Assembly: GCA_910577015.1 (NCBI GenBank)
Contig: CAJTKU010000001.1
Location: 185,298-249,297, forward strand
Length of the DNA stretch: 64,000 nt
Direction of reading: 5' to 3'
Source of the DNA: an uncultured Lachnospiraceae bacterium
Lineage (GTDB): Bacteria; Bacillota; Clostridia; Lachnospirales; Lachnospiraceae
Part shown: piece by piece, positions 1 through 64,000 of the stretch
Position numbering within the stretch: the first letter of the stretch is position 1
How the letters are laid out: every line of letters starts with the position of its first letter
Program-made: the position numbers and the translations under genes
Notes under the pieces: model-generated
What the model was told of the DNA's origin: nothing
The model's input: only the letters and a program-made list of their open reading frames with translations
Databases searched by the model: none

Positions 1-445
1 CAAAATTGGGGACAAAATCCACCACGTCCTTGTCCAAATCCGCCAAAAAAGCTTCCTGTGTAATCTTTTCCAGACGGGCTTCCGTGTAACGCATGGCAGC
101 CGCGCCGTCGCCTTCGATATTGCCGAAATTGCCGTGTCCGTCAATCAAAGGCAGCCCCTTCTTAAAATCCTGCGCCATCACGACAAGCGCTTCGTATATG
201 GAACTGTCGCCGTGCGGATGGTACTTACCCATGGTATCCCCCACGATACGCGCGCTTTTCCTATACGGCCTGTCGTAACGGATTCCCAATTCATGCATAT
301 CGTAAAGGGTACGTCTCTGCACCGGTTTTAAACCGTCGCGCACATCCGGCAGCGCCCTTGCCACAATCACGCTCATGGCATAGTCGATGTAGGATTTCTG
401 CATCAAATCGGAATATTCTGTTCTTATAATTCTGTTATCGTCCAT
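1..445 (-). CDS. Type IIA DNA topoisomerase subunit A (GyrA/ParC family), N-terminal part; continues past window start
   Basis: Reverse translation from ATG at 445 (SD aggagaagg upstream) gives [54 protein letters not shown]...[21 protein letters not shown]...GHGNFG. This is the canonical GyrA/ParC N-terminus and stays open to position 1. KPVQRR and the lack of dnaA/dnaN/recF context lean towards ParC-type, but this is undecided. Confidence 0.9.
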
Positions 446-454
446 TTCCTTCTC

Positions 455-2377
455 CTAAATATCCAACTCCGCATCATGCGCATGTTCATGAATAAACGCC
501 TTTCTGGGAGGCACATCCGTTCCCATCAGCATCTCGGTAATCTCAGAGGCCATTCTGGCGTCCTCAATCTCAATTCTTTTTAACAGCCTCGTCTCAGGGT
601 CCAGCGTGGTTTCCCAAAGCTGGGAGGCGTCCATTTCCCCAAGTCCCTTATACCTCTGAAGGGTAAAAGGCGCCTTATGGGTTTTCCTGTATTTTTCCAG
701 CGCTTTGTCATCATACAGGTACTGCTCCGCGCCTTTACTCGGCATTGCCTTGTACAGCGGGGGCATTGCCTGATAAATATGCCCTTCATATATCAGTTCC
801 GGCATAAAGCGGTAAAACAGGGTCAAAAGCAGGGTACTGATATGCGCGCCGTCCACATCCGCGTCGGCCATGATGATGATTTTGTCGTACCTGAGTTTGG
901 AAATGTCAAAATCATTGCCGTAGCCTTCCGAGAAACCACAGCCAAAGGCATTAATCATGGTTTTGATTTCCGCATTGGCAAGCACCTTGTCTATGCTGGC
1001 CTTTTCCACATTCAATATCTTTCCGCGGATGGGAAGGATTGCCTGGAACATGCGGTTGCGCGCCATTTTTGCGCTTCCGCCCGCACTGTCTCCCTCCACG
1101 ATGAAGATTTCACATTTTGACGCGTCCCTGGACTCACAGTTTGCCAGTTTACCGTTGCTGTCAAAAGAAAACTTTTGTTTTGTCAGCATATTGGTTTTGG
1201 CTTTTTCCTCTGTCTTTCTGATTTTGGCCGCTTTTTCCGCACAGCCGATTACGTTTTTTAAGGTTTCCAGATTCCGGTCAAAAAAACGCACCACTTCTTC
1301 ACCCGTAATCTTGCTGACCACCTTTGCGGCGTCCTGATTGTCCAGTTTCGTCTTGGTCTGACCTTCAAACCTGGGGTCGGGATGTTTGATGGAAACCACC
1401 GCCGTCATACCGTTGCGCACATCCGCGCCGGTAAAATTGACATCTTTTTCTTTTAAAATGCCCAGTTCCCTTGCGTATGAATTGATGATATTGGTAAAAG
1501 AACTCTTAAAGCCTGTCAGATGCGTGCCGCCTTCCGCATTGTATATATTATTACAAAATCCAAGTACATTTTCATGAAATTCATTTACATACTGGAACGC
1601 CACTTCAACGGAAATCCCTTCACTTTCCCCTGAAAAAGAAATGACATCGTGGATTCCTTCTTTCGATTTGTTCATGTCCTTAATAAAGCCCGTAATGCCT
1701 TCAGGTTCATGGAACTCCACATGTTCCGTGACTTCCCTGCGCCTGTCCTCATAAATGATGGTAAGGCTCGGATTCAGATAAGCCGTTTCATGCAGCCTGC
1801 TCTTTACCTCATCCTCCTTAAACCGGGTCTTGTCAAAAATGGTGTCATCCGGAAGAAAATTGATGACGGTTCCTGTCTCCTTTGTTTTGCCTACCACAGG
1901 CAGAAGTCCGTTTACCAAATCAGTCACCGGAAGCCCTTTTTCATAAGAGTCCTCAAATATCTGCCCGCCATTTTTGACCCTTACGGTCAATCTGTTGGAC
2001 AATGCATTTACGACAGAAGAGCCTACCCCATGCAGCCCTCCGCTGGTTTTGTAGGCGTTGTTGTCAAATTTACCGCCGGCATGAAGGGTCGTAAAAACAA
2101 GACGCTCCGCACTGACGCCCTTTTCATGCATTCCCACCGGAATCCCACGGCCGTTATCCTCCACCGTGGCTGAACCGTCCGCTTCCAGCGTAACCTTTAT
2201 CGTATCGCAGTACCCTGCCAGATGCTCGTCCACCGCATTATCCACGATTTCATATATCAGATGGTTAAGGCCTTTGGTGGACACACTGCCGATATACATG
2301 CCCGGCCGCTTCCTGACTGCCTCCAACCCCTCCAGCACGGTTATGCTGGAAGCATCATAATTGTTTGCTTTTGCCAT
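455..2377 (-). CDS. Type IIA DNA topoisomerase subunit B (GyrB/ParE family)
   Basis: ORF 455..2437. The likely start is ATG 2377 (MAKANNYDASSITVLEGLEAVRKRPGMYIGS), preceded by ggagag. It has GHKL ATPase and Toprim motifs (EGDSAGGSAK, PLRGKILNVEKA, IMADADVDGAHI). It lies immediately upstream of the subunit A gene. Confidence 0.93.
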   Translation of the reverse strand: MAKANNYDASSITVLEGLEAVRKRPGMYIGSVSTKGLNHLIYEIVDNAVDEHLAGYCDTIKVTLEADGSATVEDNGRGIPVGMHEKGVSAERLVFTTLHAGGKFDNNAYKTSGGLHGVGSSVVNALSNRLTVRVKNGGQIFEDSYEKGLPVTDLVNGLLPVVGKTKETGTVINFLPDDTIFDKTRFKEDEVKSRLHETAYLNPSLTIIYEDRRREVTEHVEFHEPEGITGFIKDMNKSKEGIHDVISFSGESEGISVEVAFQYVNEFHENVLGFCNNIYNAEGGTHLTGFKSSFTNIINSYARELGILKEKDVNFTGADVRNGMTAVVSIKHPDPRFEGQTKTKLDNQDAAKVVSKITGEEVVRFFDRNLETLKNVIGCAEKAAKIRKTEEKAKTNMLTKQKFSFDSNGKLANCESRDASKCEIFIVEGDSAGGSAKMARNRMFQAILPIRGKILNVEKASIDKVLANAEIKTMINAFGCGFSEGYGNDFDISKLRYDKIIIMADADVDGAHISTLLLTLFYRFMPELIYEGHIYQAMPPLYKAMPSKGAEQYLYDDKALEKYRKTHKAPFTLQRYKGLGEMDASQLWETTLDPETRLLKRIEIEDARMASEITEMLMGTDVPPRKAFIHEHAHDAELDI

Positions 2378-2492
2378 TTGATTACTCTCCTTAATAAACC
2401 GCAAAAAAAATCTTTGCACACATACGCAGTATACCATAGATTTTGTATGTGTGCAAAGAAAAAGATACTATTTGTAGGGAATTGCCTGCATT

Positions 2493-3368
2493 CTATACGC
2501 TTATTTTCTTACAGCAGGCAATAGCAAGCGCGCCGGGACCGATATGGCAGGCAACACTCAATGAAAGCGGGTCTATGTGAATGTCATATCCGGGAAATGC
2601 TTCTGCAAGCTCGGATTTTAACTGCTCTGCCGCTTCGCTGTTGTGCGTATGCGCAATCTGAAGCCAGATTCCTTTTTCTTCGGTGAGTCCGCCAAAACGA
2701 TTGATAATGTCATTCCTGATTGCATTCATCATAATGGACTTGCCCTGCGTGGTTGTCCTGGCCTTTGCAAAAGCGTCTAATTTATCCCCCTGTATCTGCA
2801 AAACGGGCTTTAACTTCAAAATGGTGCCAAGAGCCGCGGCTGCCGGGGTAATCCGGCCTCCTTTTTTGAGGTAATACAGGGTATCCAGCATAATGTATAT
2901 GCTGCTGTTTAATTTGTCATTTTCCAAAAACTCTTTGATTTCACTGCCGCTTTTTCCTTTGGAAGCCAGAAGCTTTGCATCCAGCACCGACTGCCTCTGG
3001 GTAACCGAAATACGCTGATTGTTTACCACATGTACTTTTCCCTCAAATTCCGGTTCCTGGGAAAGCATTATGGCGCTCTGGCAGGAACCCGACAATCCGC
3101 TGCTCATGGGAATATGCACAATTTCATCGTTTTCTTTTAACAGTTCCCTCCACAGGTTCATAACCGAATCCGGGGAAGGCTGGCTGGTACCGATATCGTC
3201 TCCGCCCACCAGCATATCGTAAAACTCCTCCTGGGTCAAATCGATATCCTCAAAATATGTTTTTTCTTTAATCATAAAGGGCATTGGCAGAACCGCCACT
3301 GAAAGTTCCTTTGCCTGTTTCTGGGTAATCCCGCTGTTTGAATCCGTAACTATCGCAATCTTTGACAT
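2493..3368 (-). CDS. DegV family fatty-acid-binding protein
   Basis: 291 aa, starting MSKIAIVTDSNSGI. Contains TSQPSP, SSGLSGS and YYLKKGGRITPAAA, typical DegV motifs. Confidence 0.88.
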   Translation of the reverse strand: MSKIAIVTDSNSGITQKQAKELSVAVLPMPFMIKEKTYFEDIDLTQEEFYDMLVGGDDIGTSQPSPDSVMNLWRELLKENDEIVHIPMSSGLSGSCQSAIMLSQEPEFEGKVHVVNNQRISVTQRQSVLDAKLLASKGKSGSEIKEFLENDKLNSSIYIMLDTLYYLKKGGRITPAAAALGTILKLKPVLQIQGDKLDAFAKARTTTQGKSIMMNAIRNDIINRFGGLTEEKGIWLQIAHTHNSEAAEQLKSELAEAFPGYDIHIDPLSLSVACHIGPGALAIACCKKISV

Positions 3369-3438
3369 AATTTCCTTTCCATGCGTGCTGCAGGTCTGCC
3401 TGCATCAGGCACTAATCCGTATGAAAACTATTGTACCT

Positions 3439-5466
3439 TTAGATGCTCGTAAAGTCAACACTATTCCACAATCCCTGCATGTCGAACTGTCCCAGCCCGT
3501 CTGCATACTTTTGCACGCAGTCGGACGCCTGCTTCAAAACTGCCGAATCGTGGTAAATATCCGCCAGTTTAAACTGCAAGTCCCCGCTTTGCCGTATTCC
3601 GAACAAATCTCCCGGTCCCCGCAGCTTCAAATCTTCACCGGCAATAAAAAAGCCGTCATTGGACTGTTTCAGGATATCCAGGCGCTCACCTGCCTCTTTT
3701 GTATCGTTGGTATTGATAAAAATACAGTAACTCTGGTGTTCTCCCCTGCCCACCCGTCCGCGGAGCTGGTGAAGCTGCGCAAGCCCGAACCGCTCTGCAT
3801 TCTCCACCATCATCACGGTGGCATTTGGCACGTTAATGCCAACCTCTATGACTGTGGTGGATACCAGTACGTCAATCTGTCCTGCCGCAAACTCCTCCAT
3901 AATGCGGTTTTTATCCGAAGGGCGCATTTTACCGTGCAGACAGGCCACCCGGACGGATACCGGCAATGCCGCTTTTAACTTTTCCGCATAATCCCCGACA
4001 TTTTCCATACCGGGAAGTTCTCCCTCCTCCACCATGGGACAGATACAATATACCTGTCTTCCCGCTGCTATTTCCTTCTCAATAAAAGCATAGGCCTTTG
4101 GCCTGTAACCGGGTCCGACAACACAGTTTTTAATGGGCTGCCTGCCCGATGGCAGTTCGTCAATAATGGAGATGTGCAAATCCCCATACAAAATAATGGC
4201 AAGGGTTCTGGGAATCGGCGTGGCGCTCATGACAAGAACATGGGGATGATTCCCTTTATCCTTTAAAGCTTCCCGCTGCCTTACCCCGAAACGGTGCTGC
4301 TCATCCGTAACGACAAGCGCCAGGTTTTTAAAAGAAACTTTGTCCTGAATGACTGCATGGGTTCCCAATACCAGGTTTGCCCTGCCGCTTGACAGTTCTT
4401 CATAAATTCCCTTTTTTACGCCGGCCGTCTGCGAACCGGTGAGAAATACCGGCCGAAAAGGCAGGCGGTATCTTTTGGTCAGTTCGCTGATGGTTTCATA
4501 ATGCTGTCTTGCCAATACCTCCGTAGGCGCCATCATGGCCCCCTGATAACCATTGGTTACGCATAAAAGCAGCGCCCAGACTGCCACAATCGTTTTTCCT
4601 GAGCCGACATCTCCCTGTACCAGACGGCTCATCACATTTTCACCTGTCATGTCAGCCTTGATTTCTTCAATTACCTTTAGCTGGGCTTTCGTGAGCCGGT
4701 ACGGGAGCGTCTCTAAAAAGCGCACGGTTTCCGCCGTTTCCACCATAGGCGCATGGTTTTTTTCCTTCTCAAGCAGCGACTTTGACTCCCTTACCATAAG
4801 GAGGAAAAAGAAAAATTCATTAAATATCAGCCTGTTTCTCGCTTTAGCAAGCTGTTCTTCATTTGCCGGAAAATGAATGGCAGAAATCGCCTCGTCAAAC
4901 GGCATCAGGTTTTCCCCGGCAAGCATTTCTTCAGGAAGCATTTCTTTCGGCAGGGGACATAGGCTCAGCGCCTGTCTGACTGCCTTTGCAACTGCCTGAT
5001 TGCTCAGTCCTTTTGTCAGCGGATATCTGGGCTGTATAAATGCCATCAAGCTGCGGTATTCTTCTTCCTTGTAGATTCTGGGCTGTTCCATTACAAGGGC
5101 ATGGTTTGCCTTTTCCTGCACCAGGCCGTAAAACAGGTATACCTGTCCGCTCTTCAGCGTGTTCTTCAGAAAAGCCATGTTAAAAAAAGTCAACTGTATG
5201 GAACCGGAACTGTCCCTGATGATTGCCGTTACAATTTTTAAATTTCTTACCTGCTTTAAAACCGGCGTCTGTACAACAAAGCCTTTAACGGCGCAGACCT
5301 TTCCGGCTGTTATCTCACCTATGGGAACCGGTTCCCCGAATGTTTCATAATCCCTCGGGAAAAAAAATAAAAGTTCCCTGATATTTTCTATATGAAGTTT
5401 ACGAAAAAGAGCGGCGGATTTCTCCCCCACTCCCTTCAAGGTGGTAATATCTGATTGTAATTCCAT
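3439..5466 (-). CDS. recG: ATP-dependent DNA helicase RecG
   Basis: 675 aa. It has an N-terminal wedge/OB region (LKGVGEKSAALFRKL), helicase motif I GDVGSGKT, a DEQHRFGV box and TPIPRT. Length and order match RecG. Confidence 0.93.
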   Translation of the reverse strand: MELQSDITTLKGVGEKSAALFRKLHIENIRELLFFFPRDYETFGEPVPIGEITAGKVCAVKGFVVQTPVLKQVRNLKIVTAIIRDSSGSIQLTFFNMAFLKNTLKSGQVYLFYGLVQEKANHALVMEQPRIYKEEEYRSLMAFIQPRYPLTKGLSNQAVAKAVRQALSLCPLPKEMLPEEMLAGENLMPFDEAISAIHFPANEEQLAKARNRLIFNEFFFFLLMVRESKSLLEKEKNHAPMVETAETVRFLETLPYRLTKAQLKVIEEIKADMTGENVMSRLVQGDVGSGKTIVAVWALLLCVTNGYQGAMMAPTEVLARQHYETISELTKRYRLPFRPVFLTGSQTAGVKKGIYEELSSGRANLVLGTHAVIQDKVSFKNLALVVTDEQHRFGVRQREALKDKGNHPHVLVMSATPIPRTLAIILYGDLHISIIDELPSGRQPIKNCVVGPGYRPKAYAFIEKEIAAGRQVYCICPMVEEGELPGMENVGDYAEKLKAALPVSVRVACLHGKMRPSDKNRIMEEFAAGQIDVLVSTTVIEVGINVPNATVMMVENAERFGLAQLHQLRGRVGRGEHQSYCIFINTNDTKEAGERLDILKQSNDGFFIAGEDLKLRGPGDLFGIRQSGDLQFKLADIYHDSAVLKQASDCVQKYADGLGQFDMQGLWNSVDFTSI

Positions 5467-5474
5467 AAAAACCT

Positions 5475-7157
5475 CTATTCGGCTGACACAATATAATAAT
5501 AAATCGGCTGTCCGCCATACTGTAACTCTACATCACAGCCGGAATACTTTTCTTCCACTGCCTGTTTGATTTTTTCGGCATCCGCCTCATCCACATCACT
5601 TCCGTAGTAAATGCTGATAAGTTCCATATCCTCACCCATCATGGCATCCACCATACCCAACGTAATCTCAGATAAATCAGAGCCCACCGTCAAAATACCG
5701 GCATCCCCGATACCCATATAATCACCCTGCCTGATTACCTTATCCTCTATCTGGGTATCCCTGACGGCATATGTGACTTCACCTGTCTTAACATTGCTGA
5801 TTTCTTCGGACATCGCGGCAACATTCTCCTCTGCCGATAAGTCCGGGACAAAATTGATTACTGCCGTAATTCCCTGGGGTACCGTTTTGGTGGGAATGAC
5901 AATGATTTGTTTGTCCTTTACCAGCTGAGCCGCCTGATTGGCCGCCAGAATCACATTTTTATTGTTGGGAAGAATATAAACCGTATCGGCATTTACCTTT
6001 TCTATGGCGTCCAGCATGTCTGCTGTGGACGGATTCATCGTCTGTCCGCCTTCTATGACATAATCAACGCCCAGCCCCCTGAAGATTTCATTCATGCCCT
6101 CTCCAAGAGAAACCGCCACAAAACCGGACTGTTTTCTCTCCGCCGGTTCTGAAACCGCCTCTTGTGCTGCCTTTTCTTCTTCCTTTTTCTTTTCCGCTTC
6201 TTTAAACAGCTTTTCCTGATGCTCCAGACGCATGTTGTCTATCTTCATGTTGGACAATGCACCATACTTGAGAGCCCGTTGAATCGCCAGACCGGGGTCA
6301 TTGGTATGTACATGTACCTTAACCACATCGTCATCAGCCACACATACAATGGAATCACCTATGGATTCCAGAAATTCCTTGAAATCCAGTTCCTGTTTAA
6401 TATTGAAGGTACGGTTCAGCATAATGATAAATTCCGTACAGTAGCCAAACTTGATATCTGCTTCCGCTTTTACATCCTGCTTTGCTCCTGACCGTTTAGT
6501 CTCCTGCGCATCGGCAATGGTGTAATCGATTTCCTTTCCCTGGAAAGCGTCATAAGCGCCGGCAAGCACCTCCACAAGGCCCTGTCCGCCGGAATCCACC
6601 ACGCCTGCCTGCTTTAATACTGGCAAAAGCTCGGGTGTCTGGCTCAATACATAGCGGGCATGCTCGATAACCTTACCGATAAAGCCGTCCATGTCCTCCA
6701 TGCCGTCTTCCAAAAGTTCCCTTGCTTTCTCAGCCGCACCCCTGGCAACCGTAAGAATGGTTCCCTCTTTCGGCTTCATAACTGCCTTGTACGCAGTTTC
6801 CACTGCTTTATCAAGGGCATCAGTCAAAGCGGGAATATCGATTATCTCCAACTCCTTGATGCTTCTGGTGAGTCCCCTTAAAAGCTGGGATAAAATAACC
6901 CCGGAATTTCCCCTTGCGCCACGCAGGGAACCGGACGAAATAGCTTTACATAAAGATTTCATGTCAGGATTTTCGCCAAGGGCCGTAACCTCTTTCGCGG
7001 CAGACATGATAGTCAATGTCATATTGGTACCGGTATCACCGTCCGGAACCGGAAACACGTTTAATTCGTTAATCCATTCTTTTTTTGAATCCAGATTCTT
7101 TGCACCGGCTAAGAACATCTTTGCAAGCATCTTAGCGTCGATTGTATTTAAAGCCAC
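5475..7157 (-). CDS. DAK2 domain fusion protein (YloV family)
   Basis: 560 aa with a GTG start at 7157 behind aaggagg. It carries the Dak2 signature PDGDTGTNM and a C-terminal DegV-like/Dak1-related half. It sits in the conserved asp23-yloV-recG neighbourhood. Confidence 0.88.
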   Translation of the reverse strand: MALNTIDAKMLAKMFLAGAKNLDSKKEWINELNVFPVPDGDTGTNMTLTIMSAAKEVTALGENPDMKSLCKAISSGSLRGARGNSGVILSQLLRGLTRSIKELEIIDIPALTDALDKAVETAYKAVMKPKEGTILTVARGAAEKARELLEDGMEDMDGFIGKVIEHARYVLSQTPELLPVLKQAGVVDSGGQGLVEVLAGAYDAFQGKEIDYTIADAQETKRSGAKQDVKAEADIKFGYCTEFIIMLNRTFNIKQELDFKEFLESIGDSIVCVADDDVVKVHVHTNDPGLAIQRALKYGALSNMKIDNMRLEHQEKLFKEAEKKKEEEKAAQEAVSEPAERKQSGFVAVSLGEGMNEIFRGLGVDYVIEGGQTMNPSTADMLDAIEKVNADTVYILPNNKNVILAANQAAQLVKDKQIIVIPTKTVPQGITAVINFVPDLSAEENVAAMSEEISNVKTGEVTYAVRDTQIEDKVIRQGDYMGIGDAGILTVGSDLSEITLGMVDAMMGEDMELISIYYGSDVDEADAEKIKQAVEEKYSGCDVELQYGGQPIYYYIVSAE

Positions 7158-7169
7158 AATACGTCCTCC

Positions 7170-7529
7170 TTAATCAATCACTCTTACACCTTCGACAAAG
7201 ATGTTGATTTTTTCAACTTCAATACCGGTGAATTCTTCCACCTTGTATTTGACACTGTCCACCAGATTGTCGGTCACTGCCAGAATGCTTACGCCATATG
7301 CCACTATGACATGAAAATCCAGCGTCAGCTTATTATTTTTAATGGATACGGCAATTCCTCTTGTGAGATTTTCCATCTTGAGTAACTTTGCCAGTCCATC
7401 CCTTGCCGAATAGCCGGCCATACCTACAATACCGAAACATTCCACAGCGACGCTTCCTGCATATTGGGCAATGACTTCATTGTCAATTGTAATGTTACCC
7501 ATATGGGTATTCATAGAAGAACCTTTCAT
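7170..7529 (-). CDS. Asp23/Gls24 family envelope stress protein
   Basis: 119 aa with AGGAGG 7 nt upstream. IAQYAGSVAVECFGIVGMA and overall similarity to alkaline shock protein 23, upstream of the yloV-like gene. Confidence 0.85.
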   Translation of the reverse strand: MKGSSMNTHMGNITIDNEVIAQYAGSVAVECFGIVGMAGYSARDGLAKLLKMENLTRGIAVSIKNNKLTLDFHVIVAYGVSILAVTDNLVDSVKYKVEEFTGIEVEKINIFVEGVRVID

Positions 7530-7651
7530 GTTGAACCTCCTTCTTGCACACCGGCGCTCTCCTGCCAGCGTACATATATAGTGTATTATAACTGCTTTTC
7601 CTAAAAAATGGAATAAAAAAATTCAAAAATTCAAAAAACTTGAGTTTTTGC

Positions 7652-7680
7652 TTGCAATTCGCCATCATTTCTGTTAATAT
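7652..7680 (+). promoter_or_regulatory. Putative sigmaA promoter of rpmB (TTGCAA-N17-TAATAT)
   Basis: The hexamers and 17-nt spacer were read directly. They lie about 80 nt upstream of the rpmB ATG. The leader contains small hairpins (cgagtttcactcg, atgcaaatgcat). Confidence 0.5.
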
Positions 7681-7759
7681 ATCAATGTTGCGAGTTTCAC
7701 TCGTTTAAGATTTATGCAAAAAACAGATTAATGCAAATGCATTTTGAGGAGGTGTCAAG

Positions 7760-7945
7760 ATGGCTAAATGTGATATTTGCGGCAAAAGCGTTCAATTTGG
7801 TAATAACGTAAGCCATTCTAATAGAAAGACCAGCAGAATTTGGAAACCCAATATCAAAAGGGTAAAATGCAAAGTAAACGGCGGTTCCAAGAGAATCCAT
7901 ATCTGCACACGCTGTCTGCGGTCAGGCGCTGTAGAAAGAGCTTAA
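7760..7945 (+). CDS. rpmB: 50S ribosomal protein L28
   Basis: 61 aa: MAKCDICGKSVQFGNNVSHSNRKTSRIWKPNIKRVK. SD gaggagg is upstream. Confidence 0.95.
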   Translation: MAKCDICGKSVQFGNNVSHSNRKTSRIWKPNIKRVKCKVNGGSKRIHICTRCLRSGAVERA

Positions 7946-7963
7946 TAACAACACATGAATGTA

Positions 7964-7996
7964 AAGGCGGTACAGTTTTCTGCACCGCCTTTTTAT
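7964..7996 (+). terminator. Rho-independent terminator after rpmB
   Basis: aaaggcggtacag-tttt-ctgcaccgcct followed by ttttt. It overlaps the stop region of the convergent minus-strand gene. Confidence 0.7.
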
Positions 7997-8520
7997 TCTG
8001 CCCTTTTTCTTCTCTCATATTCGCGGTTAATCATTTGCACCAGTTCCGCATCCCCGCATAAGTTATCAGGATGAAAAATCTTCAGCAAATCCTTGTACCG
8101 TTTCCTTAATGTCAGGGGATTTGTCGCTCCCCGAAACAGCACCCGTGCAACATCCTCCGTTTCTGCCATGGCGCCGTACTCCCTTTTGCGGTACTCTTTT
8201 TCCATTTCAAACCGGGAACGTTCCTTATCCAGCCTGCGTCTGTCCGCGTCAAGCTGAATAAACGCATCCTTCAATATTTGCATTTTTTTGTCAAAAAACA
8301 GATTGTCATCTTTCAACCGCTTTTGTTCCATTACGATTTTATGGTTAAGCATGTCCATTTCCGTTCGGAACTGCGCACGTTCTTTGATTAACTTTTCCTT
8401 AAACTCCGCCGCCTCACGTTTTTCATTTTCAAGACGGATATTCTCCCTGAACAGAAACAGCTTCAATTCCCTGAGTTCTTCATCGCTCTCTGCCTTCAAA
8501 AGGGCTTCTACGTCAATCAT
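7993..8520 (-). CDS. Coiled-coil protein with short C-terminal J-domain-like segment (HPD motif)
   Basis: ORF 7993..8541. The likely start is ATG 8520 (MIDVEAL) behind gggagag. The body is a long E/K/R-rich coiled coil. The C-terminus TLRKRYKDLLKIFHPDNLCGDAELVQMINREYE has the helix II-HPD-helix III signature. Confidence 0.6.
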   Translation of the reverse strand: MIDVEALLKAESDEELRELKLFLFRENIRLENEKREAAEFKEKLIKERAQFRTEMDMLNHKIVMEQKRLKDDNLFFDKKMQILKDAFIQLDADRRRLDKERSRFEMEKEYRKREYGAMAETEDVARVLFRGATNPLTLRKRYKDLLKIFHPDNLCGDAELVQMINREYERRKRAE

Positions 8521-8544
8521 GATATTCTCTCCCACAGCCAAAGC

Positions 8545-8685
8545 CTAATCGCAGCTATAGCAGTTATAACCGATAAACAAAAGCAGCGCAATAATGATGA
8601 TACCTACAAAATCATTGTGAAGAAACAACATTATCAGCATGCCGATAGCTACAAAAAAAGCCAGCAATCCCATCATTTTCTTCAT
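8545..8685 (-). CDS. 46-aa small membrane protein (below ORF-track cutoff)
   Basis: ATG 8685 to TAG 8545 gives MKKMMGLLAFFVAIGMLIMLFLHNDFVGIIIIALLLFIGYNCYSCD, with two predicted TM helices. It abuts the J-like gene. Confidence 0.45.
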   Translation of the reverse strand: MKKMMGLLAFFVAIGMLIMLFLHNDFVGIIIIALLLFIGYNCYSCD

Positions 8686-8751
8686 GTCCACGCGGCATAC
8701 CCCACAATCCTGCTCTCTATACAGGATATGCGCTATTTAAGAAAATGTGCC

Positions 8752-9156
8752 TTATTGTGCTGTTTTTTCCGGAAAAGCAATTTCCACTGCTTCCGCATCC
8801 GGAATCATTTCTTCTTTTTTGGTGGTAAATTTGTCAACCAAATCAGGAATCATGTCCAGTACCTTGGTAATCGTATCCTGATTTTTGATATTGACAAGCT
8901 TGGTAGAGCCGTTTTTCCCTATCACCAGCACCGCGCTGGGAGTCATTTTGCCGCCCAGACCTCCGGCGCCGTTCTGTTTCTTCTTTTCACCGTTGCTCCC
9001 TGCCCCGGCGCCTACGCCAAAAGAGACATCTACCAGGGGAAGGATAATGGTATCCCCAATCTGGGTTGCCTCCCCTACCACTGTTTTGGTGGAAAGCACG
9101 GTATCCATCCCTTTCAGTAATGATTCCAAAACTCCGCCAAACTGATTTTCTGCCAT
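8752..9156 (-). CDS. ytfJ: Sporulation protein YtfJ (GerW family)
   Basis: 134 aa. GGVLESLLKGMDTVLSTKTVVGEATQIGDTIILPLVDVSFGVGAGAG is typical of GerW/YtfJ. Confidence 0.88.
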   Translation of the reverse strand: MAENQFGGVLESLLKGMDTVLSTKTVVGEATQIGDTIILPLVDVSFGVGAGAGSNGEKKKQNGAGGLGGKMTPSAVLVIGKNGSTKLVNIKNQDTITKVLDMIPDLVDKFTTKKEEMIPDAEAVEIAFPEKTAQ

Positions 9157-9158
9157 GA

Positions 9159-10163
9159 TTATTCCTCCCTTTTAAGTTGCTTTATAAAAATACGCAGCTG
9201 CTTATCCAGCAATACCCTTCCTGCCTGATGCAGAAGGGTAAATACGGTTATCCTTCCTTTTAAATAGAAATTTCCATTCAGTACCGCGTTCTCAAAATCT
9301 GCTTCCACATTCACATTATTGCCCAATACGGGTAACAGCATACCATACAAAGCGCAAAGATATCCTGTCGTGTCCGGTGAGCCTGTGCCGACCTGCACAT
9401 CCGCTTTCAACACCCTGGGACGGATGCTTTTCAATACGTTAAACAGCCTGCACCATACCCTTTGGTACAATCTTTGGTTGTCAATGTCAGTTAAAACATT
9501 TTTATAATATGAAATATTTTCTGCAATATGCTTTATCTTATCACATATTGATTGGATTGTGTACCATATCTTTGTGAATATATCCTTTATTTTTTGAATT
9601 TTCTCCTGCATCCATTTGACCGGATGTTTCCAAAAAACCGTTTTCTGTTCCGGTCGCGATACTTCGGCAGCTTCTTCTTTTTGCCGCGCATCTGCCTGCT
9701 TTGGTTCCTGTGCTTCTTCCTTCACCGGTTCCGCTTCCTGCGTTTCCTCTCCTGCCTGCTCCGCTTTCTGCGTTTCTTCCTGTTTCTGCGTTTCTTTCTG
9801 TTCCTGCGTTTTTTCCTGTTCCTGCGTTTTTTCCTGCCGCTCCGATTCAGGCAGCGGTTCTTCCTTCTGCTTCTTTGCAGACTTTTTTTCTTCCGCTTCC
9901 TTTACACCGGAAGCAGACATTTTAATGCCAAAGAGCCGTACAATAAGGCTTGCCGGTTTTGGATAGTCAAACCGTACTGTCAACATATGCAGGAGAAAAG
10001 ACGCCTTTGCCTCCAGCAAAATCTCTTTTTCCCTTTTGCTGCCCTTTATCCGGTACCTCACCGGCACAAAAAGCACCAAAAGCGCCAGCACAAGAAGCAG
10101 TCCCAGTATACATAACAGGACAATGCCGATTATGGCCAGTATTTGCAAAATCACATGTAACAT
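9159..10163 (-). CDS. DUF2953-type membrane protein with acidic QEKT/QEET repeat linker
   Basis: 334 aa with an N-terminal TM segment and a low-complexity EKTQEQEKTQEQKETQKQEETQK linker. The conserved C-terminal half, immediately upstream of ytfJ, is the usual DUF2953-ytfJ pairing. Confidence 0.65.
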   Translation of the reverse strand: MLHVILQILAIIGIVLLCILGLLLVLALLVLFVPVRYRIKGSKREKEILLEAKASFLLHMLTVRFDYPKPASLIVRLFGIKMSASGVKEAEEKKSAKKQKEEPLPESERQEKTQEQEKTQEQKETQKQEETQKAEQAGEETQEAEPVKEEAQEPKQADARQKEEAAEVSRPEQKTVFWKHPVKWMQEKIQKIKDIFTKIWYTIQSICDKIKHIAENISYYKNVLTDIDNQRLYQRVWCRLFNVLKSIRPRVLKADVQVGTGSPDTTGYLCALYGMLLPVLGNNVNVEADFENAVLNGNFYLKGRITVFTLLHQAGRVLLDKQLRIFIKQLKREE

Positions 10164-10462
10164 TTCAGATACTCCTTTAACCGGCAGTTCCCCTGTGCCG
10201 CAAACGATTCCTCGGCAATCTTTTGCACGATTCCCACCGCTTCCTCATAACTGCCTGCAATACCAACCACATAAGGCGGGTTTTCCCTGTAATATTTCTG
10301 GGACAGATATCCTGCCTTGTGTATTTCAAGCTGGTCCGAATCGTTCTTTGCCAGCGTCACCACATAAGCCTCCAGAAACTTTGCATGTTTCTGTAATTTA
10401 TGTATTACCTTATTCGGATTATTGACCGACTCTCCAATATATAAACGTGGATACAGTTCCAT
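10151..10462 (-). CDS. Hypothetical protein (103 aa)
   Basis: ORF 10151..10507. ATG 10462 (MELYPRLYIGESV) has aaggag 6 nt upstream. No motif recognised. Confidence 0.5.
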   Translation of the reverse strand: MELYPRLYIGESVNNPNKVIHKLQKHAKFLEAYVVTLAKNDSDQLEIHKAGYLSQKYYRENPPYVVGIAGSYEEAVGIVQKIAEESFAAQGNCRLKEYLKCYM

Positions 10463-10542
10463 ACCGGCTCCTTTTACAAAATGTTGCCTTTCCATAAATT
10501 TAATCATATCATATTTTATTTACAAACCAAAGCAAAAACTGA

Positions 10543-10587
10543 AAAAAATCAACGGCCGGTCTGTTTTTCCCGTTTCCGTTGATTTTT
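10543..10587 (-). terminator. Putative terminator downstream of the NUDIX gene
   Basis: The minus strand reads aaatcaacgg-(20 nt loop)-ccgttgat followed by ttttttt. Confidence 0.45.
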
Positions 10588-10606
10588 CCACTTCACAAAA
10601 TATACG

Positions 10607-11059
10607 TCAGTAGTACTTCCTCGTACCCCATAAGTTATTTCTTTTCATTTCCAGATACTCTCCGTAAGCTTTCTCCAAAATCTGCTTTTCATTGGCAAAT
10701 TTGAGGAGATGGTACGCTTCATGGTATTTGTAAAATCCGGAATCAACAAAATACTCTTCGCGCTGTGGTTTACTGTAATAACTATCCGCCATCATCAAAT
10801 ACCAGTGGACCTCTTTCGCTACGACATCTTCCGGCACATTAAAGGAATATTCGCTTTTCCCGATGTATTTGATTACAGATGCCTGAGCCCCTGATTCCTC
10901 CAGCACTTCCCTGAGCGCCGTTTCTTTGAACTCTTCGCCTTCTTCCACTGTTCCCTTTGGCAATACCCATCCTTCGTATTTGTTTTTAAAATTTTTATAC
11001 AAAAGAAGTATTTTCCCACGGAATATAACCACACCGCCGCAACTGGTTGCTTCAATCAT
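10607..11059 (-). CDS. NUDIX hydrolase
   Basis: Nudix box GWVLPKGTVEEGEEFKETALREVLEESG. The likely start is ATG 11059 (MIEATSCGG), 8 nt after AGGAGG. Confidence 0.85.
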   Translation of the reverse strand: MIEATSCGGVVIFRGKILLLYKNFKNKYEGWVLPKGTVEEGEEFKETALREVLEESGAQASVIKYIGKSEYSFNVPEDVVAKEVHWYLMMADSYYSKPQREEYFVDSGFYKYHEAYHLLKFANEKQILEKAYGEYLEMKRNNLWGTRKYY

Positions 11060-11154
11060 TGCAATTCCTCCTGCCATTGGTGTGTCAATTTGTTTGACCT
11101 AAATCCAGTATAGTCCAAATACGCATGGGGCGCAACTGTTTTTATTTGGGAGTT

Positions 11155-11357
11155 TTCACCCCTGCCCCGGCAAGGCATCCCCGACCCCGGCGTGCATTTG
11201 TTCCAACAGGACGCGCTCCCGCTCGAGTAAAAACGCAGCGGCACATAGGATGCCACAGAACAGCATCCAAGGGCCGGCGTTTTTACACGGTCCTTTTTGG
11301 AATCAAATGCACGCCGGGGGCGGGGATGCCTTCCCGGAGGCGGGGTGCGGAAGTGAA
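11155..11357. repeat. Nested palindromic intergenic element, copy A (about 200 bp)
   Basis: Arms aaggcatccccgaccccggcgtgcatttgttcca / tggaatcaaatgcacgccgggggcggggatgcctt pair. The core taaaaacgcagcggcac-ata-ggatgc(cacagaaca)gcatcc-aag-ggccggcgttttta is the reverse complement of the core in copies B2 and C. The element starts 6 nt after the stop of the upstream gene. Confidence 0.85.
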
Positions 11358-11362
11358 GGCCT

Positions 11363-14065
11363 TTACCGGTTAAACCATGCGTTAAACACCCTTTTAGCCA
11401 TGGGGACTGCGTAGTCGCCGCCGCTGCCGGCGCCCTCCAGAATAATGGTTACACAGATTTGCGGATTTTCGGCGGGCGCAAAGCCGGTGAACCATGCATG
11501 GCTTTCCCCTTTTACATTGCCGTACTCCGCCGAGCCGGTTTTTCCCGCAACCGTATAGGACAAACCGGAAATTCTGGTTGCAGTTCCTTCCTCGACTACC
11601 GCCGTCATAAGCCCTGCAAGAATCTGTGCCTCTTCTTCTGACATCACTCTTCCGTATGCGGACGCGCCAAATGTTTTCACAAGGTTTCCGTTTGCATTTT
11701 CCACATGGTCAATCAGATACGGTTTCATCATAATACCGTCATTGGCAATGGCTGCCGTAATCATATTCAGGTGCAGGGGCGTTATCTGGGTTTTTCCCTG
11801 TCCGATTACCGTCTGCATCATATCCGCCGGAGAAATTTCATCCCAGTACAGGGCGCTGCTCTTTGCGGAAAGGAAACTGACAGGAAGATTTTTATTGAAA
11901 AGCAGTTTTTCCAGCGTATCCTGCAGCATGGCTTCGTCAAGGCTCATTCCGATATTTGCAAAGGAAGCGTTACAGGACTTGGCAAACGATTCCGTCAAAT
12001 CTACCTTCCCGTGGCTTATCCCATGGTAGCAGCGTATCCGATTTCCATCCTCTTCATAATATCCCGGACAGGTAAAAGAATAATCCTGCCAGGTGTCAGG
12101 GTTTTCCCTGATATATTCCAGGGCAGTTACAATCTTAAAGGTGGAGCCGGGAGGATACAGTCCCTGGGACGCCCTGTTTACCAGCACGCTGCTTTCCTTG
12201 TCCTCCACCAAGTCCTCCCATATATCCGCGATTTCGTTGGAATCAAAGCCCGGCGTGGAAACCATGGCAAGAATCCTGCCCGTGGAAGGCTCTGAAACAA
12301 CTATGGCTCCCCTGTAGTTGTCAAGCGCTTTAAACGCCGCCTCCTGCAGCGCTGCATCAAGGGTGGTGTAAACATTATCACCCGCATTCTTTGCCCCTGC
12401 AACATCGTTTGCAATCTTTTCCGGAAGAGGCAGATTGGAATGAATGAGGTAATAATTGGCCTGCGCCTCGATGCCTGTCCTTCCCTGTGTGGAAAAACCA
12501 ACCACGTGGGAAAAGACTTCACCATAAGGGTACCATCGTTCTTCCGTGCCGTCTGCCAAAAGCTTCGTCTCCGCCAGCGCCTCTCCCCCGGATGCATAAA
12601 TGCTTCCCCTGTAGTTTTGCATATTCAGCATTTCCTGCCTGGAATTATAGCTGTTGTTGATTAATTCCTGTTCGTTTGTAACGGCAAAATAAACCAGATA
12701 GCCAATCATTCCCAAAAACAACAATACAAAAGAATATACAACCTTTACCCCGTACTGCTCAGCCTTTGCATTTACTTTCCTGACTGATATGGCTTCCACA
12801 ATAAAAAACATCAGCACGGTAGCCAGAACGGAACTTCCCCCATAGCTGAGAAACGGCAGTGTAACGCCCGTCAGCGGTATGAACTTGATACCGCCCCCAA
12901 TGGTCAGAAATACCTGAAATATATACATAACCCCAAGCCCAAGGGCTGTCAGTTTATAAAACCTATCCTTCTGGCGCATTCCAATCTGCATCATGGCCAT
13001 AAAACAGCTTACACAGATTAGTATGATACAGACACCGCAAATTACACCGAGTTCTTCACAAATGGCAGAAAAAATGAAATCCGTTTCCACCTGTGGGATA
13101 TCTCCCGGCGCGCCGCCAAAAAGCCCTAGTCCAAACCAGTTTCCGCTGCCTATAGCAAAAAGCGACTGTGAAATCTGAAAACCCTGATTGTCAATATAGG
13201 CAAACGGGTCCTGCCAGGCCAGTACCCGTATCCGCACATGGTCAAAAAGATAATAGGCCCCTATCGCACCCCCGCTTCCTGCCACCAGACCGATTAACAG
13301 ATACCAATAATTCCCCGTTGCCATGAACACAAAAACCACATATGTCACAAAAAAGATGACTGCCCCGCCAAGGTCTTTTGACGCCACCAGTATCATTACA
13401 TGCCCTGCCGCCAAAACCGAGGTCAGCACAATCCGTTTAAACGACGTATTTTCACAGAGCATGGCCGCAAGGAAAAGAACAAACAAAATTTTCACAAACT
13501 CGGAGGGCTGAAACGTAATTCCTCCAATCGAAAAAGAAAGCTTGGAGCCGCGTGTGATATCTCCCAATACAAACACCGCCGTAAGAACAAAAATCCCCAT
13601 TGCCGCATACAGCCATTTTAATTTGGGAAGAAATTTTATATTCTGCATCAGGGCGGGAACCGTCAGCCCGATTACCATGGCAAACGCCGCAATCACAAGC
13701 TGCCTTATGGATTTTTGCAGGGATAACCTTGATAAAACCACAAAGCTGATTCCCAACAGCATACACATATTGTTGAGCAACAGACGGTTTATTTTTTCGT
13801 AAAGCATCCTTGCCAAAAATATGACGGCAACCAGCAGAAGCTGCACAAACGCGCAGAAAAACAGATAGTCCCCATCGCCGCTTTTTAAGTAAATAACTGC
13901 AAAACATAAAAGCTGTACCGCAAACAGCAGAATTTCCTGAACGGCATAAACTCCCCTTTTTTTCTTTTCTTCCTTTATGCGCAGCGCCAGAAAACATTCC
14001 AGTGTATAAACCGACATACAAACGGCAATCAGATATTTTGACAATTCTATAAAATATTCCTGCAT
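11363..14065 (-). CDS. Fused SEDS glycosyltransferase (FtsW/RodA/SpoVE) + class B penicillin-binding protein transpeptidase
   Basis: ORF 11363..14101. ATG 14065 (MQEYFIEL) avoids overlap with the upstream gene. The N-terminal ~450 aa is polytopic with SEDS motifs QPSEFVK, SKDLGG, ETDFIF and PLTGVTLPFLSYGGSS. The C-terminal ~440 aa has PBP motifs STFK, SCN and KTGS in one uninterrupted frame. Confidence 0.88.
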   Translation of the reverse strand: MQEYFIELSKYLIAVCMSVYTLECFLALRIKEEKKKRGVYAVQEILLFAVQLLCFAVIYLKSGDGDYLFFCAFVQLLLVAVIFLARMLYEKINRLLLNNMCMLLGISFVVLSRLSLQKSIRQLVIAAFAMVIGLTVPALMQNIKFLPKLKWLYAAMGIFVLTAVFVLGDITRGSKLSFSIGGITFQPSEFVKILFVLFLAAMLCENTSFKRIVLTSVLAAGHVMILVASKDLGGAVIFFVTYVVFVFMATGNYWYLLIGLVAGSGGAIGAYYLFDHVRIRVLAWQDPFAYIDNQGFQISQSLFAIGSGNWFGLGLFGGAPGDIPQVETDFIFSAICEELGVICGVCIILICVSCFMAMMQIGMRQKDRFYKLTALGLGVMYIFQVFLTIGGGIKFIPLTGVTLPFLSYGGSSVLATVLMFFIVEAISVRKVNAKAEQYGVKVVYSFVLLFLGMIGYLVYFAVTNEQELINNSYNSRQEMLNMQNYRGSIYASGGEALAETKLLADGTEERWYPYGEVFSHVVGFSTQGRTGIEAQANYYLIHSNLPLPEKIANDVAGAKNAGDNVYTTLDAALQEAAFKALDNYRGAIVVSEPSTGRILAMVSTPGFDSNEIADIWEDLVEDKESSVLVNRASQGLYPPGSTFKIVTALEYIRENPDTWQDYSFTCPGYYEEDGNRIRCYHGISHGKVDLTESFAKSCNASFANIGMSLDEAMLQDTLEKLLFNKNLPVSFLSAKSSALYWDEISPADMMQTVIGQGKTQITPLHLNMITAAIANDGIMMKPYLIDHVENANGNLVKTFGASAYGRVMSEEEAQILAGLMTAVVEEGTATRISGLSYTVAGKTGSAEYGNVKGESHAWFTGFAPAENPQICVTIILEGAGSGGDYAVPMAKRVFNAWFNR

Positions 14066-14072
14066 ACTCTTT

Positions 14073-16391
14073 CTATTCCACTCCCCTCTTTTCATGCCCA
14101 AGAGTGTATTCCGTAAAAGGAAGCTTATTTTCCACTCCCCTTATTCTTTCCGAAAAGAACCGCAGTATGCCTTCGGTTTCCGCTCCTGTTTCTGTTGTAA
14201 AGCACAGTCTCATGTCGCATAATGTTTCCTTTTTCAGCACCTTATCGTGTAAGGATAGCGGCACTGAATTATAAATGATATTGTAACAATACCGGCAGTG
14301 GAGGGATACCGGAAACTTCTTCTTATAACGGTCCTCCAGAAATAAGCCTGCTTTTTCTTCCTTTGCCTGCGAAGACTGTCCGCATTTTCCCGATGTCTTT
14401 GCAATACAGTTTGCCGTAATCATCAGCGGAATCCGCCCGTATACCACCTGTTCCGTTTTTCCGGAAGCCTGTTCCAAAAGCCTCCTGCTTTCTTTCCTGT
14501 TCAGCTCATACGGCAGGCAAAAACAATCAGCCTGTCCCATATAAAAATCCATAGTACGCGTGTTGAAACAGTAAATTCCCGCATCCAGTCTTTTTTCTCC
14601 TGCGTACCCCCGCTTTTTCAGCCATTCAAGGGTTTCCAGATTCCGTATCAGACAACCGTCCGCTTTTACCGCCAAAGGATACAACGCTTCCATCTGCTCC
14701 ATGTTGTTTTGGCGCACGATAAAGGGCAGGGCAATGAAAACGCGAACCTTTCCGTTTTGCGCCACACGCTTCCTGCACTGTTCCAAAAAACTTACGGAAA
14801 GTCCCGGCATATCGGATTCCAGACAGATGCTTTCCACAGGCGCATCCGTTTCCATGACCGCCTCCAGCTGCTCCCTCGTGCTGACAAGGACGTTAAATGC
14901 CCTGTACTCTTTTTCTGTCTCCTGCTTTCCGCCCGTACCTCCTGCTCTTTTCGCATTTTCTTTCCTATTCCCGCCGGCATCCTCTTTTATGGCTGTCTGT
15001 CCCGTCCCTTTCAAGGTTCTTCCATGTCCCAGCGCGCCCAAAAGCTTCTCAACCCCTTTACGGCGCAAATCATTGACTGCCTTTAAAGGATAAAAAACGC
15101 CTTTATCAAGCCTTATCTCCAAATCTGCCTGTTCTGCATAAAAGGGAGTGTTTCCCAGCTTCATCATGCCGTTTCTTATATTTTCTTCTGTTACGGGCTG
15201 TCTGTCTGCCAAAACCACCTTTTCCCCGTATACAATCACCGAACGGCGCTCTGTATTTCCCTGCAGGGGGAATTGGGTTTCGCAGGACAGGGTGAGTTTT
15301 GCATTCTCCCCCTCCCTGAAAACAGCTTCCATACGTATCGCTTTCTTTAAGGGCTGTTCAATATATTTATTCCTGATTGCAGACAAAAGCTTTTCGTCAC
15401 TGCCCGAATAGGCAGGGTAATCCAAGGTTACCATTTCTGCGCCGTTATGCCTGAAATAATATCCCTCCTGTATGCCTGTGCGGATATACAGGGAAGAAAG
15501 CTGTCTTAAGTCCTCTTTCTTTACGGCATAGGCAGCGGCTCCCTTTTCATAATACAAATCAATGTACTTTCTGTAAATCGCCGTTACCCCCGCCGCATAT
15601 TCCGGCTTTTTCATCCTTCCTTCTATTTTAAAGGAAGAAATACCCGCTTCAATCAGCTTTGGAAGGAAAGAGATGGTACACATATCCTTCAGGCTCAACG
15701 GATGCTGCTCCGTGCCCGGCTTTCCGTCTCCGCCAATCCTGTACGGCAGGCGGCACGGCTGGGCGCACCTGCCACGGTTTCCGCTCCTGCCCCCCAATAT
15801 ACTGCTGAAAAGGCACTGCCCCGAATAACAATAACACATGGCGCCATGGATAAAAGCTTCTATCTCCAGACCGGTTTCCCTCCCAAGGCTTTCTATTTCC
15901 GAAAGGGAAAGCTCCCTCGCAGGCACTACCCTCACCACGCCCAGTTCTTTGAGCATCCCGGCCCCATAACTGCCCGTTATGCTCATCTGAGTGCTGGCAT
16001 GAAGCTCCAGTCCCGGGAAAGCCTCCTTTATGGCAAGCAGAGCGCCGATATCCTGCACGATAACGCCGTCAAGCCCGGCAAGGTAAAACGGCTCCAGATA
16101 TGGAATTAATTCCTCCAGTTCCGATTCTTTCATCAGCGTGTTGACCGTCAAATATACTTTTCTTCCGAAAACATGGGCATAAGAAACCGCCCTGCAGATT
16201 TCCTCTTCGGAAAAATTGTCCGCATAGGCCCTTGCACCGAACTTTTCACCGCCCAGATAAACTGCATCCGCTCCTGCGCATATAGCGCCCAGAAAACTTT
16301 CATAGTTCCCTGCCGGAGCCAATAATTCCACACGCCTCTTTTCCATAAAATCAAACAACGCCATCCGTTTCCGGACAGCGCCCTTTCTCAT
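14073..16391 (-). CDS. Double-length peptidase U32 family protein
   Basis: 772 aa. VELLAPAGNYESFLGAICAGADAVYLGG...VYLTVNTL is the U32 N-terminal signature, and a second U32-like half follows a G/K/E-rich linker. ATG 16391 overlaps the zapA stop (ATGA); the alternative start is ATG 16346. Confidence 0.8.
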   Translation of the reverse strand: MRKGAVRKRMALFDFMEKRRVELLAPAGNYESFLGAICAGADAVYLGGEKFGARAYADNFSEEEICRAVSYAHVFGRKVYLTVNTLMKESELEELIPYLEPFYLAGLDGVIVQDIGALLAIKEAFPGLELHASTQMSITGSYGAGMLKELGVVRVVPARELSLSEIESLGRETGLEIEAFIHGAMCYCYSGQCLFSSILGGRSGNRGRCAQPCRLPYRIGGDGKPGTEQHPLSLKDMCTISFLPKLIEAGISSFKIEGRMKKPEYAAGVTAIYRKYIDLYYEKGAAAYAVKKEDLRQLSSLYIRTGIQEGYYFRHNGAEMVTLDYPAYSGSDEKLLSAIRNKYIEQPLKKAIRMEAVFREGENAKLTLSCETQFPLQGNTERRSVIVYGEKVVLADRQPVTEENIRNGMMKLGNTPFYAEQADLEIRLDKGVFYPLKAVNDLRRKGVEKLLGALGHGRTLKGTGQTAIKEDAGGNRKENAKRAGGTGGKQETEKEYRAFNVLVSTREQLEAVMETDAPVESICLESDMPGLSVSFLEQCRKRVAQNGKVRVFIALPFIVRQNNMEQMEALYPLAVKADGCLIRNLETLEWLKKRGYAGEKRLDAGIYCFNTRTMDFYMGQADCFCLPYELNRKESRRLLEQASGKTEQVVYGRIPLMITANCIAKTSGKCGQSSQAKEEKAGLFLEDRYKKKFPVSLHCRYCYNIIYNSVPLSLHDKVLKKETLCDMRLCFTTETGAETEGILRFFSERIRGVENKLPFTEYTLGHEKRGVE

Positions 16392-16795
16392 TTTTTGTAT
16401 TCCTTTAACTCTGTTTCCAGACGAACGATTTTCTTTGCATTTTCATTGATATCCATCTGCAGTTCTTTCACACGCTTTTCCGTGGTCTCCAGCTTTATCT
16501 GTGCGGCAATCAACTCGTGTTTCAAATCGTAAAGTTCTTTTTCCTTTGACTGCTGTTCTTCTTCCAGCAGGCTTATCTGCTTCTTACATTTAAAATAATC
16601 ATCCGCTATGTTTAACTGCATCAAAACCGACTGCGTATCCAGCGGCTGTCTCCTGAAGCTTTCGATTTTGCTGTACTCGTCTAATTTGTTGTTGATGTAC
16701 GATGCCACCTTCTGCAGATATTCTTCGCTCTCATACCCGCTGAGGGTAAATATCTTTCCCCCTATAATGACTTCGGTATCTGTTTTAGAAGACAT
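16388..16795 (-). CDS. zapA: Cell division protein ZapA
   Basis: Start ATG 16795 (MSSKTDTEVIIGGKIFTLSGYESEEYLQKVASYIN) followed by a coiled-coil tail; typical ZapA. Confidence 0.8.
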   Translation of the reverse strand: MSSKTDTEVIIGGKIFTLSGYESEEYLQKVASYINNKLDEYSKIESFRRQPLDTQSVLMQLNIADDYFKCKKQISLLEEEQQSKEKELYDLKHELIAAQIKLETTEKRVKELQMDINENAKKIVRLETELKEYKK

Positions 16796-17106
16796 AAGCA
16801 ATCCCTCTCTTACCGCCATAATCACATCGATACTGCAAACATTATATCTCAATATGGCGTTACAGGCAAGCTTTTTTAATAAACCACAACCTTTTTCTTG
16901 ATACAAAATCCATTAAAACTTTATTAATGTTCTGTTTTATTCATGCCACATAAAGCCTTCATTCTCATGATAAAAGTTAAACCGTTATGGTTTTAACTAT
17001 CTTTTTGGCTATATCTGTACCATATTCTTGAGATTTTAAATCGGCATCAATCCACCCTTCCATATCCGCTCGTTCTTCTGCACATTTGTTACAATAATCC
17101 TGAGCC

Positions 17107-18822
17107 TTATTTCATAAACAGAAGCTGCCTGAAATAATCACAATTTTCTTCAAGTTCCCTAAAAGAACCTTTCGCAATGATATTTCCATTCTGCATAACT
17201 AATATTTTATCATACCGCGCAAGTACCTCCTCCTGCAATTTATGGGTGATAACAATTCGCGTCATCTCTGTCATTCGGATAATCATATCCTCCACTTTTG
17301 CAGAAGTAGCGGCATCCAGTGCCGAAGTGGCCTCGTCCAGAAGAAGCACGGACGCGTTGCGCAGCAAACTCCTCGCAATGGAAATCCGCTGCTTCTCTCC
17401 ACCGGAAAGACCACTGCCATTTTCACCACACCGGTAATGGATACCCCTCTCCGAAACCAGCTTCTCCAGCCCGGCTCTCTGGATTGCCCCGGCAACCTTT
17501 TCCTTATCAAAGTCTTTAAACATCGTAATATTATTTTCAATGGTACTGTCAAAAAGAAAGACATTTTGCTCTACCAGAGAAACCACATCATACAAACTGC
17601 TTCTGGATATCTGCCGAAGCTCCCGGTCCCCAAACAGAATCTTTCCCTGATAACCGGTATAGCCCCCCATTAAAAGGTTTAATAGTGTGGATTTCCCGGA
17701 ACCTGATGCACCCACAATCGCATAGCTTTTCCCCTGTTCAAAAAATATGTTTATATCCTTCAAAACAGTCTGGTCGCAGTCATATCCAAAAGAAACATTT
17801 TGGAAGCAGATTCCCTTCCCTATATCCGTTATGTTTTCACCTTCGTCCTTTTGCCCCGGCTGCTTTGTCACCGAAAGCATTTTATCCAAAAGTCCCACCG
17901 CAGCCTTTCTGTTCGCCAAAGCCGCAGGTATCTGCTGGATGGGTCCAATAATATAATTCATTAACTGGACAAAGGCAATCAGAACGCCCGCCGTAATTTT
18001 TCCCTGCAGTGCCAGATAAGCGCCTATCATCATGACACCCACATGTACACCAAATCCAAAGGTAGTACTAACCAGATTGATAGCATCCTCTGTCTTTCTC
18101 CGCCTGCATTTTTGTTTTTCCAAACTGCGGTTTTCACCGCCAAAAAGACGGGCTATCTCCTTTTCCGCCCGAAAGCTTTTCATCACCGTAAAGCCGCTTA
18201 AAATGTCTTTAACCAGACTGACATATTTCTCATTGGACCAACTGACCTTCTGCTCCTCCTTTGTCAGCCTTGTGCTGGAGAGTAGCGATACCACAAGTGA
18301 AACCACCACCAGTCCTATGGCACATAGGGTCAGAACCACATTATACATAAGCATTATGCCAAGCGCCAGTATAAACAAAAGAATATTTAATACGATATTA
18401 AAACTGTTCTGTAGATAATTAGTCTCAACAGAAATCATATCATTTGTCAGAATAGATACATATCTTCCCACCGGTTCCACTGTAAAAGAAGTAATATTCT
18501 TCTCCGTAATCCTCTCAAACACCGCTTCTTTTAGCTGACGCATCCCCTTTTCCACAAAACGGTTCCGAAGGGCGCGTCCTGCCAGACCTTCCAATACCAG
18601 TACCAATATATAGACAACAGCCATGGACAGCATTTTTTCAATATCTTTTACGGTTCCATTAACTGCGATATCCAGAATCTGCTGCAATAAAACCGCCACC
18701 ACTGTGAGCAGCACTGCATTAATCGTGAGAACAATAAGGGTTGCAATAAAATTCAGATGATTCTTCTCAAAACACTTTTTCCTGAGGTGATTTTTTTCCT
18801 TATTTAATTTTTGTTTCATCAT
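17107..18822 (-). CDS. ABC transporter, fused permease/ATP-binding exporter
   Basis: 571 aa with a six-TM N-terminal half, Walker A GASGSGKST, signature LSGGEKQR and Walker B LLLDEATSALD. Confidence 0.9.
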   Translation of the reverse strand: MMKQKLNKEKNHLRKKCFEKNHLNFIATLIVLTINAVLLTVVAVLLQQILDIAVNGTVKDIEKMLSMAVVYILVLVLEGLAGRALRNRFVEKGMRQLKEAVFERITEKNITSFTVEPVGRYVSILTNDMISVETNYLQNSFNIVLNILLFILALGIMLMYNVVLTLCAIGLVVVSLVVSLLSSTRLTKEEQKVSWSNEKYVSLVKDILSGFTVMKSFRAEKEIARLFGGENRSLEKQKCRRRKTEDAINLVSTTFGFGVHVGVMMIGAYLALQGKITAGVLIAFVQLMNYIIGPIQQIPAALANRKAAVGLLDKMLSVTKQPGQKDEGENITDIGKGICFQNVSFGYDCDQTVLKDINIFFEQGKSYAIVGASGSGKSTLLNLLMGGYTGYQGKILFGDRELRQISRSSLYDVVSLVEQNVFLFDSTIENNITMFKDFDKEKVAGAIQRAGLEKLVSERGIHYRCGENGSGLSGGEKQRISIARSLLRNASVLLLDEATSALDAATSAKVEDMIIRMTEMTRIVITHKLQEEVLARYDKILVMQNGNIIAKGSFRELEENCDYFRQLLFMK

Positions 18823-18830
18823 CTTTCTCC

Positions 18831-19682
18831 TTACAAAATGGGTTGATTCTTTGTCACCGCATTATTAAAGCAGCATTCTGCCTTTTTTATCAAATCCCCT
18901 GCTGAGAACAGAAAGGGAACCAGCGCGGCAATATTGGGATAATACTCCACTGCACGGTACAGAATACAGCTTCCCTCTTCTGTATCCATCTCAAATTCCT
19001 GCAGTAACTGTAATTCACATAAATCCCGAAGGATATCCTCTGCCTCTTTCTCCGTGATGAGAAGATAGTCTGCCATGCGCTTTCCGGAGAGCGCCATGGG
19101 CTTCCTTCCATATAAAAAAAGCAACGCTCTCATTCTGTCTTTTTTCCCCAGTATGGTAAAAAACTTTTCATATTCCCAGGCCTCCAGCAGTTTACTGCCA
19201 ATCCCTCCCTGGGGTGTGGGAAGCAGGAAAAAGCTGTGCATGTTGTCATTCACCCGCATATAGGTCATTCCCTCCTCAAAAAGAAGTACGGACGTGATTT
19301 TGGTGCTGTCAGGAACTACCATATCCTCCCGCAGTGCCCCCGTCAACAGTCCGGGGTCCAGATTGAACAGCCCCTGCTGGATGCTCCAGCAGTACTGATA
19401 GGCTTTTTCAAAACGCTCCTCTTTGGGTGTATGGCTGAGTTCCCAAATCAGTTCCAGCAAAATATCTTTTTTAATCTCATCTGATTTTCCAAACAGGTAA
19501 TCCACACTGACCCCGAAAAAATCAGCAATGGCAGGCAGAAGCTCCGCATCCGGCGTTCCGCCGCATTCCCAGTTGGACACCGCCTGGGCAGTGACGCCAA
19601 GGCTCCTGCCCAGCTCCTCCTGTGTCACTGATTTTTCTTTCCGCAGACTATGGATTCTATCACCCAGAATACTCTTCTTCAT
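18831..19682 (-). CDS. XRE-family HTH transcriptional regulator with extended C-terminal domain
   Basis: ATG 19682 (MKKSILGDRIHSLRKEKSVTQEELGRSLGVTAQAVSNWECG). The ~210 aa C-terminal domain is not recognised. The stop is 9 nt upstream of the ABC exporter start. Confidence 0.8.
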   Translation of the reverse strand: MKKSILGDRIHSLRKEKSVTQEELGRSLGVTAQAVSNWECGGTPDAELLPAIADFFGVSVDYLFGKSDEIKKDILLELIWELSHTPKEERFEKAYQYCWSIQQGLFNLDPGLLTGALREDMVVPDSTKITSVLLFEEGMTYMRVNDNMHSFFLLPTPQGGIGSKLLEAWEYEKFFTILGKKDRMRALLFLYGRKPMALSGKRMADYLLITEKEAEDILRDLCELQLLQEFEMDTEEGSCILYRAVEYYPNIAALVPFLFSAGDLIKKAECCFNNAVTKNQPIL

Positions 19683-20093
19683 AAACAGCCCCCCCATTAT
19701 AATAGTGGTTATTGTTTTAATTTGATGTTTTTGCAGTTATCTTAAGATTCCTATTTAGCCATATTTTACTTTCTCAAATGATGTTTTTATTATAATTCAT
19801 CTTTTTCTTGTATACAAACAAGTATTCTGCTATATTTTACAAGCGACACTTGTATTTTATGTTTTAAAAGAAAAAGCTGTTGACCGGATACAAAACTATG
19901 ATTTTTTTATAATACAAACTCTGTCAGTACATCATTCATTGTATGATATTTACCGAAATCTATTTTTCATAAAAATGCTGTCTTGCAAGTGCTGATAAAG
20001 TAAAAAAGAGGGAAAGAAAAACTATACCTGTTTTTGATATAGTTCTTCCATTCCCTCGTAAATTGCTTTCCTGTTTCTATAATTTAAGCCATT

Positions 20094-20831
20094 TCAATTA
20101 AACTGTGAAACAGCATCAACTTTACTAACACCATCAACATGAACATAAACATCCATATATCCAATTCCATTTTCTTCATATTCATATTCAAAGCAACCGA
20201 GAATATTATCCTGTTGTTTCTCTTTAAAATTATTTGTTTGAAGATATTCCATTATAATCTTATATGCGTTTGGGATTCTCTCAAAAGGCTGTATAAAGGG
20301 TTCTTTAATGGTAATCATTGCGTAGTCGGCTTCTGCATTTTCCGCATACTCCACGCCGGGGCAATCCGTGTCAAACCCTTCCGGCAAAATGTAAGCTGCC
20401 ACATATCCATGCATTCCGAATCTATGTTGTTGTTCCTGTGATACAAAGGGGAAATCCCATCCTATCATTTTCGCATTCGGGTTTGAAACTTTAAGGCCAC
20501 TGTTGATAGCCCATTTCCCCATATATTCCTGAACATCACTCTCAGGATTAGGAGAAATCATCACATATCTTGCCATTCTGAATGGTGCTACTTTTTTAAT
20601 CCGGACTTTTGAATAAATTTCTCCCTGAACTGATAATTTATCCTTCACAAGTGTATCAAGCTTGCATGAGAAAATGTCGCATATTTCAATAAGCTTAGCA
20701 AGTTCCGGAATTACTTCGTCGGATTCCCATCTTGATATAGTCTGACGCGTAACTCCCATCTTTTCAGCAAACTGTTCCTGCGTATATTTTTTCTGCTTTC
20801 TCAAAAAACATATATTTGTTCCCAAACTCAT
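20094..20831 (-). CDS. XRE HTH + GyrI-like/effector-binding domain regulator
   Basis: 245 aa. N-terminal LRKQKKYTQEQFAEKMGVTRQTISRWESDE. The C-terminal ~170 aa resembles GyrI-like small-molecule-binding folds (call by eye). The gene is AT-rich. Confidence 0.65.
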   Translation of the reverse strand: MSLGTNICFLRKQKKYTQEQFAEKMGVTRQTISRWESDEVIPELAKLIEICDIFSCKLDTLVKDKLSVQGEIYSKVRIKKVAPFRMARYVMISPNPESDVQEYMGKWAINSGLKVSNPNAKMIGWDFPFVSQEQQHRFGMHGYVAAYILPEGFDTDCPGVEYAENAEADYAMITIKEPFIQPFERIPNAYKIIMEYLQTNNFKEKQQDNILGCFEYEYEENGIGYMDVYVHVDGVSKVDAVSQFN

Positions 20832-20983
20832 ATATTCTATCTCCTATTATTCATAAATATTATCTTCCGGCCGACAAGACAAGAGTTATTATGACATATC
20901 AAATGTAACATAACAACCAACTGACATGTGCTCTTTTTTGATTCCATGTAATACATCGTGTTGCACGAAGTCTATTTTTTAAA

Positions 20984-21031
20984 TAAAAAATTTGCCCTTG
21001 TTTGGACGCCATAAGGAACAACAAGGGCAAA
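20984..21031 (-). terminator. Rho-independent terminator after the P-loop kinase gene
   Basis: The minus strand reads tttgcccttgtt-(17 nt)-aacaagggcaaa followed by ttttttatttaaaaaa. Confidence 0.65.
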
Positions 21032-21157
21032 TAGTTGAGTTGATAATATAATGGGTTTGGCAGGCTGCATAAAATGAAAAATAGGGCGTTACTTATTTGT
21101 CACCTGTAAAACAACTCCCGTATTTTCCGCATTTCCTTCCAGACATTATCCCCATAA

Positions 21158-21793
21158 TTACCTTTGTAAACCAAATGCCTTCTCAACTAATGCAAAAGTA
21201 TCTTCTACACTTCTGTTTTCATCTCTGACAATAATCTGAAAACCGGAATGGAGAAAAGCATCATATGCCGCACGAGAGTTTACCCTTTTCAGACATTGTC
21301 TGAAATTTTCCATCGCCAGTTCAGGATTCTCTTCATTCATAAGTAATTGATATAAAAACTGTTTTTCTTTATCCGGTCTTTCAAAGAAACGGTTTACCGA
21401 TATATCAGGGGCAGCCAACATAATCAGCACATGATTATTATCTGAAATCTTCTTCAACGTTTTTATGGAAATATTTGTATCCACAAAAACCATTTTACCT
21501 TCCGTGTTCAGCTTATCCAAAATATGAAGCTCCAAAGTTTCACATTCCTTTGATACACCCTTTGTCCAATCTTCATATTCATCCGGTGTCCGCCTTATAA
21601 AATCGCTCCAATCCTGCAAATCCCTTGTATAAGTCAAACATGGAAATTTTTCTCTGTCTAATCCGGATAATAATTCATCATGATAGTTTTCTTCACAGGC
21701 AATACCATTATACTTTTCGGCTAGTCGTTTCACCATCGTAGATTTCCCGGCATATGCAGTTCCATTTATAAAAAAAATATTATCAAATTTCAT
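21158..21793 (-). CDS. P-loop NTPase/kinase-like protein
   Basis: 211 aa with Walker A FINGTAYAGKST near the N-terminus. Size and layout resemble small nucleoside/nucleotide or antibiotic kinases. AT-rich. Confidence 0.6.
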   Translation of the reverse strand: MKFDNIFFINGTAYAGKSTMVKRLAEKYNGIACEENYHDELLSGLDREKFPCLTYTRDLQDWSDFIRRTPDEYEDWTKGVSKECETLELHILDKLNTEGKMVFVDTNISIKTLKKISDNNHVLIMLAAPDISVNRFFERPDKEKQFLYQLLMNEENPELAMENFRQCLKRVNSRAAYDAFLHSGFQIIVRDENRSVEDTFALVEKAFGLQR

Positions 21794-21821
21794 CTTGCCA
21801 CCTCGTTCAGACAGATGTTAT

Positions 21822-22832
21822 TTACGGCGCGGCAAACGGCATCAGCCCCATGTGCCGATACGCCAGTTCCGTCGCAACGCGTCCCCTCGGCGTCCTGTTA
21901 AGCAGGCCGTTCTGTATCAGGAAAGGCTCATAGACATCTTCTATGGTGCCGGCGTCTTCTCCAATGGCGGCGGCCAGTGTGTCCAAACCCACAGGACCCC
22001 CGTTAAACTTTGTAATCATGGTGGAAAGAATGTTGCGGTCGATATGGTCCAGCCCCAGTTTGTCCACGTCCATCAAATCCAGCGCGGTGCGGGCTACCTC
22101 CTCGGTGATTCTGCCGTCATATTTTACCTGTGCAAAGTCACGGACGCGTTTCAGGATGCGGTTTGCCAGCCGCGGCGTACCCCTGCTTCTCTTTGCAAGC
22201 TCCAACGCGCCGCCGTCGTCGATTTCCACCTCCAGTATGCGCGCCGAGTGCCTGACAATCAACTGTAACTCGGGAATAGTATAAAACTCCAGACGGTGAA
22301 TCATGCCAAACCTGTCCCTGAGAGGCGCCGTCAGCATACCTGCGCGGGTGGTGGCTCCCACCAGTGTAAACTTGGGAAGTTCCAGCCTGATGGAGCGCGC
22401 GGAAGAGCCTTTTCCTATCATAATGTCGATGGCAAAGTCCTCCATGGCAGGATAGAGAACCTCCTCCACCTGCCTGTTCAGCCGGTGGATTTCGTCCACA
22501 AAAAGAATATCCCCTTCCTGAAGATTATTTAAGATGGCGGCAATTTCCCCCGGCTTTTCTATGGCGGGGCCGCTGGTAATCTTCATGTTGACGCCCATCT
22601 CGTTGGCAATAATGCCTGCAAGCGTGGTCTTGCCCAGACCGGGCGGGCCGTAAAACAGGGCATGGTCCAGCGCGTCTCCTCTTTGCTTTGCCGCTTCTAT
22701 GTAGATTTTTAAATTCTCCTTCACCTTCTCCTGACCGATATAATCCTTCAGGTACTGCGGCCTTAAGGAGCCTTCGATTTTAATGTCCTCTTCCGTGATA
22801 TTGGTTTCTATCGTCCTTGGCATCTTTTCCAT
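21822..22832 (-). CDS. ruvB: Holliday junction branch migration helicase RuvB
   Basis: 336 aa with [30 protein letters not shown] and DEIHRL. Confidence 0.95.
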
Positions 22833-22835
22833 CCT

Positions 22836-23441
22836 TTAAAACATTTTTTTCAATGCTGCCTTTAACAATGCGCCACTGTCCATGGTTTCCGCATCCGGAA
22901 TCTGGCTCACAGCTTTTAAACTCTCCGCCTGACCGTATCCCAAAGCCACCAGCGCCTCCACTGCCTCCTTCGCCGCCCCGTCAGCCTGCGGGGAAGCGGC
23001 TCTATTTGCGGAAATTTCCCTGTCAATCATACCGTCATCAAAAGAAACCTTGTCTTTTAAGTCCAGTATCAGGCGCTCTGCCGTTCTCGCCCCGATACCG
23101 GGCGCCTTGGAAATCGCTTTGGCATCCCCGCTTAAAATGGCATACCGCAGGGCGTCCGCATCCATAACGGAAAGAATCGCCAGCGCGCCTTTTGGCCCGA
23201 TGCCATTCACTGTAATACATTTCTTAAAAATGTCCAAATCGCTTTTGGTCAGAAATCCGTACAACAAAAAAGCATCCTCACGCACAAGCGTATAAGTATG
23301 CAGCTTAATCTGCCGTCCGATGCCGGGAAGTCCCTGCGCCACCCTGGCAGAAACCTTTACATTGTATCCGATGCCGCCCACTTCTATTACCACATTGTCT
23401 TCTGCAATCTCCGCAATTTCGCCTTTCACATATGCAATCAT
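22836..23441 (-). CDS. ruvA: Holliday junction DNA-binding protein RuvA
   Basis: ATG 23441 (MIAYVKGEIAEI) behind ggaggt. Contains HhH motifs (VNGIGPKGALAIL, APGIGARTAERL). Confidence 0.92.
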   Translation of the reverse strand: MIAYVKGEIAEIAEDNVVIEVGGIGYNVKVSARVAQGLPGIGRQIKLHTYTLVREDAFLLYGFLTKSDLDIFKKCITVNGIGPKGALAILSVMDADALRYAILSGDAKAISKAPGIGARTAERLILDLKDKVSFDDGMIDREISANRAASPQADGAAKEAVEALVALGYGQAESLKAVSQIPDAETMDSGALLKAALKKMF

Positions 23442-23510
23442 AAAAACCTCCGTCCGGCTTAACATGCAGCCTTCATTCTACCTGCATTATAGCATTATCG
23501 AACATATGTT

Positions 23511-24872
23511 TCAAGATGATTCCTGCATTTTCATGGACTTTTTCCATATAATCAGAAAACAGCCCAGATGTACCAGACTGGTAAGCGCCCAAGTTATCGG
23601 ATAAGAAATATAAAGGGTATCCAATGTCCTGTAATCCCTAAATATGGTATATATCCAGACAATACGAAGCAGACAGACTCCCGTCAGGGATACCAGCATG
23701 GGCAGTACGGAGCGTCCCATGCCGCGCAGACATCCCACCAGGGTATCCATAACGCCGCACAGAAAATAGGGACAGCAGATATACAAAAGCCTCTTTACCC
23801 CATAGGCAATCACTTCCGTATCCGGTGAATAAAACCGAAGCAGCACACTGCTTCCGAAATACACTGCATTGCCCATGACAAGGCCCACTACCGTTACCAT
23901 GCCAAGGCATTGCAGGGCAATGACGCCGATGCGCTTAAATTTGTGCGCGCCAAAATTCTGCCCCACAAAGCTGACCGTCGTCTGGTGCATGGTGTTCATG
24001 GCCGTATAGACAAATCCTTCCAGATTGCCTGCGGCGGCATTTCCTGCCATCGCCACAGAACCAAAGGAGTTGACCGACGACTGAATCAGCACATTGGAAA
24101 TGGAAAAAACAGCCCCCTGCAGTCCCGCAGGCAGGCCTATCCGCAGCATCATGCCAAACTTATGCGGCGCAATGCAAAGCTTTTTTAATGTCAGTCTGTA
24201 AGGCCCTTCCGCACGCATCAGGCAGCGGAGGACAAGCAGCGCCGAAATTATCTGGGAGATGGCGGTTGCCAGCGCAACGCCTGCCACTCCCATGGCAAAC
24301 ACCACCACAAACAAAATGTTTAAAATCACATTGATGACGCCGGATACGGTAAGATAATACAAAGGCCTTCTGGTATCTCCCACCGCACGCAGGATGGCGG
24401 CTCCAAAGTTATAAAGCATCATGGCAGGCATGGATGCAAAATAAATCCTTAAATAAAGCACCGACTGCCCTAACACTTCTTTGGGACTTCCCATTAGGCG
24501 CAGTGCAAAAGGCGCCGAAAAAAAGCCCACAAAAATCAGAATCACGCCGCACACTACTGAAGTGAGAATGGCCGTGTGAACCGTATCGTGAAGCTCTTTT
24601 TCCTGATTTGCCCCGTAATAGCGGGAAACCAGCACATTGGCACCCACTGACAGACCGATAAACACATTTACAAGCAGATTGATTAAGGGTCCTGTAGAAC
24701 CCACCGCCGCCAGCGCATCGCTGCCCACCCATCGCCCGACCACCACCATATCCGCAGCATTGAACAAAAGCTGAAGAATGCCGGAAAGCATAAGGGGCAG
24801 CGAAAACAGCAGTATCTTTTTAAACAGCGGTCCGTTGCACATATCTATTTCATATTTTTTGGCGTTACCCAT
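23511..24872 (-). CDS. MATE family efflux transporter
   Basis: 453 aa, 12 predicted TM segments. The N-terminal LFKKILLFSLPLMLSGILQLLFNAADMVVVGR is typical of MATE/NorM. Confidence 0.85.
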   Translation of the reverse strand: MGNAKKYEIDMCNGPLFKKILLFSLPLMLSGILQLLFNAADMVVVGRWVGSDALAAVGSTGPLINLLVNVFIGLSVGANVLVSRYYGANQEKELHDTVHTAILTSVVCGVILIFVGFFSAPFALRLMGSPKEVLGQSVLYLRIYFASMPAMMLYNFGAAILRAVGDTRRPLYYLTVSGVINVILNILFVVVFAMGVAGVALATAISQIISALLVLRCLMRAEGPYRLTLKKLCIAPHKFGMMLRIGLPAGLQGAVFSISNVLIQSSVNSFGSVAMAGNAAAGNLEGFVYTAMNTMHQTTVSFVGQNFGAHKFKRIGVIALQCLGMVTVVGLVMGNAVYFGSSVLLRFYSPDTEVIAYGVKRLLYICCPYFLCGVMDTLVGCLRGMGRSVLPMLVSLTGVCLLRIVWIYTIFRDYRTLDTLYISYPITWALTSLVHLGCFLIIWKKSMKMQESS

Positions 24873-24887
24873 AGCTATTCCCTGTCT

Positions 24888-25373
24888 TTATTTGTTGTTG
24901 ATGTAATTGACAAGACCTTCCGCTTCTATAATCTTCTGCATAAAAGGCGGAAATGCCTGCCCCTTAAAAGATGTTCCTTTCGTCACATTGGTAATAATGC
25001 CGGAATCAAAATCCACTTCCACCTCGTCTCCCACACTGATGCCCCGGGACGCCTCGGGACACTCGATGATGGGCAGGCCGATGTTGATGGCATTGCGGTA
25101 AAAAATGCGGGCAAAGGTTTCCGCAATCACACAGCTTACGCCTGCCGCCTTAATGGCAATCGGCGCGTGTTCTCTTGAAGAACCGCATCCGAAATTCTTA
25201 TTTGCCACAATAATATCTCCCGCTTGGACCTTTTCCACAAACTCCTTGTCGATATCCTCCATGCAGTGGCGGGCAAGCTCTGCCGGCTCTGAAGAATTGA
25301 GATATCTTGCAGGAATAATTACATCCGTATCTACATTGTCGCCATATTTAAATACATTTCCTTTTGCTTTCAT
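24888..25373 (-). CDS. leuD: 3-isopropylmalate dehydratase small subunit
   Basis: 161 aa with [17 protein letters not shown] and [11 protein letters not shown]. Confidence 0.92.
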
Positions 25374-25398
25374 GTCTGTTATCCTTTCTCAGTTTATT

Positions 25399-26658
25399 TT
25401 ACAAATCATTCGGCCCGGAGATTTTGCCGGTCACGGCGCTTGCCGCTGCCACGGCGGGGCTTGCCAGATAAATTTCGGAATCCACGTGTCCCATACGGCC
25501 TACAAAGTTCCTGTTGGTGGTGGACACACATTTTTCCCCTTCCGCCAGAATGCCCATATAACCTCCCAGACAGGGGCCGCAGGTGGGCGTGCTCACAATA
25601 GCGCCCGCCTCAATAAAAATCTTTAACAGCCCTTCTTCCATGGCTTCCATGTATATCCTCTGTGTGGCAGGGATAATGATACAGCGCATTCCTTTTGCCA
25701 CATGCCGCCCTTTCAATACCTCTGCCGCCGTCCGCAAGTCATCCAGCCTGCCGTTGGTGCAGGAGCCAATCACCACCTGGTCGATGGCAATGTCGTCTAT
25801 CTCATCCAACGTGTGGGTATTCTCCGGCAGGTGCGGGAATGCCACCGTGGACTTTAAAGCAGACAAATCAATAGTATATTCCGCATCGTACACGGCGTCT
25901 TCATCCGCCGCATACTTTGTGTATGTACGTGAAGAATGCTCTTTCATATAAGCCTCTGCCAGTTCATCCACAGGGAAAATACCGTTTTTGGCGCCCGCCT
26001 CGATTGCCATGTTTGCAATGGTAAAGCGGTCATCCATAGACAGGTTTGCAATCCCGTCACCGGTAAACTCCAATGATTTATAAAGCGCCCCGTCCACTCC
26101 AATCATACCGATAATATGCAAAATCACGTCCTTGCCGGACACCCATTTGGACGGTTTTCCGGTAAGAACAAACCGTATTGCCGACGGAACCTTGAACCAC
26201 GCCTTTCCGGTTGCCATGCCGGCAGCCATGTCCGTGCTTCCCACACCGGTGGAAAACGCGCCCAGCGCACCGTAAGTACAGGTATGCGAATCCGCTCCGA
26301 TAATCACGTCGCCCGCTACCGTCAGTCCCTTTTCGGGAAGCAGCGCGTGTTCGATTCCCATCTCCCCCACTTCAAAATAATTGGTAATTTCATTTCGGCG
26401 TGCAAACTCCCTTACACATTTACAATGTTCGGCAGATTTAATATCCTTGTTCGGCACAAAATGGTCTGGCACCAGGGCAATTTTATCCTTGTCAAACACC
26501 CCGTTTACTTTCATTTTTTCCATTTCCTTGATGGCAACCGGACTGGTAATGTCATTTCCCAATACCAAATCGAGTTCTGCCTCAATCAACTGTCCCGCTT
26601 CCACCGTTTCAAGTCCTGCATGGGCTGCAAGAATTTTCTGTGTCATCGTCATTCCCAT
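25399..26658 (-). CDS. leuC: 3-isopropylmalate dehydratase large subunit
   Basis: 419 aa with [34 protein letters not shown] and CGPCLG (aconitase-family Fe-S ligands). Confidence 0.93.
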
Positions 26659-26695
26659 GGCTGTTCCTCCTTATATTCTGCTTTTACTTTTTCCC

Positions 26696-26724
26696 ATTCT
26701 ACCATACTTTTGTATATTCTTCAA
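26696..26724 (-). promoter_or_regulatory. Putative leuC promoter (TTGAAG-N17-TAGAAT with TGn extension)
   Basis: The minus strand reads ttgaag aatatacaaaagtatgg tagaat. The predicted short 5-prime UTR leads to aaggagg and ATG 26658. Confidence 0.55.
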
Positions 26725-26746
26725 ATATATATATTTCATATTTACT

Positions 26747-26761
26747 ATAACAACGAGTTAT
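26747..26761. promoter_or_regulatory. Candidate LysR-type regulator box (ATAAC-N5-GTTAT, T-N11-A)
   Basis: A dyad ataacaacgagttat is centred about 65 nt upstream of the predicted leuC transcription start. It lies in the divergent leuC / LysR intergenic region. Confidence 0.4.
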
Positions 26762-26819
26762 GATAATATGACATTACATTACCGGGAACGATTGATAAAG
26801 ATTAAGAAAGGAAACTTTC

Positions 26820-27713
26820 ATGAACCAGCAGAATTTAAACCTGTATCATATTTTCCACGAAACGGCTGTCTGCGGCAGCCTGTCCAATGCCGCAAAAAGA
26901 CTGTACATTTCCCAGCCCGCTATCTCCAAAGCAATCTCAAAGCTGGAAAGCAATCTTTCCGCCACGCTCTTCATAAGAAACTCCCGCGGCGTAAAACTGA
27001 CTCCTGAAGGGGAGCTTCTGTTTAAGCAGATTGATACCGCTTTTCACGCAATCAGGCAGGGCGAGGAACAGTTATGGCAAAATCACGAACTGGGGGTCGG
27101 ACAGCTTTCCATCGGAGTCAGCACCACCCTATGTAAATACCGGCTTCTTCCGTATTTGCAACGGTATATCCGCGAAAATCCTCATGTGACATTGTCCATC
27201 TACTGCCAGTCCTCCCTCGATACCATTGAAGGATTGGAAAACGGCAAACTGGACGTGGGGCTGATTGGGGAAAGCGAACACATGGGCAGTCTTTCTTTTC
27301 TTCCACTGGAAGAAATTCAGGATATGTTTGTAACCACCACGGCGTATATGGAGCATTTAAAGGAACGCACCCCCAGCGGGGACAACGATTTGCTCTCCCA
27401 AGCCACATTACTTCTCCTTGACCGCAACAACCTTACCAGGCAATATGTGGATAAATACCTGTTATTCAAAGACATTCTGCCCAAACAGCAGCTGGAAGTC
27501 ACCACCATGGACCTGTTGATTGAATTTGCCAAAATAGGTATGGGCGTTGCCTGCGTTATCGGCAATTTTGTGCAGAAGGAACTGTCGGACAATACCCTGA
27601 TTCCTTTCCCCATGTCCGAGCCGATTCCAAAAAGAAAAATCGGGCTTGCCTTTAAAGATAAGGCAAACCCGAATACTGCCATGCAAAAATTTATATCACT
27701 TACAAGGGAATGA
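26820..27713 (+). CDS. LysR family transcriptional regulator
   Basis: 297 aa with N-terminal HTH LYHIFHETAVCGSLSNAAKRLYISQPAISKAISKLE. Divergent from leuCD. Confidence 0.9.
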   Translation: MNQQNLNLYHIFHETAVCGSLSNAAKRLYISQPAISKAISKLESNLSATLFIRNSRGVKLTPEGELLFKQIDTAFHAIRQGEEQLWQNHELGVGQLSIGVSTTLCKYRLLPYLQRYIRENPHVTLSIYCQSSLDTIEGLENGKLDVGLIGESEHMGSLSFLPLEEIQDMFVTTTAYMEHLKERTPSGDNDLLSQATLLLLDRNNLTRQYVDKYLLFKDILPKQQLEVTTMDLLIEFAKIGMGVACVIGNFVQKELSDNTLIPFPMSEPIPKRKIGLAFKDKANPNTAMQKFISLTRE

Positions 27714-29930
27714 AGTGATGGCCTTGAACAAATCCCCGTCATTTTCCAGTACGAAAAGGCCTCCCTGTAATTCCACAAAACTCTTTACAATGGCAAGACC
27801 AAGACCGCTGCCCTCCGTGTTTCTGGATACATCCCCCCTGACAAACCTGTCTGTCAGCCGGGAGGCGTCCACGGTAATTTCCGCCGCCGAAATATTTTTC
27901 AAGGAAATGATAATCCGGTTATCCGTCCGCGTACCCTGCACATAAACCCGCGTGCCGGGCAGGGAATACTTTGCTATATTCTGGAACAGGTTTTCATATA
28001 TCCGATAGGTTTTCTGGCTGTCAAGGTAACAGATAACCTTTTCCTCCGGAAGTTCGAATCTCACGTCAAGCCCGGCTTTTTCCAGCTTATCCGACATTTC
28101 CAGTTCTACCTGCTTTACCAGATTACAAATGTCAACCTCTACGCAATGCAGGGAAACATTACCGCTGGTAGCCTTGCTTACCTCAAACAAATCTTCTATC
28201 AGCACCTTTAAACGCAAGGATTTTCTGTCCAGGGTATCCAGATATTCTTTCCTCTGCTCCTCCGTAATGTTTTCGTCCTTTAACAAATCCACATAAGTGA
28301 TGATAGCCGTAAGCGGCGTCTTCAAATCATGGGACACATTGGTAATCAGTTCCGACTTCATTTTCTGGCTCTTTACTTCTTCTTCCACCGCATTCCGAAA
28401 TCCTGTCTGAATCAGCAGTAATTGCTCTTTAAACGGCTCAAAAATCCCCAGGTCTTCCGTAATCGTCACATTTAAGTTCCCGGAGGATATTTCCTGTATC
28501 TTTTGTAACAGGATGGCGTATCTTCTCTGCATTCTATTGACATAAAACATAAGGCCGAAATACAGGCACACGGAATATACGATTGTGACAGTCATCCCTC
28601 CCAGCCACAAAAGACTGATGAAAAACAGCACCAATGCGTTAAGCAATACTATCTTTAATATCGTTCTCTTGGCTTTTTTTGTGACATCAATATGCTCCAA
28701 ATCATCATATAACTTGATAATCCGTCTTTTACAAAACGGAAATATCTTGTATATCAGGCTGTTAGACTTAATATATCCCTTAACCCCTTTTTCCCTTGCA
28801 GGTCTGAGCGAAAGCCCCAGATACCAGGCAAGCCCGAAAACAACATACAGAAGAACAAAATGGAGCAGGTAGGCAATAAGCCCTGCTGCAGATAAAGAAA
28901 CGTCTAAAAACAAAACAATGTTGTCGGCCGCCGTCCCGTCCAGAAGATAAATGATTTTCTCCAACAGCCATGAAGTACAGCACGCCAGAAAAAATAAAAT
29001 ACCGGCAACCGCCTCGAGGGGCAGATTTGTCAATCTGTTTTCCGCAAACTTTTTCCTGACAAGACCCTCCAGCGGCAAAAACAGCGCGAGCAGCCCTACG
29101 ATACAGAAAGCAAGAGTAATCCAGTTCATGACGCCGGACTCATAATACCGCCAATAGGTATTCTGATACACGCCATAGCTGTTGTATCCGTAATAAATAC
29201 TGCTCTCCGAAGAAAGGAACTGATTCCAGGCATCCTCCGTCATGCCATAGATAATCCTGCAGTTCTTAGGTCCCGCACCAAAACGTTGAAAATCCAACCC
29301 GCGGTAACTTCCGATTTTTTGCATCCAATTCTGTAGAAGCCCGTTTTTTGTGAGTACGCATTCCGACGCATTTTTCATTAAGAGGTCGGAGTTTTCCGAC
29401 TTTGCCGAAAGGATGGAGGCAGAACCGTTTTCATCGTATATCAATTCCAGATAATAGAAATAATCATTCCATTCATTGGATAAATTGACGGTCGTATTGC
29501 TGATGCTCGTACCGGATACGGTATCTTCCGCATAATATTCAAAGTAAGGAAGCAGCATAAAAAAACTGTTCTCCAATTCTGCCTTTAATGCATTGTCAAA
29601 AGTCCTTCCAAACGCCTGCAGTTCCTCCTCGCTGTATTCTTCATCGCTTTCCGAAAGCAGCCCATCCCGGTCCCTGATATAAATATCTGCGTAGGAAACA
29701 CTTTCCCCCAGCACTTTTTCGTATAGCGTTTTATACAATATATAATTTCCCTTAAAAAATGAACTGATGGTTCCTTCCGTTTCAAACGGGTTCACATAGG
29801 CGGAATTCACGTATCCTTTCACCGAGCCGTAAGAACTCATAATCACTGCCGCTGCAATAAGCGGAATCAAAAAAGAACACAATAAGAACAAAGCCTTTTT
29901 ATTTATTTTATTGGTTGTTTTATTTTTCAT
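27696..29930 (-). CDS. Sensor histidine kinase with large N-terminal extracytoplasmic domain
   Basis: 744 aa with H-box SHDLKTPLTAI, an N-box region and G2 box GSGLGLAIVK. About 250 aa lie between the first TM and a multi-TM block. Its 3-prime end overlaps the convergent LysR gene by 18 nt. Confidence 0.9.
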   Translation of the reverse strand: MKNKTTNKINKKALFLLCSFLIPLIAAAVIMSSYGSVKGYVNSAYVNPFETEGTISSFFKGNYILYKTLYEKVLGESVSYADIYIRDRDGLLSESDEEYSEEELQAFGRTFDNALKAELENSFFMLLPYFEYYAEDTVSGTSISNTTVNLSNEWNDYFYYLELIYDENGSASILSAKSENSDLLMKNASECVLTKNGLLQNWMQKIGSYRGLDFQRFGAGPKNCRIIYGMTEDAWNQFLSSESSIYYGYNSYGVYQNTYWRYYESGVMNWITLAFCIVGLLALFLPLEGLVRKKFAENRLTNLPLEAVAGILFFLACCTSWLLEKIIYLLDGTAADNIVLFLDVSLSAAGLIAYLLHFVLLYVVFGLAWYLGLSLRPAREKGVKGYIKSNSLIYKIFPFCKRRIIKLYDDLEHIDVTKKAKRTILKIVLLNALVLFFISLLWLGGMTVTIVYSVCLYFGLMFYVNRMQRRYAILLQKIQEISSGNLNVTITEDLGIFEPFKEQLLLIQTGFRNAVEEEVKSQKMKSELITNVSHDLKTPLTAIITYVDLLKDENITEEQRKEYLDTLDRKSLRLKVLIEDLFEVSKATSGNVSLHCVEVDICNLVKQVELEMSDKLEKAGLDVRFELPEEKVICYLDSQKTYRIYENLFQNIAKYSLPGTRVYVQGTRTDNRIIISLKNISAAEITVDASRLTDRFVRGDVSRNTEGSGLGLAIVKSFVELQGGLFVLENDGDLFKAITSFPCK

Positions 29931-29942
29931 AGCTTCCTTTCA

Positions 29943-30650
29943 TTACTGCTTTTCAATCTTATACCCGACCCCCCAGACCACTTTCAGGTACTTGGGATTT
30001 TTGGGGTCAATCTCAATTTTTTCCCTGATATTCCTTACATGCACCATTATGGTGTCTGTATTGACTGCTTTCTCATTCCATATTCTCTCATAGATTTCGT
30101 CCGCTGAAAAAACCCTCCCCGGATTTTTGATTAAAAGCTGCACAATCTTAAACTCCATGGGCGTCATCTTTACCGGATTGCCATCCACGCTGACCTCCAC
30201 TGTTTCCTCGTTCAGTTCCAGTCCGCCGATGGTATAAATATGTTCCGCATTTTCCGACTTTGTGGCATTCAGGTATTTGGAATACCTGCGCAGATGGGAA
30301 TTGACCCTGGCAAGCAGTTCCATGGGCGTAAAAGGCTTTGTCACATAGTCGTCGGCGCCCATATTCAGACCGAGAATCTTATCAACCTCCTCCGACTTCG
30401 CCGAAAGCATGATAACGGGAAACTCCTGTCCCATGGCCCTCAGCTTCATCAGCATGGTAACCCCGTCCATGACAGGCATCATAATGTCCACGATAGCCAG
30501 ATGGATTTCTTTTTCCTCCACAACCGAAAGCCCTTCCCTGCCGTTTGCCGCCTGGAACACTTCATATCCCTGGTTTCTCAAATAAATTTCTATGCCTTCC
30601 CTGATTTCCTTATCATCTTCCACAATTAAGATACGATACTTAGTTTCCAC
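29943..30650 (-). CDS. OmpR-family response regulator
   Basis: GTG start at 30650 behind gagggg. RILIVEDD receiver domain, and a winged-helix C-terminus ending YLKVVWGVGYKIE. Confidence 0.92.
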   Translation of the reverse strand: METKYRILIVEDDKEIREGIEIYLRNQGYEVFQAANGREGLSVVEEKEIHLAIVDIMMPVMDGVTMLMKLRAMGQEFPVIMLSAKSEEVDKILGLNMGADDYVTKPFTPMELLARVNSHLRRYSKYLNATKSENAEHIYTIGGLELNEETVEVSVDGNPVKMTPMEFKIVQLLIKNPGRVFSADEIYERIWNEKAVNTDTIMVHVRNIREKIEIDPKNPKYLKVVWGVGYKIEKQ

Positions 30651-31861
30651 TTTTCCGCCCCTCTTCTATATTTTGTAATATCTGAATGGTATTCTTCTAT
30701 TACCCTATTATACTGTCGAAGGGCCTCTTCCGCAATATTACTTTCATTAAACATGACAGCGCTGTCTTCCGCCCCCTTCCTCAAGCTGCGGCGAAGCTGT
30801 CCGTCCGTTATCAGAAGATGCATCCTGTTAGAAAAAACATCCATGTTTTCCGGAACCAGAAATCCGTTCTTCCCGTCATCAACCAAATCTGACACTCCCG
30901 TCGCATTCACGCCGATGACCGGGGTTCCCGCCGCAAACGCCTCCAGAAGGACAATTCCCTGCGTTTCAGACCTGGAAGCAAACAGAAAAGCATCCGCAGC
31001 CCCATAGTAATCCTTTAACAACTTATTTTCCACCTTACCGGTAAAAATCACTTCCCCTGAAAGACCATACTCATTTGCCATTTTTTCAAGTTCTTTCTTG
31101 TCCGGGCCGTCCCCCACAAGCAGAAAGCGGAAATCTCCTCCGTATATTTTTTTAAATTTTTCTATGCTCTTTATCAGAAACGGAACATTTTTCTCCTTTG
31201 CCATTCTGGATACCGTGATGAACAGAGGACATGTTTCAGCCCCAAAACGGCTTCTGATTGCAAGCGCCTCCTTTCTGTCAACCTGAAAGCTTTCATCCGC
31301 AAGTCCCGTAGGCAAAACAGAAATTTTATCCCTTTCATAACCGCAATTGGAAGCAAGATAATCTTCCATTCCCGCGGTTGGCGCAAAAATATGATGGCAG
31401 TTTTTGAAGAAGCTCTTTAAGTATCCTTCTATCAGCCTTTCGGTAGTCCTCACAATTTTAGGATAGGCAAGCATTCTGCCCGGCATCACATAGTGTACAT
31501 ACTGCTCGTATCTGGTATGGTAGGTAAACGTCATGGGAATATTGTACTTTTTGGACAGATACACCGCCGTCTTTCCGATAACCATCGGATGGTGGACATG
31601 AATGATGTCAAACTTCCTCTTCTTAAACTCTTCTTCAATCCTTCTGTCAATGGGAGACGGTACCGATACACCCCCACATATTCCCTGAATAAGCGAATGA
31701 TACCTTACCGTATCGATTTCCTCCTGCTGTTCCTTGTAAGTGGGGGCAAAAACCACCACCTCATGCCCCAGCTTCCTAAGCCCTTCCGTAAGCCTTTCGA
31801 TACTGATGGGAACTCCTGCCACAAAGGGCTTGTAATTGTTTGTCATCATTGCAATTTTCAT
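30626..31861 (-). CDS. Glycosyltransferase family 4
   Basis: 411 aa with MKIAMMTNNYKPFVAGVPISIERL and the E..GIVLLEAFAAGTPVIG motif (GT-B, GT4-like). It overlaps the response regulator start by 25 nt. Confidence 0.85.
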   Translation of the reverse strand: MKIAMMTNNYKPFVAGVPISIERLTEGLRKLGHEVVVFAPTYKEQQEEIDTVRYHSLIQGICGGVSVPSPIDRRIEEEFKKRKFDIIHVHHPMVIGKTAVYLSKKYNIPMTFTYHTRYEQYVHYVMPGRMLAYPKIVRTTERLIEGYLKSFFKNCHHIFAPTAGMEDYLASNCGYERDKISVLPTGLADESFQVDRKEALAIRSRFGAETCPLFITVSRMAKEKNVPFLIKSIEKFKKIYGGDFRFLLVGDGPDKKELEKMANEYGLSGEVIFTGKVENKLLKDYYGAADAFLFASRSETQGIVLLEAFAAGTPVIGVNATGVSDLVDDGKNGFLVPENMDVFSNRMHLLITDGQLRRSLRKGAEDSAVMFNESNIAEEALRQYNRVIEEYHSDITKYRRGAEKWKLSIVS

Positions 31862-31889
31862 AATCGTTTTCTCCTTGTCAGCGGTAATT

Positions 31890-32399
31890 TCAGGCTAAAT
31901 AAGTAAAAATGGCGTCTCCCAGAAAATAGCCGGCTCCTACAAAGACCAGATTCCAGATAAAAATACCTGCGGTGGAGCTGATTACATACTGGGGAAGTCT
32001 GATTTTCAACGCACCTGCCGGAATGGAAATCAAGGTTCGTATGGCAGGCAGAAGCTTTGCTATAAATACGCCTATGCAGCCTTTTTTTCTGAGCCATTCC
32101 ATATTTTTTTCAATTGTTTCACGCTGTTTGGGAAACTTTTTTGTGTATGCCTTCAGGAACACATCCCCACCAAGGTATCCGACGCCATACAGCATCAGGC
32201 TGCCAAGCAGTCCCGCACTAACCGAAAGCAGCATCACCATCGGAAAGGAAATCTGTCCCCTTTGTGCAAACACGCCTGCAAGCGGCATGATGATTCCTGC
32301 CGGAAAACCGGGCAGGTTTAAGTATTCCAAAAACACAATAACAAACACGGCAATCGCGCCATAACGCGTGAAATATTCCGTAATGCTGGCAAAATCCAT
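31890..32399 (-). CDS. DedA family membrane protein
   Basis: ORF 31890..32531. ATG 32399 (MDFASITEYFTRYGAIAVFVIVFLEYLNLPGFPAG) is 5 nt after GGAGG. Confidence 0.8.
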   Translation of the reverse strand: MDFASITEYFTRYGAIAVFVIVFLEYLNLPGFPAGIIMPLAGVFAQRGQISFPMVMLLSVSAGLLGSLMLYGVGYLGGDVFLKAYTKKFPKQRETIEKNMEWLRKKGCIGVFIAKLLPAIRTLISIPAGALKIRLPQYVISSTAGIFIWNLVFVGAGYFLGDAIFTYLA

Positions 32400-32553
32400 T
32401 TCTTCCTCCATTCCCAAGCATTTTGCTTTCTTTTGTATTTTGATGCTTTTAGTATAGATTCCATTTTGGAAATTGAAGCACAATAAAAGCCAAAGAATTT
32501 CTAAAGAAACTCTTTGGCTTTTATAAAACACCGATTATCTTTTCTTTTATGTA

Positions 32554-33642
<1,089 letters not shown>

Positions 33643-34146
33643 TTACTCTTCTATATATGTAATATTATCCGTTCCGCGGCTCAATCCTGCGATGCCGGTC
33701 CTCGCCAGTTCCAAAATCTCGTACCCTTCCAGCAGGCTGATAAAGGCGTCTATCTTTGTCTGGTCGCCGGTCATTTCCACAATCAGGCTTTCCGGACCCA
33801 CATCAATAATATTGGCGCGGAAAATCCCTGCCAGGGAAATCACTCCCTGCCGCTCGCTGGCCCTTGCGCGCACTTTAATCAGGGCAAGCTCCCTGTAAAC
33901 GCTCTCCTCCGGCCTTAACTCCTTGATATCCCTTATATCTACAAGCTTTGCAACCTGCTTTTCAATCTGCTCCAAAACCTGGTCGTCACCGCTTGTCACA
34001 ATCGTAATCCGCGAAAACCTGGGGTCTGCTGTCACCCCCGCTGTGATGCTCTCAATATTATAACCGCGTCTGGAAAATAATCCTGATATTCTGCTCAACA
34101 CGCCGGAAGTATTTTCCGCCAACAGTTGAAATACTTTTTTCTGCAA
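33643..34146 (-). CDS. ilvN: Acetolactate synthase small (regulatory) subunit, paralog 2
   Basis: ACT domain LLAENTSGVLSRISGLFSRRGYNIESIT plus a C-terminal ACT-like domain. The ORF track begins at TTG 34167. TTG 34146 is better spaced from GGAGG, so the start is uncertain. Confidence 0.85.
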   Translation of the reverse strand: MQKKVFQLLAENTSGVLSRISGLFSRRGYNIESITAGVTADPRFSRITIVTSGDDQVLEQIEKQVAKLVDIRDIKELRPEESVYRELALIKVRARASERQGVISLAGIFRANIIDVGPESLIVEMTGDQTKIDAFISLLEGYEILELARTGIAGLSRGTDNITYIEE

Positions 34147-34220
34147 TGCTTTTTCCTCCACTATCAATCATCCCTTAGTTTTTAACTATAGCAATAGTTG
34201 CGGGTGTTGTCAAGATTTTT

Positions 34221-34430
34221 GCATGAAGGGATGCTGTCGTTAGGATGTCGCGAGTGACGCGGGATGAAACGGATATTCCCGCGTCACCGCGCTTTCGCTC
34301 TGTTAAAAACGTAACAGTGCTAAGCTCGAAAATACCTCGCTAAGCGCTGACGTTTTTAAAAGGGTTCCTTCGGGAATATCCGTTCCATCCCGCTGTTTCC
34401 CAAAGCGGCCGCCTGACGGCATCCCGCATG
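34221..34430. repeat. Nested palindromic intergenic element, copy B1 (diverged, same orientation as A)
   Basis: gggatgaaacggatattccc pairs with gggaatatccgttccatccc. The outer pair is gcatgaagggatgc / gcatcccgcatg. The core is cgcgctttcgctctgttaaaaacg...cgtttttaaaag. Confidence 0.75.
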
Positions 34431-34513
34431 TACTGTAGTATTTTTTAGAAGTTTACGGGCAGGCGGCGTATCCTGCTAAATCAGGACACTTTGTGAGGGA
34501 ACGCCGTGTTACA

Positions 34514-34651
34514 GCAGCCGGAAGCCTTATATTCCTGTGAAGACCTTTTAAAAACGCCGGCATTTAGGCGCTGTATTTCAGCGCCTTACGTGCCGCTGCG
34601 TTTTTAAAGAGCGAAAGCGCGTCTGAATGGGAATATAAGGCTTCCGGCTGC
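34514..34651. repeat. Nested palindromic intergenic element, copy B2
   Basis: A perfect 21-bp basal stem, cagccggaagccttatattcc / ggaatataaggcttccggctg. The core is aaaaacgccggcatttag-gcgct(gtatttc)agcgc-cttacgtgccgctgcgttttta. Confidence 0.85.
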
Positions 34652-34692
34652 GTCACTCTCGTCACACCCTTTACCTTAAACGGCGCTTGCCC

Positions 34693-35181
34693 CTAGGTAT
34701 CGCTCTCCGAACACTTCGGCAGCGCCAGCGTCCCCGTCCTTGCCACTTCCACGATGCTGATGGATGCCAGCATCTGGATGAACAGCTTGGTTTTTTCGGG
34801 AATGTCGCAGACCTGAATCATCATCTGGCTCTTGGACATGTCCACGATATCCGCTTTCATCATTTCACAGATTTCCATGATTTCGCGGCGGGTGGTTTTG
34901 TTGTATTTTACCTTTATCAGCATCAATTCCCTGCTGATGCTGCGCGACTCATCAAAGGTTTTTACTTTTATGACATCCAGCTTTTTATTCAATTGTTTTT
35001 CTATCTGCTCTATGGTGCGCTCGTTGCCGCTGGAAACAATGGTCATGCAGGATACGGCGGAATCGTCCGTTTCTCCTACCGCAAGACTGTCAATATTGAA
35101 GCATCTTCTGGAAAAGAGCCCTGCCACCTTGCACAATACGCCGGAACGGTTCTCCACCAGTACTGAATATATCTTTTTCAT
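34693..35181 (-). CDS. ilvN: Acetolactate synthase small (regulatory) subunit, paralog 1
   Basis: ATG 35181 (MKKIYSVLVENRSGVLCKVAGLFSRRCFNIDSL). It lies 18 nt downstream of the ilvB stop. Confidence 0.88.
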   Translation of the reverse strand: MKKIYSVLVENRSGVLCKVAGLFSRRCFNIDSLAVGETDDSAVSCMTIVSSGNERTIEQIEKQLNKKLDVIKVKTFDESRSISRELMLIKVKYNKTTRREIMEICEMMKADIVDMSKSQMMIQVCDIPEKTKLFIQMLASISIVEVARTGTLALPKCSESDT

Positions 35182-35199
35182 AAGCAAAACCCTTCCTTC

Positions 35200-36816
35200 C
35201 TACTTTACCAAATCCATGGGGTCAATCAGGCATTCCAGCAGCATTGTCTTGTCCTCTTTTAAAAATGCGTCGATAATTTCCTCCGCTTTCTCCATATTTT
35301 CCAGCCTGAGGAACGGGATTTCATATGCCGCCGAAAGCTTTTCCAAATCAGGACTTCCCGAAAGGTCCACCACGGAATACTGGTCTTTATATGTGTAATG
35401 CTGGTATTCCCTTACCATACCCAGATAATTGTTTTTTAGGACGATTATCTTTACCGGTATCTGATGCTGTCTTATGGTCGCAAGTTCCATCATGGACATC
35501 TGGAAGGAGCCGTCGCCGCAGACAGCGATAACCTGCTTTGACATATCTGCCAGTTTTGCTCCCATAGCCGCCGGAATGGAATATCCCATCGTACCCATAC
35601 CTCCGGAGGTAAGAAATTTCCCCTCTTTCACAATATGATATCCGCAGGACCATATCTGGTTCTGTCCTACGTCTGCCACATAGACGCCGTCAGCCTGCAT
35701 TTTTTCGGATAGCCGGGTGATAAAAGCAGCCGGGTCCACATAGGCAGGATTGGGCGTCCTCTTTTTTTCCATGGTGGAACGGTATCCGTCCAACGCCTCT
35801 ATCCACTCTTCATGCTCGCAGGCAAATTCCTGTTGGGCAAAATCCATAAAAATATTTCTGGCGTCCCCTACCAACGGTATGGTCGGTCCCGCATTCTTAC
35901 CTATTTCCGCCGGGTCCACATCGATATGTACAAGCACCTTATTCTGCGTAATCAAATCCGGCTGGCTCACCGCGCGGTCTGCCACGCGCGCCCCCACCAT
36001 AATCAGCATGTCGGACTCATTCATTGCCCTGTTGGCATATGCTTTTCCGTTGTTTCCCACCATTCCGTAGTAGAGCGGATGCTCCGTGGGCATAACGCCG
36101 ATACCCATCATGGTGGATACAACCGGAATCCTGTGCTTTTCCGCAAAACTCCTAAGTTCCTCCTTGCCGCCGCTTAACAAAACGCCGCCGCCGGCACAGA
36201 TAATGGGACGTTTTGCATGTTCAAGCTCCTTTACCACTTTCTTAATCTGGACTGCATGTCCTTTGACCGTGGGCTTATAAGTCCTTAAGGATACTTCTTC
36301 CGGATAAGAAAAACGGCTGATTGCCGCATTCTGCACGTCAATGGGTATGTCAATCAAAACCGGACCCTTTCTTCCTGAATTGGCAATGTAGAACGCCTCC
36401 TTAAAAATCCGGGGAATCTCCTGTACATTTTTTACCAGATAGCTGTATTTCACGAAAGACTCAACCGCCCCCGTAATATCCGCCTCCTGGAACACATCGC
36501 TTCCCAGCAATTCACTGTCTACCTGTCCGGTAATGCAGATTAAAGGTATGCTGTCCGCAAACGCTGTTGCTATGCCGGTGATGACATTGGTGGCTCCCGG
36601 ACCGGACGTTACGGCGCACACACCGGGCCTGCCGGTGATTCTTGCCATGCCGCTTGCCGCATGTGCGGCATTCTGCTCCGTACGAATCAGAACGGTCCTG
36701 ATATCAGACTGTAAGATACTATTATAAAAAGGACAGATAGCGACTCCCGGATAGCCAAAGACTACTTCCACACCTTCCGCCTCGAGACATTTGATTATGG
36801 CATCTGCTCCTATCAT
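35200..36816 (-). CDS. ilvB: Acetolactate synthase large (catalytic) subunit
   Basis: 538 aa with MIGADAIIKCLEAEGVEVVFGYPG and the ThDP motif GDGSFQM...N. SD gggagg is upstream. Confidence 0.92.
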   Translation of the reverse strand: MIGADAIIKCLEAEGVEVVFGYPGVAICPFYNSILQSDIRTVLIRTEQNAAHAASGMARITGRPGVCAVTSGPGATNVITGIATAFADSIPLICITGQVDSELLGSDVFQEADITGAVESFVKYSYLVKNVQEIPRIFKEAFYIANSGRKGPVLIDIPIDVQNAAISRFSYPEEVSLRTYKPTVKGHAVQIKKVVKELEHAKRPIICAGGGVLLSGGKEELRSFAEKHRIPVVSTMMGIGVMPTEHPLYYGMVGNNGKAYANRAMNESDMLIMVGARVADRAVSQPDLITQNKVLVHIDVDPAEIGKNAGPTIPLVGDARNIFMDFAQQEFACEHEEWIEALDGYRSTMEKKRTPNPAYVDPAAFITRLSEKMQADGVYVADVGQNQIWSCGYHIVKEGKFLTSGGMGTMGYSIPAAMGAKLADMSKQVIAVCGDGSFQMSMMELATIRQHQIPVKIIVLKNNYLGMVREYQHYTYKDQYSVVDLSGSPDLEKLSAAYEIPFLRLENMEKAEEIIDAFLKEDKTMLLECLIDPMDLVK

Positions 36817-36864
36817 ACTGTTTCCTCCCTGCTGTTCTTTTTTGAATGATACACGTATACGGAC

Positions 36865-36894
36865 ATTTTAGCACAGTAAAGTATAATATTTCAA
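36865..36894 (-). promoter_or_regulatory. Putative ilvB promoter (TTGAAA-N18-TAAAAT, TG-extended)
   Basis: The minus strand reads ttgaaa tattatactttactgtgc taaaat. It lies between palindromic element C and the ilvB SD. Confidence 0.5.
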
Positions 36895-36906
36895 CAAAAA
36901 TTTTAT

Positions 36907-37091
36907 GATTCCGCATACGGCATGGCGGCAGCCCCGGCGCGCATTTGATTCCATAAAGGACCGTGTAAAAACACCGGCATTTAGAGGTTGTATTTTAACC
37001 TCTTATGTGCCGCTGTGTTTTTACCCGAGTGAGAACGTGTCCTGTTGGAACAAATGCGCGCCGGGGCTGCCGCCATGCCGTATGCGGAATC
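36907..37091. repeat. Nested palindromic intergenic element, copy C (185 bp, 41-bp perfect basal stem)
   Basis: gattccgcatacggcatggcggcagccccggcgcgcatttg (36907-36947) is the exact reverse complement of 37051-37091. The core is aaaaacaccggcatttag-aggtt(gtatttt)aacct-cttatgtgccgctgtgttttta. Confidence 0.9.
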
Positions 37092-37097
37092 ACAAAT

Positions 37098-39605
37098 TTA
37101 TCTCATCTGTTCCATAAGCCTGCCCGCCAGTTTTACTGCTTCCGCTGCGTCCTTGGAATATCCGTCCGCGCCGATTTCCCGTGCGTATTCTTCTGTGATA
37201 ACGGCGCCGCCCACCATGAATTTTGCAGTGACTCCCTGCTCTCTGGCGTACTTTATGACAGCTTCCATCTGCTTCATGGTCGTTGTCATCAGCGCGGAAA
37301 GGGCTATAATGGAAGCATTATGCTGCTTTGCCGCTTCAATAATTGTTTCTTTGGGGACGTCCTTGCCCAAGTCTACCACCCGAAAACCATAGTTTTTTAA
37401 CATCAGGGCCACCAGATTTTTACCGATATCGTGAATGTCCCCTTCCACCGTGGCAATGATGATGACGGGCATGTCTTTCCCGGTCTTCTCGGTAAGAAGC
37501 AGTGGTTCCAGCACTTCAATGGCAAGCTTCATTGCTTCCGCGCCTGCAATCAACTGTGGAAGGAAATACCTTCCGCTGTCAAAGTAATCCCCTACCGTGT
37601 TAATGGCCGGCAAAAGCACTTCGTCCAACAGCGCCCTTGGCTCTTCCCCTTCTGCAAGGGCATCCCGCGTTATCTGCACAATTCCGCTTTTGTTCCCTTT
37701 TAACACCGCTTCTTTCAGCATATGCCTTACCGGACTGCCTTCTTCCTTTCCGCCGTCCTTTTTGGCTTCCTTACCTTCCTGCCCCTTTTCCACGCTCTTT
37801 GCAGCTGCCGGAGCGGCCGCCTGCAAATGCCGCAGGGCTTCTTCTCGCTGTTCCCTCTTTTCTTTCAAAACGCCCGCATAAGATATGTAGCGCATGTCTG
37901 CGTCTTCTTTGTTCAAAAGCAAATCAGCCGCAAACGCACAGCCCATTAACAGTTCCTGTGATGGATTGGCAATCGCCATGGTAAGTCCCGATTGTATCGC
38001 CATCGTCAGAAAGGCCGTATTCACATAACCTCTCTCCGGCATTCCGAAAGATATGTTGGAAAGCCCGCAGATTGTAGCAAACCCTTCCTTTTTGCAGAAA
38101 CGGATTGTTTGCAGGGTTTCTAACGCCGCCGTTTTATTGGCCCCCACCGTATTCACCAGTCCGTCCACCACAATATCTTCCTTTTGAAATCCGAGGTCTT
38201 TTGCCCTCTCCCATATTTTGCGGATAATCTCCTTTTTTTCCTCCAGATTGGCCGGCAGTCCTGCGTCGGAAAGCGGAAGCAGGATAAACATGGCGCCGTA
38301 TTTTTTTACAATGGGAAGCAACCGCTCAAATTTTTCCTTCTCATAGGAGACGGAATTGATTAAAGCCCTGCCGGGGTAACGCCTAAGCGCCGCTTCCAGA
38401 ACGGAGATATGGCTGGAATCAAGGGAAAGGGGCAGACTGGTAACCGTGCCCACCTCCTCAATCGCCTTCAGCATCATCTCCTTTTCGTCTATACCACCCA
38501 TCCCCATGTTGACGTCAAGGATACTTGCTCCGCAGTTCTCCTGTTCCTCCGCAAATTCCCTGACCATATCAAGGGAGCCTTCTTTAAGCGCCGCCTGCAG
38601 TTTCTTTTTGCCGGTAGGGTTGATGCGCTCCCCCACCACGATAAAAGAATTATCCAAGGTAAAGGACACCGTCTGTCTTTCAGACGCAAGACAGCGAAGG
38701 CCTGACTGTCCTTTACACCTTCCCTGCCTTTCCACTCCCAATTTCTCTTTAAGCAATGCAATATATGAGGGCTGGGTGCCGCAGCATCCGCCAAATATAG
38801 AAGCCCCTGCTTCTTTCAACAGCCTCATTTCCTCTGCAAATTCTTCGGGCTGCATGTCATAACAGGTATTTCCCTCCTTGTCCACAAAAGGAAGCCCTGC
38901 ATTGGGTTTCGCTATAACGGGAATCCTCACCGCCTGCGCCATTTCCCCGATAATACCCTGCATGGCAGCAGGACCCGTGGAGCAGTTTGCCCCGATAGCG
39001 TCTGCGCCTAAAGAGGAAAGCACTACTGCGGCAGTTAACGCGTCTGTCCCGAAAAGGGTTCTGCCGTCCCCTTCAAAAGTCATCGTCACCATAACGGGTA
39101 AATCGCAGGTTTCTTTGGCTGCAATGAGGGCTGCCCTGGTCTCCTGCAGGCTCATCATGGTTTCTATGACAAGCAAATCAACCCCTGCATCCAGAAGCGC
39201 CAGAATCTGCTCTTTATAGATGGTAATTAATTCCTCAAAATCCATCTTTCCGATAGGGGCAAGCTGCTGTCCCGTCATGGTAAGGTTTCCTGCAATATAA
39301 GCTTTACCTTCCGCCGCCTGCCTGGACAATGCCACCAGTTTTTTTGTCATATCCCTAAGATTATTCTGCAGGCCGTATTCCGCAAGTTTAATCCTGTTTG
39401 CCGAAAAAGTAGGTGCATAAAGGATATTACTGCCCGCTTTAACATAAGCCTTTTGCAGTTCCAGAAGTACCCCGGGGTTTTCCAGAATCCACTTTTCAGG
39501 ACAGACGCCCGCAGGCATTCCCGCTTTCATCAGGTTAGAACCGGTCGCCCCATCCAGATATATATTATTTTTACTGCTCCAAGCCGCAAATTCCTTTTTC
39601 GTCAT
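37098..39605 (-). CDS. metH: Methionine synthase, short form (Hcy-binding + pterin-binding + B12-binding; no reactivation domain)
   Basis: ORF 37098..39653; ATG 39605 (MTKKEFAAW). Domain order was read from motifs (GGCCGT region, pterin-binding barrel, DIHDIGKN B12 loop). The protein ends right after the Rossmann B12 domain. Confidence 0.88.
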   Translation of the reverse strand: MTKKEFAAWSSKNNIYLDGATGSNLMKAGMPAGVCPEKWILENPGVLLELQKAYVKAGSNILYAPTFSANRIKLAEYGLQNNLRDMTKKLVALSRQAAEGKAYIAGNLTMTGQQLAPIGKMDFEELITIYKEQILALLDAGVDLLVIETMMSLQETRAALIAAKETCDLPVMVTMTFEGDGRTLFGTDALTAAVVLSSLGADAIGANCSTGPAAMQGIIGEMAQAVRIPVIAKPNAGLPFVDKEGNTCYDMQPEEFAEEMRLLKEAGASIFGGCCGTQPSYIALLKEKLGVERQGRCKGQSGLRCLASERQTVSFTLDNSFIVVGERINPTGKKKLQAALKEGSLDMVREFAEEQENCGASILDVNMGMGGIDEKEMMLKAIEEVGTVTSLPLSLDSSHISVLEAALRRYPGRALINSVSYEKEKFERLLPIVKKYGAMFILLPLSDAGLPANLEEKKEIIRKIWERAKDLGFQKEDIVVDGLVNTVGANKTAALETLQTIRFCKKEGFATICGLSNISFGMPERGYVNTAFLTMAIQSGLTMAIANPSQELLMGCAFAADLLLNKEDADMRYISYAGVLKEKREQREEALRHLQAAAPAAAKSVEKGQEGKEAKKDGGKEEGSPVRHMLKEAVLKGNKSGIVQITRDALAEGEEPRALLDEVLLPAINTVGDYFDSGRYFLPQLIAGAEAMKLAIEVLEPLLLTEKTGKDMPVIIIATVEGDIHDIGKNLVALMLKNYGFRVVDLGKDVPKETIIEAAKQHNASIIALSALMTTTMKQMEAVIKYAREQGVTAKFMVGGAVITEEYAREIGADGYSKDAAEAVKLAGRLMEQMR

Positions 39606-39675
39606 TTTAATAACCATACCTTTCCGTAACCTGCAAATTTGAGCCACAGGCACAAATTGCGAGTGAAAAATTTAT

Positions 39676-39767
39676 AAGTGCCGCATTTCCGGCATTTTCC
39701 GGCGTGGAACTTAGAAGTTCTCCGCGAAACAGCCTTTGCTGTGAGCGACTAGAACTTCTTTCCACGC
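39676..39767. repeat. Possible related palindromic element, copy D (weak)
   Basis: gcgtggaacttagaagttct / agaacttctttccacgc form an inverted repeat. It is preceded by gtgccgcatttccggcatttt, which holds the family motifs GTGCCGC and CCGGCATTT in a different arrangement. Confidence 0.35.
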
Positions 39768-39930
39768 TACCAACATTTTACAGCTTTGCTGCGAGTGTTA
39801 AAAGTACTTCACACAATATTATCACGATTTTACGAATTGGGCAATTGGATTGTGTTTCCTTATTGCTTTCACGGCAAAAATATGATAAATTCAATATGTT
39901 ACTTAAATACTGACTACGGAGGACGGGTAA

Positions 39931-40404
39931 TTGAAAAACAGATTTCTGCTGCTCTTGTCATCACTTGTTTTATGCTTATCTCTGGCAGGCTGCGGCGAAG
40001 ACCCCCAATTAACACAGTTTAAAAATGACATTGACTCTTTTTGCAACGAAATCGCTGTCATTGACACCAACATCAACAGCATAGACGCACAGTCCGAAAA
40101 TGCAAAATATGAGCTTCTCGGCTATCTTGACCAGCTGGACCAGTCTTTCAAGACACTGGCGGAGATTACCGTACCGGAAGAATACGCATATATTGAAGGG
40201 CTTGCAGATGAGGCAAGCAGTTATATGACCATTGCCGTGGAGTCTTATCACGAAGCGTTTGGGGAAAGTTCTTACAATGAATACACTGCGGAGTATGCAA
40301 GGGAAAATTATGAGAGAGCCTACAAACGCATCACAGTTATTATAAAACTATTGCACGGGGAAGATATTTCCGACCTGGGTGCGACCATTGAAGAAAGCGA
40401 ATAA
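39931..40404 (+). CDS. Lipoprotein (157 aa)
   Basis: TTG start 8 nt after GGAGGA. Signal peptide with lipobox LSLAGC. The mature part is not recognised. Confidence 0.7.
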   Translation: MKNRFLLLLSSLVLCLSLAGCGEDPQLTQFKNDIDSFCNEIAVIDTNINSIDAQSENAKYELLGYLDQLDQSFKTLAEITVPEEYAYIEGLADEASSYMTIAVESYHEAFGESSYNEYTAEYARENYERAYKRITVIIKLLHGEDISDLGATIEESE

Positions 40405-40409
40405 ATATT

Positions 40410-40449
40410 TACCCAATAAAAAACCGCATAGGCGGTTTTTTATTGGGTA
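40410..40449. terminator. Bidirectional terminator shared by convergent genes
   Basis: A perfect 18-bp stem tacccaataaaaaaccgc-atag-gcggttttttattgggta. The right arm contains the last codons of the deacetylase gene. Confidence 0.8.
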
Positions 40450-41231
40450 AAATCAGATAACGGCCTGAACTCATATCCCATTTCTTCCCATCTGGTAAGC
40501 AGTTCATCGAGAATTTCCCCGTTTGTCTGCGAGGTGCTATGTAACAGTACAATGGCTCCGGGATGTATCCTGCCAATTAATTTATCGAAAGCTTCTTCTC
40601 TTGTCGGCTGGTTATCCTGATACCAGTCCACATAGGCGAGACTCCAGAAAAAGGTATGATATCCCAGTTCTTTTGCCATCTGCAAATTCTCCTTACTGTA
40701 CTTTCCCTGGGGCGGCCGGTAATACATTGCCAAATCCTCTCCGGTTATCTCCTTAAACAGGGCGGAAACATCTTCCATTTCCCTTTGAAAAGAATCCATG
40801 CTGGAAATCTGTGACATATCAGGGTGATGAAAAGTGTGATTGCCCACCGTATGGCCTTCTTCCACCATTCTCTTCACGATATCCGGCGCTGATTCCAGAA
40901 AATGACCCACCACAAAAAAGGTAGCCGGAGCATCATGATTTTTCAGGGCGTCCAGTATCGGTTCCGTATTGCCGTTTTCAAATCCACAGTCAAACGTCAG
41001 GTATATTACCATCTTACTGTCATCACCCACATAATGGGCATTATATTTTTCCAGTTCATCACTGGTAGCATTCCCTGTCGGCTGCGCACCTTCTTTTCCA
41101 AACCCCAATCCCCAGTTTTCGGTTTCCACCAGATGGGATGAGGCAGTTTCCACATAATGTACCACATATCCTGCCGCCCTGCCCAAAAAGAACATCGCTA
41201 CAAAAAGCGGCAATACCCAAAATTTTTTCAT
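40440..41231 (-). CDS. Polysaccharide deacetylase (NodB/PdaA-like)
   Basis: 263 aa with an N-terminal signal/TM. Contains TFDCGFENG and HTFHHPDM NodB motifs. Confidence 0.85.
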   Translation of the reverse strand: MKKFWVLPLFVAMFFLGRAAGYVVHYVETASSHLVETENWGLGFGKEGAQPTGNATSDELEKYNAHYVGDDSKMVIYLTFDCGFENGNTEPILDALKNHDAPATFFVVGHFLESAPDIVKRMVEEGHTVGNHTFHHPDMSQISSMDSFQREMEDVSALFKEITGEDLAMYYRPPQGKYSKENLQMAKELGYHTFFWSLAYVDWYQDNQPTREEAFDKLIGRIHPGAIVLLHSTSQTNGEILDELLTRWEEMGYEFRPLSDFTQ

Positions 41232-41320
41232 AAAAAAACCCTTCTATTCTGTTGTTAGAATATATGAAGGGTTTTTTCAAATCATGACTTGCAAAGCCAA
41301 ATTTTTAACCAAACGGATGA

Positions 41321-41857
41321 TTAGAAATATCTGTAAAAACTTGGGTCATTGATAACCACATTCAAATATACGCAGAAGAAAACGATTGCCACTACAATGC
41401 TGATTGCAGATACAATAATTGCCGCAATACCCAGCCCGGATTTTTTCTTAACCTGTCCGATAATGGAAAAGATAAGACCCACTATACCAATCAATGCGGA
41501 AATCCAGCTTAAAATACAGGAAGACAAAAGCGCTAAGATAGCAATTACAAAGCCTGCAATAGACAATCCGCTGGTGCCGCCTGTGGTCTGCATCGGAACC
41601 GCATAAGGCTGCTGGTACATATTCTGGTCCGGCATCTGCTGGTATGCATTCTGCTCATAACCAGTCTGCTGGTACGGCTGCTGATAGCCCTGCTGATAAT
41701 TAGGCTGCTGATAGCCCTGCTGTTGATAACCCGGCTGTTGATAGTTAGGCTGCTGATAACCCGGCTGCTGATAGTTAGGCTGCTGGTAGTTCGATTGTTC
41801 CGGCGTCTGTGAAGGCTGCTGCCCGGAATAGTTGTTATTGAAATTTTGTCCGTCCAT
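41321..41857 (-). CDS. Membrane protein with N-terminal Q/P/Y-rich repeats (QPNYQQPGYQQ) and C-terminal two-TM domain
   Basis: 178 aa. The tandem repeats are visible in DNA at 41640-41800. The C-terminal TM hairpin resembles those of 43208..43792 and 43935..44213. Confidence 0.7.
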   Translation of the reverse strand: MDGQNFNNNYSGQQPSQTPEQSNYQQPNYQQPGYQQPNYQQPGYQQQGYQQPNYQQGYQQPYQQTGYEQNAYQQMPDQNMYQQPYAVPMQTTGGTSGLSIAGFVIAILALLSSCILSWISALIGIVGLIFSIIGQVKKKSGLGIAAIIVSAISIVVAIVFFCVYLNVVINDPSFYRYF

Positions 41858-41910
41858 GATTAATGAACTCCTCTCTTTAATAATATTTGTAAAAGGTTCC
41901 CCTTCCTACA

Positions 41911-42333
41911 TCAAAAAGCAATGATATCAAATCCAAACTTTAAAATATTCTTTATGATACAATTTGAAATAACTATAAATAATGCCGAATATAAAAACCA
42001 ATTATGAAACCGCACCCCTCTGATTCGTCCCCTGCTGCAGATGCAGATAGTCTGGGAAACCATAAAAACAATGTATATTATGGCTGTATAAACCACCAGC
42101 GGATGGTAATACAGAGATAACAGAAAATGCCCTTCAAAAAATGCTTTCAATGCCCTGCTTCCGCCGCACCCGGGACAGTAAACTCCCAGATAACGATGCA
42201 GGACACAAGGAGGAAATAAACCGTCCTCCTGAAAGGATAAATACAGCAAGGCAAGCGGAAGCCCAATCAGCAATGCAAATAAACCTGTAATATATAGTCC
42301 TCTTTCCAGCGTAATCCTTTTTTTCCCATACAT
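41911..42333 (-). CDS. DUF2752-type membrane protein
   Basis: ATG 42333 (MYGKKRITLE). CPGCGGSRA motif followed by TM helices. Confidence 0.65.
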   Translation of the reverse strand: MYGKKRITLERGLYITGLFALLIGLPLALLYLSFQEDGLFPPCVLHRYLGVYCPGCGGSRALKAFFEGHFLLSLYYHPLVVYTAIIYIVFMVSQTICICSRGRIRGVRFHNWFLYSALFIVISNCIIKNILKFGFDIIAF

Positions 42334-42334
42334 A

Positions 42335-43132
42335 TCAGTTTTTCTTCCTGTACTTTCCACTGGCCAATATTACCGCTGCCGGAAGCAAAATCAGGCTAAT
42401 CAACTGGGAAGTGGAAAAAATACCCATTTTTCCTCTGATGACATCCCCCCGCAGCATCTCCAATAAAAACCTTATGACTGTGTAATACAGAAAATATATT
42501 CCAATCAACTGTCCCGAACGCAGTATCTTCTTTTTCATCAGATAAAATAAGACAAAAAACATAATTACATTGAATCCTGCCTCCAACAGCTGCACAGGCA
42601 CCCTGGGAACCTGGCTCAGTTCAGGCACTGCTTCATTGTATGGAAACTGCACGCTTCCAAAACCGTGATACTCCCTTCCGTAACAGCATCCGGCTAAAAA
42701 ACAGCCTATTCTGCCAAAGCCGTGAATCAAAGGGATGAAAGGTGCATAGTAATCCGCCATTTTCAGAAACGGCAAGTTATATTTTCTGCAATAAATCCAT
42801 GCGCCAACGACTGCGCCAAGCAAACCGCCATAAAAGACAAGTCCCCCAAAAGCATAATCCAATGCGTCCAAAGGAATCTTTTTAAACCACTTCCAATACA
42901 TATCAAAATGTAACAAAATGTTGGGAAGTCTTGTAAGAAAGTACAAAAGCTTGGCTCCAACCAGAAGGCCAATCACTCCATATGCCGCTGCAAAAATCAC
43001 ATCCGACTTATCCAGCCCGTATGCTTTGGCATTTTGTCGGGCAATTGCCATCGCAATAAAAAATCCAATCACAAAAACAATACCATATAACGGCAGGGAA
43101 AACTTACCTGCTATCTGTATGTAAGGTAACAT
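42335..43132 (-). CDS. lgt: Prolipoprotein diacylglyceryl transferase
   Basis: ATG 43132 (MLPYIQIAGKFSLPLYG) behind aaaggag. Contains the GRIGCFLAGCCYG motif. The longer ORF-track start would run through an upstream hairpin. Confidence 0.9.
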   Translation of the reverse strand: MLPYIQIAGKFSLPLYGIVFVIGFFIAMAIARQNAKAYGLDKSDVIFAAAYGVIGLLVGAKLLYFLTRLPNILLHFDMYWKWFKKIPLDALDYAFGGLVFYGGLLGAVVGAWIYCRKYNLPFLKMADYYAPFIPLIHGFGRIGCFLAGCCYGREYHGFGSVQFPYNEAVPELSQVPRVPVQLLEAGFNVIMFFVLFYLMKKKILRSGQLIGIYFLYYTVIRFLLEMLRGDVIRGKMGIFSTSQLISLILLPAAVILASGKYRKKN

Positions 43133-43147
43133 GCCGACTCCTTTTTT

Positions 43148-43176
43148 AAAAGGCTGTTGCATAAGCAACAGCCTTT
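43148..43176 (-). terminator. Putative terminator/hairpin between the zinc-ribbon gene and lgt
   Basis: aaaggctgttgc-ataa-gcaacagccttt forms a 12-bp stem. The U-tract is short. Confidence 0.4.
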
Positions 43177-43207
43177 CAGCTTATCAGACTATACGGACTA
43201 TGAAAGA

Positions 43208-43792
43208 TTAATAATAATAATCAAATAAGTCTTCAAAATCATCCAGGTCAAAGCTGTCGCCAAAGGTACTCTTTAAATCATTTTTGGCCTTGCAGCTTCC
43301 GCCCACACAGCCATAGCAGGTATAACCGCCGCTGACTGCACCGCAAATACCGCAGCTTGCTGCAAAAATAACGCCAAAAATCAATCCCAGTATTCCGCAG
43401 ACCAAACCTGCGGAACCCTTTGCATTATTGGTCTCCTTCCTTGCGCTGATACCCGTAACCAATGCAACAACGCCCAAAATCACTGCAAGCAGACCGCCAA
43501 ATACACCAAACATAATGCCGCCAAATACTGCAACAATGATGCTGATGACACCGCAGATAGTCGAAATCGTTGCATTCACATTACTGCCTCCATCCGGTGC
43601 AGGAACAGGCGCTACAGGCATCTGACCGGGCGTCTGGTAAACCGGTCCATTATTAACCGGCATTCCGTTGTTTACCGGAGTACTGTTATTAACCGAAGCG
43701 CTGTTGTCTGTCTGTACGCCTAATGCTGTACCGCAGTTCGGACATACATTTGCCCCATCCGGCACTTGGTTTCCACAATTACCACAAAACAT
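43208..43792 (-). CDS. Zinc-ribbon + multi-TM membrane protein
   Basis: ATG 43792 (MFCGNCGNQVPDGANVCPNCG) behind ggaggg. An N/P/V-rich linker precedes G/A/I-rich TM helices. Confidence 0.7.
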   Translation of the reverse strand: MFCGNCGNQVPDGANVCPNCGTALGVQTDNSASVNNSTPVNNGMPVNNGPVYQTPGQMPVAPVPAPDGGSNVNATISTICGVISIIVAVFGGIMFGVFGGLLAVILGVVALVTGISARKETNNAKGSAGLVCGILGLIFGVIFAASCGICGAVSGGYTCYGCVGGSCKAKNDLKSTFGDSFDLDDFEDLFDYYY

Positions 43793-43934
43793 CTTTTTCC
43801 CTCCTGTAAGAAAATATAACATTTTTTATAATTACTATGTAACTGTATATTACATTATTCAGTTTACCAATCCAGTGCATTAAAGTCAATATAATTCTGC
43901 CTTATATTTGTAGAAAACACTGCTTTATTCCCAT

Positions 43935-44213
43935 TTACACAGTCATAAAAAATAAACCTCTTCTGGCTGCGCCGCACATACTGCAGCTTACTGCAAAAAA
44001 AACTCCGAATATCAATCCCATTATACCGCAGACAAAACCGGCGGTTCCCTTTGCGCCATTGGTTTCCTTTCTTGCGCTGATACCAGTTACCAATGCAACA
44101 GCGCCCAAAACCGCTGCAAGCAGACCGCCAGACACACCGAACATGATACCGCCAATTTCCGCAACAATGATGCTGATAACGCCAAAGATGGTCGAAATCG
44201 TCGCTTTTAACAT
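43935..44213 (-). CDS. Stand-alone paralog of the TM domain of 43208..43792 (92 aa)
   Basis: ATG 44213 behind ggaggagaaagg. About 85% nucleotide identity by eye between 44010-44215 and 43380-43600. Confidence 0.65.
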   Translation of the reverse strand: MLKATISTIFGVISIIVAEIGGIMFGVSGGLLAAVLGAVALVTGISARKETNGAKGTAGFVCGIMGLIFGVFFAVSCSMCGAARRGLFFMTV

Positions 44214-44268
44214 CCTTTCTCCTCCATTAAGGCAATAAATCTTGCAAAAATGCGTTGATATTTTATGT

Positions 44269-44304
44269 GAAAACGCCATAATTCTTATGAATTGTGGCGT
44301 TTTC
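44269..44304. terminator. 16-bp stem hairpin at the junction between host genes and the prophage-like element
   Basis: gaaaacgccataattc-ttat-gaattgtggcgttttc has 15/16 pairs. Flanking sequence is T-rich on the plus side. Confidence 0.5.
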
Positions 44305-44343
44305 TATCTTGATTTCTCATTTTGTTGCTTTCGGTTCAACTAA

Positions 44344-44415
44344 TTAAAATTTTCCTGCTTTTGCCGCTTCCTCAATCGAGACGGTAACATACGCTTTTTC
44401 AGCACTTATCGCCAT
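44344..44415 (-). CDS. Possible 23-aa micro-ORF
   Basis: ATG 44415 behind ggaggt gives MAISAEKAYVTVSIEEAAKAGKF. The only support is the SD. Confidence 0.2.
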   Translation of the reverse strand: MAISAEKAYVTVSIEEAAKAGKF

Positions 44416-44493
44416 TTTTGTTACCTCCACGTTGCCTATTCAGCAATTTTTCTCACTTGCGAGCACATCCCACGACATTTTTAGCGCAAATAC

Positions 44494-44733
44494 TCAGCTC
44501 TCTGTGCCATCATACACATAGCCGGTTTCTTCCCAAAACTTCATCGGCGATATGTAATAATCATATTGTGAGCTGCCCTCTTTCTTGAAAGCCACTCCGA
44601 ATTTCAGAAATCCAAGTATGATGCCCTGGCGGATAAACTGCTGATCCTTTTTCATTACTCTGGCCGCTACAGCTACCGGAACATTTTCGCCGGTAAACTC
44701 TGGCACTTTCAAATATACCTTGTTCCTATCCAT
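44494..44733 (-). CDS. Small DNA-binding protein, excisionase/HTH_17-like
   Basis: 79 aa. VAARVMKKDQQFIRQGIILGFLKFGVAFKKEGSSQYDYYISPMKFWEETGY resembles short phage Xis-like HTH proteins (by eye). Confidence 0.45.
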   Translation of the reverse strand: MDRNKVYLKVPEFTGENVPVAVAARVMKKDQQFIRQGIILGFLKFGVAFKKEGSSQYDYYISPMKFWEETGYVYDGTES

Positions 44734-44977
44734 TTGTCAACGCCTTCCTTTCCTTTGCCAAATTTAATGCCTGCAGGATGTCGTTTGCTTTCTTCTCCCC
44801 GATCCCTTTTACCTGGAGGATTGCCTGCGTAATCTCTTCATCGGATAATATGGGAATCTCCTTTTTTCCCGCCTCATACCCCCTCTTATACAAGTCCTCA
44901 CAGAACGCACTCATTTGTCCGTGGTCCATCTTCCTGACATCCTTGTATGTTTTCCTGTTCAATTCGTATGTCCTCAC
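44726..44977 (-). CDS. Hypothetical protein with helix-hairpin-helix motif
   Basis: GTG start at 44977, 8 nt after aaggagg. Contains VKGIGEKKANDIL. Confidence 0.5.
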   Translation of the reverse strand: MRTYELNRKTYKDVRKMDHGQMSAFCEDLYKRGYEAGKKEIPILSDEEITQAILQVKGIGEKKANDILQALNLAKERKALTNG

Positions 44978-44994
44978 TCCATCGCCTCCTTAAT

Positions 44995-45777
44995 TCATAT
45001 ATCAAACAAACTTAACTGCATATTTTCGGATGCAAACCTTTTATCCAGGTCATGAATTGTGCTGCCGTCTGACCGATACGGAAAAGGCATCCTATTTTGC
45101 CAATCCTTGAAACTGCTCCATAGCTCCGGCAGATGCTTTCGGATATTTCTCAGCTCCTTCAGATTCTTTTGCTGGCAATGCTGGCAACTTACCCTATCCA
45201 ATATGTCATATAGCCGGATTCCGAATTGTTTCCACTGCACTCCATGCTGGTAGCAATACTCCAGACAGTCCGCCTCCGTCATGCCCCACTTTATCAGTGG
45301 GTATGACTTCGCATAATTCTTATGGGGCTTTATGTCTATTCTCTGTGCCTCGTCAGCTGCTATGCCTACATACTCAATCACAAACCGCTCCAATGACTGA
45401 TAATATCCATTCAACAGCTGCCTTTTTATGGCCGTTCCCCAGCGCTGCTTTCCGCACCATCCATACCCTTTACATCCATTTTGCTTTTCATGCTCAAATG
45501 CCATGAACTCAAACATGCCCAGCTCAACTCCTGTGGCCGCTCTGTATTCCTGGTACTCTTCTGTTTCTGGTATGCTGAGGACCGTAAACTTGATTCTCTC
45601 TTTCAAGCATATACTTGCCGCAAACAGAAGAGTATCGTATGTTGCCTGGTATTCATCGCCCAAATCTACAGTTACCACTTCATCCAGCCTCACACCTTCC
45701 TCTAAAATTTTTAAGAACAGCGCCAGGCTGTCCTTGCCGCCGCTTAGCGACAATGTGTAATATGAAAGATTCTTCAT
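44995..45777 (-). CDS. PAPS reductase-like PP-loop ATPase (phage type)
   Basis: 260 aa with N-terminal PP-loop SLSGGKDS and a Cys-rich C-terminal part (CQHCQQK). Confidence 0.8.
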   Translation of the reverse strand: MKNLSYYTLSLSGGKDSLALFLKILEEGVRLDEVVTVDLGDEYQATYDTLLFAASICLKERIKFTVLSIPETEEYQEYRAATGVELGMFEFMAFEHEKQNGCKGYGWCGKQRWGTAIKRQLLNGYYQSLERFVIEYVGIAADEAQRIDIKPHKNYAKSYPLIKWGMTEADCLEYCYQHGVQWKQFGIRLYDILDRVSCQHCQQKNLKELRNIRKHLPELWSSFKDWQNRMPFPYRSDGSTIHDLDKRFASENMQLSLFDI

Positions 45778-45952
45778 AACACCACGAACAAATCACTCTG
45801 TATCGTGGATAACGCCCTATGGCCTCCCATGCTACGCGGATATATGTCTTTCTCCATGTGGATCCATCCATAATCCCTCACGCTGCTAGTAGGGCATTTT
45901 TCGCCAGCAGTTATACACCCTCTGCATCAACCCGGTTTACCGGGACTCGTTA

Positions 45953-46312
45953 TTACTCCTTTCTCTCTCCTTTGCTTAAATTAACCCATATCACAGCTCC
46001 CTGCGGATGCCGATATGGGATAGGCTCCGTAAATCTTATGGCATCCTTTAGATACCAGATATGCGGCTCTTCGTATGGCAGGCTGTCAAATTCGCCAGGG
46101 ATATGATGATATTTCCGGAACATATCGAAATCTTCTCTCAGCAGTAGCGAGGACCCGACTATCTCAACGCTCCCCTGGATCATCCCGGTACCGGAAAATA
46201 TCACCCCTACCCTGCCGCGCACCCGCGTTCCTATGCCACGAATTTCCCACGGCTTAGAGCCATCCAGTATGAGGTTGCCCCAATGTTCCTTGACAATAAA
46301 AGCTCTATCCAT
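45953..46312 (-). CDS. ASCH domain protein
   Basis: ATG 46312 behind aggagg. MDRAFIVKEHWGNLILDGSKPWEIRG is the typical ASCH N-terminus. Confidence 0.7.
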   Translation of the reverse strand: MDRAFIVKEHWGNLILDGSKPWEIRGIGTRVRGRVGVIFSGTGMIQGSVEIVGSSLLLREDFDMFRKYHHIPGEFDSLPYEEPHIWYLKDAIRFTEPIPYRHPQGAVIWVNLSKGERKE

Positions 46313-46322
46313 CTGCGACCTC

Positions 46323-46586
46323 CTATTCTGCCGGAAATTCAAAAACCTTGTTTTGCCGGTATGTTCCTGGTCTGATGGCTTGTGCGGCAATATCAAAGAA
46401 ATCTACCGTATAACACTCGTCTTTGTGCGCCTCGCAAAAATCTTTCAGCACGGTCAGGCACCTTTCTTTTGTCGGGTACTCTGCAATTTCTTCAAGGCAT
46501 CCGTCTGAAATACAGATTGTATGCCGTATCGTCTCGCCTTTTCCTTTGCGATCCACGCTTTCCTTATTTTGACTTACTATCAGCAT
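46323..46586 (-). CDS. Hypothetical protein (87 aa)
   Basis: ATG 46586 behind aaggagg. It overlaps the 3-prime end of the ParB-like gene by 23 nt. Confidence 0.5.
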   Translation of the reverse strand: MLIVSQNKESVDRKGKGETIRHTICISDGCLEEIAEYPTKERCLTVLKDFCEAHKDECYTVDFFDIAAQAIRPGTYRQNKVFEFPAE

Positions 46587-47940
46587 GGCTTTCCTCCTTA
46601 AATAAATCATGAGTACCCTCTGCCAGCTTGTAATATTCCTCCTTGCTATACGAAAAGCCGAACAAAGACAAGATTTCATCGAACTGCATAACCAGCTCTC
46701 CGGCTCCCTTGCGGTAAGTCGCATTCCATTCTGCAATGTCCTTGTCTGCGACTCCATTGGCGGCGTAAATCATCAGCTTATAGAGAAGTCCGATTGCATC
46801 ACGCTGCTTTTCATATGCGGCTTTTTCCTCGTCTGACTTATCATACAAAGAGGTTTCTCCGGTAATGAATCTCAGCATCACCTGCTCGCTCATCCATGAA
46901 CCGCACCCAACCATGACGCCAAACAGGCGCTCCATCACCGCCTCCAGCTTTTCGCTCTCAGGCTTAAACTTCTGCTCGATAGCCAGCTTTATGAAATCGG
47001 CCCGCTCTGCAGACATTTCTTTCTGCATGGCTTTAATCTGCCGCTTTCTCTTGTCCTGGGCCTTCTGTTTCATCTCATACTCGGACAGCTCACGCTTTTC
47101 TTTCCCTTTCTTCTTGATGATTGCGAACGTCCTCCACCAGACCACATAGAACAGCTCTTCCTTCGCCGCCTGCGTCTTGCACCCCAACTTATCCTTGACC
47201 TCCTTATCCAGCTCGAACTCCTTAACCTTTTCCCACTTTCCGCCGTACTGCTCATTCTCGGCGCCTTCCGGAGCAGGCTTGATTCCCTCGGCCTTACAGA
47301 GTTTGATATAGGCTTTCTCATGCTCTTTGCGTTTGATTTCCTCGTATGCACTTCTCGCTCTCTGCGCCAGGTTATTGGAGCTGGTGGACTCCTTCAGGAT
47401 TTTATCCCTAGTCTTTACATCCGGGATCTTCTCCAGCTCGTACAAATCCTTTAATGACAGCTGGAACCCCTCGTCTTTCTCCTTCTCCTGTAGCACTTTC
47501 CGGTTGAGCTTTGCGATGTTCAGCCGGTGCTTTACCGTTGTTCTGGAGAAACCGGTCTTTTCTGCGATACTTTCCTCCGTCTCTCCCAGGTCGAGCATCA
47601 TCTGGAAACCGTTCGCCTGTTCCCAAATCGTCAGATCATTACGCTGCATATTCTCTTCCAGCATAATTGACATCTGCTCCCTCGGAGTCAGATTCTCGGC
47701 AATCTGGCAAGGAAACTCTGCTACCCCTACCTGGATACCTGCCGCATATCTCCTGTGTCCGATGATTGTCATGTACTCTCCCGGCTCGCCCTCCACCGGA
47801 ATCACCGTCAAATTCTGCAGGATTCCATTCTTCTTAATGGACTCCGCCAGCTCCGTCAAATCTCCCAGGTCTTTCCTGGGATTCTCCGGATGCGGTCTGA
47901 TATGCTCAGCCGCAATGTAAATAATCTGTTTTTCCGCCAT
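46564..47940 (-). CDS. ParB/Srx-like nuclease domain protein
   Basis: 458 aa. IRPHPENPRKDLGDLTELAESIKKNGILQNLTV...IIGHRRYAAG is the ParB N-terminal domain. The long helical C-terminal part is not recognised. Confidence 0.8.
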   Translation of the reverse strand: MAEKQIIYIAAEHIRPHPENPRKDLGDLTELAESIKKNGILQNLTVIPVEGEPGEYMTIIGHRRYAAGIQVGVAEFPCQIAENLTPREQMSIMLEENMQRNDLTIWEQANGFQMMLDLGETEESIAEKTGFSRTTVKHRLNIAKLNRKVLQEKEKDEGFQLSLKDLYELEKIPDVKTRDKILKESTSSNNLAQRARSAYEEIKRKEHEKAYIKLCKAEGIKPAPEGAENEQYGGKWEKVKEFELDKEVKDKLGCKTQAAKEELFYVVWWRTFAIIKKKGKEKRELSEYEMKQKAQDKRKRQIKAMQKEMSAERADFIKLAIEQKFKPESEKLEAVMERLFGVMVGCGSWMSEQVMLRFITGETSLYDKSDEEKAAYEKQRDAIGLLYKLMIYAANGVADKDIAEWNATYRKGAGELVMQFDEILSLFGFSYSKEEYYKLAEGTHDLFKEESHADSKSK

Positions 47941-48004
47941 TCGTTTATCCTCCTATAATCCATTTTGATGGAACTGGCGGCACAAGGCCGCCGATTCCAT
48001 GATG

Positions 48005-48859
48005 TTATGATTTCTTGATGATGAAGCAGACGGGCACCCGATCCGCAATGGACGCGTGCAAGTTGGAGGCAAGGCCGTAGCCGGAGACAAGGCACGCAAG
48101 CGGAGAAAAGCCAGACCTCACGGACGCCAGCCACCAGATGCAGGTATCTTCGCCCTCCGCTGATCCCCTCATTCTGTTTCTGCGGTCCTTGTAGTATTCC
48201 ATCTGTTCATACATCCCTTCATCGCCATAGCAATCGTCCTCGTCAAATACCTCCGATGCTGAAGGCAGGAACAGATATGTATTGAAAGATACCGTTTCCC
48301 CATTCCGCAGCGTCTTTCTCTCTGCCAGAGAGATCACCTTCCTCAAATCCTCCGGTAACCGCTCAAACAGCCCCTTATTCAGATACTTGTGGATATCCGA
48401 ACCAGGATAGCCCAGCTGAGTACCGCCATTTTTATTCCATTCCACTTCCTCTCCTACGCAATCCCGGCTCTCGAACCGCACATACTCGTCCGTCACATCC
48501 GTAACCACCAGCGTAAAGCCCTGGCCGTCCACCGTGCTACCCTTCTTGTAATCCCCGACCTTGAACTCAACGCCAGACTTGATTGCACTGGCGATTTCTT
48601 CCCAGGTTCCCTGCAGTTCTCCACAGGTTCTCACGATTCCCGGCTTTCCGGCATTTTCCGCATCCTTTTCCTGCCGCACCCTTGCGTACCAGGCCATGTC
48701 GTTTTTCATCCTCTGCATCAGCTCGGCTTTTGCCTTGATGTTGGCCTCTTCCACTTCCTTGATGTGCTGGTAGAAAGCCTCACGCTCTCTCTGGATCGTC
48801 TCCGAACTGCCCTTTACCTTCAGCTCTTCATTCCCTGCTCTTACTCTCAATTCCTCCAT
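48005..48859 (-). CDS. Hypothetical protein (284 aa), coiled-coil N-terminus
   Basis: A strong SD precedes it. The C-terminal CIWWLASVRSG...RVPVCFII resembles a module common in Bacillota phage/accessory proteins; not assigned. Confidence 0.5.
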   Translation of the reverse strand: MEELRVRAGNEELKVKGSSETIQREREAFYQHIKEVEEANIKAKAELMQRMKNDMAWYARVRQEKDAENAGKPGIVRTCGELQGTWEEIASAIKSGVEFKVGDYKKGSTVDGQGFTLVVTDVTDEYVRFESRDCVGEEVEWNKNGGTQLGYPGSDIHKYLNKGLFERLPEDLRKVISLAERKTLRNGETVSFNTYLFLPSASEVFDEDDCYGDEGMYEQMEYYKDRRNRMRGSAEGEDTCIWWLASVRSGFSPLACLVSGYGLASNLHASIADRVPVCFIIKKS

Positions 48860-48933
48860 CGTTTTTCTCCTTTCGCTATTGCGTTTCTATTTATCCAAAA
48901 ATCTCGAAATTGCGAGATAGTCGGTCAAAAAAA

Positions 48934-49659
48934 TTACCTGCTGATGAACAGCTTTTCCGTAACCTGCACCGGATTCTTGTCTGCCTTTATCGTCCTTGAT
49001 ACCGGTTTACTCCAGATGCACTTAAAATCATCCGGTGCCGCGCTGCTGCTTATCAGCACGATATTCTCCGCACTCATTGCTCTTACCCACTGCCAAAATT
49101 CTCCATAGTCAAAACCCTTGCTTATTCCATACTCCTTTGTACCCTCATATGGAGGATCGCAATAGATAACCGCCCCTTGCGTGTTGAGCAACTTATAATC
49201 ACTACAGATAAACTCGACACCCTTTAAGTCCTCAGCCTGTTTTATCAGATTCCTCAATGCCTCTTCGTAGTAATTCCTTACCCCATTTTCTGTATGCACT
49301 ATTCCGGCATATCCCCCATCAAAGAACCGGCCATTATAGCTTGCCAGATACCCGATAGCTCCCACATACCATTTTTCATATATGCCGGTCTGCTCATAAA
49401 AGCACTTTCTCACTTCTGAGTAATGCTCTTTCGTAACAAATCCCGGCAGTTCTTCGAGCCTGTCAAGATTTCTGAGCAGCTCTATCAAGTGTTCCTGCTT
49501 ATCATGTGCAAACCTTTTCCTTGCATGGATTTTGTCTATGATATTGCATCCGCCACAGAATGGCTCTATGTACGCCCACGGTTGGTTATCATCTATATAT
49601 CTCTGGATGATAGGCACTATATGCCGGGCAACTTTACTTTTGCTACCCATGTACTTCAA
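48934..49659 (-). CDS. DNA adenine methyltransferase (Dam/D12 class)
   Basis: TTG start at 49659, 7 nt after ggaggg. KYMGSKSKVARHIVPI (AdoMet motif region) and the catalytic DPPY (VIYCDPPYEG). Confidence 0.88.
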   Translation of the reverse strand: MKYMGSKSKVARHIVPIIQRYIDDNQPWAYIEPFCGGCNIIDKIHARKRFAHDKQEHLIELLRNLDRLEELPGFVTKEHYSEVRKCFYEQTGIYEKWYVGAIGYLASYNGRFFDGGYAGIVHTENGVRNYYEEALRNLIKQAEDLKGVEFICSDYKLLNTQGAVIYCDPPYEGTKEYGISKGFDYGEFWQWVRAMSAENIVLISSSAAPDDFKCIWSKPVSRTIKADKNPVQVTEKLFISR

Positions 49660-49671
49660 TGCAAATCCCTC

Positions 49672-50439
49672 CTATGCCGTTGCCAGCTGTTTATTCAGCA
49701 GAGCATCGAACATTTTGAAACCGTAGATGAATCCCTGCATCTCTGCCTCGATTGCCACGCCGTAAAGGGCATCTTCCAGCCTATTGCTCTCCTGGGCTTT
49801 CAGCTGAGTGGACTTCATTACCTCGTAGAACTTCTGGTATTTCTCCGTCAGCTCCGTTATCTCCCGGCCCTCTACTGCCGGTCCAGTGATAAAACGGTTG
49901 AACATATCACAATATTCCTCGTACTCACTTCTCGGCTTTCCCTCCAGAAGAAACTCTCCGCCAGCCCCGACGCTCACAGCGGCTTTCTTTTCTGGATGAA
50001 ACCGCTCCTGGATCGCCTGGTCGAATCTCCTTATACCGTCTGCAACGTACTTGATTCCGCTGCCGTACTTTGCAACCATTTCCCGGTATTCCATGCAGGC
50101 GCTTTCCGTCATTTCATACATCGGATACGATTTCCTGTTTTTGTGGGAGCAGACAAACGAAGTGAGGAAATACCCCCTCTCTTTTCCGTCCGTTTCCTCC
50201 GAACACAGGAGCTTTGCTATCTGCTTGAATACTGCAGAATGTGTCCTCCCCAGCGCATCCGCCACTTCACGGCTTGTCATAGTTGCGCCCGGCTTTTCCT
50301 GCGGCTTTGCCTCTTTTACTTCCGGAGCTTTCAAAACAATCTCCACAATATCGCTCGCAGACACATTTCCGGCAATTCCTTTGATGCAGGCAGCGATTTT
50401 TTCCGCATCGTCATGCCCGATATTCAGTCTTATGCTCAT
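49672..50439 (-). CDS. Rha-like phage regulatory protein
   Basis: 255 aa. MTSREVADALGRTHSAVFKQIAKLL resembles the Phage_pRha HTH region. Confidence 0.5.
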   Translation of the reverse strand: MSIRLNIGHDDAEKIAACIKGIAGNVSASDIVEIVLKAPEVKEAKPQEKPGATMTSREVADALGRTHSAVFKQIAKLLCSEETDGKERGYFLTSFVCSHKNRKSYPMYEMTESACMEYREMVAKYGSGIKYVADGIRRFDQAIQERFHPEKKAAVSVGAGGEFLLEGKPRSEYEEYCDMFNRFITGPAVEGREITELTEKYQKFYEVMKSTQLKAQESNRLEDALYGVAIEAEMQGFIYGFKMFDALLNKQLATA

Positions 50440-50693
50440 GCCGCACTCTCCTTTCTGAGTAATTCCAGCAACGGATGCCAGGGTCTTGCCCCACGCAGGC
50501 GGCTGATGATCTTTTTCAAATCGACCTCCTGCTTATCTACCCACCGATAATCCTGGTACTTCCCTGCGCTTCTCTCGTTTACCGGCCTGTCGTGAAACCC
50601 GTCCGTGATCTTGAACCGTTCCGGCCTCTTTTCATCCTCGTTAAACGCCACATACTGCTTATTCCCGTGAATGCAGTAGCCAACAATCTTCAT
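50436..50693 (-). CDS. Hypothetical protein (85 aa)
   Basis: ATGA overlaps at both ends. Confidence 0.5.
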   Translation of the reverse strand: MKIVGYCIHGNKQYVAFNEDEKRPERFKITDGFHDRPVNERSAGKYQDYRWVDKQEVDLKKIISRLRGARPWHPLLELLRKESAA

Positions 50694-51397
50694 GTGCCCT
50701 GCCTCCCCTCGTACCGGTCATGAATAGAAATCGGATATTTCGATTTCGTGATCTCCCTGAACCTGCTGTCTGAGGTATAGAGGAAATTTCCGCCAGCCAT
50801 ATACCAGCGCTTAGGAAAATATGCAGGCTTACAGTCAATGTACTGCTCGCCGCAACAATTTCTCCATTCGATATATACGCACTGCCTTATATCCTCCGGC
50901 TCAAACGGCCCTTTCTGCTCTGCTAAGATATATAAATCGCTTGCGTGTGCAGAAATTCCGTTGTTGGTACAATCCCCCAGCTTGTTGTCCCGGTACACTC
51001 CCGCTGTAAGGCAGCTCTCAATGTCAAAATTTGTCCGCATCCAGTCCTGTACTTCATCCCTGTACTTGCATCCGGACCAAATCTCTCCTATATACACCAG
51101 CTCGTTGTCAAACTTCTGGATAATCCAGCAATCTCCGCCCACGGGAAGTACCGCCTGTAACTGGATATACTCCTTTCTTTCTCCGTCATACGCCACTTTC
51201 TTAACGCATGTCGGATTACTTTTCTCAGATACGCTATGCTGCTGGATGAACTTTTCCAGCGCTTTTTCCGCATACCCTTCCGGGACGTCCTCCGGATTGG
51301 TTGCCACATCCCCATGTTCCAGCACCCCGTACTTGTTGGAAATCTCCATCCAGGTACCCTCCATGTGCAGAACAAAGCCATCTTTTTCTACCCGCAT
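50690..51397 (-). CDS. Hypothetical protein (235 aa)
   Basis: ATG 51397 (MRVEKDGFVLHMEG) is 7 nt after ggagga. The longer ORF-track start overlaps the upstream gene. Confidence 0.5.
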   Translation of the reverse strand: MRVEKDGFVLHMEGTWMEISNKYGVLEHGDVATNPEDVPEGYAEKALEKFIQQHSVSEKSNPTCVKKVAYDGERKEYIQLQAVLPVGGDCWIIQKFDNELVYIGEIWSGCKYRDEVQDWMRTNFDIESCLTAGVYRDNKLGDCTNNGISAHASDLYILAEQKGPFEPEDIRQCVYIEWRNCCGEQYIDCKPAYFPKRWYMAGGNFLYTSDSRFREITKSKYPISIHDRYEGRQGT

Positions 51398-51399
51398 TG

Positions 51400-51639
51400 T
51401 CATTCCTCCTGTTCTCTCTTTTTCCTTTCCCTTTCTCGCCTTTCTGCTAATACCACATAGTCTCCGATATGGTAGCCATTGATGATGTTTACTGCCTCCA
51501 GCTCTGTGAGATTGCACCTGGCCTGTAATTCTATTCTCAGCTTTCGTCTATCTCCGATGTCCTGCAGACCGTTTGGAGGCAGAAGTCTCGCCCTGTCTCT
51601 ATATTCATTTGCGATTTTTCTGGTAAGAACTTCTGCCAT
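51400..51639 (-). CDS. Hypothetical protein (79 aa), basic C-terminus
   Basis: Fits the coupled gene array; no motif recognised. Confidence 0.45.
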   Translation of the reverse strand: MAEVLTRKIANEYRDRARLLPPNGLQDIGDRRKLRIELQARCNLTELEAVNIINGYHIGDYVVLAERRERERKKREQEE

Positions 51640-51642
51640 TCC

Positions 51643-51831
51643 TTATACCCTTTCCACATAATCAACGCTGTCCGTCTGGAAACCATTCTCTGCACAAAAA
51701 TCAATCCAACATTCCAGCAATTCCGGCAGATCATGCGCATCGAACTGCGTTTCATCGCCGTCATTAAACCCTATATTGTAGGTACCGCCTCCTGCCCGGA
51801 CGACACCTGCGGCTGCTTTTGCCAATGTCAT
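51643..51831 (-). CDS. Hypothetical acidic protein (62 aa)
   Basis: ATGA overlap with the upstream gene. Confidence 0.45.
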   Translation of the reverse strand: MTLAKAAAGVVRAGGGTYNIGFNDGDETQFDAHDLPELLECWIDFCAENGFQTDSVDYVERV

Positions 51832-52754
51832 TGTCCTGCCTCCTGCATTTCTTCCAGCTTTTTGATAACCAGCTTTAAGGCATACCTGGCATTATCTGTA
51901 AGCTGCCTCTGCCATGCCGACTGGCTCGGTGCCCAGCGGAAACCATTGCTCTTTAATACCTCCCGCACTTCCGGCTCAGGCTTTCCGTCAAAGAACAGCT
52001 GGAGCCTCATTGCCTCCGTATTCTCAACGATCTTGAAGAACTGATTTTCTGTTTCCAGCGTTCCTCTTTCCTTCGTGGCCTGCAATTCCTTTATGCGCCC
52101 CTCTATCCGGTGGATGTTGGCGTTATTATTCTGGAGGGCATAATCCGGATAACCAACCCTCCCGCAGAAGTCCGGCTCGCGCAAATCCTTAATCTGCTCG
52201 TCCGAATATCCCATGATTCTCAGCTGTTCATCGCCTTTCTCCGTATCTTTCAAGCGGACCGCCTTATTCGCCGCTTTCATGCGCTCCTGCATATCTTTCA
52301 GATTTTCCAGTTTTTCTTCCAGCCTTTCGATTGCGTCCTCGTCACTGGACTTAATCAGCTCCTTTCCGTGCAGGATGCTCTCCATTTTGCTGAGGATGCC
52401 CTGCGTTTCATTGAAAAACTGATGATTCTTGTCCCACGCCTGGTTCTGCTTTTCCTTTTTTCTCACAGGGAAATTCCCGGCACCGGAAATCATCACAGAC
52501 GGACACATACACCCGATATGTATATCCCGATTCATGTACTCTGCCATTCTCTTCGAGTACCTGCCCGCCATGCTATATACCCGGTCTGCCTGGTCCGGCC
52601 TCGCCTCCACAATTTGGTCTGCCAATTCATAGGCCCGGTCAACATATCCCTTGTACTCTGCCGTCTTGCTGCCCTCCTTGTAATCGCTGAAAGACATCAT
52701 CTGGTGCGCTGTCCTTGCAGATGCCTCATTGATACTGTAATAAACTCTCTCCAT
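51828..52754 (-). CDS. DUF3560-like protein
   Basis: 308 aa. The C-terminal RLQLFFDGKPEPEVREVLKSNGFRWAPSQSAWQRQLTDNARYA matches my recollection of the DUF3560 C-terminal module of phage/ICE proteins. Confidence 0.55.
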   Translation of the reverse strand: MERVYYSINEASARTAHQMMSFSDYKEGSKTAEYKGYVDRAYELADQIVEARPDQADRVYSMAGRYSKRMAEYMNRDIHIGCMCPSVMISGAGNFPVRKKEKQNQAWDKNHQFFNETQGILSKMESILHGKELIKSSDEDAIERLEEKLENLKDMQERMKAANKAVRLKDTEKGDEQLRIMGYSDEQIKDLREPDFCGRVGYPDYALQNNNANIHRIEGRIKELQATKERGTLETENQFFKIVENTEAMRLQLFFDGKPEPEVREVLKSNGFRWAPSQSAWQRQLTDNARYALKLVIKKLEEMQEAGQ

Positions 52755-52951
52755 TACGCTGTTTCCTCCAATCTTTCTCTGCGCTTTACCATGCGCACAT
52801 CACATTTTCCGTATGCCTGCAGGTTCTCCCGGTACTCCCGGAAAGAACGTCTTGCATCTTCCCTTGTGTACTCGCTGTTCTCCACTTCCCATCCGTATCC
52901 GTAATTCGTTTCAATATCCCAGCGATCCCTTGTCTTTCTCTGATATGCCAT
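52754..52951 (-). CDS. Hypothetical protein (65 aa)
   Basis: SD ggtggtg upstream. TAATG overlap with the downstream gene. Confidence 0.45.
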   Translation of the reverse strand: MAYQRKTRDRWDIETNYGYGWEVENSEYTREDARRSFREYRENLQAYGKCDVRMVKRRERLEETA

Positions 52952-52953
52952 AC

Positions 52954-53262
52954 CTACACCACCTTTAATGAAATAATGATATGCTCCAACGTGAAACTCT
53001 TGTCGCTGTCATACAGAGTACAGATGCCGCTTTCAAACTTCCAGAATGCCGCCTTACTCCAGCCCAGGTATGAACCCCTGCCATTGTTTGCCAGCGTTTC
53101 CCGGCTGTCCGGCTGATCCGGAATGATGCTATAGAACCCTGTGCTGTCAGCAACATTCACTCTCCTGCGCTGTCCTACGCATCCCTGCCGGGCATGGGCG
53201 ACAATTTCAAACTCTGCCCCCTTTACAAGCGTTCTCTTCAACTGCGCCAAATTCTTAACCAT
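52954..53262 (-). CDS. Hypothetical protein (102 aa)
   Basis: SD aggagg upstream. Confidence 0.5.
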   Translation of the reverse strand: MVKNLAQLKRTLVKGAEFEIVAHARQGCVGQRRRVNVADSTGFYSIIPDQPDSRETLANNGRGSYLGWSKAAFWKFESGICTLYDSDKSFTLEHIIISLKVV

Positions 53263-53272
53263 GCTTTTCCTC

Positions 53273-53614
53273 CTATTCCCATCCCGGCTGGCAATCTTCC
53301 GGAGCCGCCCACGGATGTTTTGCTATGTATCTTGCAGAGACTTCGCCCCTCCAGGCTTTCATCGTAAACCGATCATTCATCAGAATGTTGAATCTGGTGG
53401 TACCCATGAGAGCCTTTAACTCATTCCTCAGTACACTGATTTCATCGTTCATCTTTTCCAATGTCTGGTGGAGTCTGCTGCCTACATCGATTCCCCCTCC
53501 AAACCACATGGCCTCGTCTGCCATCAGCGTCGCCTCACACTCCAGGCCGTCATGCTCTGCGAATTTCTGTAATTCCGTCCTCGTCCACATGATTTTCTGG
53601 TGCATTCTCAGCAT
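53273..53614 (-). CDS. Hypothetical protein (113 aa)
   Basis: SD aaaaggag upstream. Confidence 0.5.
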   Translation of the reverse strand: MLRMHQKIMWTRTELQKFAEHDGLECEATLMADEAMWFGGGIDVGSRLHQTLEKMNDEISVLRNELKALMGTTRFNILMNDRFTMKAWRGEVSARYIAKHPWAAPEDCQPGWE

Positions 53615-53694
53615 ATAGCCACACTCCTTTTCGATTATGCGTTTTCAATCATCTCTCTAGCTCTCAACTGCGAGCTTTCGGGGTAAAAAAATAC

Positions 53695-53910
53695 TTAGTT
53701 CCAGTCCAGCTCTCTAAGTTCCTGGGCCTTATCTTCATGCCCATTACTCTCAAGCAACCAGATGTCAAACTGTACCGCCGCATCCCCAAATTCAACCCCG
53801 CAATCATTGAGGCTATACACTTCATACATCACTTCCTCTACCATCTGGCAGTTGCCGTTTGCTACCAAACTGCCACAATGCTCTGCACTTTCATCTGGCC
53901 TAATTTCCAT
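53695..53910 (-). CDS. Hypothetical protein; start unclear
   Basis: The 71-aa ORF has no SD at 53910. A 38-aa ORF with a strong SD (ATG 53978) overlaps it in another frame. See findings. Confidence 0.3.
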   Translation of the reverse strand: MEIRPDESAEHCGSLVANGNCQMVEEVMYEVYSLNDCGVEFGDAAVQFDIWLLESNGHEDKAQELRELDWN

Positions 53911-53995
53911 TCTGAGGACTCTATATCATGGCTATCTCTCTCGTTCAAAGCTGCTCTGTAATCGTTCATATCGTACATATCCTTACCTCCAAGTG

Positions 53996-54081
53996 CTTTA
54001 TTTGTTGTTTGATTATGTATATATTATACTTCGCAACTGCGAGTTTGTCAATAGTTTTACTTCTCAAAATACAAATTTTTT
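53996..54081. repeat. 86-bp promoter-operator cassette, copy 1
   Basis: Near-identical to 62414..62499. A 64-nt run is identical (54007-54070 = 62425-62488). Confidence 0.9.
54023..54051 (-). promoter_or_regulatory. Consensus sigmaA promoter TTGACA-N17-TATAAT with dyad in spacer (copy 1)
   Basis: The minus strand reads ttgaca aactcgcagttgcgaag tataat. An A/T-rich tract lies upstream. Confidence 0.75.
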
Positions 54082-54431
54082 CAGATTTTTCTCAGAATAA
54101 TCTCGTATCCAAGAGCCTTCGCCATCCGGTAAAAGCTGTCGTATCTCATGTTCACAGTTCCCCGGTTCAGCGTTTGGCTGACATTCTGCCTTACGCATCC
54201 CATCTTTTCCGCAAGCTCTTTCTGGTTCACATCCTCTCTTTCCATGATCTGCCGGATAGTGGCCGCTGCATTTTCTCCGCTCAACTCACCTTTCAGCTTT
54301 TTTACTGCCTCCCGGAGAGCCTCCGCATCAACCCTCCAAATATCTTCCGGATCGTCCTTGTCTATCATGCTTTCGCAATGCTCTGACAGGCTTTCCAGCT
54401 GTCTGATGATTTCCCCTATAGTCATACTCAA
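54081..54431 (-). CDS. XRE-family HTH protein (candidate phage regulator)
   Basis: 116 aa. The C-terminal half is IRQIMEREDVNQKELAEKMGCVRQNVSQTLNRG. The stop codon abuts promoter cassette copy 1. Start is TTG 54431 or ATG 54425. Confidence 0.7.
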   Translation of the reverse strand: MSMTIGEIIRQLESLSEHCESMIDKDDPEDIWRVDAEALREAVKKLKGELSGENAAATIRQIMEREDVNQKELAEKMGCVRQNVSQTLNRGTVNMRYDSFYRMAKALGYEIILRKI

Positions 54432-55243
54432 TTCTGCACCTTCTTTCCTCTCCTTTGTCGCGCCGCCACTTTTACTTTTGCAATCGCAACGCCCGCCCTC
54501 GTAAATTCCGCATTGGAAAACCTCAGATTGCTGCGATTCAGCTCCAGGTTCTCCTTGTTATCTATCAGCGCCAGATTATCAATATCGCAATTATCCTTAT
54601 TCCCATCCAGAAAACTTACCATCTTGCCCTCCGGGATCGGGCCGTTATGCTCTTCCCATACTTTCCGATGGACGAACTCGAATCGCTCCCGCTGTGTTCC
54701 TTGCTCCTGCACTTTCCGGATTAGATAACCGTCAGTGGTATGCGTGTACTCTCCGACCTCCATGTGATTCGCAGGAACATTTCCCTTATGAAACATCGTA
54801 GCCTTGCATTTCTCGTACTGCTCTGGACTCATTTTCTTCCCTTTGTTTGCAGGTTCGTCTCCCTCCTTAAACCGGCAATCCAGACCGCTTACAATGTCAT
54901 GGTTCTTTTTGTATGCCCTACACTGAGAGACAGAAAACTCTATGCCAAAATGCTCTGATACTGCTTTCGCGATTTCCCCGGCCTCTTTCCCCTCGGCAAT
55001 GCTCCGGATGTATTCCTCCATCCCCTCCGGGTATTTCGCAGAATATCCTTTCGGATTCCCCGTAGGTGTACCGCTTTTGAAACCATACCGGCTCTTTGCG
55101 CCCTTAACTATGCTCTCCGTGAATACCATGCCGTACTTCCTGTCATACCCCTGCTGGTTGATAAGGATTGTCAATTCCTTTGTGGTCCGGCCTGCGGTAT
55201 TCTCACGCATCCAGTCCACTACTTCTACCGGCCATTTCCACAT
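54428..55243 (-). CDS. HNH endonuclease (HNH_3-like) with N-terminal accessory domain
   Basis: 271 aa with HRKVWEEHNGPIPEGKMVSFLDGNKDNCDIDNLALIDNKEN. Confidence 0.8.
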   Translation of the reverse strand: MWKWPVEVVDWMRENTAGRTTKELTILINQQGYDRKYGMVFTESIVKGAKSRYGFKSGTPTGNPKGYSAKYPEGMEEYIRSIAEGKEAGEIAKAVSEHFGIEFSVSQCRAYKKNHDIVSGLDCRFKEGDEPANKGKKMSPEQYEKCKATMFHKGNVPANHMEVGEYTHTTDGYLIRKVQEQGTQRERFEFVHRKVWEEHNGPIPEGKMVSFLDGNKDNCDIDNLALIDNKENLELNRSNLRFSNAEFTRAGVAIAKVKVAARQRRGKKVQN

Positions 55244-55246
55244 CCG

Positions 55247-55489
55247 TCAACCCTCCCGAACCTCCAGCATTTCCGGTACGGCTTTCTTTCTGTCATAGCC
55301 GTATTCGTCCATATGCTGCATAGCCTTCAGCTGGAGTTCTCCGGTCTTGATGATCTGCTCACCTACCTTTGCCATCGCCTCAGACCGCCTTATCTCAGCC
55401 TCCAATTCATCGCCTTTTAAATCTTCATCGCCCAACTTCTCCAGCTGAGCAAACAGATGATTATTCAAATCTCCGAGCGTATTCTTCAC
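55247..55489 (-). CDS. Hypothetical coiled-coil protein (80 aa)
   Basis: GTG start at 55489 behind gaggggg. Confidence 0.45.
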   Translation of the reverse strand: MKNTLGDLNNHLFAQLEKLGDEDLKGDELEAEIRRSEAMAKVGEQIIKTGELQLKAMQHMDEYGYDRKKAVPEMLEVREG

Positions 55490-55861
55490 TTACGACACCC
55501 CCTCTGCCTCTGATAATCCAGGAAACTGCTGCATCAGAAAACTTTTCATTGCCTCCGCATCATCTGGAGGGAGTATCTCCGGCCCCCTCTGGATGCCGAA
55601 AAGGACATCGCCCGCTATCGTACAGCCGTGAATATCGGCTCCATACAGATAGGATGCTGCCGGATTGTCCGAACGGTTCTTGATAAGCCCCGATTCGTCT
55701 ACAATCATCACAACATAATCCTTGAACAAATCATACATGCGCTGCGTCTTTACTGTTTCCGTGCAATCAGCTCCGATCATTTCTCCCTGTGCCTCTACAT
55801 TCCAGGGAACCTCCACAACCGAAATGTGGTTATCCGTGGTAATTTTCACTGTCTTAGCCAT
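55490..55861 (-). CDS. DUF3846-like protein
   Basis: 123 aa. The layout KITTDNHISVVEVP...VVMIVDESGLIKN...IAGDVLF resembles DUF3846 of phage/conjugative elements (by eye). Confidence 0.45.
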   Translation of the reverse strand: MAKTVKITTDNHISVVEVPWNVEAQGEMIGADCTETVKTQRMYDLFKDYVVMIVDESGLIKNRSDNPAASYLYGADIHGCTIAGDVLFGIQRGPEILPPDDAEAMKSFLMQQFPGLSEAEGVS

Positions 55862-55875
55862 ATCGCATACCTCCT

Positions 55876-56568
55876 TTAATCCATACCGCTATTCATCAGT
55901 GCCGCCACTCCTTTGGAATGGTATTCATCAAACCAGCGCCAAATTTCTTCTCTGTCCGTCCCTATCTCATAGCCCATGAAACGATCAGTGAGACAGCCAT
56001 CATCATCAACTGGCACATCCCCAAGCCTCCCCCAGAGAAACTCCAGCACTTCATCGGTTAGCGTGATTTCCGCTCTAACCCTCTCAACCACATTTTCCAG
56101 AGTAGTATTGAACGATGTATTGCAATCCTCCCATTTGTCGAACATCTGGAGGATTTCTTCCATCACTTTTTCACTGTTTGTCATATACTCATACAGCCAC
56201 GGCTCCATGCCGCCCGTCTCATACAATCCGAAAATATATTCCCCTATATCTCTGGAACGATCAATCTTCTCCATTTCCCGGCTGATCCTTCCCATAAGCG
56301 GCTCCGAAATATCCAAATCATGCTCAGTGATATAAAACTTCGCATACTTTCCGCTGGCGTTCATGGCCTCATAGTACCTTTCCCCGCGTTCCTCCTGGAT
56401 ATAGTCGCACATTTCCACATACTCTCTGGCCTTGCTTTCGGCTATTTTATCCAACCGTTTTTGCAACGGTTCGATATCCGCAGACACTCCGAGAACTATC
56501 ACTCCGTCCTCCGACTGGCTATCCCATGCGCCGTGCAATACATACAACAAAATTTTGCTATTTCCCAT
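55876..56568 (-). CDS. Hypothetical protein (230 aa)
   Basis: Fits the coupled array; acidic. Confidence 0.5.
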   Translation of the reverse strand: MGNSKILLYVLHGAWDSQSEDGVIVLGVSADIEPLQKRLDKIAESKAREYVEMCDYIQEERGERYYEAMNASGKYAKFYITEHDLDISEPLMGRISREMEKIDRSRDIGEYIFGLYETGGMEPWLYEYMTNSEKVMEEILQMFDKWEDCNTSFNTTLENVVERVRAEITLTDEVLEFLWGRLGDVPVDDDGCLTDRFMGYEIGTDREEIWRWFDEYHSKGVAALMNSGMD

Positions 56569-56929
56569 TATCCTTGACCTCCTTTATCTCTTCCCATTCC
56601 ATACATAAAGTAGAAACCAATCTCTTTTTGAACACTGCCTTGCTGGTGTCGTAGTCCTCATTCATCCAGCCTTTGCTTATGTACTCCTGCAACCGGTTCC
56701 GGCATAACTGCTCTGTCTGGACTGCCCTGTTGACCTGCTCATATCTGCCACGACTCCGGCTCCACAGGAATGACGCATACTCGTATTCCCCTTTCTGCTC
56801 CTGGTATTCGAGCATCCGGATGCCAGACTGTTCAATCCATCCCATTTCATCCTCAAAGCTCCCGCCAGACTCAGCCAGTTTTTCTTTATCTACTTCCAGA
56901 ACCGCCACCATTCTCACTTTTTCACCCAT
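56558..56929 (-). CDS. Hypothetical protein (123 aa)
   Basis: ATG 56929 (MGEKVRMVAVLEV). The longer ORF-track start overlaps the upstream gene. Confidence 0.4.
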   Translation of the reverse strand: MGEKVRMVAVLEVDKEKLAESGGSFEDEMGWIEQSGIRMLEYQEQKGEYEYASFLWSRSRGRYEQVNRAVQTEQLCRNRLQEYISKGWMNEDYDTSKAVFKKRLVSTLCMEWEEIKEVKDNGK

Positions 56930-56939
56930 TCCCTTGCAC

Positions 56940-57368
56940 CTACCCTTCGATGTTGAAACCGGTGTAATCCATGAGGTCCTGCATTTCCTGCTCAAACATT
57001 TCTTCGTAAATCTCTTTCTTGTTGCTGTCACAGTTCAAATGCGTATCGAGACAATTCACATAATATGTGAAATCATTCTGAGGGCTGAGATTATGCCGGC
57101 GTATCGCCTCCAGTTGCTCATATCCCGCCTCTGTCAGCGTCCCTTCGTACTCTTCGGTCTCCAGCCTTTTCTTTTCTGCTTTAATCGCCTCGTCCATGCG
57201 GAAGATACCCTCCTTAAAGATTTCTGCCATGATTCCGTTTAAGGTAAGCTCCACCCCCTCGAACTGCATTTGCTCAACGATCTTAAACATATCCGCCTCT
57301 GAATCGTCCAGTATGCTCAGATCATCTACGCCACAATTTAGAATTGCTCTGATTAAATCATTTCTCAT
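56940..57368 (-). CDS. Hypothetical acidic protein (142 aa)
   Basis: SD aggagg upstream. Confidence 0.5.
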   Translation of the reverse strand: MRNDLIRAILNCGVDDLSILDDSEADMFKIVEQMQFEGVELTLNGIMAEIFKEGIFRMDEAIKAEKKRLETEEYEGTLTEAGYEQLEAIRRHNLSPQNDFTYYVNCLDTHLNCDSNKKEIYEEMFEQEMQDLMDYTGFNIEG

Positions 57369-57378
57369 AGCCTGCCTC

Positions 57379-57669
57379 CTACAAATAAGATTTTCCGTAT
57401 CTCTTCCGGAACTCTTCCCTGGTGCCGATCCGGCCCTCGAAAATTGCCTGTCCCAGCATCTTTGACAACTTCTCTGCCATCGGGTTATCGTGTACCCGGT
57501 TCAGCTTGTCTCCCATGTTATGACAGTTATTGCAGATGGGAACTTTCAAGCCGTCTTTCTCGCTCAGCTCCCTGCCCGCCGTTCCGAAAATAAGATGATG
57601 TTCCCCCTCTGCCTGTCGGCCACAAAAGAAACATATCCCTTTGTACTCTGTAACAATACTTTTGCTCAT
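57379..57669 (-). CDS. Small HNH-type zinc-finger nuclease-like protein (96 aa)
   Basis: CFFCG...EGEHHLIFG...PICNNCHN matches the Cys-X2-Cys / HH / Cys-X2-Cys-His pattern of minimal HNH proteins. Confidence 0.55.
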   Translation of the reverse strand: MSKSIVTEYKGICFFCGRQAEGEHHLIFGTAGRELSEKDGLKVPICNNCHNMGDKLNRVHDNPMAEKLSKMLGQAIFEGRIGTREEFRKRYGKSYL

Positions 57670-57678
57670 GTCTGCCTC

Positions 57679-57741
57679 CTATTTCTTTTTCTTCTCCATC
57701 CCCATGAATACCAAAAATGCCAACACCACTATTGCCGCCAT
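57679..57741 (-). CDS. 20-aa hydrophobic micro-ORF
   Basis: ATG 57741 behind aggagg gives MAAIVVLAFLVFMGMEKKKK. Confidence 0.3.
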   Translation of the reverse strand: MAAIVVLAFLVFMGMEKKKK

Positions 57742-57750
57742 ATTTGCCTC

Positions 57751-58176
57751 CTATCCGTAAATCACATCACCGAACAGCGCATACTGGATGATACAGTCTG
57801 CGGCTCCTGCATCAATATTGCAGGGGTCTATGTTCAGTTTCCCGGTATAAACTCCGATGCGGTTTGTTTCCCGGTCAATACAGCCCGTATTTCCGGCTGC
57901 AATGTACTTTTTCAGCCCTTCAATGAATTTCTCTTTGCTGAGGGTATACGACTTGTTTTCCTCTGCATCATGCAGAACCAATTCTCCTCCTCTGCTGATC
58001 TGGTCGCTCGCATACTCTCCGAGATAGTCTCCCTTGGCCTCGGCTTGTCTGCACCAGTAATTGATTCCCCCCTCCAGGGCCGAAACCATGATGTCGTCAA
58101 TGTCCTCATTGCGGACTCTTACATCAAGCGCACAATTCAAAACCATGCAATCCACAACCTCCAACTTTTCTTCCAT
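57751..58176 (-). CDS. Hypothetical protein (141 aa)
   Basis: TGATG overlap with the upstream gene. Confidence 0.5.
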   Translation of the reverse strand: MEEKLEVVDCMVLNCALDVRVRNEDIDDIMVSALEGGINYWCRQAEAKGDYLGEYASDQISRGGELVLHDAEENKSYTLSKEKFIEGLKKYIAAGNTGCIDRETNRIGVYTGKLNIDPCNIDAGAADCIIQYALFGDVIYG

Positions 58177-58574
58177 CAGTCATTACCTCCTTCATATTCC
58201 GCCCCGCAATATGGGCACTTCGTTTCTCCATAGCAGTTGAACATCTTCCCGCACTCTTTGCAGGTATCAAGCTCTCCGTTCCTGAGCCAATCTTCCAGCA
58301 GACTGCTTACATGCTGCCAGTCAACCGCCTCGTAGACCTCTTCTGCTAAATCCGTCTGTCCGTTGCACTCCTGCAGGATGCTGTTTCTGGTGTACTTCGT
58401 ATCCGACAGCTCCGGTATGTAGCAAACCCTGTCCGGGTGTTTCGTATCATAGAAAGCCTCGTCGCTCTTGAAGATCATCCCCTGCCCGTAAAACTCCCGC
58501 TGGATTACTTCCCCCTTTCCGTTCTCGTCCGGCGGAGTATAGCGTCCCACCAGCAGATACTTTCCATCAGTCAT
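58176..58574 (-). CDS. Hypothetical protein with C-terminal zinc ribbon (132 aa)
   Basis: CKECGKMFNCYGETKCPYCG at the C-terminus. Confidence 0.5.
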   Translation of the reverse strand: MTDGKYLLVGRYTPPDENGKGEVIQREFYGQGMIFKSDEAFYDTKHPDRVCYIPELSDTKYTRNSILQECNGQTDLAEEVYEAVDWQHVSSLLEDWLRNGELDTCKECGKMFNCYGETKCPYCGAEYEGGND

Positions 58575-58962
58575 CTTCGTCCTCTACCTCCATTTCCCGC
58601 AATGTCTGCGACAATTTCAGAATCATAGCGTCAATTTCCTCCGCATCCTTTACAAGCTCCCGTATAGACGGTACCCCGGAAATGCCATTCCTTCTTGCCT
58701 CGACCCACATTTCAACATGCTCGTCAATATCAAAATCCTCATAGTAGGATTCCAGGCTATCCCGGAAACTACTGCACTGATCCTCAGCATCAAAATCAAT
58801 TATCATGCTGAAATCTTCTCCTGCCGGGGAGTGCTGGCCCATTTCTACATACGTTCTGTTATTCTGGCTCTCTTCGATCCATGCACTCGACCACCAGCCA
58901 AGTTCCTCTGCTTTCGCCAGCAGAATTTTCATTCCTGCAGACAAGCCTTTATATTCTTCCAT
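58567..58962 (-). CDS. Hypothetical acidic protein (131 aa)
   Basis: SD ggagggg upstream. 8-nt overlap with the downstream gene. Confidence 0.5.
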   Translation of the reverse strand: MEEYKGLSAGMKILLAKAEELGWWSSAWIEESQNNRTYVEMGQHSPAGEDFSMIIDFDAEDQCSSFRDSLESYYEDFDIDEHVEMWVEARRNGISGVPSIRELVKDAEEIDAMILKLSQTLREMEVEDEDD

Positions 58963-58965
58963 CCA

Positions 58966-59202
58966 TCACCCCTCCACGTCTGCGTAGTACGCATCAAAGG
59001 CAATCCCAGCCTCCACCATTTTCGCCTCCAGGAAGTTTCCGTAGCACCAGCCTTCGCCCTCTTCCCAAAAAGCATCCCAGGCTTTCTTCAATACCTCGCT
59101 TGCCCTCTCCTTATCTTCCGGGCTTACCAGAAATATGCAATCCATCCACTCATTCGTGCTGGACTGTACTCTGATGCAGCCGCCTTTCATTTCTTCAACC
59201 AT
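58966..59202 (-). CDS. Hypothetical protein (78 aa)
   Basis: SD ggaggt upstream. Confidence 0.45.
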   Translation of the reverse strand: MVEEMKGGCIRVQSSTNEWMDCIFLVSPEDKERASEVLKKAWDAFWEEGEGWCYGNFLEAKMVEAGIAFDAYYADVEG

Positions 59203-59214
59203 AACCGCTACCTC

Positions 59215-59601
59215 CTAAATGTAATAACAGCTGAAATTCCAATGATGCCCGAACTCATAGTAAAGCCCATACTTCTTGAAAATCGCATCAAACTTATTTC
59301 TGATTCCCTGAAACATACCGTAGTAGAGCATTTCGCATACCATGCCCTCGAAACTCATGCTGAGGATATGATCTGGATTGACATATTCAAAATATGTCCT
59401 GGGGTCCTCATTCTCCCGTACTACCAAGTGTTCTCGGTCATTGTAATAGAATTTTCCTGTCTCCTTATCGTAGGTGGTAAAGCACTTACCGTTAAAGTAA
59501 ATATCCACATCAACCCACATTTCATGCTCCAGCAGAAACTCTCTGATTTCGATTGCCAGATTTTCAATTCTTTCTGATGTCAGTTTTGCCGCTTCATTCA
59601 T
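59215..59601 (-). CDS. Hypothetical protein (128 aa)
   Basis: ATG 59601 (MNEAAKLTSERIENL) overlaps the stop of the upstream 59-aa ORF (ATGA). Confidence 0.45.
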   Translation of the reverse strand: MNEAAKLTSERIENLAIEIREFLLEHEMWVDVDIYFNGKCFTTYDKETGKFYYNDREHLVVRENEDPRTYFEYVNPDHILSMSFEGMVCEMLYYGMFQGIRNKFDAIFKKYGLYYEFGHHWNFSCYYI

Positions 59602-59777
59602 TCTGCTGTCACCTCCCTTACCATTCCCCTGTTTCTCTGACGGGCCTTCTTTTTCAAATTTCTTTTCCATCTGCGAATCGTCACAGCCTTTGTGTGATTT
59701 CTGGAGAAACAGTAATCATCCAGGACATACCGCCCATGCTGCTCGCGCTCTCCGTATGCGTGCATTTTTCTCGCCAT
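59598..59777 (-). CDS. 59-aa highly basic protein (below ORF-track cutoff)
   Basis: MARKMHAYGEREQHGRYVLDDYCFSRNHTKAVTIRRWKRNLKKKARQRNRGMVREVTAE. It fills the gap exactly and is coupled by ATGA to the next gene. Confidence 0.4.
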   Translation of the reverse strand: MARKMHAYGEREQHGRYVLDDYCFSRNHTKAVTIRRWKRNLKKKARQRNRGMVREVTAE

Positions 59778-59779
59778 CT

Positions 59780-59935
59780 CTACTGATTCGCCTCCTTTCT
59801 TCTCTCCTTTACCAGAACCAGAAGTGTTGCCCGGTCCATTCCCAGGCTTTCAAGCTCCCTCTCAATGCGTTTCGTAACCGCTTTGTTTCCAGCTGTTACC
59901 GCCACTTCATACTGCCTGATGTATTCCTCCAGCAT
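59780..59935 (-). CDS. 51-aa helical protein (below ORF-track cutoff)
   Basis: ATG 59935 behind ggaggg gives MLEEYIRQYEVAVTAGNKAVTKRIERELESLGMDRATLLVLVKERRKEANQ. Confidence 0.4.
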   Translation of the reverse strand: MLEEYIRQYEVAVTAGNKAVTKRIERELESLGMDRATLLVLVKERRKEANQ

Positions 59936-59941
59936 ATTTCT

Positions 59942-60430
59942 TCATCCCTCCAATCCTACATACTCCAGAATCTTTCGGCGGGCAAACTTCCCGATTTCTT
60001 CCAGATAATCTTTCTGGTTCCAGTCGGTACCCACCTGCGCCGCCTCAAAATCATCCGCCCACTGCACAAACAGCTGTTTCCAAGTGATGCTGTCAACGCC
60101 GCTCAGCCGCTTGTGTTCCTCCAACATACCAACATAAACAAGGGTAATTTCCACCAGGTTCTCAGATGCTTTGTTGTAAATCATTTTCTCCTGCCGCTGA
60201 TCCTGCAACTGGATTTCCTCTTTGAACTCATAACACATATTGACAGGCCCGCCGTTGACTTTACCCATTTTCCAGTCGGAACCATGAATGCTGAAGGCGA
60301 AATAATCATCCCCGTCTATCGTGAGACTCGCCATCGCCTCGTATCCGTTTCTTTTGACAGCCTCCGCAATTCCGTTAATCAGAGGCAAGACCTCCTGGCA
60401 AAGACCTCTGAATTTTTCTTTGTTATTCAT
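59942..60430 (-). CDS. Hypothetical protein (162 aa)
   Basis: Fits the coupled array. Confidence 0.5.
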   Translation of the reverse strand: MNNKEKFRGLCQEVLPLINGIAEAVKRNGYEAMASLTIDGDDYFAFSIHGSDWKMGKVNGGPVNMCYEFKEEIQLQDQRQEKMIYNKASENLVEITLVYVGMLEEHKRLSGVDSITWKQLFVQWADDFEAAQVGTDWNQKDYLEEIGKFARRKILEYVGLEG

Positions 60431-60593
60431 CCTTGACCTCCTTAACTGCGGTGACTACGCCGCCAACCAAATGCCATGCTTTAATGTACTGGTTTCCTTT
60501 GCTCCTTGCCTCCGACTCGTTCCTAGCCTCGAATATTGCAGGAGAGTTGCATCCAGATTCATCGTCATAAATAAACACCTGGTATTTCTTCAT
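60423..60593 (-). CDS. 56-aa protein (below ORF-track cutoff)
   Basis: ATG 60593 overlaps the upstream stop (ATGA). MKKYQVFIYDDESGCNSPAIFEARNESEARSKGNQYIKAWHLVGGVVTAVKEVKDE. Confidence 0.4.
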   Translation of the reverse strand: MKKYQVFIYDDESGCNSPAIFEARNESEARSKGNQYIKAWHLVGGVVTAVKEVKDE

Positions 60594-60976
60594 GCGTCCT
60601 TTGCCTCCTTTACAAAATTCTCTGCATCTTCCTGGCTCTCGAACCAGTCATGATAGATGTCTTTCCGGGCCGTACTCCTTGAATCATTCTCCGGCTTGCT
60701 GACCGCCTCAACCGTGCTGGTAATGTTTGCTACCACCTTGCCGTTATCATATACAGTCGTTGTCACACACCAGAATATTTTCATGCCTCCCAAAGTAAGC
60801 TCGTAGGCATCCGCCTCTTCTTTCGTCAGCGACTCACTGTACTCAATGAATCCCCATGCCTCCCGCCCAATTTCCTCACAGAAAGTCTTTGTGTCGAAAT
60901 TCTCAATCTTCTCAACTGCCGCTTTCTTAGGAAAGCCGCCCGGCATAACCGGGCGCTGTGTGCTGTAATATCTCAT
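60590..60976 (-). CDS. Hypothetical protein (128 aa)
   Basis: The N-terminal MRYYSTQRPVMPGGFPK resembles a module seen in large polyvalent proteins of Bacillota mobile elements; not assigned. Confidence 0.5.
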   Translation of the reverse strand: MRYYSTQRPVMPGGFPKKAAVEKIENFDTKTFCEEIGREAWGFIEYSESLTKEEADAYELTLGGMKIFWCVTTTVYDNGKVVANITSTVEAVSKPENDSRSTARKDIYHDWFESQEDAENFVKEAKDA

Positions 60977-60978
60977 GC

Positions 60979-61611
60979 CTACTCTTCCTCCTGGATCTCT
61001 TTCTTTTTCCTCCTGGATGTCGTTTTCTTTTCTCCGGTGGATGCCTTTCTGGTTCTCTTAGACTTTTCCGGCTCTTTATCCTCGCTTACAGGCTCAGGCA
61101 GCGTTTCTTCTGCCTTTTCCGTAGGAATTACCGCCTCTGCCTCTTCCGTCTGGATTTGAGCCGCCTGCTCCGGCAATCTCTCCTGCAGTTTGTACCGCTT
61201 ACGGATGGAGGCAATCATAAGTTCTACTTCCGCATTTACCAGCTCCTTATCCTCGTCCGTCAAACCTGCAGACAAATCCTCTCTCTCCTGCCAATACCCT
61301 GCGTTATCCAGAAACGCATCAATAATTCTCTTCGCCTTGTCATGCTTTACATCCCATTTCATCATAGTATTTTTCCTCCTTGTGCTTTCCGCATATTCTT
61401 TTACTATTGCCTTGCCCTGCTCTATCGCCTCCAGAATATCAACGCCGATCTGCTGGTAGAAATCCGGATGAACGATACACTCATAGGCTCTCGCCATCTT
61501 ACTTCTCTGCTCCTGCGTCACTCCGATATGAAAATCCTTCGCTATCTGCAACGCTTTCTTCCAGTCCTGCTCCTGAACCGCCTCTCTTACGATGTCCGAC
61601 TTCTTAATCAT
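60979..61611 (-). CDS. Hypothetical protein (210 aa) with E/K-rich tail
   Basis: ATGA overlap with the upstream 51-aa ORF. Confidence 0.5.
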   Translation of the reverse strand: MIKKSDIVREAVQEQDWKKALQIAKDFHIGVTQEQRSKMARAYECIVHPDFYQQIGVDILEAIEQGKAIVKEYAESTRRKNTMMKWDVKHDKAKRIIDAFLDNAGYWQEREDLSAGLTDEDKELVNAEVELMIASIRKRYKLQERLPEQAAQIQTEEAEAVIPTEKAEETLPEPVSEDKEPEKSKRTRKASTGEKKTTSRRKKKEIQEEE

Positions 61612-61763
61612 TCATCATCACCAGCCCCCGGCACTTCCAGCAAATCTTTCTCAATCCAGAACTTCTCGCCCAGGAAATCTACCTTCACTGCGTTTCTGCC
61701 GGTCTGGACCACCGTTGCCAGTGGTCCGATGTCCGGAATCTTTACCTGCGTTCCTACACTCAT
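61608..61763 (-). CDS. 51-aa protein (below ORF-track cutoff)
   Basis: The codon-by-codon read gives MSVGTQVKIPDIGPLATVVQTGRNAVKVDFLGEKFWIEKDLLEVPGAGDDE. ATGA overlaps at both ends. Confidence 0.45.
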   Translation of the reverse strand: MSVGTQVKIPDIGPLATVVQTGRNAVKVDFLGEKFWIEKDLLEVPGAGDDE

Positions 61764-61972
61764 GCCGCTACCTCCCGAATCTCTTTCAGTTTGTCAATGC
61801 TGGTATAGATACAGCTGCCTGTTGTGAAAACCAATCCATCCCAGCGAACATACTTCACAGTTTCGGTATTCATTTCTCCTGTGGCTCCGTCTTTCCACTC
61901 AACCTCGACTGTTTTTCCGTCTGCCAACATTTTCTCTATCTTCTCTACGTCTGCCATTCTAAATGTTTTCAT
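61760..61972 (-). CDS. Hypothetical protein (70 aa)
   Basis: SD aggagg upstream. Confidence 0.5.
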   Translation of the reverse strand: MKTFRMADVEKIEKMLADGKTVEVEWKDGATGEMNTETVKYVRWDGLVFTTGSCIYTSIDKLKEIREVAA

Positions 61973-61981
61973 CCCTTGCCT

Positions 61982-62134
61982 CCTACTGATCTTTCTTCTC
62001 TGCCGCTATAACTGCCAGCACAATCACTCCGTTTACCAGAACCGCCGCCAGATTCCCGGCTCTCATTCCGTCATGCAGGCCCACCATGAAATTGATGAAC
62101 AACAGCGCCTGCAGAAACCTCCGAATTTTTTTCA
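61982..62134 (-). CDS. 50-aa membrane peptide (below ORF-track cutoff)
   Basis: ATG 62134 behind aaggagg gives MKKIRRFLQALLFINFMVGLHDGMRAGNLAAVLVNGVIVLAVIAAEKKDQ. Confidence 0.45.
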
Positions 62135-62225
62135 TTGCCTTTCAGCCTCCTTTATGGTAGACTTATCAGCTGAGGGGGCTTTGTTTCTGCCCCGCTCAAC
62201 CGATAAGGAACTGTTCGCTTAGTTG

Positions 62226-62381
62226 CTAATCAATCCAACTCAGCACCGCCGTGACGATTGCCAAAAGCATTGTCACTATGGTTGCTATGATAGCGGTCAA
62301 ACTTTCATAGATTTGGAATCTGATCTGGCGCTCTTCGAGCAGTTCTTTTTCTTTCTGCCTTTTCTTCTTTCCTTTACCCAA
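62226..62381 (-). CDS. 51-aa tail-anchored membrane peptide, first gene after promoter copy 2
   Basis: TTG 62381 is 5 nt after aaggagga. It gives (M)GKGKKKRQKEKELLEERQIRFQIYESLTAIIATIVTMLLAIVTAVLSWID. Confidence 0.45.
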   Translation of the reverse strand: MGKGKKKRQKEKELLEERQIRFQIYESLTAIIATIVTMLLAIVTAVLSWID

Positions 62382-62413
62382 ATGGCGTCCTCCTTTCCGT
62401 TGGATTTAATCAA

Positions 62414-62499
62414 GCATTTGTTTTGTTTGATTATGTATATATTATACTTCGCAACTGCGAGTTTGTCAATAGTTTTACTTCTCAAAATGCAAATTTTTT
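62414..62499. repeat. 86-bp promoter-operator cassette, copy 2
   Basis: See copy 1. The offset between copies is 8418 bp. Confidence 0.9.
62441..62469 (-). promoter_or_regulatory. Consensus sigmaA promoter TTGACA-N17-TATAAT with dyad in spacer (copy 2)
   Basis: Identical to copy 1. It is the most upstream early promoter visible. Confidence 0.75.
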
Positions 62500-62637
62500 A
62501 CCCATCCAGCTCTCAACATTGAATTTATGGAGGATATGCTTATTGAAGGCTCAAATCTGGTGCATTTCATTTCTGCTCATTTTCTGTTCTTTATGGGAAA
62601 AGTCCGAGAAACCGCATAAATACGCTATCGCTTGTAA

Positions 62638-62715
62638 GATTTCTTACATGATTTCTCGTTAGATTTCTGGTAGGATTCTTTACTAGAGATAAGAGATAAA
62701 GAGATTAGAGATATA
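62638..62715. repeat. Phased short direct repeats (4 x GATTTCT/GATTCTT at exact 12-bp spacing, then 4 x GAGATWA) in an AT-rich tract
   Basis: The first repeat set starts at 62638, 62650, 62662 and 62674. The GAGATAA-type units start at 62686, 62693, 62701 and 62708. Confidence 0.8.
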
Positions 62716-62787
62716 TAATATATGGCCAGCTTTTGAAATCTGACCGCCTTTATTTGCTCTCATTTGAGTATTTTATTCACATATTCG

Positions 62788-62805
62788 TGTGGATAATGTG
62801 GATAA
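62788..62805. promoter_or_regulatory. Two abutting perfect DnaA boxes (TGTGGATAA TGTGGATAA = complement of TTATCCACA)
   Basis: Read directly at 62788-62796 and 62797-62805. Confidence 0.7.
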
Positions 62806-62823
62806 TCCTTGATTCAAAACGCA

Positions 62824-62852
62824 TTGACTTTTTCGCCAATTTGGGATATTAT
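62824..62852 (+). promoter_or_regulatory. Plus-strand promoter TTGACT-N17-TATTAT (candidate antitoxin RNA promoter)
   Basis: Hexamers and spacer were read directly. Transcription from it would run antisense into the 3-prime end of the small toxin-like ORF. Confidence 0.5.
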
Positions 62853-62858
62853 CTAAAT

Positions 62859-62985
62859 AGAAAAGGGCATCTGCTGGTAACAGACACCCTTTAGGCGCTA
62901 CCGATAGACGGTTGGCCCGATATAGTCAGCTTAGAAACAGCCGCTCAGTTTATCAGACCGGGGCGGCTATTTCTGTGTCTTTCCA
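62859..62985 (+). ncRNA. Candidate antisense RNA (type I antitoxin-like)
   Basis: Inferred only from the promoter at 62824-62852 and a possible hairpin/T-rich stop (agccgc...gcggctatttctgtgtcttt). The ends are not determined. Confidence 0.3.
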
Positions 62986-63068
62986 TGATGAAATCCTATC
63001 GTATATCCAATCCCAAAGCAGGTACCGCATAATGCCAGCACCGCTATCAGACCTTCCATAGTCAGCAT
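62967..63068 (-). CDS. 33-aa hydrophobic peptide, type I toxin-like
   Basis: ATG 63068 behind aaggaggg gives MLTMEGLIAVLALCGTCFGIGYTIGFHHGKTQK, a single TM helix with a basic tail. Confidence 0.5.
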   Translation of the reverse strand: MLTMEGLIAVLALCGTCFGIGYTIGFHHGKTQK

Positions 63069-63179
63069 AACACACGCCCTCCTTTCCTTTCGATTCCCTT
63101 ACAGGTTTCTATGTAATCAGAGGGTCACAGTCCCTCCGTAGAGGGCCAACCGCCTACCATCCTGGTAGCACCCACAAAA

Positions 63180-63208
63180 ATGCTACCACAGAAAACGGTT
63201 AATTTCAA
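63180..63208 (-). promoter_or_regulatory. Putative promoter of the toxin-like mRNA (TTGAAA-N17-TAGCAT, TGn-extended)
   Basis: The minus strand reads ttgaaa ttaaccgttttctgtgg tagcat. It predicts a ~100-nt 5-prime UTR. Confidence 0.4.
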
Positions 63209-63392
63209 CTGTTTTCCAGCATATATGCCTAAAAACTCGTACTCGGCTCGATGCCGGCCTTTTCTCTTTAGGCATAGGATAGGTACTAAAAACGTCTATC
63301 GTTTCTCAGGCACATTTCGTCAAATTACCCGGTCAAATTTTGGTTATTTTGTATATTGATTTTTTCTGCTGATTTGCTCCGCATTTACAACT

Positions 63393-63424
63393 AAAAAACG
63401 GCCCCGGCCATTACGACCAGGGCC
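63393..63424 (-). terminator. Rho-independent terminator ending the late/lysis transcription unit
   Basis: The minus strand reads ggccctgg-tcgtaatgg-ccggggcc followed by gtttttt, 8 nt after the stop at 63432. Confidence 0.75.
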
Positions 63425-63431
63425 ATTCCTC

Positions 63432-63605
63432 TTATTCCTCGGAATTGATAAAATCCTTACAGTCCAGTTTCCGGTATGCCTTTTCAAATGTCTCCTTCGG
63501 ACTCCAGGAAACATAACCATCCGGATATTTCACCCGGTACCCAGGACGTCCGTTCTTCTCCTGCGGCTCCGCTTTCACGATTTTTACGCCAATATAATTC
63601 TCCAT
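63432..63605 (-). CDS. Small phage protein (57 aa)
   Basis: ATG 63605 behind ggaggg gives MENYIGVKIVKAEPQEKNGRPGYRVKYPDGYVSWSPKETFEKAYRKL. A similar Y-x-SWSPK-x-FE-x-AYR motif recurs in small phage proteins (recollection). Confidence 0.55.
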   Translation of the reverse strand: MENYIGVKIVKAEPQEKNGRPGYRVKYPDGYVSWSPKETFEKAYRKLDCKDFINSEE

Positions 63606-63618
63606 GATTCCCTCCTGT

Positions 63619-64000
63619 CTACTGCGGAATGGAAAGAGTCCAGCCGACAACGATATAATTCGCTGTGATCTTCGGATATTTTCCCTTATTTGCTGCCACG
63701 ATTTTTGCAACGGTGGTTCCGTTTTTGTTTGCGATTGCAGAGAGCGTGTCACCGCTCACGACTTTATGCGTCCTCGTGCCAGATGATCCGCCGCTGGCTG
63801 ATGAACCAATATCCCCGGCATCCACCCAGCCGTAAACGGTGCTGGTGCTGTCGGTATGTACCAGATGGTACGGATGCCTGGCTCCCGCAGAAACAGCAGT
63901 AATTTTTGCCTTGCCAGGCTTGCAGGCTTTGGGAGACGTATCATTGGCGCTGGAATAGTGCTTCGTTCCGGTAAACGATACCACATCACCAATCTGGCAG
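63619..64000 (-). CDS. Cell-wall-binding C-terminus of a phage lysin (SH3-like segment + LysM); 5-prime part outside window
   Basis: The frame is open to position 64000 (..CQIGDMVSFTGTKHY..). The C-terminal LysM is HKVVSGDTLSAIANKNGTTVAKIVAANKGKYPKITANYIVVGWTLSIP. Confidence 0.7.
   Translation of the reverse strand, partial: CQIGDVVSFTGTKHYSSANDTSPKACKPGKAKITAVSAGARHPYHLVHTDSTSTVYGWVDAGDIGSSASGGSSGTRTHKVVSGDTLSAIANKNGTTVAKIVAANKGKYPKITANYIVVGWTLSIPQ

Follow-up and report, generated by a model that had tools for sequence, protein, structure and literature searches.

A palindromic intergenic repeat with a conserved folded core in Lachnospiraceae, probably a copy of a new IS66/ISBst12-related MITE family

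The 64-kb window, that is, the whole stretch of DNA that was analysed, contains four copies of a palindromic element, designated A, B1, B2 and C. Copy A lies between an FtsW-PBP gene and a NUDIX gene, copies B2 and B1 lie between ilvN and an ilvN-like gene, and copy C lies between metH and ilvB. A search with the core pattern TAAAAACRYCRGY-N20-45-GYRCYGYTRYGTTTTTA gave four matches in the window compared to 0.00 expected by chance, and an nhmmer profile recovered the same four cores and no others there. These results show that the palindromic family described in the original prediction is real, as are the conserved blocks that it placed on either side of an apical hairpin. The copy A sequence quoted in that prediction is found on the minus strand at 11228-11285. 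The features of the four copies are as follows.

11157..11347, minus strand (element strand): whole palindromic element of copy A, from the inverted repeat and the RNA fold
11304..11347, minus strand: 5′ outer arm of copy A, from the inverted-repeat search
11157..11200, minus strand: 3′ outer arm of copy A, from the inverted-repeat search
11290..11293, minus strand: 5′ strand of P1 of copy A, GGAC, with its partner GTCC at 11209-11212
11228..11285, minus strand: core of copy A, P2 (TAAAAACGCCGGC / GTGCCG-CT-GCGTTTTTA) plus apical hairpin, from the pattern and the alignment
11248..11268, minus strand: apical hairpin of copy A, GGATGCT-GTTCTGT-GGCATCC, from the alignment of copies
11237..11238, minus strand: 2-nt bulge CT in the 3′ strand of P2 of copy A, conserved among copies
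11213..11224, minus strand: GNRA mini-hairpin of copy A, GAGC-GGGA-GCGC, loop at 11217-11220
34259..34393, minus strand: copy B1, with arms at 34259-34281 and 34371-34393, core at 34304-34358 and GNRA hairpin at 34288-34301
34514..34651, plus strand: inner hairpin of copy B2, with arms at 34514-34544 and 34621-34651 and core at 34549-34606
34608-34621, plus strand: GNRA hairpin of copy B2
36899..37099, plus strand: copy C, with arms at 36899-36947 and 37051-37099 (96% complementary) and core at 36966-37023
37027-37039, plus strand: GNRA hairpin of copy C, GAGT-GAGA-ACGTG

The palindrome arms of copy A (11157-11200 and 11304-11347) are 44 nt long and 89% complementary. The RNA fold of copy A has a free energy of -139.9 kcal/mol (z = -11.8) and that of copy C -144.2 kcal/mol (z = -21.7). 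The outer part of the 5′ arm of copy A is specific to this copy, and the inner part (GCATTTGATTCC) is common to copy C and to the copies in the metagenome-assembled genome MGBC100230. Degenerate outer inverted repeats of copy B2 extend to about 34463-34690. The core of copy C is identical to that of L042, a locus from a close relative. Copies A, B2 and C had been described as starting 6-42 nt past a stop codon, and this was found to be about right: the FtsW-PBP stop codon (11363) is 15 nt from the end of the copy A palindrome and the ilvN-like stop codon (34693) is 41 nt past the end of the copy B2 inner hairpin, but the metH stop codon (37098-37100) overlaps the arm of copy C by 2 nt. The open reading frames 11056..11256 and 11125..11373, which cross copy A, are spurious, as had been stated; the elements, of 125-260 nt, are non-coding and are crossed by spurious reading frames only.

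Alignment of the four window copies, and then of 62 diverse copies, showed that each copy is a near-perfect DNA palindrome of 130-230 nt built around an asymmetric core of ~95 nt. The core is predicted to fold into a three-way junction formed by P1, by P2 with its apical hairpin, and by a mini-hairpin. P1 of copy A is GGAC/GTCC, and a short junction lies between P1 and P2. The base of P2 is TAAAAAC…GTTTTTA, in which AAAAAC pairs with GTTTTT, and its 3′ strand carries a 2-nt YT bulge, the first base of which is C in 91 copies and T in 30; the second base, T, is set by the search pattern itself. Above P2 there is an internal loop (TTAG/TTA), followed by a sequence-variable apical stem of 7-8 bp with a GTNYTTT-type loop. 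The mini-hairpin, (A)GC-GNRA-GC(G), is present on the 3′ side of the core only, 3′ of GTTTTTA. Its loop is a GNRA tetraloop in 142 of 146 distinct copies (GAGA 59, GAAA 45, GGGA 28, GCAA 5, GGAA 3 and GCGA 2), with position 2 varying freely and positions 1, 3 and 4 staying G, R and A; its stem is GC/GC in 129 copies and GT/AC in 11. The asymmetry of the core defines the element strand, which is minus for copies A and B1 and plus for copies B2 and C. The strand-asymmetric mini-hairpin, the 2-nt bulge and the multi-copy, dispersed nature of the element are features beyond those given in the original prediction.

Other departures from perfect pairing are also shared among copies. In one large subfamily the apical stem carries tandem mismatches, G.A/A.G, on the strand that also holds the GNRA loop, and a conserved C.A mismatch, which becomes a G.T wobble on the opposite strand, is present in 23 of the 62 aligned cores and in 66 of 121 distinct strict cores. 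Diverged copies swap AAAAAC/GTTTTT for GAAAAC/GTTTTC, AAGAAAC/GTTTCTT, CAAAG/CTTTG or CTTACCG/CGGTAAG with the pairing kept. A CS-6 sequence (TAGCGA) of ssoA origins, a Shine-Dalgarno-like AAGGAG and a -10-like TATAAA were also seen in the element and were dropped from consideration, being confined to some subfamilies. The RNA folds of the two core strands differed by a mean of 1.2 kcal/mol, the GNRA strand being slightly more stable, and DNA-parameter folds of the two strands of copy A gave -25.8 versus -26.3 kcal/mol, with the junction formed on both. Because both strands fold nearly equally well, the folds are compatible with either strand, and with either RNA or single-stranded DNA (ssDNA), as the functional form.

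The apical stems of copies A, B2 and C had been reported to differ while pairing in each copy. The alignment showed that this is so, although the stems are 7-8 bp long and not 5 bp as quoted (A, GGATGCT/GGCATCC; B2, AGGCGCTG/CAGCGCCT; C, AGAGGTTG/TAACCTCT). The compensatory pattern held, and became stronger, when the 62 diverse copies were aligned: standard pairs occupied 92.7% of cells compared to 77.5% after shuffling. Two-sided changes were found in 23 of 30 core pairs, and the covariation score was 0.452, compared to 0.181 for shuffled alignments and 0.05-0.13 with the partners slid. By helix, all four pairs of helix 1 (P1) and all seven pairs of helix 3 (the apical stem) change on both sides across copies, and helix 2 (P2) is 96% paired across the aligned copies. 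Since the covariation survived in 62 copies and the Rfam scans described below gave nothing above chance level, neither of the two outcomes named beforehand as counting against the original prediction was found.

Covariation in the arms has to be read differently. Two-sided changes in a DNA palindrome such as this one can be expected whether or not its structure is under selection. Of 5882 aligned positions in the outer arms, 5519 form Watson-Crick pairs, and the mismatches among these 5882 positions are strand-symmetric (G.T 93 versus A.C 92), so that compensatory changes in the arms are no proof of selection; the G.T versus A.C comparison is itself informative only as a negative, because decay after insertion is symmetric anyway. 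From copy to copy the arms vary block by block, both arms changing in concert. Arm-to-arm templated correction of quasi-palindromes is a known process at the DNA level, and the complementarity of the arms may be kept at this level, by such correction together with inheritance from palindromic master copies. The arms thus offer a clean case in which covariation alone misleads, since it arises at the level of DNA and involves no strand-specific selection.

The same reasoning might be extended to the whole element, with the compensatory pattern of the core arising merely because palindromes are maintained while a selfish repeat decays, and with the core conserved because the copies are young. The equality of G.T and A.C in the arms, the concerted change of the arms and the identity of some cores, such as those of copy C and L042, are in keeping with this explanation. 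However, the core is conserved in at least 33 species and in subfamilies whose arms cannot be aligned, the bulge, the one-sided GNRA hairpin and the internal loops persist in 97% of copies despite palindrome correction, and position 2 of the mini-hairpin loop is free while the other three positions keep to G, R and A. We therefore regard a mere by-product as very unlikely. Since the one-sided hairpin, the bulge and the internal loops persist although palindrome correction should erase them, and do so across dozens of species and subfamilies with unalignable arms, the conserved asymmetries of the core argue for purifying selection on a folded single strand, which may be RNA or ssDNA. The reading of the apical hairpin as a functional structure, put forward in the original prediction, is accordingly strengthened by the asymmetries of the core (the GNRA loop, the bulge and the tandem G.A pairs) and weakened by the fact that two-sided changes are expected of a DNA palindrome.

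The copy number and genomic context of the element were then counted across genomes, as had been proposed. The strict core pattern was found at no fewer than 111 loci in species-representative genomes, and all of the matches listed belong to Lachnospiraceae or Eubacteriales. The carriers include Eisenbergiella tayi DSM 26961, Robinsoniella, Acetatifactor and many metagenome-assembled genomes recovered from the guts of mice, humans and ruminants. The 80 loci listed come from no fewer than 33 species-representative assemblies, a single one of which contributes as many as 10 loci, and a profile search gave 159 matches in the collected loci. The element is likewise multi-copy within a single genome region, with four copies in the 64 kb of the window. 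The window belongs to a Lachnospiraceae bacterium of the mouse gut. MGBC100230 carries near-identical copies and an orthologous B locus, and a 743-kb contig from mouse gut encodes an identical IlvB and has the same spacer lengths as the window. Short-read contigs encoding identical NUDIX and IlvB proteins end inside copy A or at the start of the copy C core, as a repeat would lead one to expect. Viral contigs contained nothing that matched the core pattern, and no match to copy A or to a sister copy was found in a plasmid collection.

The copies are always intergenic. Tandem, divergent and convergent neighbours occur in proportions of 62/16/16, much like the background (437/77/75), with no enrichment between convergent genes. 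Relative to co-directional flanking genes, the element strand is antisense in 40 cases and sense in 22, so that both orientations occur, and the flanking genes are unrelated housekeeping genes. The idea of a discrete hairpin tied to its upstream genes did not stand: the family is dispersed mobile DNA and not a single-locus RNA gene linked to the genes upstream of it. The element, which the original prediction could not assign to a named motif, matches no Rfam family. An Rfam gathering scan of the whole window gave no hits, Rfam E-value scans of the copy A region, of 34150-37200, which holds copies B1, B2 and C, and of a sister copy gave nothing or chance-level matches (for example, Ms_IGR-2 with E = 0.57 and mir-2566 with E = 3.3). 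A search for tRNA and tmRNA found none, and in the searchable literature no description was found of an IS66-group MITE family in Lachnospiraceae or of this core.

These data bear on the possibility that the element is primarily a structured non-coding RNA serving the host, either an sRNA gene or a cis-regulatory element in 3′-UTRs, that it is transcribed from the GNRA strand and that its repetition is secondary. Such an RNA would be new, as no known Rfam family matches it. Covariation is strong in all helices, the GNRA loop is kept in 97% of copies with compensatory changes in its stem, the tandem G.A pairs and purine-rich internal loops share a strand with the GNRA loop, G.U predominates at two core pairs, and the core is slightly more stable on the GNRA strand. 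Against these points, the element occurs in both orientations to its flanking genes, more often antisense than sense (40 versus 22), its neighbours are functionally unrelated, no promoter-like site was found around copy A, and sister copies show terminal inverted repeats, target-site duplications and insertion polymorphism (described below). Furthermore, a transcript terminated at the U-tract would be without the GNRA hairpin, which follows further downstream, and the structure is not peculiar to RNA, d(GCGAAAGC)-type mini-hairpins being very stable in DNA too, as Hirao and colleagues are said to have found. A host-serving RNA with incidental repetition is thus considered unlikely.

Evidence for mobility comes from a large sister subfamily, whose members end in a 14-bp terminal inverted repeat (TIR), GTAACAGTTCAGCC…GGCTGAACTGTTAC. 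Perfect 8-bp target-site duplications (TSDs) flank the sister copies L069, L070, L028, L075, L101 and L004, the duplicated sequences of this subfamily being CTTCTTTC, ACTTATAG, TGTTCCCG, ACTGTTGT, ATTTTTTC and TTTTCATG. In the whole family, TSDs with at least 7 of 8 matching positions were found in 10 of 105 copies, compared to 1.1 expected. A filled and an empty site were also found: the whole palindrome at L056:2273-2380, including both arms, is absent at the orthologous site in L111. A second candidate pair, L007 and L004, was rejected because the flanks are insufficiently homologous.

A scan of metagenomes revealed full-length insertion sequences bounded by exactly GTAACAGTTCAGCC, namely L274 262-2116 and L296 65-1643, both of which encode a PF03050 (DDE_Tnp_IS66) transposase. 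Relatives of this type of transposase are present in Lachnospiraceae, and one IS66-type element from mouse gut ends in GGCTGAACCGTCAC. ISDge4, a member of the ISBst12 group of the IS66 family, has the TIRs GTAACTGCTCAGCA and GTGACTACTCAGCA and an 8-bp direct repeat (PMC12898284). Comparison of GTAACAGTTCAGCC with the ISDge4 repeat GTAACTGCTCAGCA showed that 11 of 14 positions match. Many other MITEs with unrelated interiors, some of them non-palindromic, share the GTAACAGTTCAGCC repeat and the 8-bp TSD, and the smallest elements sharing it are palindromes of 28-51 nt that consist of the terminal repeat only. As the same TIR occurs on many unrelated interiors, the terminal repeat appears to be the mobilisation module and the core its cargo. 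No autonomous transposase gene with the GTAACAGTTCAGCC repeat was found in the window, the 111 genome loci or the viral contigs. Given the TIRs and TSDs of the sister copies and the presence of the same TIR on IS66 insertion sequences, the elements would most likely be mobilised in trans by an IS66/ISBst12-type DDE transposase.

The window copies differ in their ends. Copy A has no recognisable IS66-type TIR in or beside the element; at up to three mismatches, the window contains three matches to such a repeat compared to 3.5 expected, none of which flanks a copy. No TSD was found for copies A, B1, B2 or C, and a search for empty sites of copies A and C by means of the identical NUDIX and IlvB proteins gave only filled sites or broken contigs. 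For the window copies, which have neither a canonical TIR nor a TSD, family membership therefore rests on the homology of the core and the inner arms. The core and one arm of copy B1 are absent from the orthologous locus L031, where the other arm and the tail of the element are kept; because this remnant includes an element-derived tail, L031 is best explained by a deletion between 6-nt direct repeats. Origins of the copy-specific outer arms by inverted duplication of the target upon insertion, or by insertion into existing hairpin loops, were rejected as unnecessary, the empty site in L111 being without either arm. Taken together, copy A is probably a member of a new IS66/ISBst12-related MITE family with a conserved folded core. 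Movement is shown for the sister subfamily and would extend to copy A by its homology. Copy A and its relatives in the window would have inherited the core and inner arms from a common ancestor while their ends diverged, and may be old or immobile.

A different role for the core would be that of an ssDNA structure serving the propagation of the element itself, either as a hairpin that is extruded on the lagging-strand template and brings the ends together for a transposase, or as a site for an HUH transposase (of the IS200/IS605 or REP-RAYT type) or for attC-like recombination. The complementarity of the arms is strand-symmetric, as DNA predicts, DNA-parameter folds give the junction on both strands, the ends of IS66-type insertion sequences themselves fold back on the TIR, and the architecture resembles attC in its AAC…GTT stem, its bulged bases and its variable terminal hairpin conserved in structure. 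However, TIRs with 8-bp TSDs indicate a DDE enzyme acting on double-stranded ends, and duplications of this sort are foreign to HUH and integrase systems. In addition, MITEs with the same TIR and unrelated, non-palindromic interiors also transpose, implying that the core is dispensable for mobility. The sequence TAAAAAC/GTTTTTA departs from RYYYAAC/GTTRRRY, the consensus of the attC R boxes, each copy stands alone among housekeeping genes with no cassette array, and the orientation bias is weak. A propagative ssDNA core is accordingly judged to have little probability.

The closest known kind of element is the MITEs of the IS66/ISBst12 group, and the sister subfamily is likewise non-coding, short, multi-copy and intergenic, with a TIR and an 8-bp TSD. 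Here, in contrast, it is the interior and not the ends that is most conserved, and the window copies have no canonical TIR. The family would be a new one of a kind already known. Copy A is short and non-coding, as MITEs (under about 500 bp) are, and has 44-nt inverted arms, with TSDs seen in sister copies only; the marks of a partner of IS66 (GTAA/GTGA ends, a match to an IS66 insertion sequence and an 8-bp duplication) fit the sister subfamily, and copy A is without such a TIR.

Small intergenic palindromic repeats that form long hairpins when co-transcribed are familiar from other bacteria as the Correia elements (CREE) of Neisseria, the enterobacterial ERIC and the pneumococcal RUP and BOX, and their hairpins can affect the processing, stability or termination of mRNA. 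By analogy, the Lachnospiraceae element likely acts in a way that resembles the hairpin repeats of the Correia, ERIC and RUP type. It has no sequence relation to them, and the host phylum, the TIR and the TSD differ, Correia elements duplicating TA; we know of no Correia, ERIC, RUP or BOX repeat with a three-way junction and an obligatory GNRA mini-hairpin. REP/REPIN repeats, which are mobilised by RAYT proteins of the HUH type, are also extragenic, palindromic and multi-copy and occur as hairpin doublets. However, REPINs lack both TSDs and DDE-type TIRs and are recognised as a conserved tetranucleotide plus hairpin on ssDNA, and the TSDs and IS66-type, that is, DDE-type TIRs of the sister copies set the family apart from them.

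attC sites have a conserved stem containing AAC…GTT, bulged bases and a variable terminal hairpin that is conserved in structure only. The element shares with them an AAC…GTT basal stem, strand-marking extrahelical bases, a variable terminal hairpin and a position just past stop codons, but it has no cassette arrays and no integrase nearby, and it has in addition long arms, the GNRA hairpin and, in sister copies, TSDs. Identity with attC was rejected on the grounds of the R-box mismatch noted above and the solitary copies, the likeness being one of form only. The same holds for bidirectional intrinsic terminators, which the element resembles in having a GC-rich hairpin between an A-run and a T-run downstream of genes; its hairpin is 55-68 nt long with internal loops and a bulge, its U-tract has 5 nt, and a larger palindrome surrounds it.

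The core would most likely act as RNA, in the setting of transcripts that read through from neighbouring genes. The P2 hairpin, flanked by A5 and U5, could then serve as an orientation-independent terminator or as a hairpin stabilising 3′ ends, which would make insertions tolerable. Most copies have the hairpin followed by T5 on both strands. The terminator role would be the weakest step of this scheme: the U-tract is only 5 nt long and is gone in some subfamilies (CAAAG/CTTTG and CTTACCG/CGGTAAG), elements are not enriched between convergent genes, as the counts above show, and in a terminator scan only a sub-optimal sub-hairpin was picked. Since copies lie a few nucleotides from stop codons, one of which is overlapped by copy C, they probably affect the 3′ ends of transcripts and the extent of read-through within operons in many places.

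A more specific interpretation takes the core to be a module of a new structured class, in RNA or ssDNA, that rides on IS66-type MITEs as a portable regulatory part with a role of its own. It is doubtful, although conceivable, that such a module exists; it would comprise, equally tentatively, the GNRA-capped side hairpin, the bulged P2, the tandem G.A pairs and the U-rich apical loop. If it does, binding by a host protein or RNase, or an orientation-independent transcript boundary, would be possible functions. RNA-like asymmetric motifs are in any case kept across dozens of species, and a functional core would amount to a mobile structured-RNA module.

The family connects MITEs of gut Firmicutes with IS66/ISBst12-type transposases. 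It is of use for annotating and assembling the genomes of gut Lachnospiraceae and offers a candidate RNA motif, but it introduces no new principle. Insertion-polymorphic copies could serve as markers for strain typing. The family also gives rise to spurious open reading frames, such as the two that cross copy A, and its core is the exact point at which short-read assemblies of abundant gut Lachnospiraceae are broken.

The IS66-type terminal repeat GTAACAGTTCAGCC, which bounds a sister MITE subfamily of the element and full-length IS66-family insertion sequences, was found, together with perfect 8-bp target duplications, to be common to many MITEs whose interiors are unrelated.

Examples of MITEs with GTAACAGTTCAGCC ends and unrelated interiors (loci outside the window)
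L256
L269
L278
L284
L330
L337
L087:1726-1781
L217:406-665

Palindromes of 28-51 nt made of this terminal repeat only also occur. At the ends of IS66-type insertion sequences (L356:3230-3280; L274:262-295) the terminal repeat folds back on itself, with the fold-backs TCAGCC-GAAA-GGCTGA and GTTCAGCC-TACC-GGCTGAAC. Such self-folding ends may account for the ready production of palindromic mini-elements by the terminal repeat.

At one orthologous site (L099:3980-4380 versus L034:5080-5440) two genomes carry differing versions of the element; in addition, a full element in L099 corresponds in place to a solo left terminal repeat in L034. This points to recurrent insertion, deletion and rearrangement in one place. 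Some copies also contain small secondary insertions (L012:3672-3800, L012:6140-6205 and L027:292-406); one insertion is a 23-nt mini-hairpin, AAACGTATCATGAATGATACGTT, 3′ of the core's GNRA side hairpin, and another, of about 20 nt, lies in the apical region of its copy.

The Logan short-read contigs L112, L113 and L115 encode NUDIX and IlvB proteins identical to those of the window, but they stop within copy A of the element (~11214) and on the first base of copy C's core (~36965): assemblies are broken by the repeat. Beside copy A, a single 912-aa ORF (11363-14101, minus strand) joins an FtsW/RodA/SpoVE domain to PBP-dimerisation and transpeptidase domains. The B1/B2 pair is flanked by two paralogous acetolactate-synthase small-subunit genes (33643-34167 and 34693-35187, minus strand), and the 525-nt spacer between them is nearly all repeat.

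Between the convergent ORFs 39931..40404(+) and 40440..41231(-) sits a perfect inverted repeat of 20 nt (40408-40451), its spacer 4 nt long, flanked on each side by A/T runs. This repeat resembles an ordinary bidirectional terminator and provides a useful contrast to the core of the MITE.

Other repeats were also observed elsewhere in the window. A tandem repeat of at least 10 CTGCTGATAnCCnGG-like units with a 15-nt period (41606-41809), within ORF 41321..41857 (-), probably encodes a low-complexity pentapeptide repeat. An 18-nt-period, CTGTTCCTGCGTTTTTTC-like repeat (9729-9841) lies within ORF 9159..10163 (-), which gave a weak match to DUF2953. A direct repeat of 268 nt, its two copies 81% identical (43324-43591 and 43955-44222, 631 nt apart), may be a sign of tandem paralogous genes. 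A 77-nt direct repeat, AT-rich, apparently intergenic and 99% identical between its copies (54005-54081 and 62423-62499, with 8.4 kb between them), may represent a duplicated promoter or operator region.

What the first reader, a model, noticed from the sequence alone, without database searches (positions are those of the whole stretch)
34221..34651. Two members of the same palindromic family, in opposite orientation, fill the 525-bp spacer between the two ilvN paralogs
Copy B2 (34514-34651) has a perfect 21-bp basal stem and a core nearly identical to copy C (aaaaacgccggcatttag...cttacgtgccgctgcgttttta). Copy B1 (34221-34430) carries the reverse-complement arrangement (cgcgctttcgctctgttaaaaacg...cgtttttaaaag). 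It has its own unrelated basal stems (gggatgaaacggatattccc / gggaatatccgttccatccc). The conserved part is therefore internal and the terminal stems differ per copy. This is the opposite of MITE/IS logic, where termini are conserved. The pair splits what would otherwise be one ilvB-ilvN-ilvN-ilvC operon.
Basis: seen in the sequence. Interest (0 to 1): 0.65.

Follow-up and report, generated by a model that had tools for sequence, protein, structure and literature searches.

The report
Mobile hairpin repeats in ilvN spacer
The gap between the two ilvN genes holds two copies of a small hairpin-shaped mobile DNA repeat that is scattered through rodent-gut Lachnospiraceae genomes; they are recent passengers that landed upstream of an older internal promoter and did not split the operon.

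Summary
The 525-bp ilvN-ilvN spacer holds two members (B1, B2) of one palindromic family in opposite orientation. The window has exactly four copies (A, B1, B2, C).

The family is a multi-copy interspersed repeat of Lachnospiraceae, with at least 17 copies in one MAG. Elements are 135-210 bp. Each has a conserved three-way-junction core (TAAAAAC/GTTTTTA stem, variable apical stem, G-Y-GNRA-R-C side hairpin) and long self-complementary arms.

It behaves as a non-autonomous transposable element (MITE-like):
- Filled and empty orthologous sites exist.
- Target-site duplications of 7-12 bp flank many copies.
- Termini are conserved within subfamilies.
- No orientation bias relative to genes and no G·U excess in the stems.
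- No Rfam match.

Four related species keep metH-ilvB-ilvN-ilvN-ilvC with 72-140-bp spacers, no element, and the same TTGACA-17-TATAGT promoter before the second ilvN. So the internal promoter is ancestral, and B1, B2 and C inserted just upstream of promoters.

Copies decay by internal deletion. One same-species contig has lost B2 and most of B1, and a sister species has lost the B1 and C cores. Arms co-evolve in place, with 33 mirrored double substitutions between orthologous copies.

The mobilising enzyme was not found. Verdict: a new MITE-like family of moderate interest.

The parts
34228..34425 (-). Copy B1 (Type III subfamily), full hairpin element. The inner palindrome is 34259-34393, the covariance-model core 34260-34386, and the outer stem 34228-34238/34415-34425. 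It is flanked by a 5-bp direct repeat GCATG (34221-34225 and 34426-34430), a weak TSD candidate.
34514..34651 (+). Copy B2 (Type II subfamily), a 138-nt palindrome with the three-way-junction core (model hit 34521-34649). It lies head-to-head with B1.
34185..34213 (-). Ancestral internal promoter of ilvN-b/ilvC: TTGACA-17-TATAGT with a TG extension, 11 of 12 consensus positions. It is conserved in element-free relatives.
34693..35187 (-). ilvN-a, acetolactate synthase small subunit paralog 1.
33643..34167 (-). ilvN-b, paralog 2, 37% identical to ilvN-a. The database gene call starts at GTG 34161 and gives 172 aa.
36907..37093 (+). Copy C (Type I), 187 nt, lying between the metH stop codon and the -35 of the ilvB promoter. 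It is flanked by the TSD AAATTTTAT (36898-36906) and AAATTTAT (37094-37101).
36865..36894 (-). ilvB promoter (TTGAAA-17-TAAAAT), conserved in relatives. Copy C sits 3 nt upstream of its -35, counting from the TSD edge.
   Evidence: read directly from the sequence
11157..11347 (-). Copy A (Type I), 191 nt, between a FtsW/PBP fusion gene and a NUDIX gene.
34468..34489 (.). Small hairpin (gtatcctgctaaatcaggacac) in the B1-B2 spacer. It is a perfect 9-bp stem in strain L062. Its role is unknown.

Best explanation
B1 and B2, with copies A and C, are members of a non-autonomous, MITE-like family of foldback transposable elements specific to a group of rodent- and herbivore-gut Lachnospiraceae.

Anatomy. 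An element is 135-210 bp of almost fully self-complementary DNA. Its centre is a conserved asymmetric three-way junction made of:
- an invariant TAAAAAC/GTTTTTA helix,
- a 2-nt bulge,
- a variable, covarying apical stem,
- a side mini-hairpin G-Y-GNRA-R-C, for example GCGAAAGC.

Shown:
- Elements insert into A/T-rich intergenic DNA, typically between an upstream stop codon and the next promoter, and duplicate 7-12 bp of target.
- B1, B2 and C entered the ilv locus in the common ancestor of the window species and MGBC100230. They landed upstream of promoters that already existed.
- Copies are later eroded by deletions that remove the hairpin apex or run between short direct repeats.
- The two arms of each copy evolve in concert in place.

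Inferred:
- An unidentified trans-acting transposase that makes staggered target cuts moves the elements.
- The conserved core is a recognition or assembly module for that machinery or a host factor, read in the folded (hairpin or cruciform) form.
- Arm complementarity is maintained by intramolecular templated correction (quasi-palindrome template switching, arm-to-arm conversion), by selection for pairing, or by both.
- The effect on ilv expression is probably small: a structured 3'-UTR or read-through obstacle. It is not the origin of the two-promoter architecture.
For: Family and copy number:
- The core pattern gives 61 genome loci. 53 of them are confirmed by the covariance model, and all lie in Lachnospiraceae-type MAGs: at least 17 in MGBC100230 and at least 10 in MGBC113942. 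The 8 hits in other phyla fail the model.
- A further 93 metagenome loci were found.
- None were found in viral contigs or plasmids.

Insertion:
- Four related species, including Parablautia muri, have the same gene order, spacers of 72-140 bp (ilvN-ilvN) and 60-100 bp (metH-ilvB), and no model hit.
- L003:242-511 is filled against a clean empty site at L152:2616/2617, with a single CAAAGCC that is duplicated in the filled site.
- L092 is filled against an empty L039, with a TSD close to TGTATTCCC.
- Copy C is flanked by AAATTT(T)AT. Removing it restores 'stop codon + 7 nt + -35', exactly as in relatives.
- Flanking direct repeats of 7 nt or more occur in 8 of 55 elements against 0.95 expected (maximum 4.07 across 200 shuffles, count scaled to 55 elements). 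In the larger, partly redundant set the figures are 17 of 109 against 2.3 expected (maximum 7).

DNA-level rather than RNA-level:
- G·T and A·C mismatches in stems are equal: 44 vs 46 in the arms and 31 vs 33 in the core.
- Covarying pairs switch GC<->AU and CG<->UA with almost no G·U.
- Orientation relative to flanking genes is 18 sense to 14 antisense.
- No Rfam match.

Decay:
- L063, a short metagenome-run contig of the same species (its IlvN-b is identical), has a 146-bp spacer. It has lost B2 and about two-thirds of B1 between CGAAAGCGC repeats.
- MGBC100230 has lost the B1 core between GCGGGA repeats.
- MGBC100230 has also lost the C core, leaving a 70-nt perfect hairpin.

Concerted arms:
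- Five orthologous copy pairs show 33 mirrored double substitutions against 26 one-sided changes, while the arms diverge at about the rate of the flanks.
- By my own inspection of the sequences, every difference I found between the window and MGBC100230 in the C-site arms is mirrored in the opposite arm.

Promoter: TTGACA-17-TATAGT lies at 34213-34185, and no terminator is predicted in the spacer.
Against: - No transposase or autonomous parent was found next to any copy, or anywhere in about 1.25 Mb of fetched loci. Trans-mobilisation is therefore inferred.
- TSD length varies (7-12 bp), and 1-6 unmatched bases often lie between the TSD and the palindrome. The extreme termini are poorly conserved between copies. 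This is not typical of a single DDE transposase.
- The 135-139-nt subfamilies (Types II, III and V, which include B1 and B2) show no clear TSD at the palindrome edge. B1 has only a 5-bp GCATG repeat.
- The core is more conserved across subfamilies than the termini, and this hints at a function I could not identify.
- Orthologous copies were retrieved by a pattern that requires the core invariants. In-place conservation of the core therefore cannot be judged without bias.
Confidence: 0.75

Rival explanations
1. A structured non-coding or cis-acting RNA family. The forward-strand transcript folds into a three-way junction with a GNRA tetraloop and acts as an mRNA 3'-end stabiliser, an RNase III site or a transcriptional insulator between ilvN-a and ilvN-b.
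For: - The fold is very stable.
- The apical stem, junction pairs and side hairpin covary, and every side-hairpin loop is GNRA.
- Copies lie in regions that read-through from the upstream gene would transcribe.
- Both orientations would give a long RNA hairpin.
Against: - There is no excess of G·U over A·C and almost no G·U at covarying pairs.
- The asymmetric core occurs sense and antisense to transcription about equally, 18:14.
- TSDs, empty sites and deletion variants show mobile-DNA behaviour.
- A same-species contig lacks most of both copies.
- d(GCGAAAGC)-type loops are also exceptionally stable DNA mini-hairpins; this rests on my own knowledge.
- No Rfam hit.
- Exaptation of individual copies is not excluded.
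Confidence: 0.1
2. A REP/REPIN-like element mobilised as single-stranded DNA by a domesticated HUH tyrosine transposase (RAYT or IS200/IS605-type). The enzyme would recognise the folded hairpin rather than terminal sequence.
For: - Structure is conserved more than sequence.
- The conserved asymmetric hairpin carries a bulge.
- Head-to-head dimers recur: all 5 inverted neighbour pairs found are head-to-head.
- Types II and III have fixed edges, 'ACA|GC...GC|GTCAC' or 'CGTA|GC'. These resemble the CGTC and GTAG tags described for REPs (PMC3733652).
Against: - TSDs of 7-12 bp and clean empty sites that hold one copy of the duplicated sequence. Y1 HUH transposition leaves no TSD (established knowledge).
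- Elements are 4-8 times longer than REPs.
- No Y1 transposase was found beside any copy.
- GTAG and CGTC REPs were not reported in Firmicutes in PMC3733652.
Confidence: 0.08
3. Not one mobile family. Instead, locally generated palindromes (inverted duplications of flanking DNA around a short conserved protein-binding core), which would explain the copy-specific stems.
For: - Outer stems look unrelated between the window's subfamilies.
- The MGBC100230 'B1 site' keeps just one arm.
- The palindrome ends are ragged but symmetric.
Against: - Within subfamilies the arms are homologous over their whole length.
- Filled versus empty sites differ by the whole element plus a TSD.
- The single-arm states retain other outer parts of the element, and outgroup species lack all of it. 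They are therefore deletions.
Confidence: 0.03

Closest known systems
Bacterial MITEs that fold into long hairpins (Correia/NEMIS in Neisseria, RUP and BOX in Streptococcus pneumoniae, ERIC in enterobacteria)
   Same: Small (about 100-200 bp), non-coding and multi-copy. They are intergenic, with inverted-repeat termini and target-site duplications, and occur in either orientation relative to genes. Insertions are polymorphic between close relatives, and the long hairpins could affect mRNA.
   Different: - No sequence similarity and a different host clade.
- Almost the whole element is palindromic.
- The most conserved part across subfamilies is an internal asymmetric three-way junction, not the termini.
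- TSD length is variable (7-12 bp).
- No cognate IS was identified.
REP/REPIN-RAYT systems and GTAG/CGTC-tagged REPs (PMC3733652, PMC2817692)
   Same: Structure-conserved palindromes with frequent head-to-head dimers that form larger hairpins. They sit at intergenic sites, and some subfamilies have short fixed tags at the palindrome edge.
   Different: - Much longer: 135-210 nt against 20-40 nt.
- TSDs are present.
- No RAYT was found nearby.
- The host is Firmicutes.
IS200/IS605-derived palindrome-associated elements and integron attC sites (DNA sites recognised as folded single strands)
   Same: An imperfect hairpin with conserved extrahelical bases, a variable terminal structure and strand asymmetry.
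   Different: - Those systems leave no TSD.
- attC sites sit in cassette arrays next to an integrase.
- IS200/IS605 ends are two different hairpins, with insertion 3' of a fixed tetranucleotide.
None of this is seen here.
Arm-to-arm conversion and quasi-palindrome template switching (a mechanism, not a family)
   Same: Substitutions are mirrored in both arms of a palindrome, so that it stays perfect while it diverges between lineages.
   Different: It is shown here only as a pattern (33 mirrored changes). The process itself was not observed, and selection for pairing would give the same pattern.

Membership tests
MITE (miniature inverted-repeat transposable element) | Small size with no coding capacity | tested here: met
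   Elements are 120-336 bp, with modes at about 135 and 180-200 bp. Only spurious ORFs overlap them.
MITE (miniature inverted-repeat transposable element) | Terminal inverted repeats shared by family members | tested here: met
   Type I termini are TTGARTTTCCGCATTTTGCA and its complement. Type IV termini are GATTGCGAAACGCCG-like. The extreme tips are ragged.
MITE (miniature inverted-repeat transposable element) | Target-site duplication, and empty sites in relatives | tested here: met
   - L003 against L152: CAAAGCC.
- L092 against L039: about 9 bp.
- Copy C: AAATTT(T)AT.
- Enrichment of flanking repeats over shuffled controls.
. Not shown for the 135-139-nt subfamilies.
MITE (miniature inverted-repeat transposable element) | Many dispersed copies per genome | tested here: met
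   At least 17 copies in MGBC100230, at least 10 in MGBC113942, and 4 in this 64-kb window.
MITE (miniature inverted-repeat transposable element) | A cognate autonomous IS with matching termini that supplies the transposase | tested here: inconclusive
   None was found in about 1.25 Mb of fetched loci or in the window. Whole genomes could not be scanned.
REP/REPIN-RAYT | Short (20-40 nt) palindrome with a GTAG or CGTC tag | tested here: not met
   Elements are 135-210 nt. Only Types II and III show tag-like edges.
REP/REPIN-RAYT | Single-copy RAYT (Y1 HUH) gene flanked by the repeats | tested here: inconclusive
   No such neighbour was found among the sampled loci. Genomes were not searched exhaustively.
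REP/REPIN-RAYT and IS200/IS605 derivatives | Insertion without target-site duplication | tested here: not met
   TSDs of 7-12 bp are present.
Any Rfam RNA family (release 15) | Covariance-model match at or near the gathering score | tested here: not met
   No match at gathering thresholds over the whole window. At E <= 10 over 34100-37200 there are only two chance-level hits.
Structured RNA under selection (generic) | Excess of G·U over A·C in helices, and consistent orientation relative to transcription | tested here: not met
   44 vs 46 and 31 vs 33. Orientation is 18 sense to 14 antisense.
Integron attC | Location in cassette arrays beside an integrase, with R''/R' core sites GTTRRRY | tested here: not met
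   Copies are dispersed between housekeeping genes. GTTTTTA does not fit GTTRRRY.

The most novel reading that the evidence does not exclude
The conserved three-way-junction core, not the termini, may be what the mobilisation machinery reads, in folded single-stranded or cruciform DNA. The arms would then be regenerated from one another at or between transposition events, by fold-back or template-switch synthesis.

This would explain several features together:
- ends that are ragged but always symmetric,
- perfect yet hypervariable arms,
- filler bases and variable TSDs,
- the absence of a recognisable cognate IS.

If so, this is a structure-defined class of bacterial mobile element, distinct from both TIR-defined MITEs and HUH-mobilised REPINs. 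Core-less 'solo hairpins' left by its decay would be a source of new intergenic hairpins.
Probability: 0.12. Interest if true: 0.8.

Novelty: new member of a known kind. Interest (0 to 1): 0.4.

Why it matters
The finding corrects the reading of this ilv locus. The two-promoter layout with tandem ilvN paralogs is ancestral in this Lachnospiraceae group, and the large hairpins are recent passengers.

More generally, it defines a repeat family that appears to be undescribed: it is absent from Rfam 15 and was not found in the searched literature. The family is abundant in rodent-gut Lachnospiraceae and matters for several reasons:
- It will break short-read assemblies, because contigs end at the palindrome centres.
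- It marks strain-level insertion and deletion polymorphism.
- It gives a clear natural example of concerted evolution of palindrome arms.
- It shows how such elements decay into perfect 'solo' hairpins next to promoters and stop codons.

Tried and rejected
- Rfam at gathering and at permissive thresholds gave nothing relevant.
- RNA evidence was unusable. No public RNA run holds the spacer well. The one 'RNA?' run gives only broken contigs, and the remaining runs are DNA or host single-cell data. Transcript structure of ilvB-ilvN / ilvN-ilvC is therefore untested.
- The search for an autonomous partner or a recurrent neighbour gene found only housekeeping genes:
  - all-against-all clustering of ORFs from the loci,
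  - Pfam scans of neighbours, including genes lying between two copies,
  - a search for orphan terminal motifs, which found only core-less remnants.
- Viral contigs and plasmids gave no copies.
- The literature searches found no description of this family.
- The idea that outer stems are copied from the target was considered because MGBC100230 keeps one B1 arm. I rejected it for two reasons. That locus also keeps B1's outer module, and outgroups lack everything.
- The idea of strong in-place purifying selection on the core came from B2, which shows 0 of 71 differences. I withdrew it as a general claim for two reasons. Other orthologous pairs show 7-16 core-region differences, and the orthologues were retrieved by a pattern that requires the invariants.
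- I inspected the core by eye for promoter-like or IHF-like motifs and found no convincing match.

Full report
**What is there**

The window region 32.5-39.7 kb encodes, all on the minus strand: a MetH-like methionine synthase, ilvB, ilvN-a (34693-35187), a 525-bp spacer, ilvN-b (33643-34167; the database gene call starts at 34161) and ilvC. The two IlvN proteins are only 37% identical, so they are old paralogs.

The spacer contains two long imperfect palindromes.
- B2 spans 34514-34651, with 31-nt arms that include a 22-bp perfect stem.
- B1's inner palindrome is 34259-34393, and a further outer stem at 34228-38/34415-25 gives about 198 nt in all.

Both share a core with copy C (between metH and ilvB) and with copy A at 11.2 kb. 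A pattern distilled from the four copies, TAAAAACNNCNGC-N28-48-GTTTTTAM-N1-2-GAGYG, hits four times against zero expected. A covariance model built from 56 relatives finds exactly these four copies in the 64 kb. It scores them at 87-118 bits in one orientation and only 14-17 bits in the other. The element therefore has a defined polarity, and B1 and B2 lie head-to-head.

**Anatomy**

An alignment of 56 copies and its consensus fold give the following, from outside to inside:
- Long arms that are about 91% Watson-Crick paired.
- A short helix, typically GGAC/GTCC.
- A three-way junction.
- An invariant 7-bp helix, TAAAAAC/GTTTTTA. It is extended by two covarying pairs (GC<->AU, CG<->UA) and a CGGC/GCCG segment with a 2-nt bulge.
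- An apical stem whose sequence and length vary freely but stay paired.
- On the 3' side only, a mini-hairpin G-Y-[GNRA]-R-C. Here Y-R covaries (C-G 43, U-A 13) and every loop is GNRA (GAAA, GAGA, GGGA, GCAA, GGAA, GCGA).

The pair 28-102 next to the junction uses all four Watson-Crick combinations (29/16/5/5) with no G·U. The folds are extreme, with z = -12 to -17.

**Distribution**

- A scan of one genome per species returned 61 loci. The model confirms 53 of them, all in Lachnospiraceae-type MAGs from mouse, rat, rabbit, deer, human and other guts. There are at least 17 in MGBC100230, at least 10 in MGBC113942 and 4 in an Acetatifactor sp. The 8 hits in unrelated phyla fail the model.
- A metagenome scan added 93 loci.
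- There are none in viral contigs or plasmids, and no Rfam family matches.
- Read-depth over the cores in rodent-gut metagenomes is 5-40 times that of the flanks.
- Five subfamilies are visible. Copies A and C are Type I, B2 is Type II and B1 is Type III.
- Within Type I the arms are clearly homologous over their whole length and end in a shared terminal motif.
- Sizes fall in two modes, about 135-139 nt and about 170-210 nt. The short class, at least in B1 and L022, carries a further outer stem beyond an internal loop, which brings it to about 200 nt.

**It is mobile DNA**

1. *Element-free relatives.* Four related species were reached through IlvN-b homologues: three uncultured Lachnospiraceae and Parablautia muri. 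All have metH-ilvB-ilvN-ilvN-ilvC, with ilvN-ilvN spacers of 72-140 bp, metH-ilvB spacers of 60-100 bp, and no model hit.

2. *Filled and empty sites between the sister assemblies ERZ777305 (= MGBC100230) and ERZ777011*.
   - L003:242-511 is present where L152 has an uninterrupted sequence with a single CAAAGCC. That heptamer flanks the element on both sides in L003.
   - L092's copy is absent from L039, where one TGTATTCCC corresponds to two diverged flanking copies.
   - A third case shows an ATAAAAT-like duplication.

3. *Copy C.* It is flanked by AAATTTTAT and AAATTTAT. Removing the element and one repeat restores 'TAA stop + 7 nt + -35', the exact geometry of the relatives.

4. *Statistics.* Flanking direct repeats of 7 nt or more at symmetric offsets occur in 8 of 55 elements against 0.95 expected (maximum 4.07 across 200 shuffles, count scaled to 55 elements). 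In the larger, partly redundant set the figures are 17 of 109 against 2.3 expected, maximum 7. Examples are TATTTTGTATT, GAGATAAGAG, TACAGTAAA, CACAACTTT and GCCAAAAT.

These are the defining behaviours of a MITE.

**DNA or RNA?**

The GNRA loops and the covariation suggested an RNA. Three tests argue for a DNA-level palindrome.
- Wobble-type mismatches show no strand preference. G·T versus A·C is 44 vs 46 in the arms and 31 vs 33 in the core.
- Covarying pairs almost never pass through G·U.
- The polar core lies sense and antisense to flanking tandem genes about equally, 18 vs 14. Twelve copies lie between divergent genes and only two between convergent genes.

GCGAAAGC-type loops are also known as unusually stable DNA mini-hairpins; that point rests on my own knowledge and was not tested here.

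**History of the ilv locus**

All element-free relatives carry a sigma-70 promoter directly before ilvN-b, for example TTGACAagcaggaaaagtattgcTATAGT. The window has the same promoter, TTGACA-17-TATAGT with a TG extension, at 34213-34185, and no intrinsic terminator is predicted in the spacer. A TTGAAA-17-TAAAAT promoter before ilvB is conserved in the same way, and copy C sits immediately upstream of its -35. The internal promoter is therefore ancestral, and the elements inserted between the upstream stop codon and the -35. They did not create the split.

The MGBC100230 orthologue (88-90% identical) has B2. It has lost the B1 core between GCGGGA repeats while keeping B1's outer parts. At the C site it retains only the two outer arms, fused into a 70-nt perfect hairpin.

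L063 is a 1,585-bp contig from metagenome run ERR12710598, and its IlvN-b is identical to the window's. It has a 146-bp spacer in which B2 and about two-thirds of B1 are deleted between CGAAAGCGC repeats. The rat- and mouse-gut strains sampled in runs X4 and X10 keep both copies. The pair is therefore dispensable and unstable. Further core-less hairpins and single-arm remnants occur elsewhere.

**Concerted arms**

I compared five pairs of orthologous intact copies, with flanks 80-88% identical. They show 33 positions where both partners of a stem pair changed and remained complementary, against 26 one-sided changes. My own rough estimate, not a tool result, is that only one or two mirrored changes would arise by chance. 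Arm divergence tracks flank divergence. By my own inspection of the sequences, every difference I found between the window and MGBC100230 in the C-site arms is mirrored in the opposite arm.

The mechanism is inferred. It could be intramolecular templated correction, selection for pairing, or both.

B2's 71-nt core is identical in the two species. Other pairs differ at 7-16 core-region positions, mostly in the apical stem, and the orthologues were retrieved by a pattern that requires the invariants. I therefore do not claim in-place purifying selection.

**Clustering**

Among neighbouring copies, all five inverted pairs are head-to-head (the window, L022, L037, L045 and L016). One locus, L018, has three tandem copies. 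The partners belong to different subfamilies and the spacings differ, although L022 and L049 share a similar inter-copy spacer. This resembles the head-to-head dimers of REPs (PMC3733652).

**What remains open**

No transposase or recurrent neighbour was found. TSD length varies, unmatched bases often separate the TSD from the palindrome, and the extreme tips are not conserved. Across subfamilies the core is better conserved than the termini. These points keep alive a more novel reading, in which the machinery recognises the folded core and the arms are regenerated from one another. I give that reading about 12%.

No usable RNA-seq exists for this organism in the indexed runs. Any effect of the hairpins on read-through or mRNA stability is untested.

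**Verdict**

The best explanation is a new family of foldback, MITE-like transposable elements of Lachnospiraceae. Three copies entered the ilv locus upstream of pre-existing promoters. This is a new member of a known kind, of moderate interest.

Noticed in passing
window 54005-54081 and 62423-62499: Two 77-nt segments are 99% identical and lie 8.4 kb apart. Read on the minus strand, each contains a consensus TTGACA-17-TATAAT promoter. The surrounding region (about 50-64 kb) encodes DarA_C, HNH endonuclease, DUF3560 and XRE-like proteins, so it looks like an integrated mobile element or prophage.
   Followed up: partly
L139 3431-3500 (MGBC100230, orthologue of the copy C site); L097 10179-10232: Core-less derivatives of the element. 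The two outer arms are fused into a perfect hairpin of about 70 nt. This shows a route by which decaying elements leave new intergenic hairpins next to stop codons and promoters.
   Followed up: partly
L022 1021-1364; L037 5416-5774; L045 1131-1796; L016 4112-4643; L018 605-1018: Elements cluster. All five inverted neighbour pairs, including the window's B1/B2, are head-to-head, and L018 has three tandem copies. L022 and L049, which are not orthologous, share a similar inter-copy spacer, so some dimers may move or duplicate as units.
   Followed up: partly
L003 275-424; L042, L099 and L122 (elements of about 335 nt): Some copies carry an extra hairpin nested in the apical stem, or are about 140 nt longer than usual. 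This suggests insertions into the apex, or nesting of one element in another.
   Followed up: no
window 33643-35187 and loci L064-L071: The tandem pair of divergent ilvN paralogs (37% identical), with an internal promoter before the second one, is conserved across at least five Lachnospiraceae species, including Parablautia muri. The reason for keeping two small subunits next to one ilvB was not examined.
   Followed up: no
window 41621-41814: An imperfect tandem repeat of period 12-15 nt (11 copies) lies inside the minus-strand ORF 41321-41857. It encodes a Gln/Gly/Tyr-rich low-complexity stretch of a small putative membrane protein.
   Followed up: no
window 43324-43591 and 43955-44222: A 268-nt direct repeat, 81% identical and 631 nt apart, overlaps a zinc-ribbon/DUF308 gene (43208-43822). 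It is probably a tandem paralog duplication.
   Followed up: no
L062 about 830-880, against window 34652-34692: Strain L062 carries GCGCCGAAAGCGCattaggagtgagggaatgacgggagtgac directly after the ilvN-a stop codon. This resembles the 3' part of a Type III element, so it may be the remnant of a third insertion at this hot spot. It supplies the repeat used in the L063 deletion.
   Followed up: partly

Follow-up and report, generated by a model that had tools for sequence, protein, structure and literature searches.

A palindromic element between metH and ilvB belongs to a family of non-coding repeats, apparently undescribed, from a few gut Lachnospiraceae

The hairpin lying between metH and ilvB in the stretch of Lachnospiraceae DNA analyzed here (64,000 nt; referred to as the window) is one copy, A, of a family of non-coding palindromic repeats that appears not to have been described before and that occurs in a small number of gut Lachnospiraceae. 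Four copies lie in the window: A (36899-37099, sense strand plus), B (11157-11347, minus), C (34492-34666, plus, subtype 2) and D (34225-34430, minus, a divergent copy head-to-head with C). About eight related Lachnospiraceae MAGs yielded a further 36, so that the family numbers at least 40 copies, at least 16 of them in a single MAG. The elements are 110 to 255 bp long and contain no ORF. On balance, comparison of these sequences leads us to regard A as a copy of a selfish, non-autonomous, non-coding palindromic family of the REPIN/ERIC/MITE type, restricted to one small gut Lachnospiraceae clade and probably mobile. The earlier note on this DNA had made no claim as to the identity of the element; a search with its core motif returned multiple copies, both here and in other, related Lachnospiraceae, rather than an element unique to this locus.

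Element A forms a long and nearly perfect hairpin. On the plus strand, positions 36907-36947 and 37051-37091 (the 5' and 3' arms of the outer stem P1) are exact reverse complements over 41 of 41 nt, and the inverted repeat lengthens to 49 nt at 96% (36899-36947/37051-37099); in 100 dinucleotide shuffles of the window, no inverted repeat match of this kind was produced. The fold of the 221-nt region has an energy of -143 kcal/mol, against -60.8 +/- 4.7 in shuffles (z = -17.6). Inward of P1, also on the plus strand, lie P2 (GTAAAAACAC/GTGTTTTTAC, 36965-36974/37015-37024) and P3 (CGGCA/TGCCG, 36975-36979/37008-37012), whose 5' strands together span 36965-36979 and whose 3' strands span 37008-37024, including a CT bulge at 37013-37014; an internal loop (TTT/TATG) and the apical hairpin P4 take up 36980-37007, with the apex reading AGAGGTT-GTATTTT-AACCTCT (36983-37003). 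The perfect repeat, the inner pairing, the apex and an unpaired insertion in one arm had all been described in the earlier note and were recovered in the sequence, and its remark that the repeat is far longer than a terminator needs is supported as well. The insertion (CCCGAGTGAGAAC, 37024-37036) is present but is not simply unpaired, since it overlaps a GNRA-type mini-hairpin (GAG-T-GAGA-A-CGTG, 37027-37039, plus strand) that is conserved on the 3' arm.

As a single strand, each copy of the family can fold into one long interrupted hairpin, which combines an outer stem that is long, different from copy to copy and almost purely Watson-Crick within each copy with a conserved, strand-asymmetric set of unpaired elements, namely, the CT bulge, an internal loop YTTAG/CTTAYG, an apical loop G-TNYTT-T and the GNRA-type mini-hairpin. 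The strand that bears this asymmetric core is termed sense; in A it is the plus strand, opposite to that of metH and ilvB. CM R1 gave 131.8 bits on the plus strand of A and 20.6 bits on its minus strand, and family scores were 120 to 134 bits sense against 17 to 34 bits antisense; B, C and D scored 127.7, 121.9 and 80.8 bits, respectively. Copy B is 84% identical to A across 135 nt, and its own arms are 89% complementary. A weak CM match at 62595-62673 was dropped, as it was without the core motif.

All four helices, P1 to P4, covary across copies, and double changes were found at 23 of the 29 core pairs; 97.5% of the cells were paired, compared with 81.3 +/- 0.6% in shuffles and 39 to 49% when the partner strand was slid. 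P2 and P3 read, for example, GCTTACCGT/ACGGTAAGC at locus L009 and TGAAACCAGT/ACTGGTTTCA at L110, and 7 of the 8 P4 pairs covary beneath the conserved G-TNYTT-T loop. Among 34 aligned copies, GCCG-CT-G is invariant or almost so, and both pairs of the mini-hairpin covary (pair 1, G-C in 33 copies and A-U in 1; pair 2, C-G in 24 and U-A in 10) under loops reading GAAA, GAGA, GGGA or GGAA. By eye, the internal loop partially matches the 11-nt GNRA receptor (CCUUAG/UAUG versus CCUAAG/UAUGG), an assignment that we do not claim. Since homogenization of the arms alone can yield covariation in a DNA palindrome, the covariation is by itself no proof of selection for folding.

The arms change together while the asymmetric core resists symmetry, making the family an unusually clean natural case of this kind. 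The arms are 93% complementary within a copy and, for subtype-A copies, 56% identical between copies, diverging between copies at roughly the intergenic rate, and the arm differences between related copies comprise 105 mirrored on both arms against 39 one-sided ones, with 75 of the mirrored changes being transversions; C.A/A.C mismatches (16) outnumber G.T/T.G mismatches (8). L010, a copy at a non-orthologous site in a different species, differs from A at 1 of the 115 nt between the arms, and the arms of the two are 76% identical. Copy C and its ortholog at L005 differ at 1 of about 105 core nt against a background of about 12%, and two of the three changes in their arms occur on both sides in mirrored form. 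At site A, both arms in the window carry CCGTA, and the single visible arm in the relative L124 carries CAAAA. Samples SRR35270347 and SRR35270348 have C36935>T in one arm of A. We infer that the perfect Watson-Crick pairing of the arms is kept up by correction of one arm against the other, so that a new mutation either comes to stand in both or is removed, probably through intramolecular template switching as the hairpin extrudes in replication (quasi-palindrome correction), and RNA-level selection would not be the cause of this perfection. Inverted-repeat arms homogenized by template switching are on record (PMC8794818, PMC8604942), and such correction accounts for arms that are perfect within a copy and different between copies (PMC7202029, PMC8794818, PMC8604942, PMC5941160), as well as for mirrored multinucleotide and transversion changes such as those in the family; as a general mutational process, it leaves both the resistance of the core to symmetry and the spread of copies unexplained. 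Of the two options that the earlier note had posed for so long a palindrome, recent formation or active maintenance, the latter is supported by the mirrored changes, including those found in place in orthologous copies.

At the metH-ilvB junction, both flanking genes are on the minus strand, and their earlier naming agrees with the domain content of the products: the 851-aa ORF at 37098-39653 encodes MetH, with S-methyl_trans, Pterin_bind and B12-binding domains by Pfam, and the 538-aa ORF at 35200-36816 is the acetolactate synthase large subunit (ilvB). The metH stop codon TAA lies at 37100-37098, so that the perfect arm begins 6 nt beyond it, as had been noted. A promoter-like site for ilvB, also called correctly before, reads TTGAAA-18-TAAAAT with a TG (36865-36894, minus strand) and belongs to the flanking context; it is kept in sister species without the element (L118, L122 and L123), and by this comparison it is ancestral and outside element A.

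Element A is present at metH-ilvB in the window species and in L124, a relative with 94% IlvB identity, and not in the relatives at 91 to 92% IlvB identity (L118 to L123), whose spacer is 95 to 106 nt; none was found in 80 IlvB-relative loci, about 70 of them syntenic and more distant. The copies split a junction that, without the element, measures only 20 to 130 nt in most relatives keeping metH. By this comparison, A was inserted directly after the metH stop, in an ancestor shared by the window species and the 94%-IlvB relative, with a target duplication of about 14 bp including the stop codon. The duplicate downstream on the gene strand, ATAAAATTTTTGTTG (36892-36906, minus), overlaps the -35 of the ilvB promoter, and the upstream one, GAGATAAATTTGT (37092-37104, minus), includes the metH stop. 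The downstream flank is orthologous to a single-copy GTAAAAA(T)TT..TGTTGAA at the element-free sites in L118 and L122, and the flank in L124, CAGATAAATTTATG, equals the other flank in the window, GAGATAAATTTGTG, at 12 of 14 positions. The earlier note had recognized neither the insertion nor its target duplication. In the L118 lineage, a 17-bp duplication with GGAAAT may be an excision footprint. Elsewhere, direct repeats flank L002 (11 bp) and L017 (7 bp), and most other copies have none or at most 5 bp; by longest common substring (LCS), flank similarity was 5.03 within a copy and 4.36 across copies, a modest excess with no fixed length. No empty site was found for the 11-bp repeat of L002, where the nearest homologs of the flanking gene are 85% identical and the upstream side is non-syntenic.

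Comparison of strains indicates that copies are lost through deletion and that the apical segment is exchangeable between copies. In strain group 2 (L115 and L116), the segment corresponding to 36980-37007 reads GGATACCGTACTTTGGTATCC, with arms and core otherwise identical, so that 12 of 28 nt differ here versus about 3 in the remaining approximately 300 nt, in strains with near-identical IlvB. The same apical AGAGGTT occurs at unrelated loci in two species, and within one species it is exchanged for GGATACC. A 385-bp deletion in strains L115 to L117 takes C and most of D, and at L005 copy D has a 111-nt deletion bounded by TCCCGC repeats, with end points different from those in L115 to L117. 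The expectation that long palindromes are unstable is thus matched by two independent partial deletions of D and by the deletion of C in one strain group.

Family copies are scattered, in both orientations, amid housekeeping genes; a stop codon lies within 60 nt for about two-thirds of them, with B 16 nt past the stop of an FtsW/PBP fusion gene and C 27 nt past that of ilvN. Stretches of about 8 kb around the 40 copies contained no transposase, mobilizing enzyme or autonomous partner, and Pfam searches on the neighbors of clustered copies (L009 and L018) and on 46 window ORFs gave no associated enzyme; nor was there a RAYT in the window or the loci examined, or a reverse transcriptase beside the copies examined. 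An unrelated mobile island occupies 49 to 64 kb of the window. The conserved asymmetric core would be the part that a trans-acting enzyme recognizes on the folded single strand, most likely DNA, in order to copy or move the element, and such an activity, if found, could be a new single-strand hairpin-recognizing enzyme. A more speculative version, to which we give little credence, is that the family may spread and persist without a conventional transposase, its arms being regenerated or homogenized by fold-back synthesis primed from the core, its new copies arising by replication template switching or through a hairpin-specific (e.g., HUH-type) enzyme, and its apical hairpin serving as an exchangeable module, whose discrete sequence types, kept across species and swapped within one, would suggest specificity for a partner molecule; target duplications would then be of variable length (7 to 17 bp), at AT-rich sites just past stop codons.

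An alternative that we rate as improbable is a structured RNA family with a host function, for instance a small RNA gene or a cis element, placed in a 3' UTR or between genes, that terminates, insulates or stabilizes transcripts or directs their processing by RNase III; the core would then form RNA tertiary contacts or bind a protein, and RNA-level selection would account for the covarying stems. Several features agree with it: (i) covariation is very strong and loops are conserved, including GNRA tetraloops with covarying closing pairs; (ii) CM scores are strongly strand asymmetric; (iii) copies tend to follow stop codons closely; (iv) the core of C is about 99% held between species at an orthologous site; and (v) a U-rich tail follows A on the metH strand. 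The G.U pair closing the apical loop, conserved in 30 of 34 copies and on the sense strand only, is in line with an RNA as well, but other G-U pairs are almost absent (about 7 in about 950 cells, loop-closing pair excluded), neither strand shows a G-U enrichment that would mark it as RNA, and mirrored changes are mostly transversions, whereas an RNA would go via a G-U-mediated path. The sense strand has no bias relative to the upstream gene (about 12:7, counted by eye from the ORF table) or to the majority gene strand (14:19), being as often antisense as sense, and the flanks of the copies are unrelated, so that there is no shared promoter. Furthermore, copies are dispensable within a species, as in the C/D deletion, about 70 related genomes of the same synteny are without the element, B and C lack a following U-tract, and an Rfam cmscan of 34000-41000 (copies A, C and D) at E <= 1 reported no family. 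The only match in that scan was a chance, miRNA-like one on a terminator at 40405-40453.

A classical MITE, i.e., an internally deleted insertion sequence moved by cut-and-paste through a DDE transposase that binds terminal inverted repeats, we likewise consider doubtful. The family shares with MITEs its small size, lack of ORFs, copy number, intergenic placement and lineage-specific, polymorphic insertion, and subtype-A arms have a recognizable terminal consensus, (T)GAATTTCCGCAT; however, conserved terminal inverted repeats and a target duplication of fixed length are missing, in that conservation is lowest in the terminal arms (56% identity between copies), the stem ends are variable in position around a conserved center, and the direct repeats seen at some copies range from 0 to about 17 bp. 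The independent decay expected of terminal inverted repeats is also absent, changes being mirrored instead, and no transposase was found near any of the 40 copies. The family had no matches in viral contigs or in plasmids. A phage origin was rejected, as the single match in a phage record, MT838426.1, is a divergent copy on a mislabeled contig of a bacterial chromosome, which encodes shikimate kinase, flavin reductase, DHH phosphatase and M23 peptidase.

Far less likely still is a switch or binding site acting at the DNA level, whether an inverton flipping the core or a cruciform to which a nucleoid or replication protein binds. Long perfect inverted repeats around an asymmetric 103-bp center, next to a promoter, and cores in both orientations across loci would suit such a device, but the orientation is constant in five independent assemblies at site A and in two species at site C, a promoter scan of the core found no promoter-like site inside, and no recombinase gene lies in the neighborhoods examined; as the arms differ between copies, a sequence-specific recombinase site within them is unlikely. 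An inverton was rejected on these grounds. That A is a unique recent inverted duplication or an assembly artifact can be practically dismissed: the 41/41 repeat resembles a fold-back chimera and short-read contigs end inside it (L112, L113, L117 and L124), but the family has its at least 40 members across genomes, an orthologous copy exists in a second species (L124), and independent assemblies of the same species carry the element (L111/L114, DRR014782; L115 and L116, ERZ128027xx), which is identical in independent contigs of 743 kb (ERZ941203), 230 kb (ERZ12802852) and 145 kb.

Among known systems, REPINs are mobile doublets that form hairpins and carry compensatory changes (PMC3116915); these REP doublets are mobilized by RAYT/TnpA-REP and occur in Pseudomonas and other Proteobacteria (PMC3116915, PMC8266576). 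Both REPINs and the present family are extragenic, multi-copy, non-coding and hairpin forming, with compensatory changes on the two hairpin sides, copy clusters and decayed remnants, and asymmetric deletions with a few terminal nucleotides left behind (cf. GGAAAT at L118 and the one-arm D remnants); REPINs are, moreover, thought to act as folded single-stranded DNA. In contrast, REPINs have conserved ends (REP 16-mers with a GTAG tag) and a free middle, the opposite of what is seen here, and measure about 70 to 110 bp rather than 110 to 255 bp. One survey does not report REPs in Firmicutes, and its REP units, 20 to 40 conserved nt that carry a terminal GTAG or CGTC tag, differ from the variable ends of the family (PMC3733652). 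The CGTC of many copies sits only at the inner junction (GCGCGTC) and is never terminal.

ERIC (IRU) is an imperfect palindrome of about 127 bp, intergenic, often just past stop codons inside transcription units, found in either orientation and patchy among related species. We know of no transposase for ERIC, of no sequence similarity between it and the family, and of no published ERIC arms that are hypervariable and still perfectly complementary; unlike the family, ERIC copies follow one consensus over their whole length. BOX, RUP, SPRITE, Correia and bcr1 elements are, like the family, small non-coding intergenic hairpin repeats able to terminate or stabilize transcripts, but their descriptions set them apart: Correia and RUP have conserved terminal inverted repeats and a TA target duplication, bcr1 has TTTAT, and BOX is modular. 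These MITE-like repeats of pneumococcus (BOX, RUP and SPRITE), Neisseria (Correia) and the Bacillus cereus group (bcr1) have been reviewed (PMC2229807, PMC10969869). Three further candidates were rejected: (i) an integron attC, as AAC/GTT lies deep within the element and covaries away in divergent copies, and the copies are scattered in both orientations rather than in same-orientation, cassette-flanking arrays; (ii) a retron msr-msd, as the element is multi-copy and the copies examined have no adjacent reverse transcriptase; and (iii) a T-box or riboswitch leader for ilvB, which the lack of an Rfam family over A, C and D rules out and which is also countered by the element not being upstream of ilvB in about 70 relatives.

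Whatever its origin, A may affect the adjacent genes, which its insertion separates. On the metH strand, a terminator scan called none, and B and C have no U-tract; the extended stem of A ends in AAAAUUU and is followed by UUGUUG, and with AUAAAAUUUUUGUUG lying 3' of the hairpin, the metH transcript may be stopped or stabilized by A, while ilvB would be transcribed from the ancestral promoter just downstream. Gut Lachnospiraceae are abundant and their non-coding repeats almost unstudied, and the family is a well-defined, strongly structured addition to these. Its copies break short-read assemblies, and, as they vary between strains (the C/D deletion and the apical swap), they could serve as strain markers.

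The 41/41 inverted repeat that the earlier note placed between metH and ilvB was recovered exactly, positions 36907-36947 being the reverse complement of 37051-37091; with two mismatches allowed, the repeat reaches 36899-37099, and no match like it appeared in 100 shuffles of the window. The finer details of that description also held: pairing continues inward (GTAAAAACAC with GTGTTTTTAC and CGGCA with TGCCG, with a CT bulge between), the apex is the hairpin AGAGGTT-GTATTTT-AACCTCT, and the 3' arm carries an extra CCCGAGTGAGAAC. The region has a predicted folding energy of -143 kcal/mol (z = -17.6). The insertion of this element, copy A, puts apart the minus-strand ORFs of MetH (37098-39653) and the acetolactate synthase large subunit (ilvB, 35200-36816), the latter followed by ilvN (34693-35187) and a second ilvN-like gene (33643-34167). 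The metH stop TAA (37100-37098) lies, as claimed, 6 nt from the perfect arm, and the proposed ilvB promoter is found beside A as a promoter-like TTGAAA-18-TAAAAT with TG (36894..36865, minus strand). The sense strand of A, i.e., the strand with the conserved asymmetric core, is the plus strand, opposite to metH and ilvB; the hairpin that follows metH is predicted to be highly stable and has a U-rich tail.

The core-motif search suggested in the earlier note returned further matches within the window, so that A is not a singleton: copies B (11157-11347, minus strand), C (34492-34666, plus strand) and D (34225-34430, minus strand) have the same build. Among species-representative genomes, a two-part exact pattern matched 29 loci, without exception in Lachnospiraceae MAGs (15 from MGBC100230, others labelled Acetatifactor or Eisenbergiella); it had no match in the viral collection, plasmids gave no family match, and no Rfam family matched the element. 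Searches with a profile and with a covariance model (R1) added divergent copies, bringing the family to four copies in the window, 35 in the pattern loci and one in a GenBank record. The record, MT838426.1, is filed as 'UNVERIFIED: Bacteriophage sp.' and holds a divergent copy at 3179-3306; a phage origin was rejected in favor of a bacterial chromosomal fragment, since it encodes ordinary chromosomal enzymes (shikimate kinase, flavin reductase, DHH/DRTGG/CBS phosphatase, and M23/LysM peptidase). A nonexhaustive literature search found no publication describing the element, which appears to be a previously undescribed type among the known 'bacterial palindromic intergenic repeats'.

Every copy is predicted to fold into a single hairpin of 110-255 nt, comprising (i) the outermost stem P1 (20 to >45 bp), the two sides of which are the arms; (ii) a three-way junction with, on its 3' side, a mini-hairpin of 2 bp with the loop GAAA, GAGA, GGGA or GGAA; (iii) P2, usually AAAAAC/GTTTTT and in divergent copies GCTTACCGT/ACGGTAAGC, AAGAAACGT/ACGTTTCTT or TGAAACCAGT/ACTGGTTTCA, followed inward by a CT bulge that is conserved across copies; (iv) P3, CGG(C)/(G)CCG; (v) an internal loop, YTTAG / CTTAYG; and (vi) the apical 8-bp stem P4 with the loop G-TNYTT-T. 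The extra 3'-arm sequence that had been described as an unpaired insertion is indeed present and corresponds to the conserved mini-hairpin of the family. Across 34 aligned copies, standard pairs occupy 97.5% of cells, versus 81.3 +/- 0.6 after shuffling and only 39-49% when partners were slid, and both-sided changes occur in 23 of 29 pairs. R1 scored 120-134 bits on one strand versus 17-34 bits on the other; the conserved features are therefore strand-specific. Extra small hairpins on the 5' side of the internal loop, in the copies at L004 276-422 (TTGCCTTGC-GAG-CAAGGCAA) and L018 4850-4995 (GTCATGC-CTG-CATGAC), indicate that this loop tolerates insertions.

In 15 subtype-A copies, complementarity between the two arms of a copy is 93% over 40 nt, and identity of a given arm from copy to copy is only 56%. 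Arm differences between related copies were mirrored in 105 cases (75 of them transversions), one-sided in 39 and of another kind in 9. G-U pairs make up ~7 of ~950 cells, the loop-closing pair left out, and the rare arm mismatches show no G.T enrichment on either strand (C.A/A.C, 16; G.T/T.G, 8); the pattern is unlike RNA-level compensatory evolution and is as expected of arm-to-arm copying in DNA. Published work shows that arms are homogenized when a polymerase switches template between imperfect inverted repeats (PMC8794818, PMC8604942, PMC7202029), and this or an equivalent process probably keeps the 41-bp stem of A perfect. Of recent formation and active maintenance, the two options raised for this stem, it is maintenance that the mirrored changes back, also in place. 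Compared with its ortholog in L005, a sister species with about 87-88% DNA identity, copy C differs at three places in the arms, by (i) a clean mirrored change from A-T to C-G, (ii) a mirrored change from C-G to G-C with an extra change leaving one mismatch, and (iii) a 2-nt change on one side only; in the ~105-nt core, one change is present. At A, both arms read CCGTA/TACGG in the window, and the ortholog in L124, of which only one arm is visible, has the family consensus CAAAA. Copy A and the copy at L010, an unrelated locus in another species, differ by 1 base in the 115 nt between the arms, with arms only 76% identical, so that the core and apical stem are constrained far beyond the arms. 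Counted by eye, arm divergence between the window and L124 is ~18%, versus ~12% for nearby intergenic DNA, and the arms thus diverge at about the rate of their surroundings.

A metagenome scan with IlvB gave 80 loci of 80-89% identity, with metH directly upstream in ~70 and a metH-ilvB spacer of mostly 20-130 nt (~340-980 nt in a minority); neither profile search of all 80 nor the covariance model on 44 representatives detected the element. The presence/absence comparison proposed earlier resolved the matter among closer relatives identified through IlvB homologs: the element occupies the same spot in L124 (94% IlvB identity; the contig begins within the arm) and is absent from L118-L123 (91-92%), where the spacer is 95-106 nt. 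The latter share the TTGAAA...TAAAAT promoter, so the promoter is ancestral. In L124, the flank following the element (CAGATAAATTTATG) matches the window flank before A (GAGATAAATTTGTG, with the metH stop inside) at 12/14 positions, a ~14-bp target duplication, the second copy of which has drifted in the window to ATAAAATTTTTGTTG. A is a lineage-specific insertion with target duplication. Exactly at the site of A, L118-L123 (~1085-1130) have a perfect 17-bp direct duplication, TGTTAAAGTAAAAAATT, with GGAAAT between; L122 has TGTTAAAGTAAAAAATT once, not duplicated. GGAAAT is the usual end of subtype-A arms, and here it may have been left behind, with the duplication, when an independently inserted element was lost.

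Independent assemblies of the window species fall into two groups. In group 1 (the window, L111/L114, L112, and L113), A is identical save for one arm SNP in L112 and L113. In group 2 (L115-L117), its arms and core are unchanged and the whole apical segment is exchanged (AGAGGTTGTATTTTAACCTCT plus adjoining loop nucleotides for GGATACCGTACTTTGGTATCC), giving 12 differences in 28 apical nt versus ~3 in the remaining ~300 nt. In the same group, a 385-bp deletion has removed C and most of D, sparing the 3' arm of D; separately, L005 has lost a different 111 nt of D, between TCCCGC repeats. Both deletions bear out the instability expected of long palindromes, and together with the apical exchange they show that copies are dispensable and prone to deletion and that they exchange central segments. 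The 526-nt spacer within a tandem pair of acetolactate synthase small-subunit (ilvN-like) genes (33643-35187) is filled by C and D and measures 98-111 nt in sister species; the second gene has its own promoter, TTGACA-17-TATAGT (34213..34185, minus strand). Short-read contigs (Logan, ENA) from L112, L113, L117, L124, L125 and L126 start or end inside A, B or C, showing that the palindromes break assemblies.

All copies are intergenic, about two-thirds lying <=60 nt from a stop codon and some between divergent genes. Their flanks are unrelated, their neighbors are housekeeping genes, and no transposase, RT or recombinase was seen close to any copy. Flanking direct repeats were found at A (~14 bp), L002 (11 bp) and L017 (7 bp) but were lacking at others, a weak signal overall. 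No orientation bias of the sense strand was evident, whether against the upstream gene (~12:7, tallied by eye in the ORF table) or against the majority gene strand (14:19, 5 ambiguous). A second short repeat, CACATAG(G/A)(A/G)CGTAAGC(G/A)CACT(T/C)TTCGCGA, stands in tandem beside several subtype-2 copies (L007, L018, and L029), and a 1.7-kb stretch of L018 (3187-4879) holds three copies without a Pfam-annotated gene.

The family fits best as selfish, non-autonomous palindromic DNA, given (i) its narrow taxonomic range and many copies, (ii) the lineage-specific insertion with target duplication, and (iii) the dispensability of copies, the remnants left by deletions and the exchange from one copy to another. 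A conserved, strand-asymmetric core within freely varying but always-paired helices suggests that the folded single strand is recognized by something; we infer ssDNA rather than RNA, since G-U pairs are nearly absent, orientation is unbiased and no promoter is shared. In REPINs, which are doublets that form hairpins and show compensatory changes, a RAYT is believed to move the element by acting on ssDNA (PMC3116915). The present family resembles REPINs in this logic, but with the layout reversed, the centre being conserved and the ends free. A host RNA function would explain the conserved core, the GNRA loops and the location after stop codons, but it is made less probable by the unbiased orientation of copies, their dispensability and their absence from syntenic relatives. 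Mini-hairpins of the GCGAAAGC type are stable in DNA and RNA alike. Selfish palindromic DNA of the kind proposed is also more likely than a classical DDE MITE, as conservation is lowest at the termini and the target duplications have no fixed length.

Elsewhere in the window, a strand-mixed ORF island (49000-64000), mostly without Pfam matches but also encoding DUF3560, an HNH_3 endonuclease, DUF3846, DarA_C and a LysM protein, resembles an integrated mobile element or the remnant of a prophage and has no evident link to the hairpin copies. Inside it, a 77-nt direct repeat (54005-54081 and 62423-62499; 99% identical, 8.4 kb apart) could represent att-like ends or duplicated regulatory regions. 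A tandem repeat at 41606-41809 (10 CTGCTGATANNNNGG-like units, period 12-15 nt) lies inside a minus-strand ORF (41321-41857) and probably encodes a low-complexity repeat protein, and a 268-nt direct repeat (43324-43591 and 43955-44222) has 81% identity between copies 631 nt apart. Finally, a 22-bp near-perfect hairpin at 40405-40453 (minus strand), with a weak Rfam match to a miRNA family, overlaps the stop at the 3' end of a polysaccharide deacetylase gene and is most simply explained as an intrinsic terminator.
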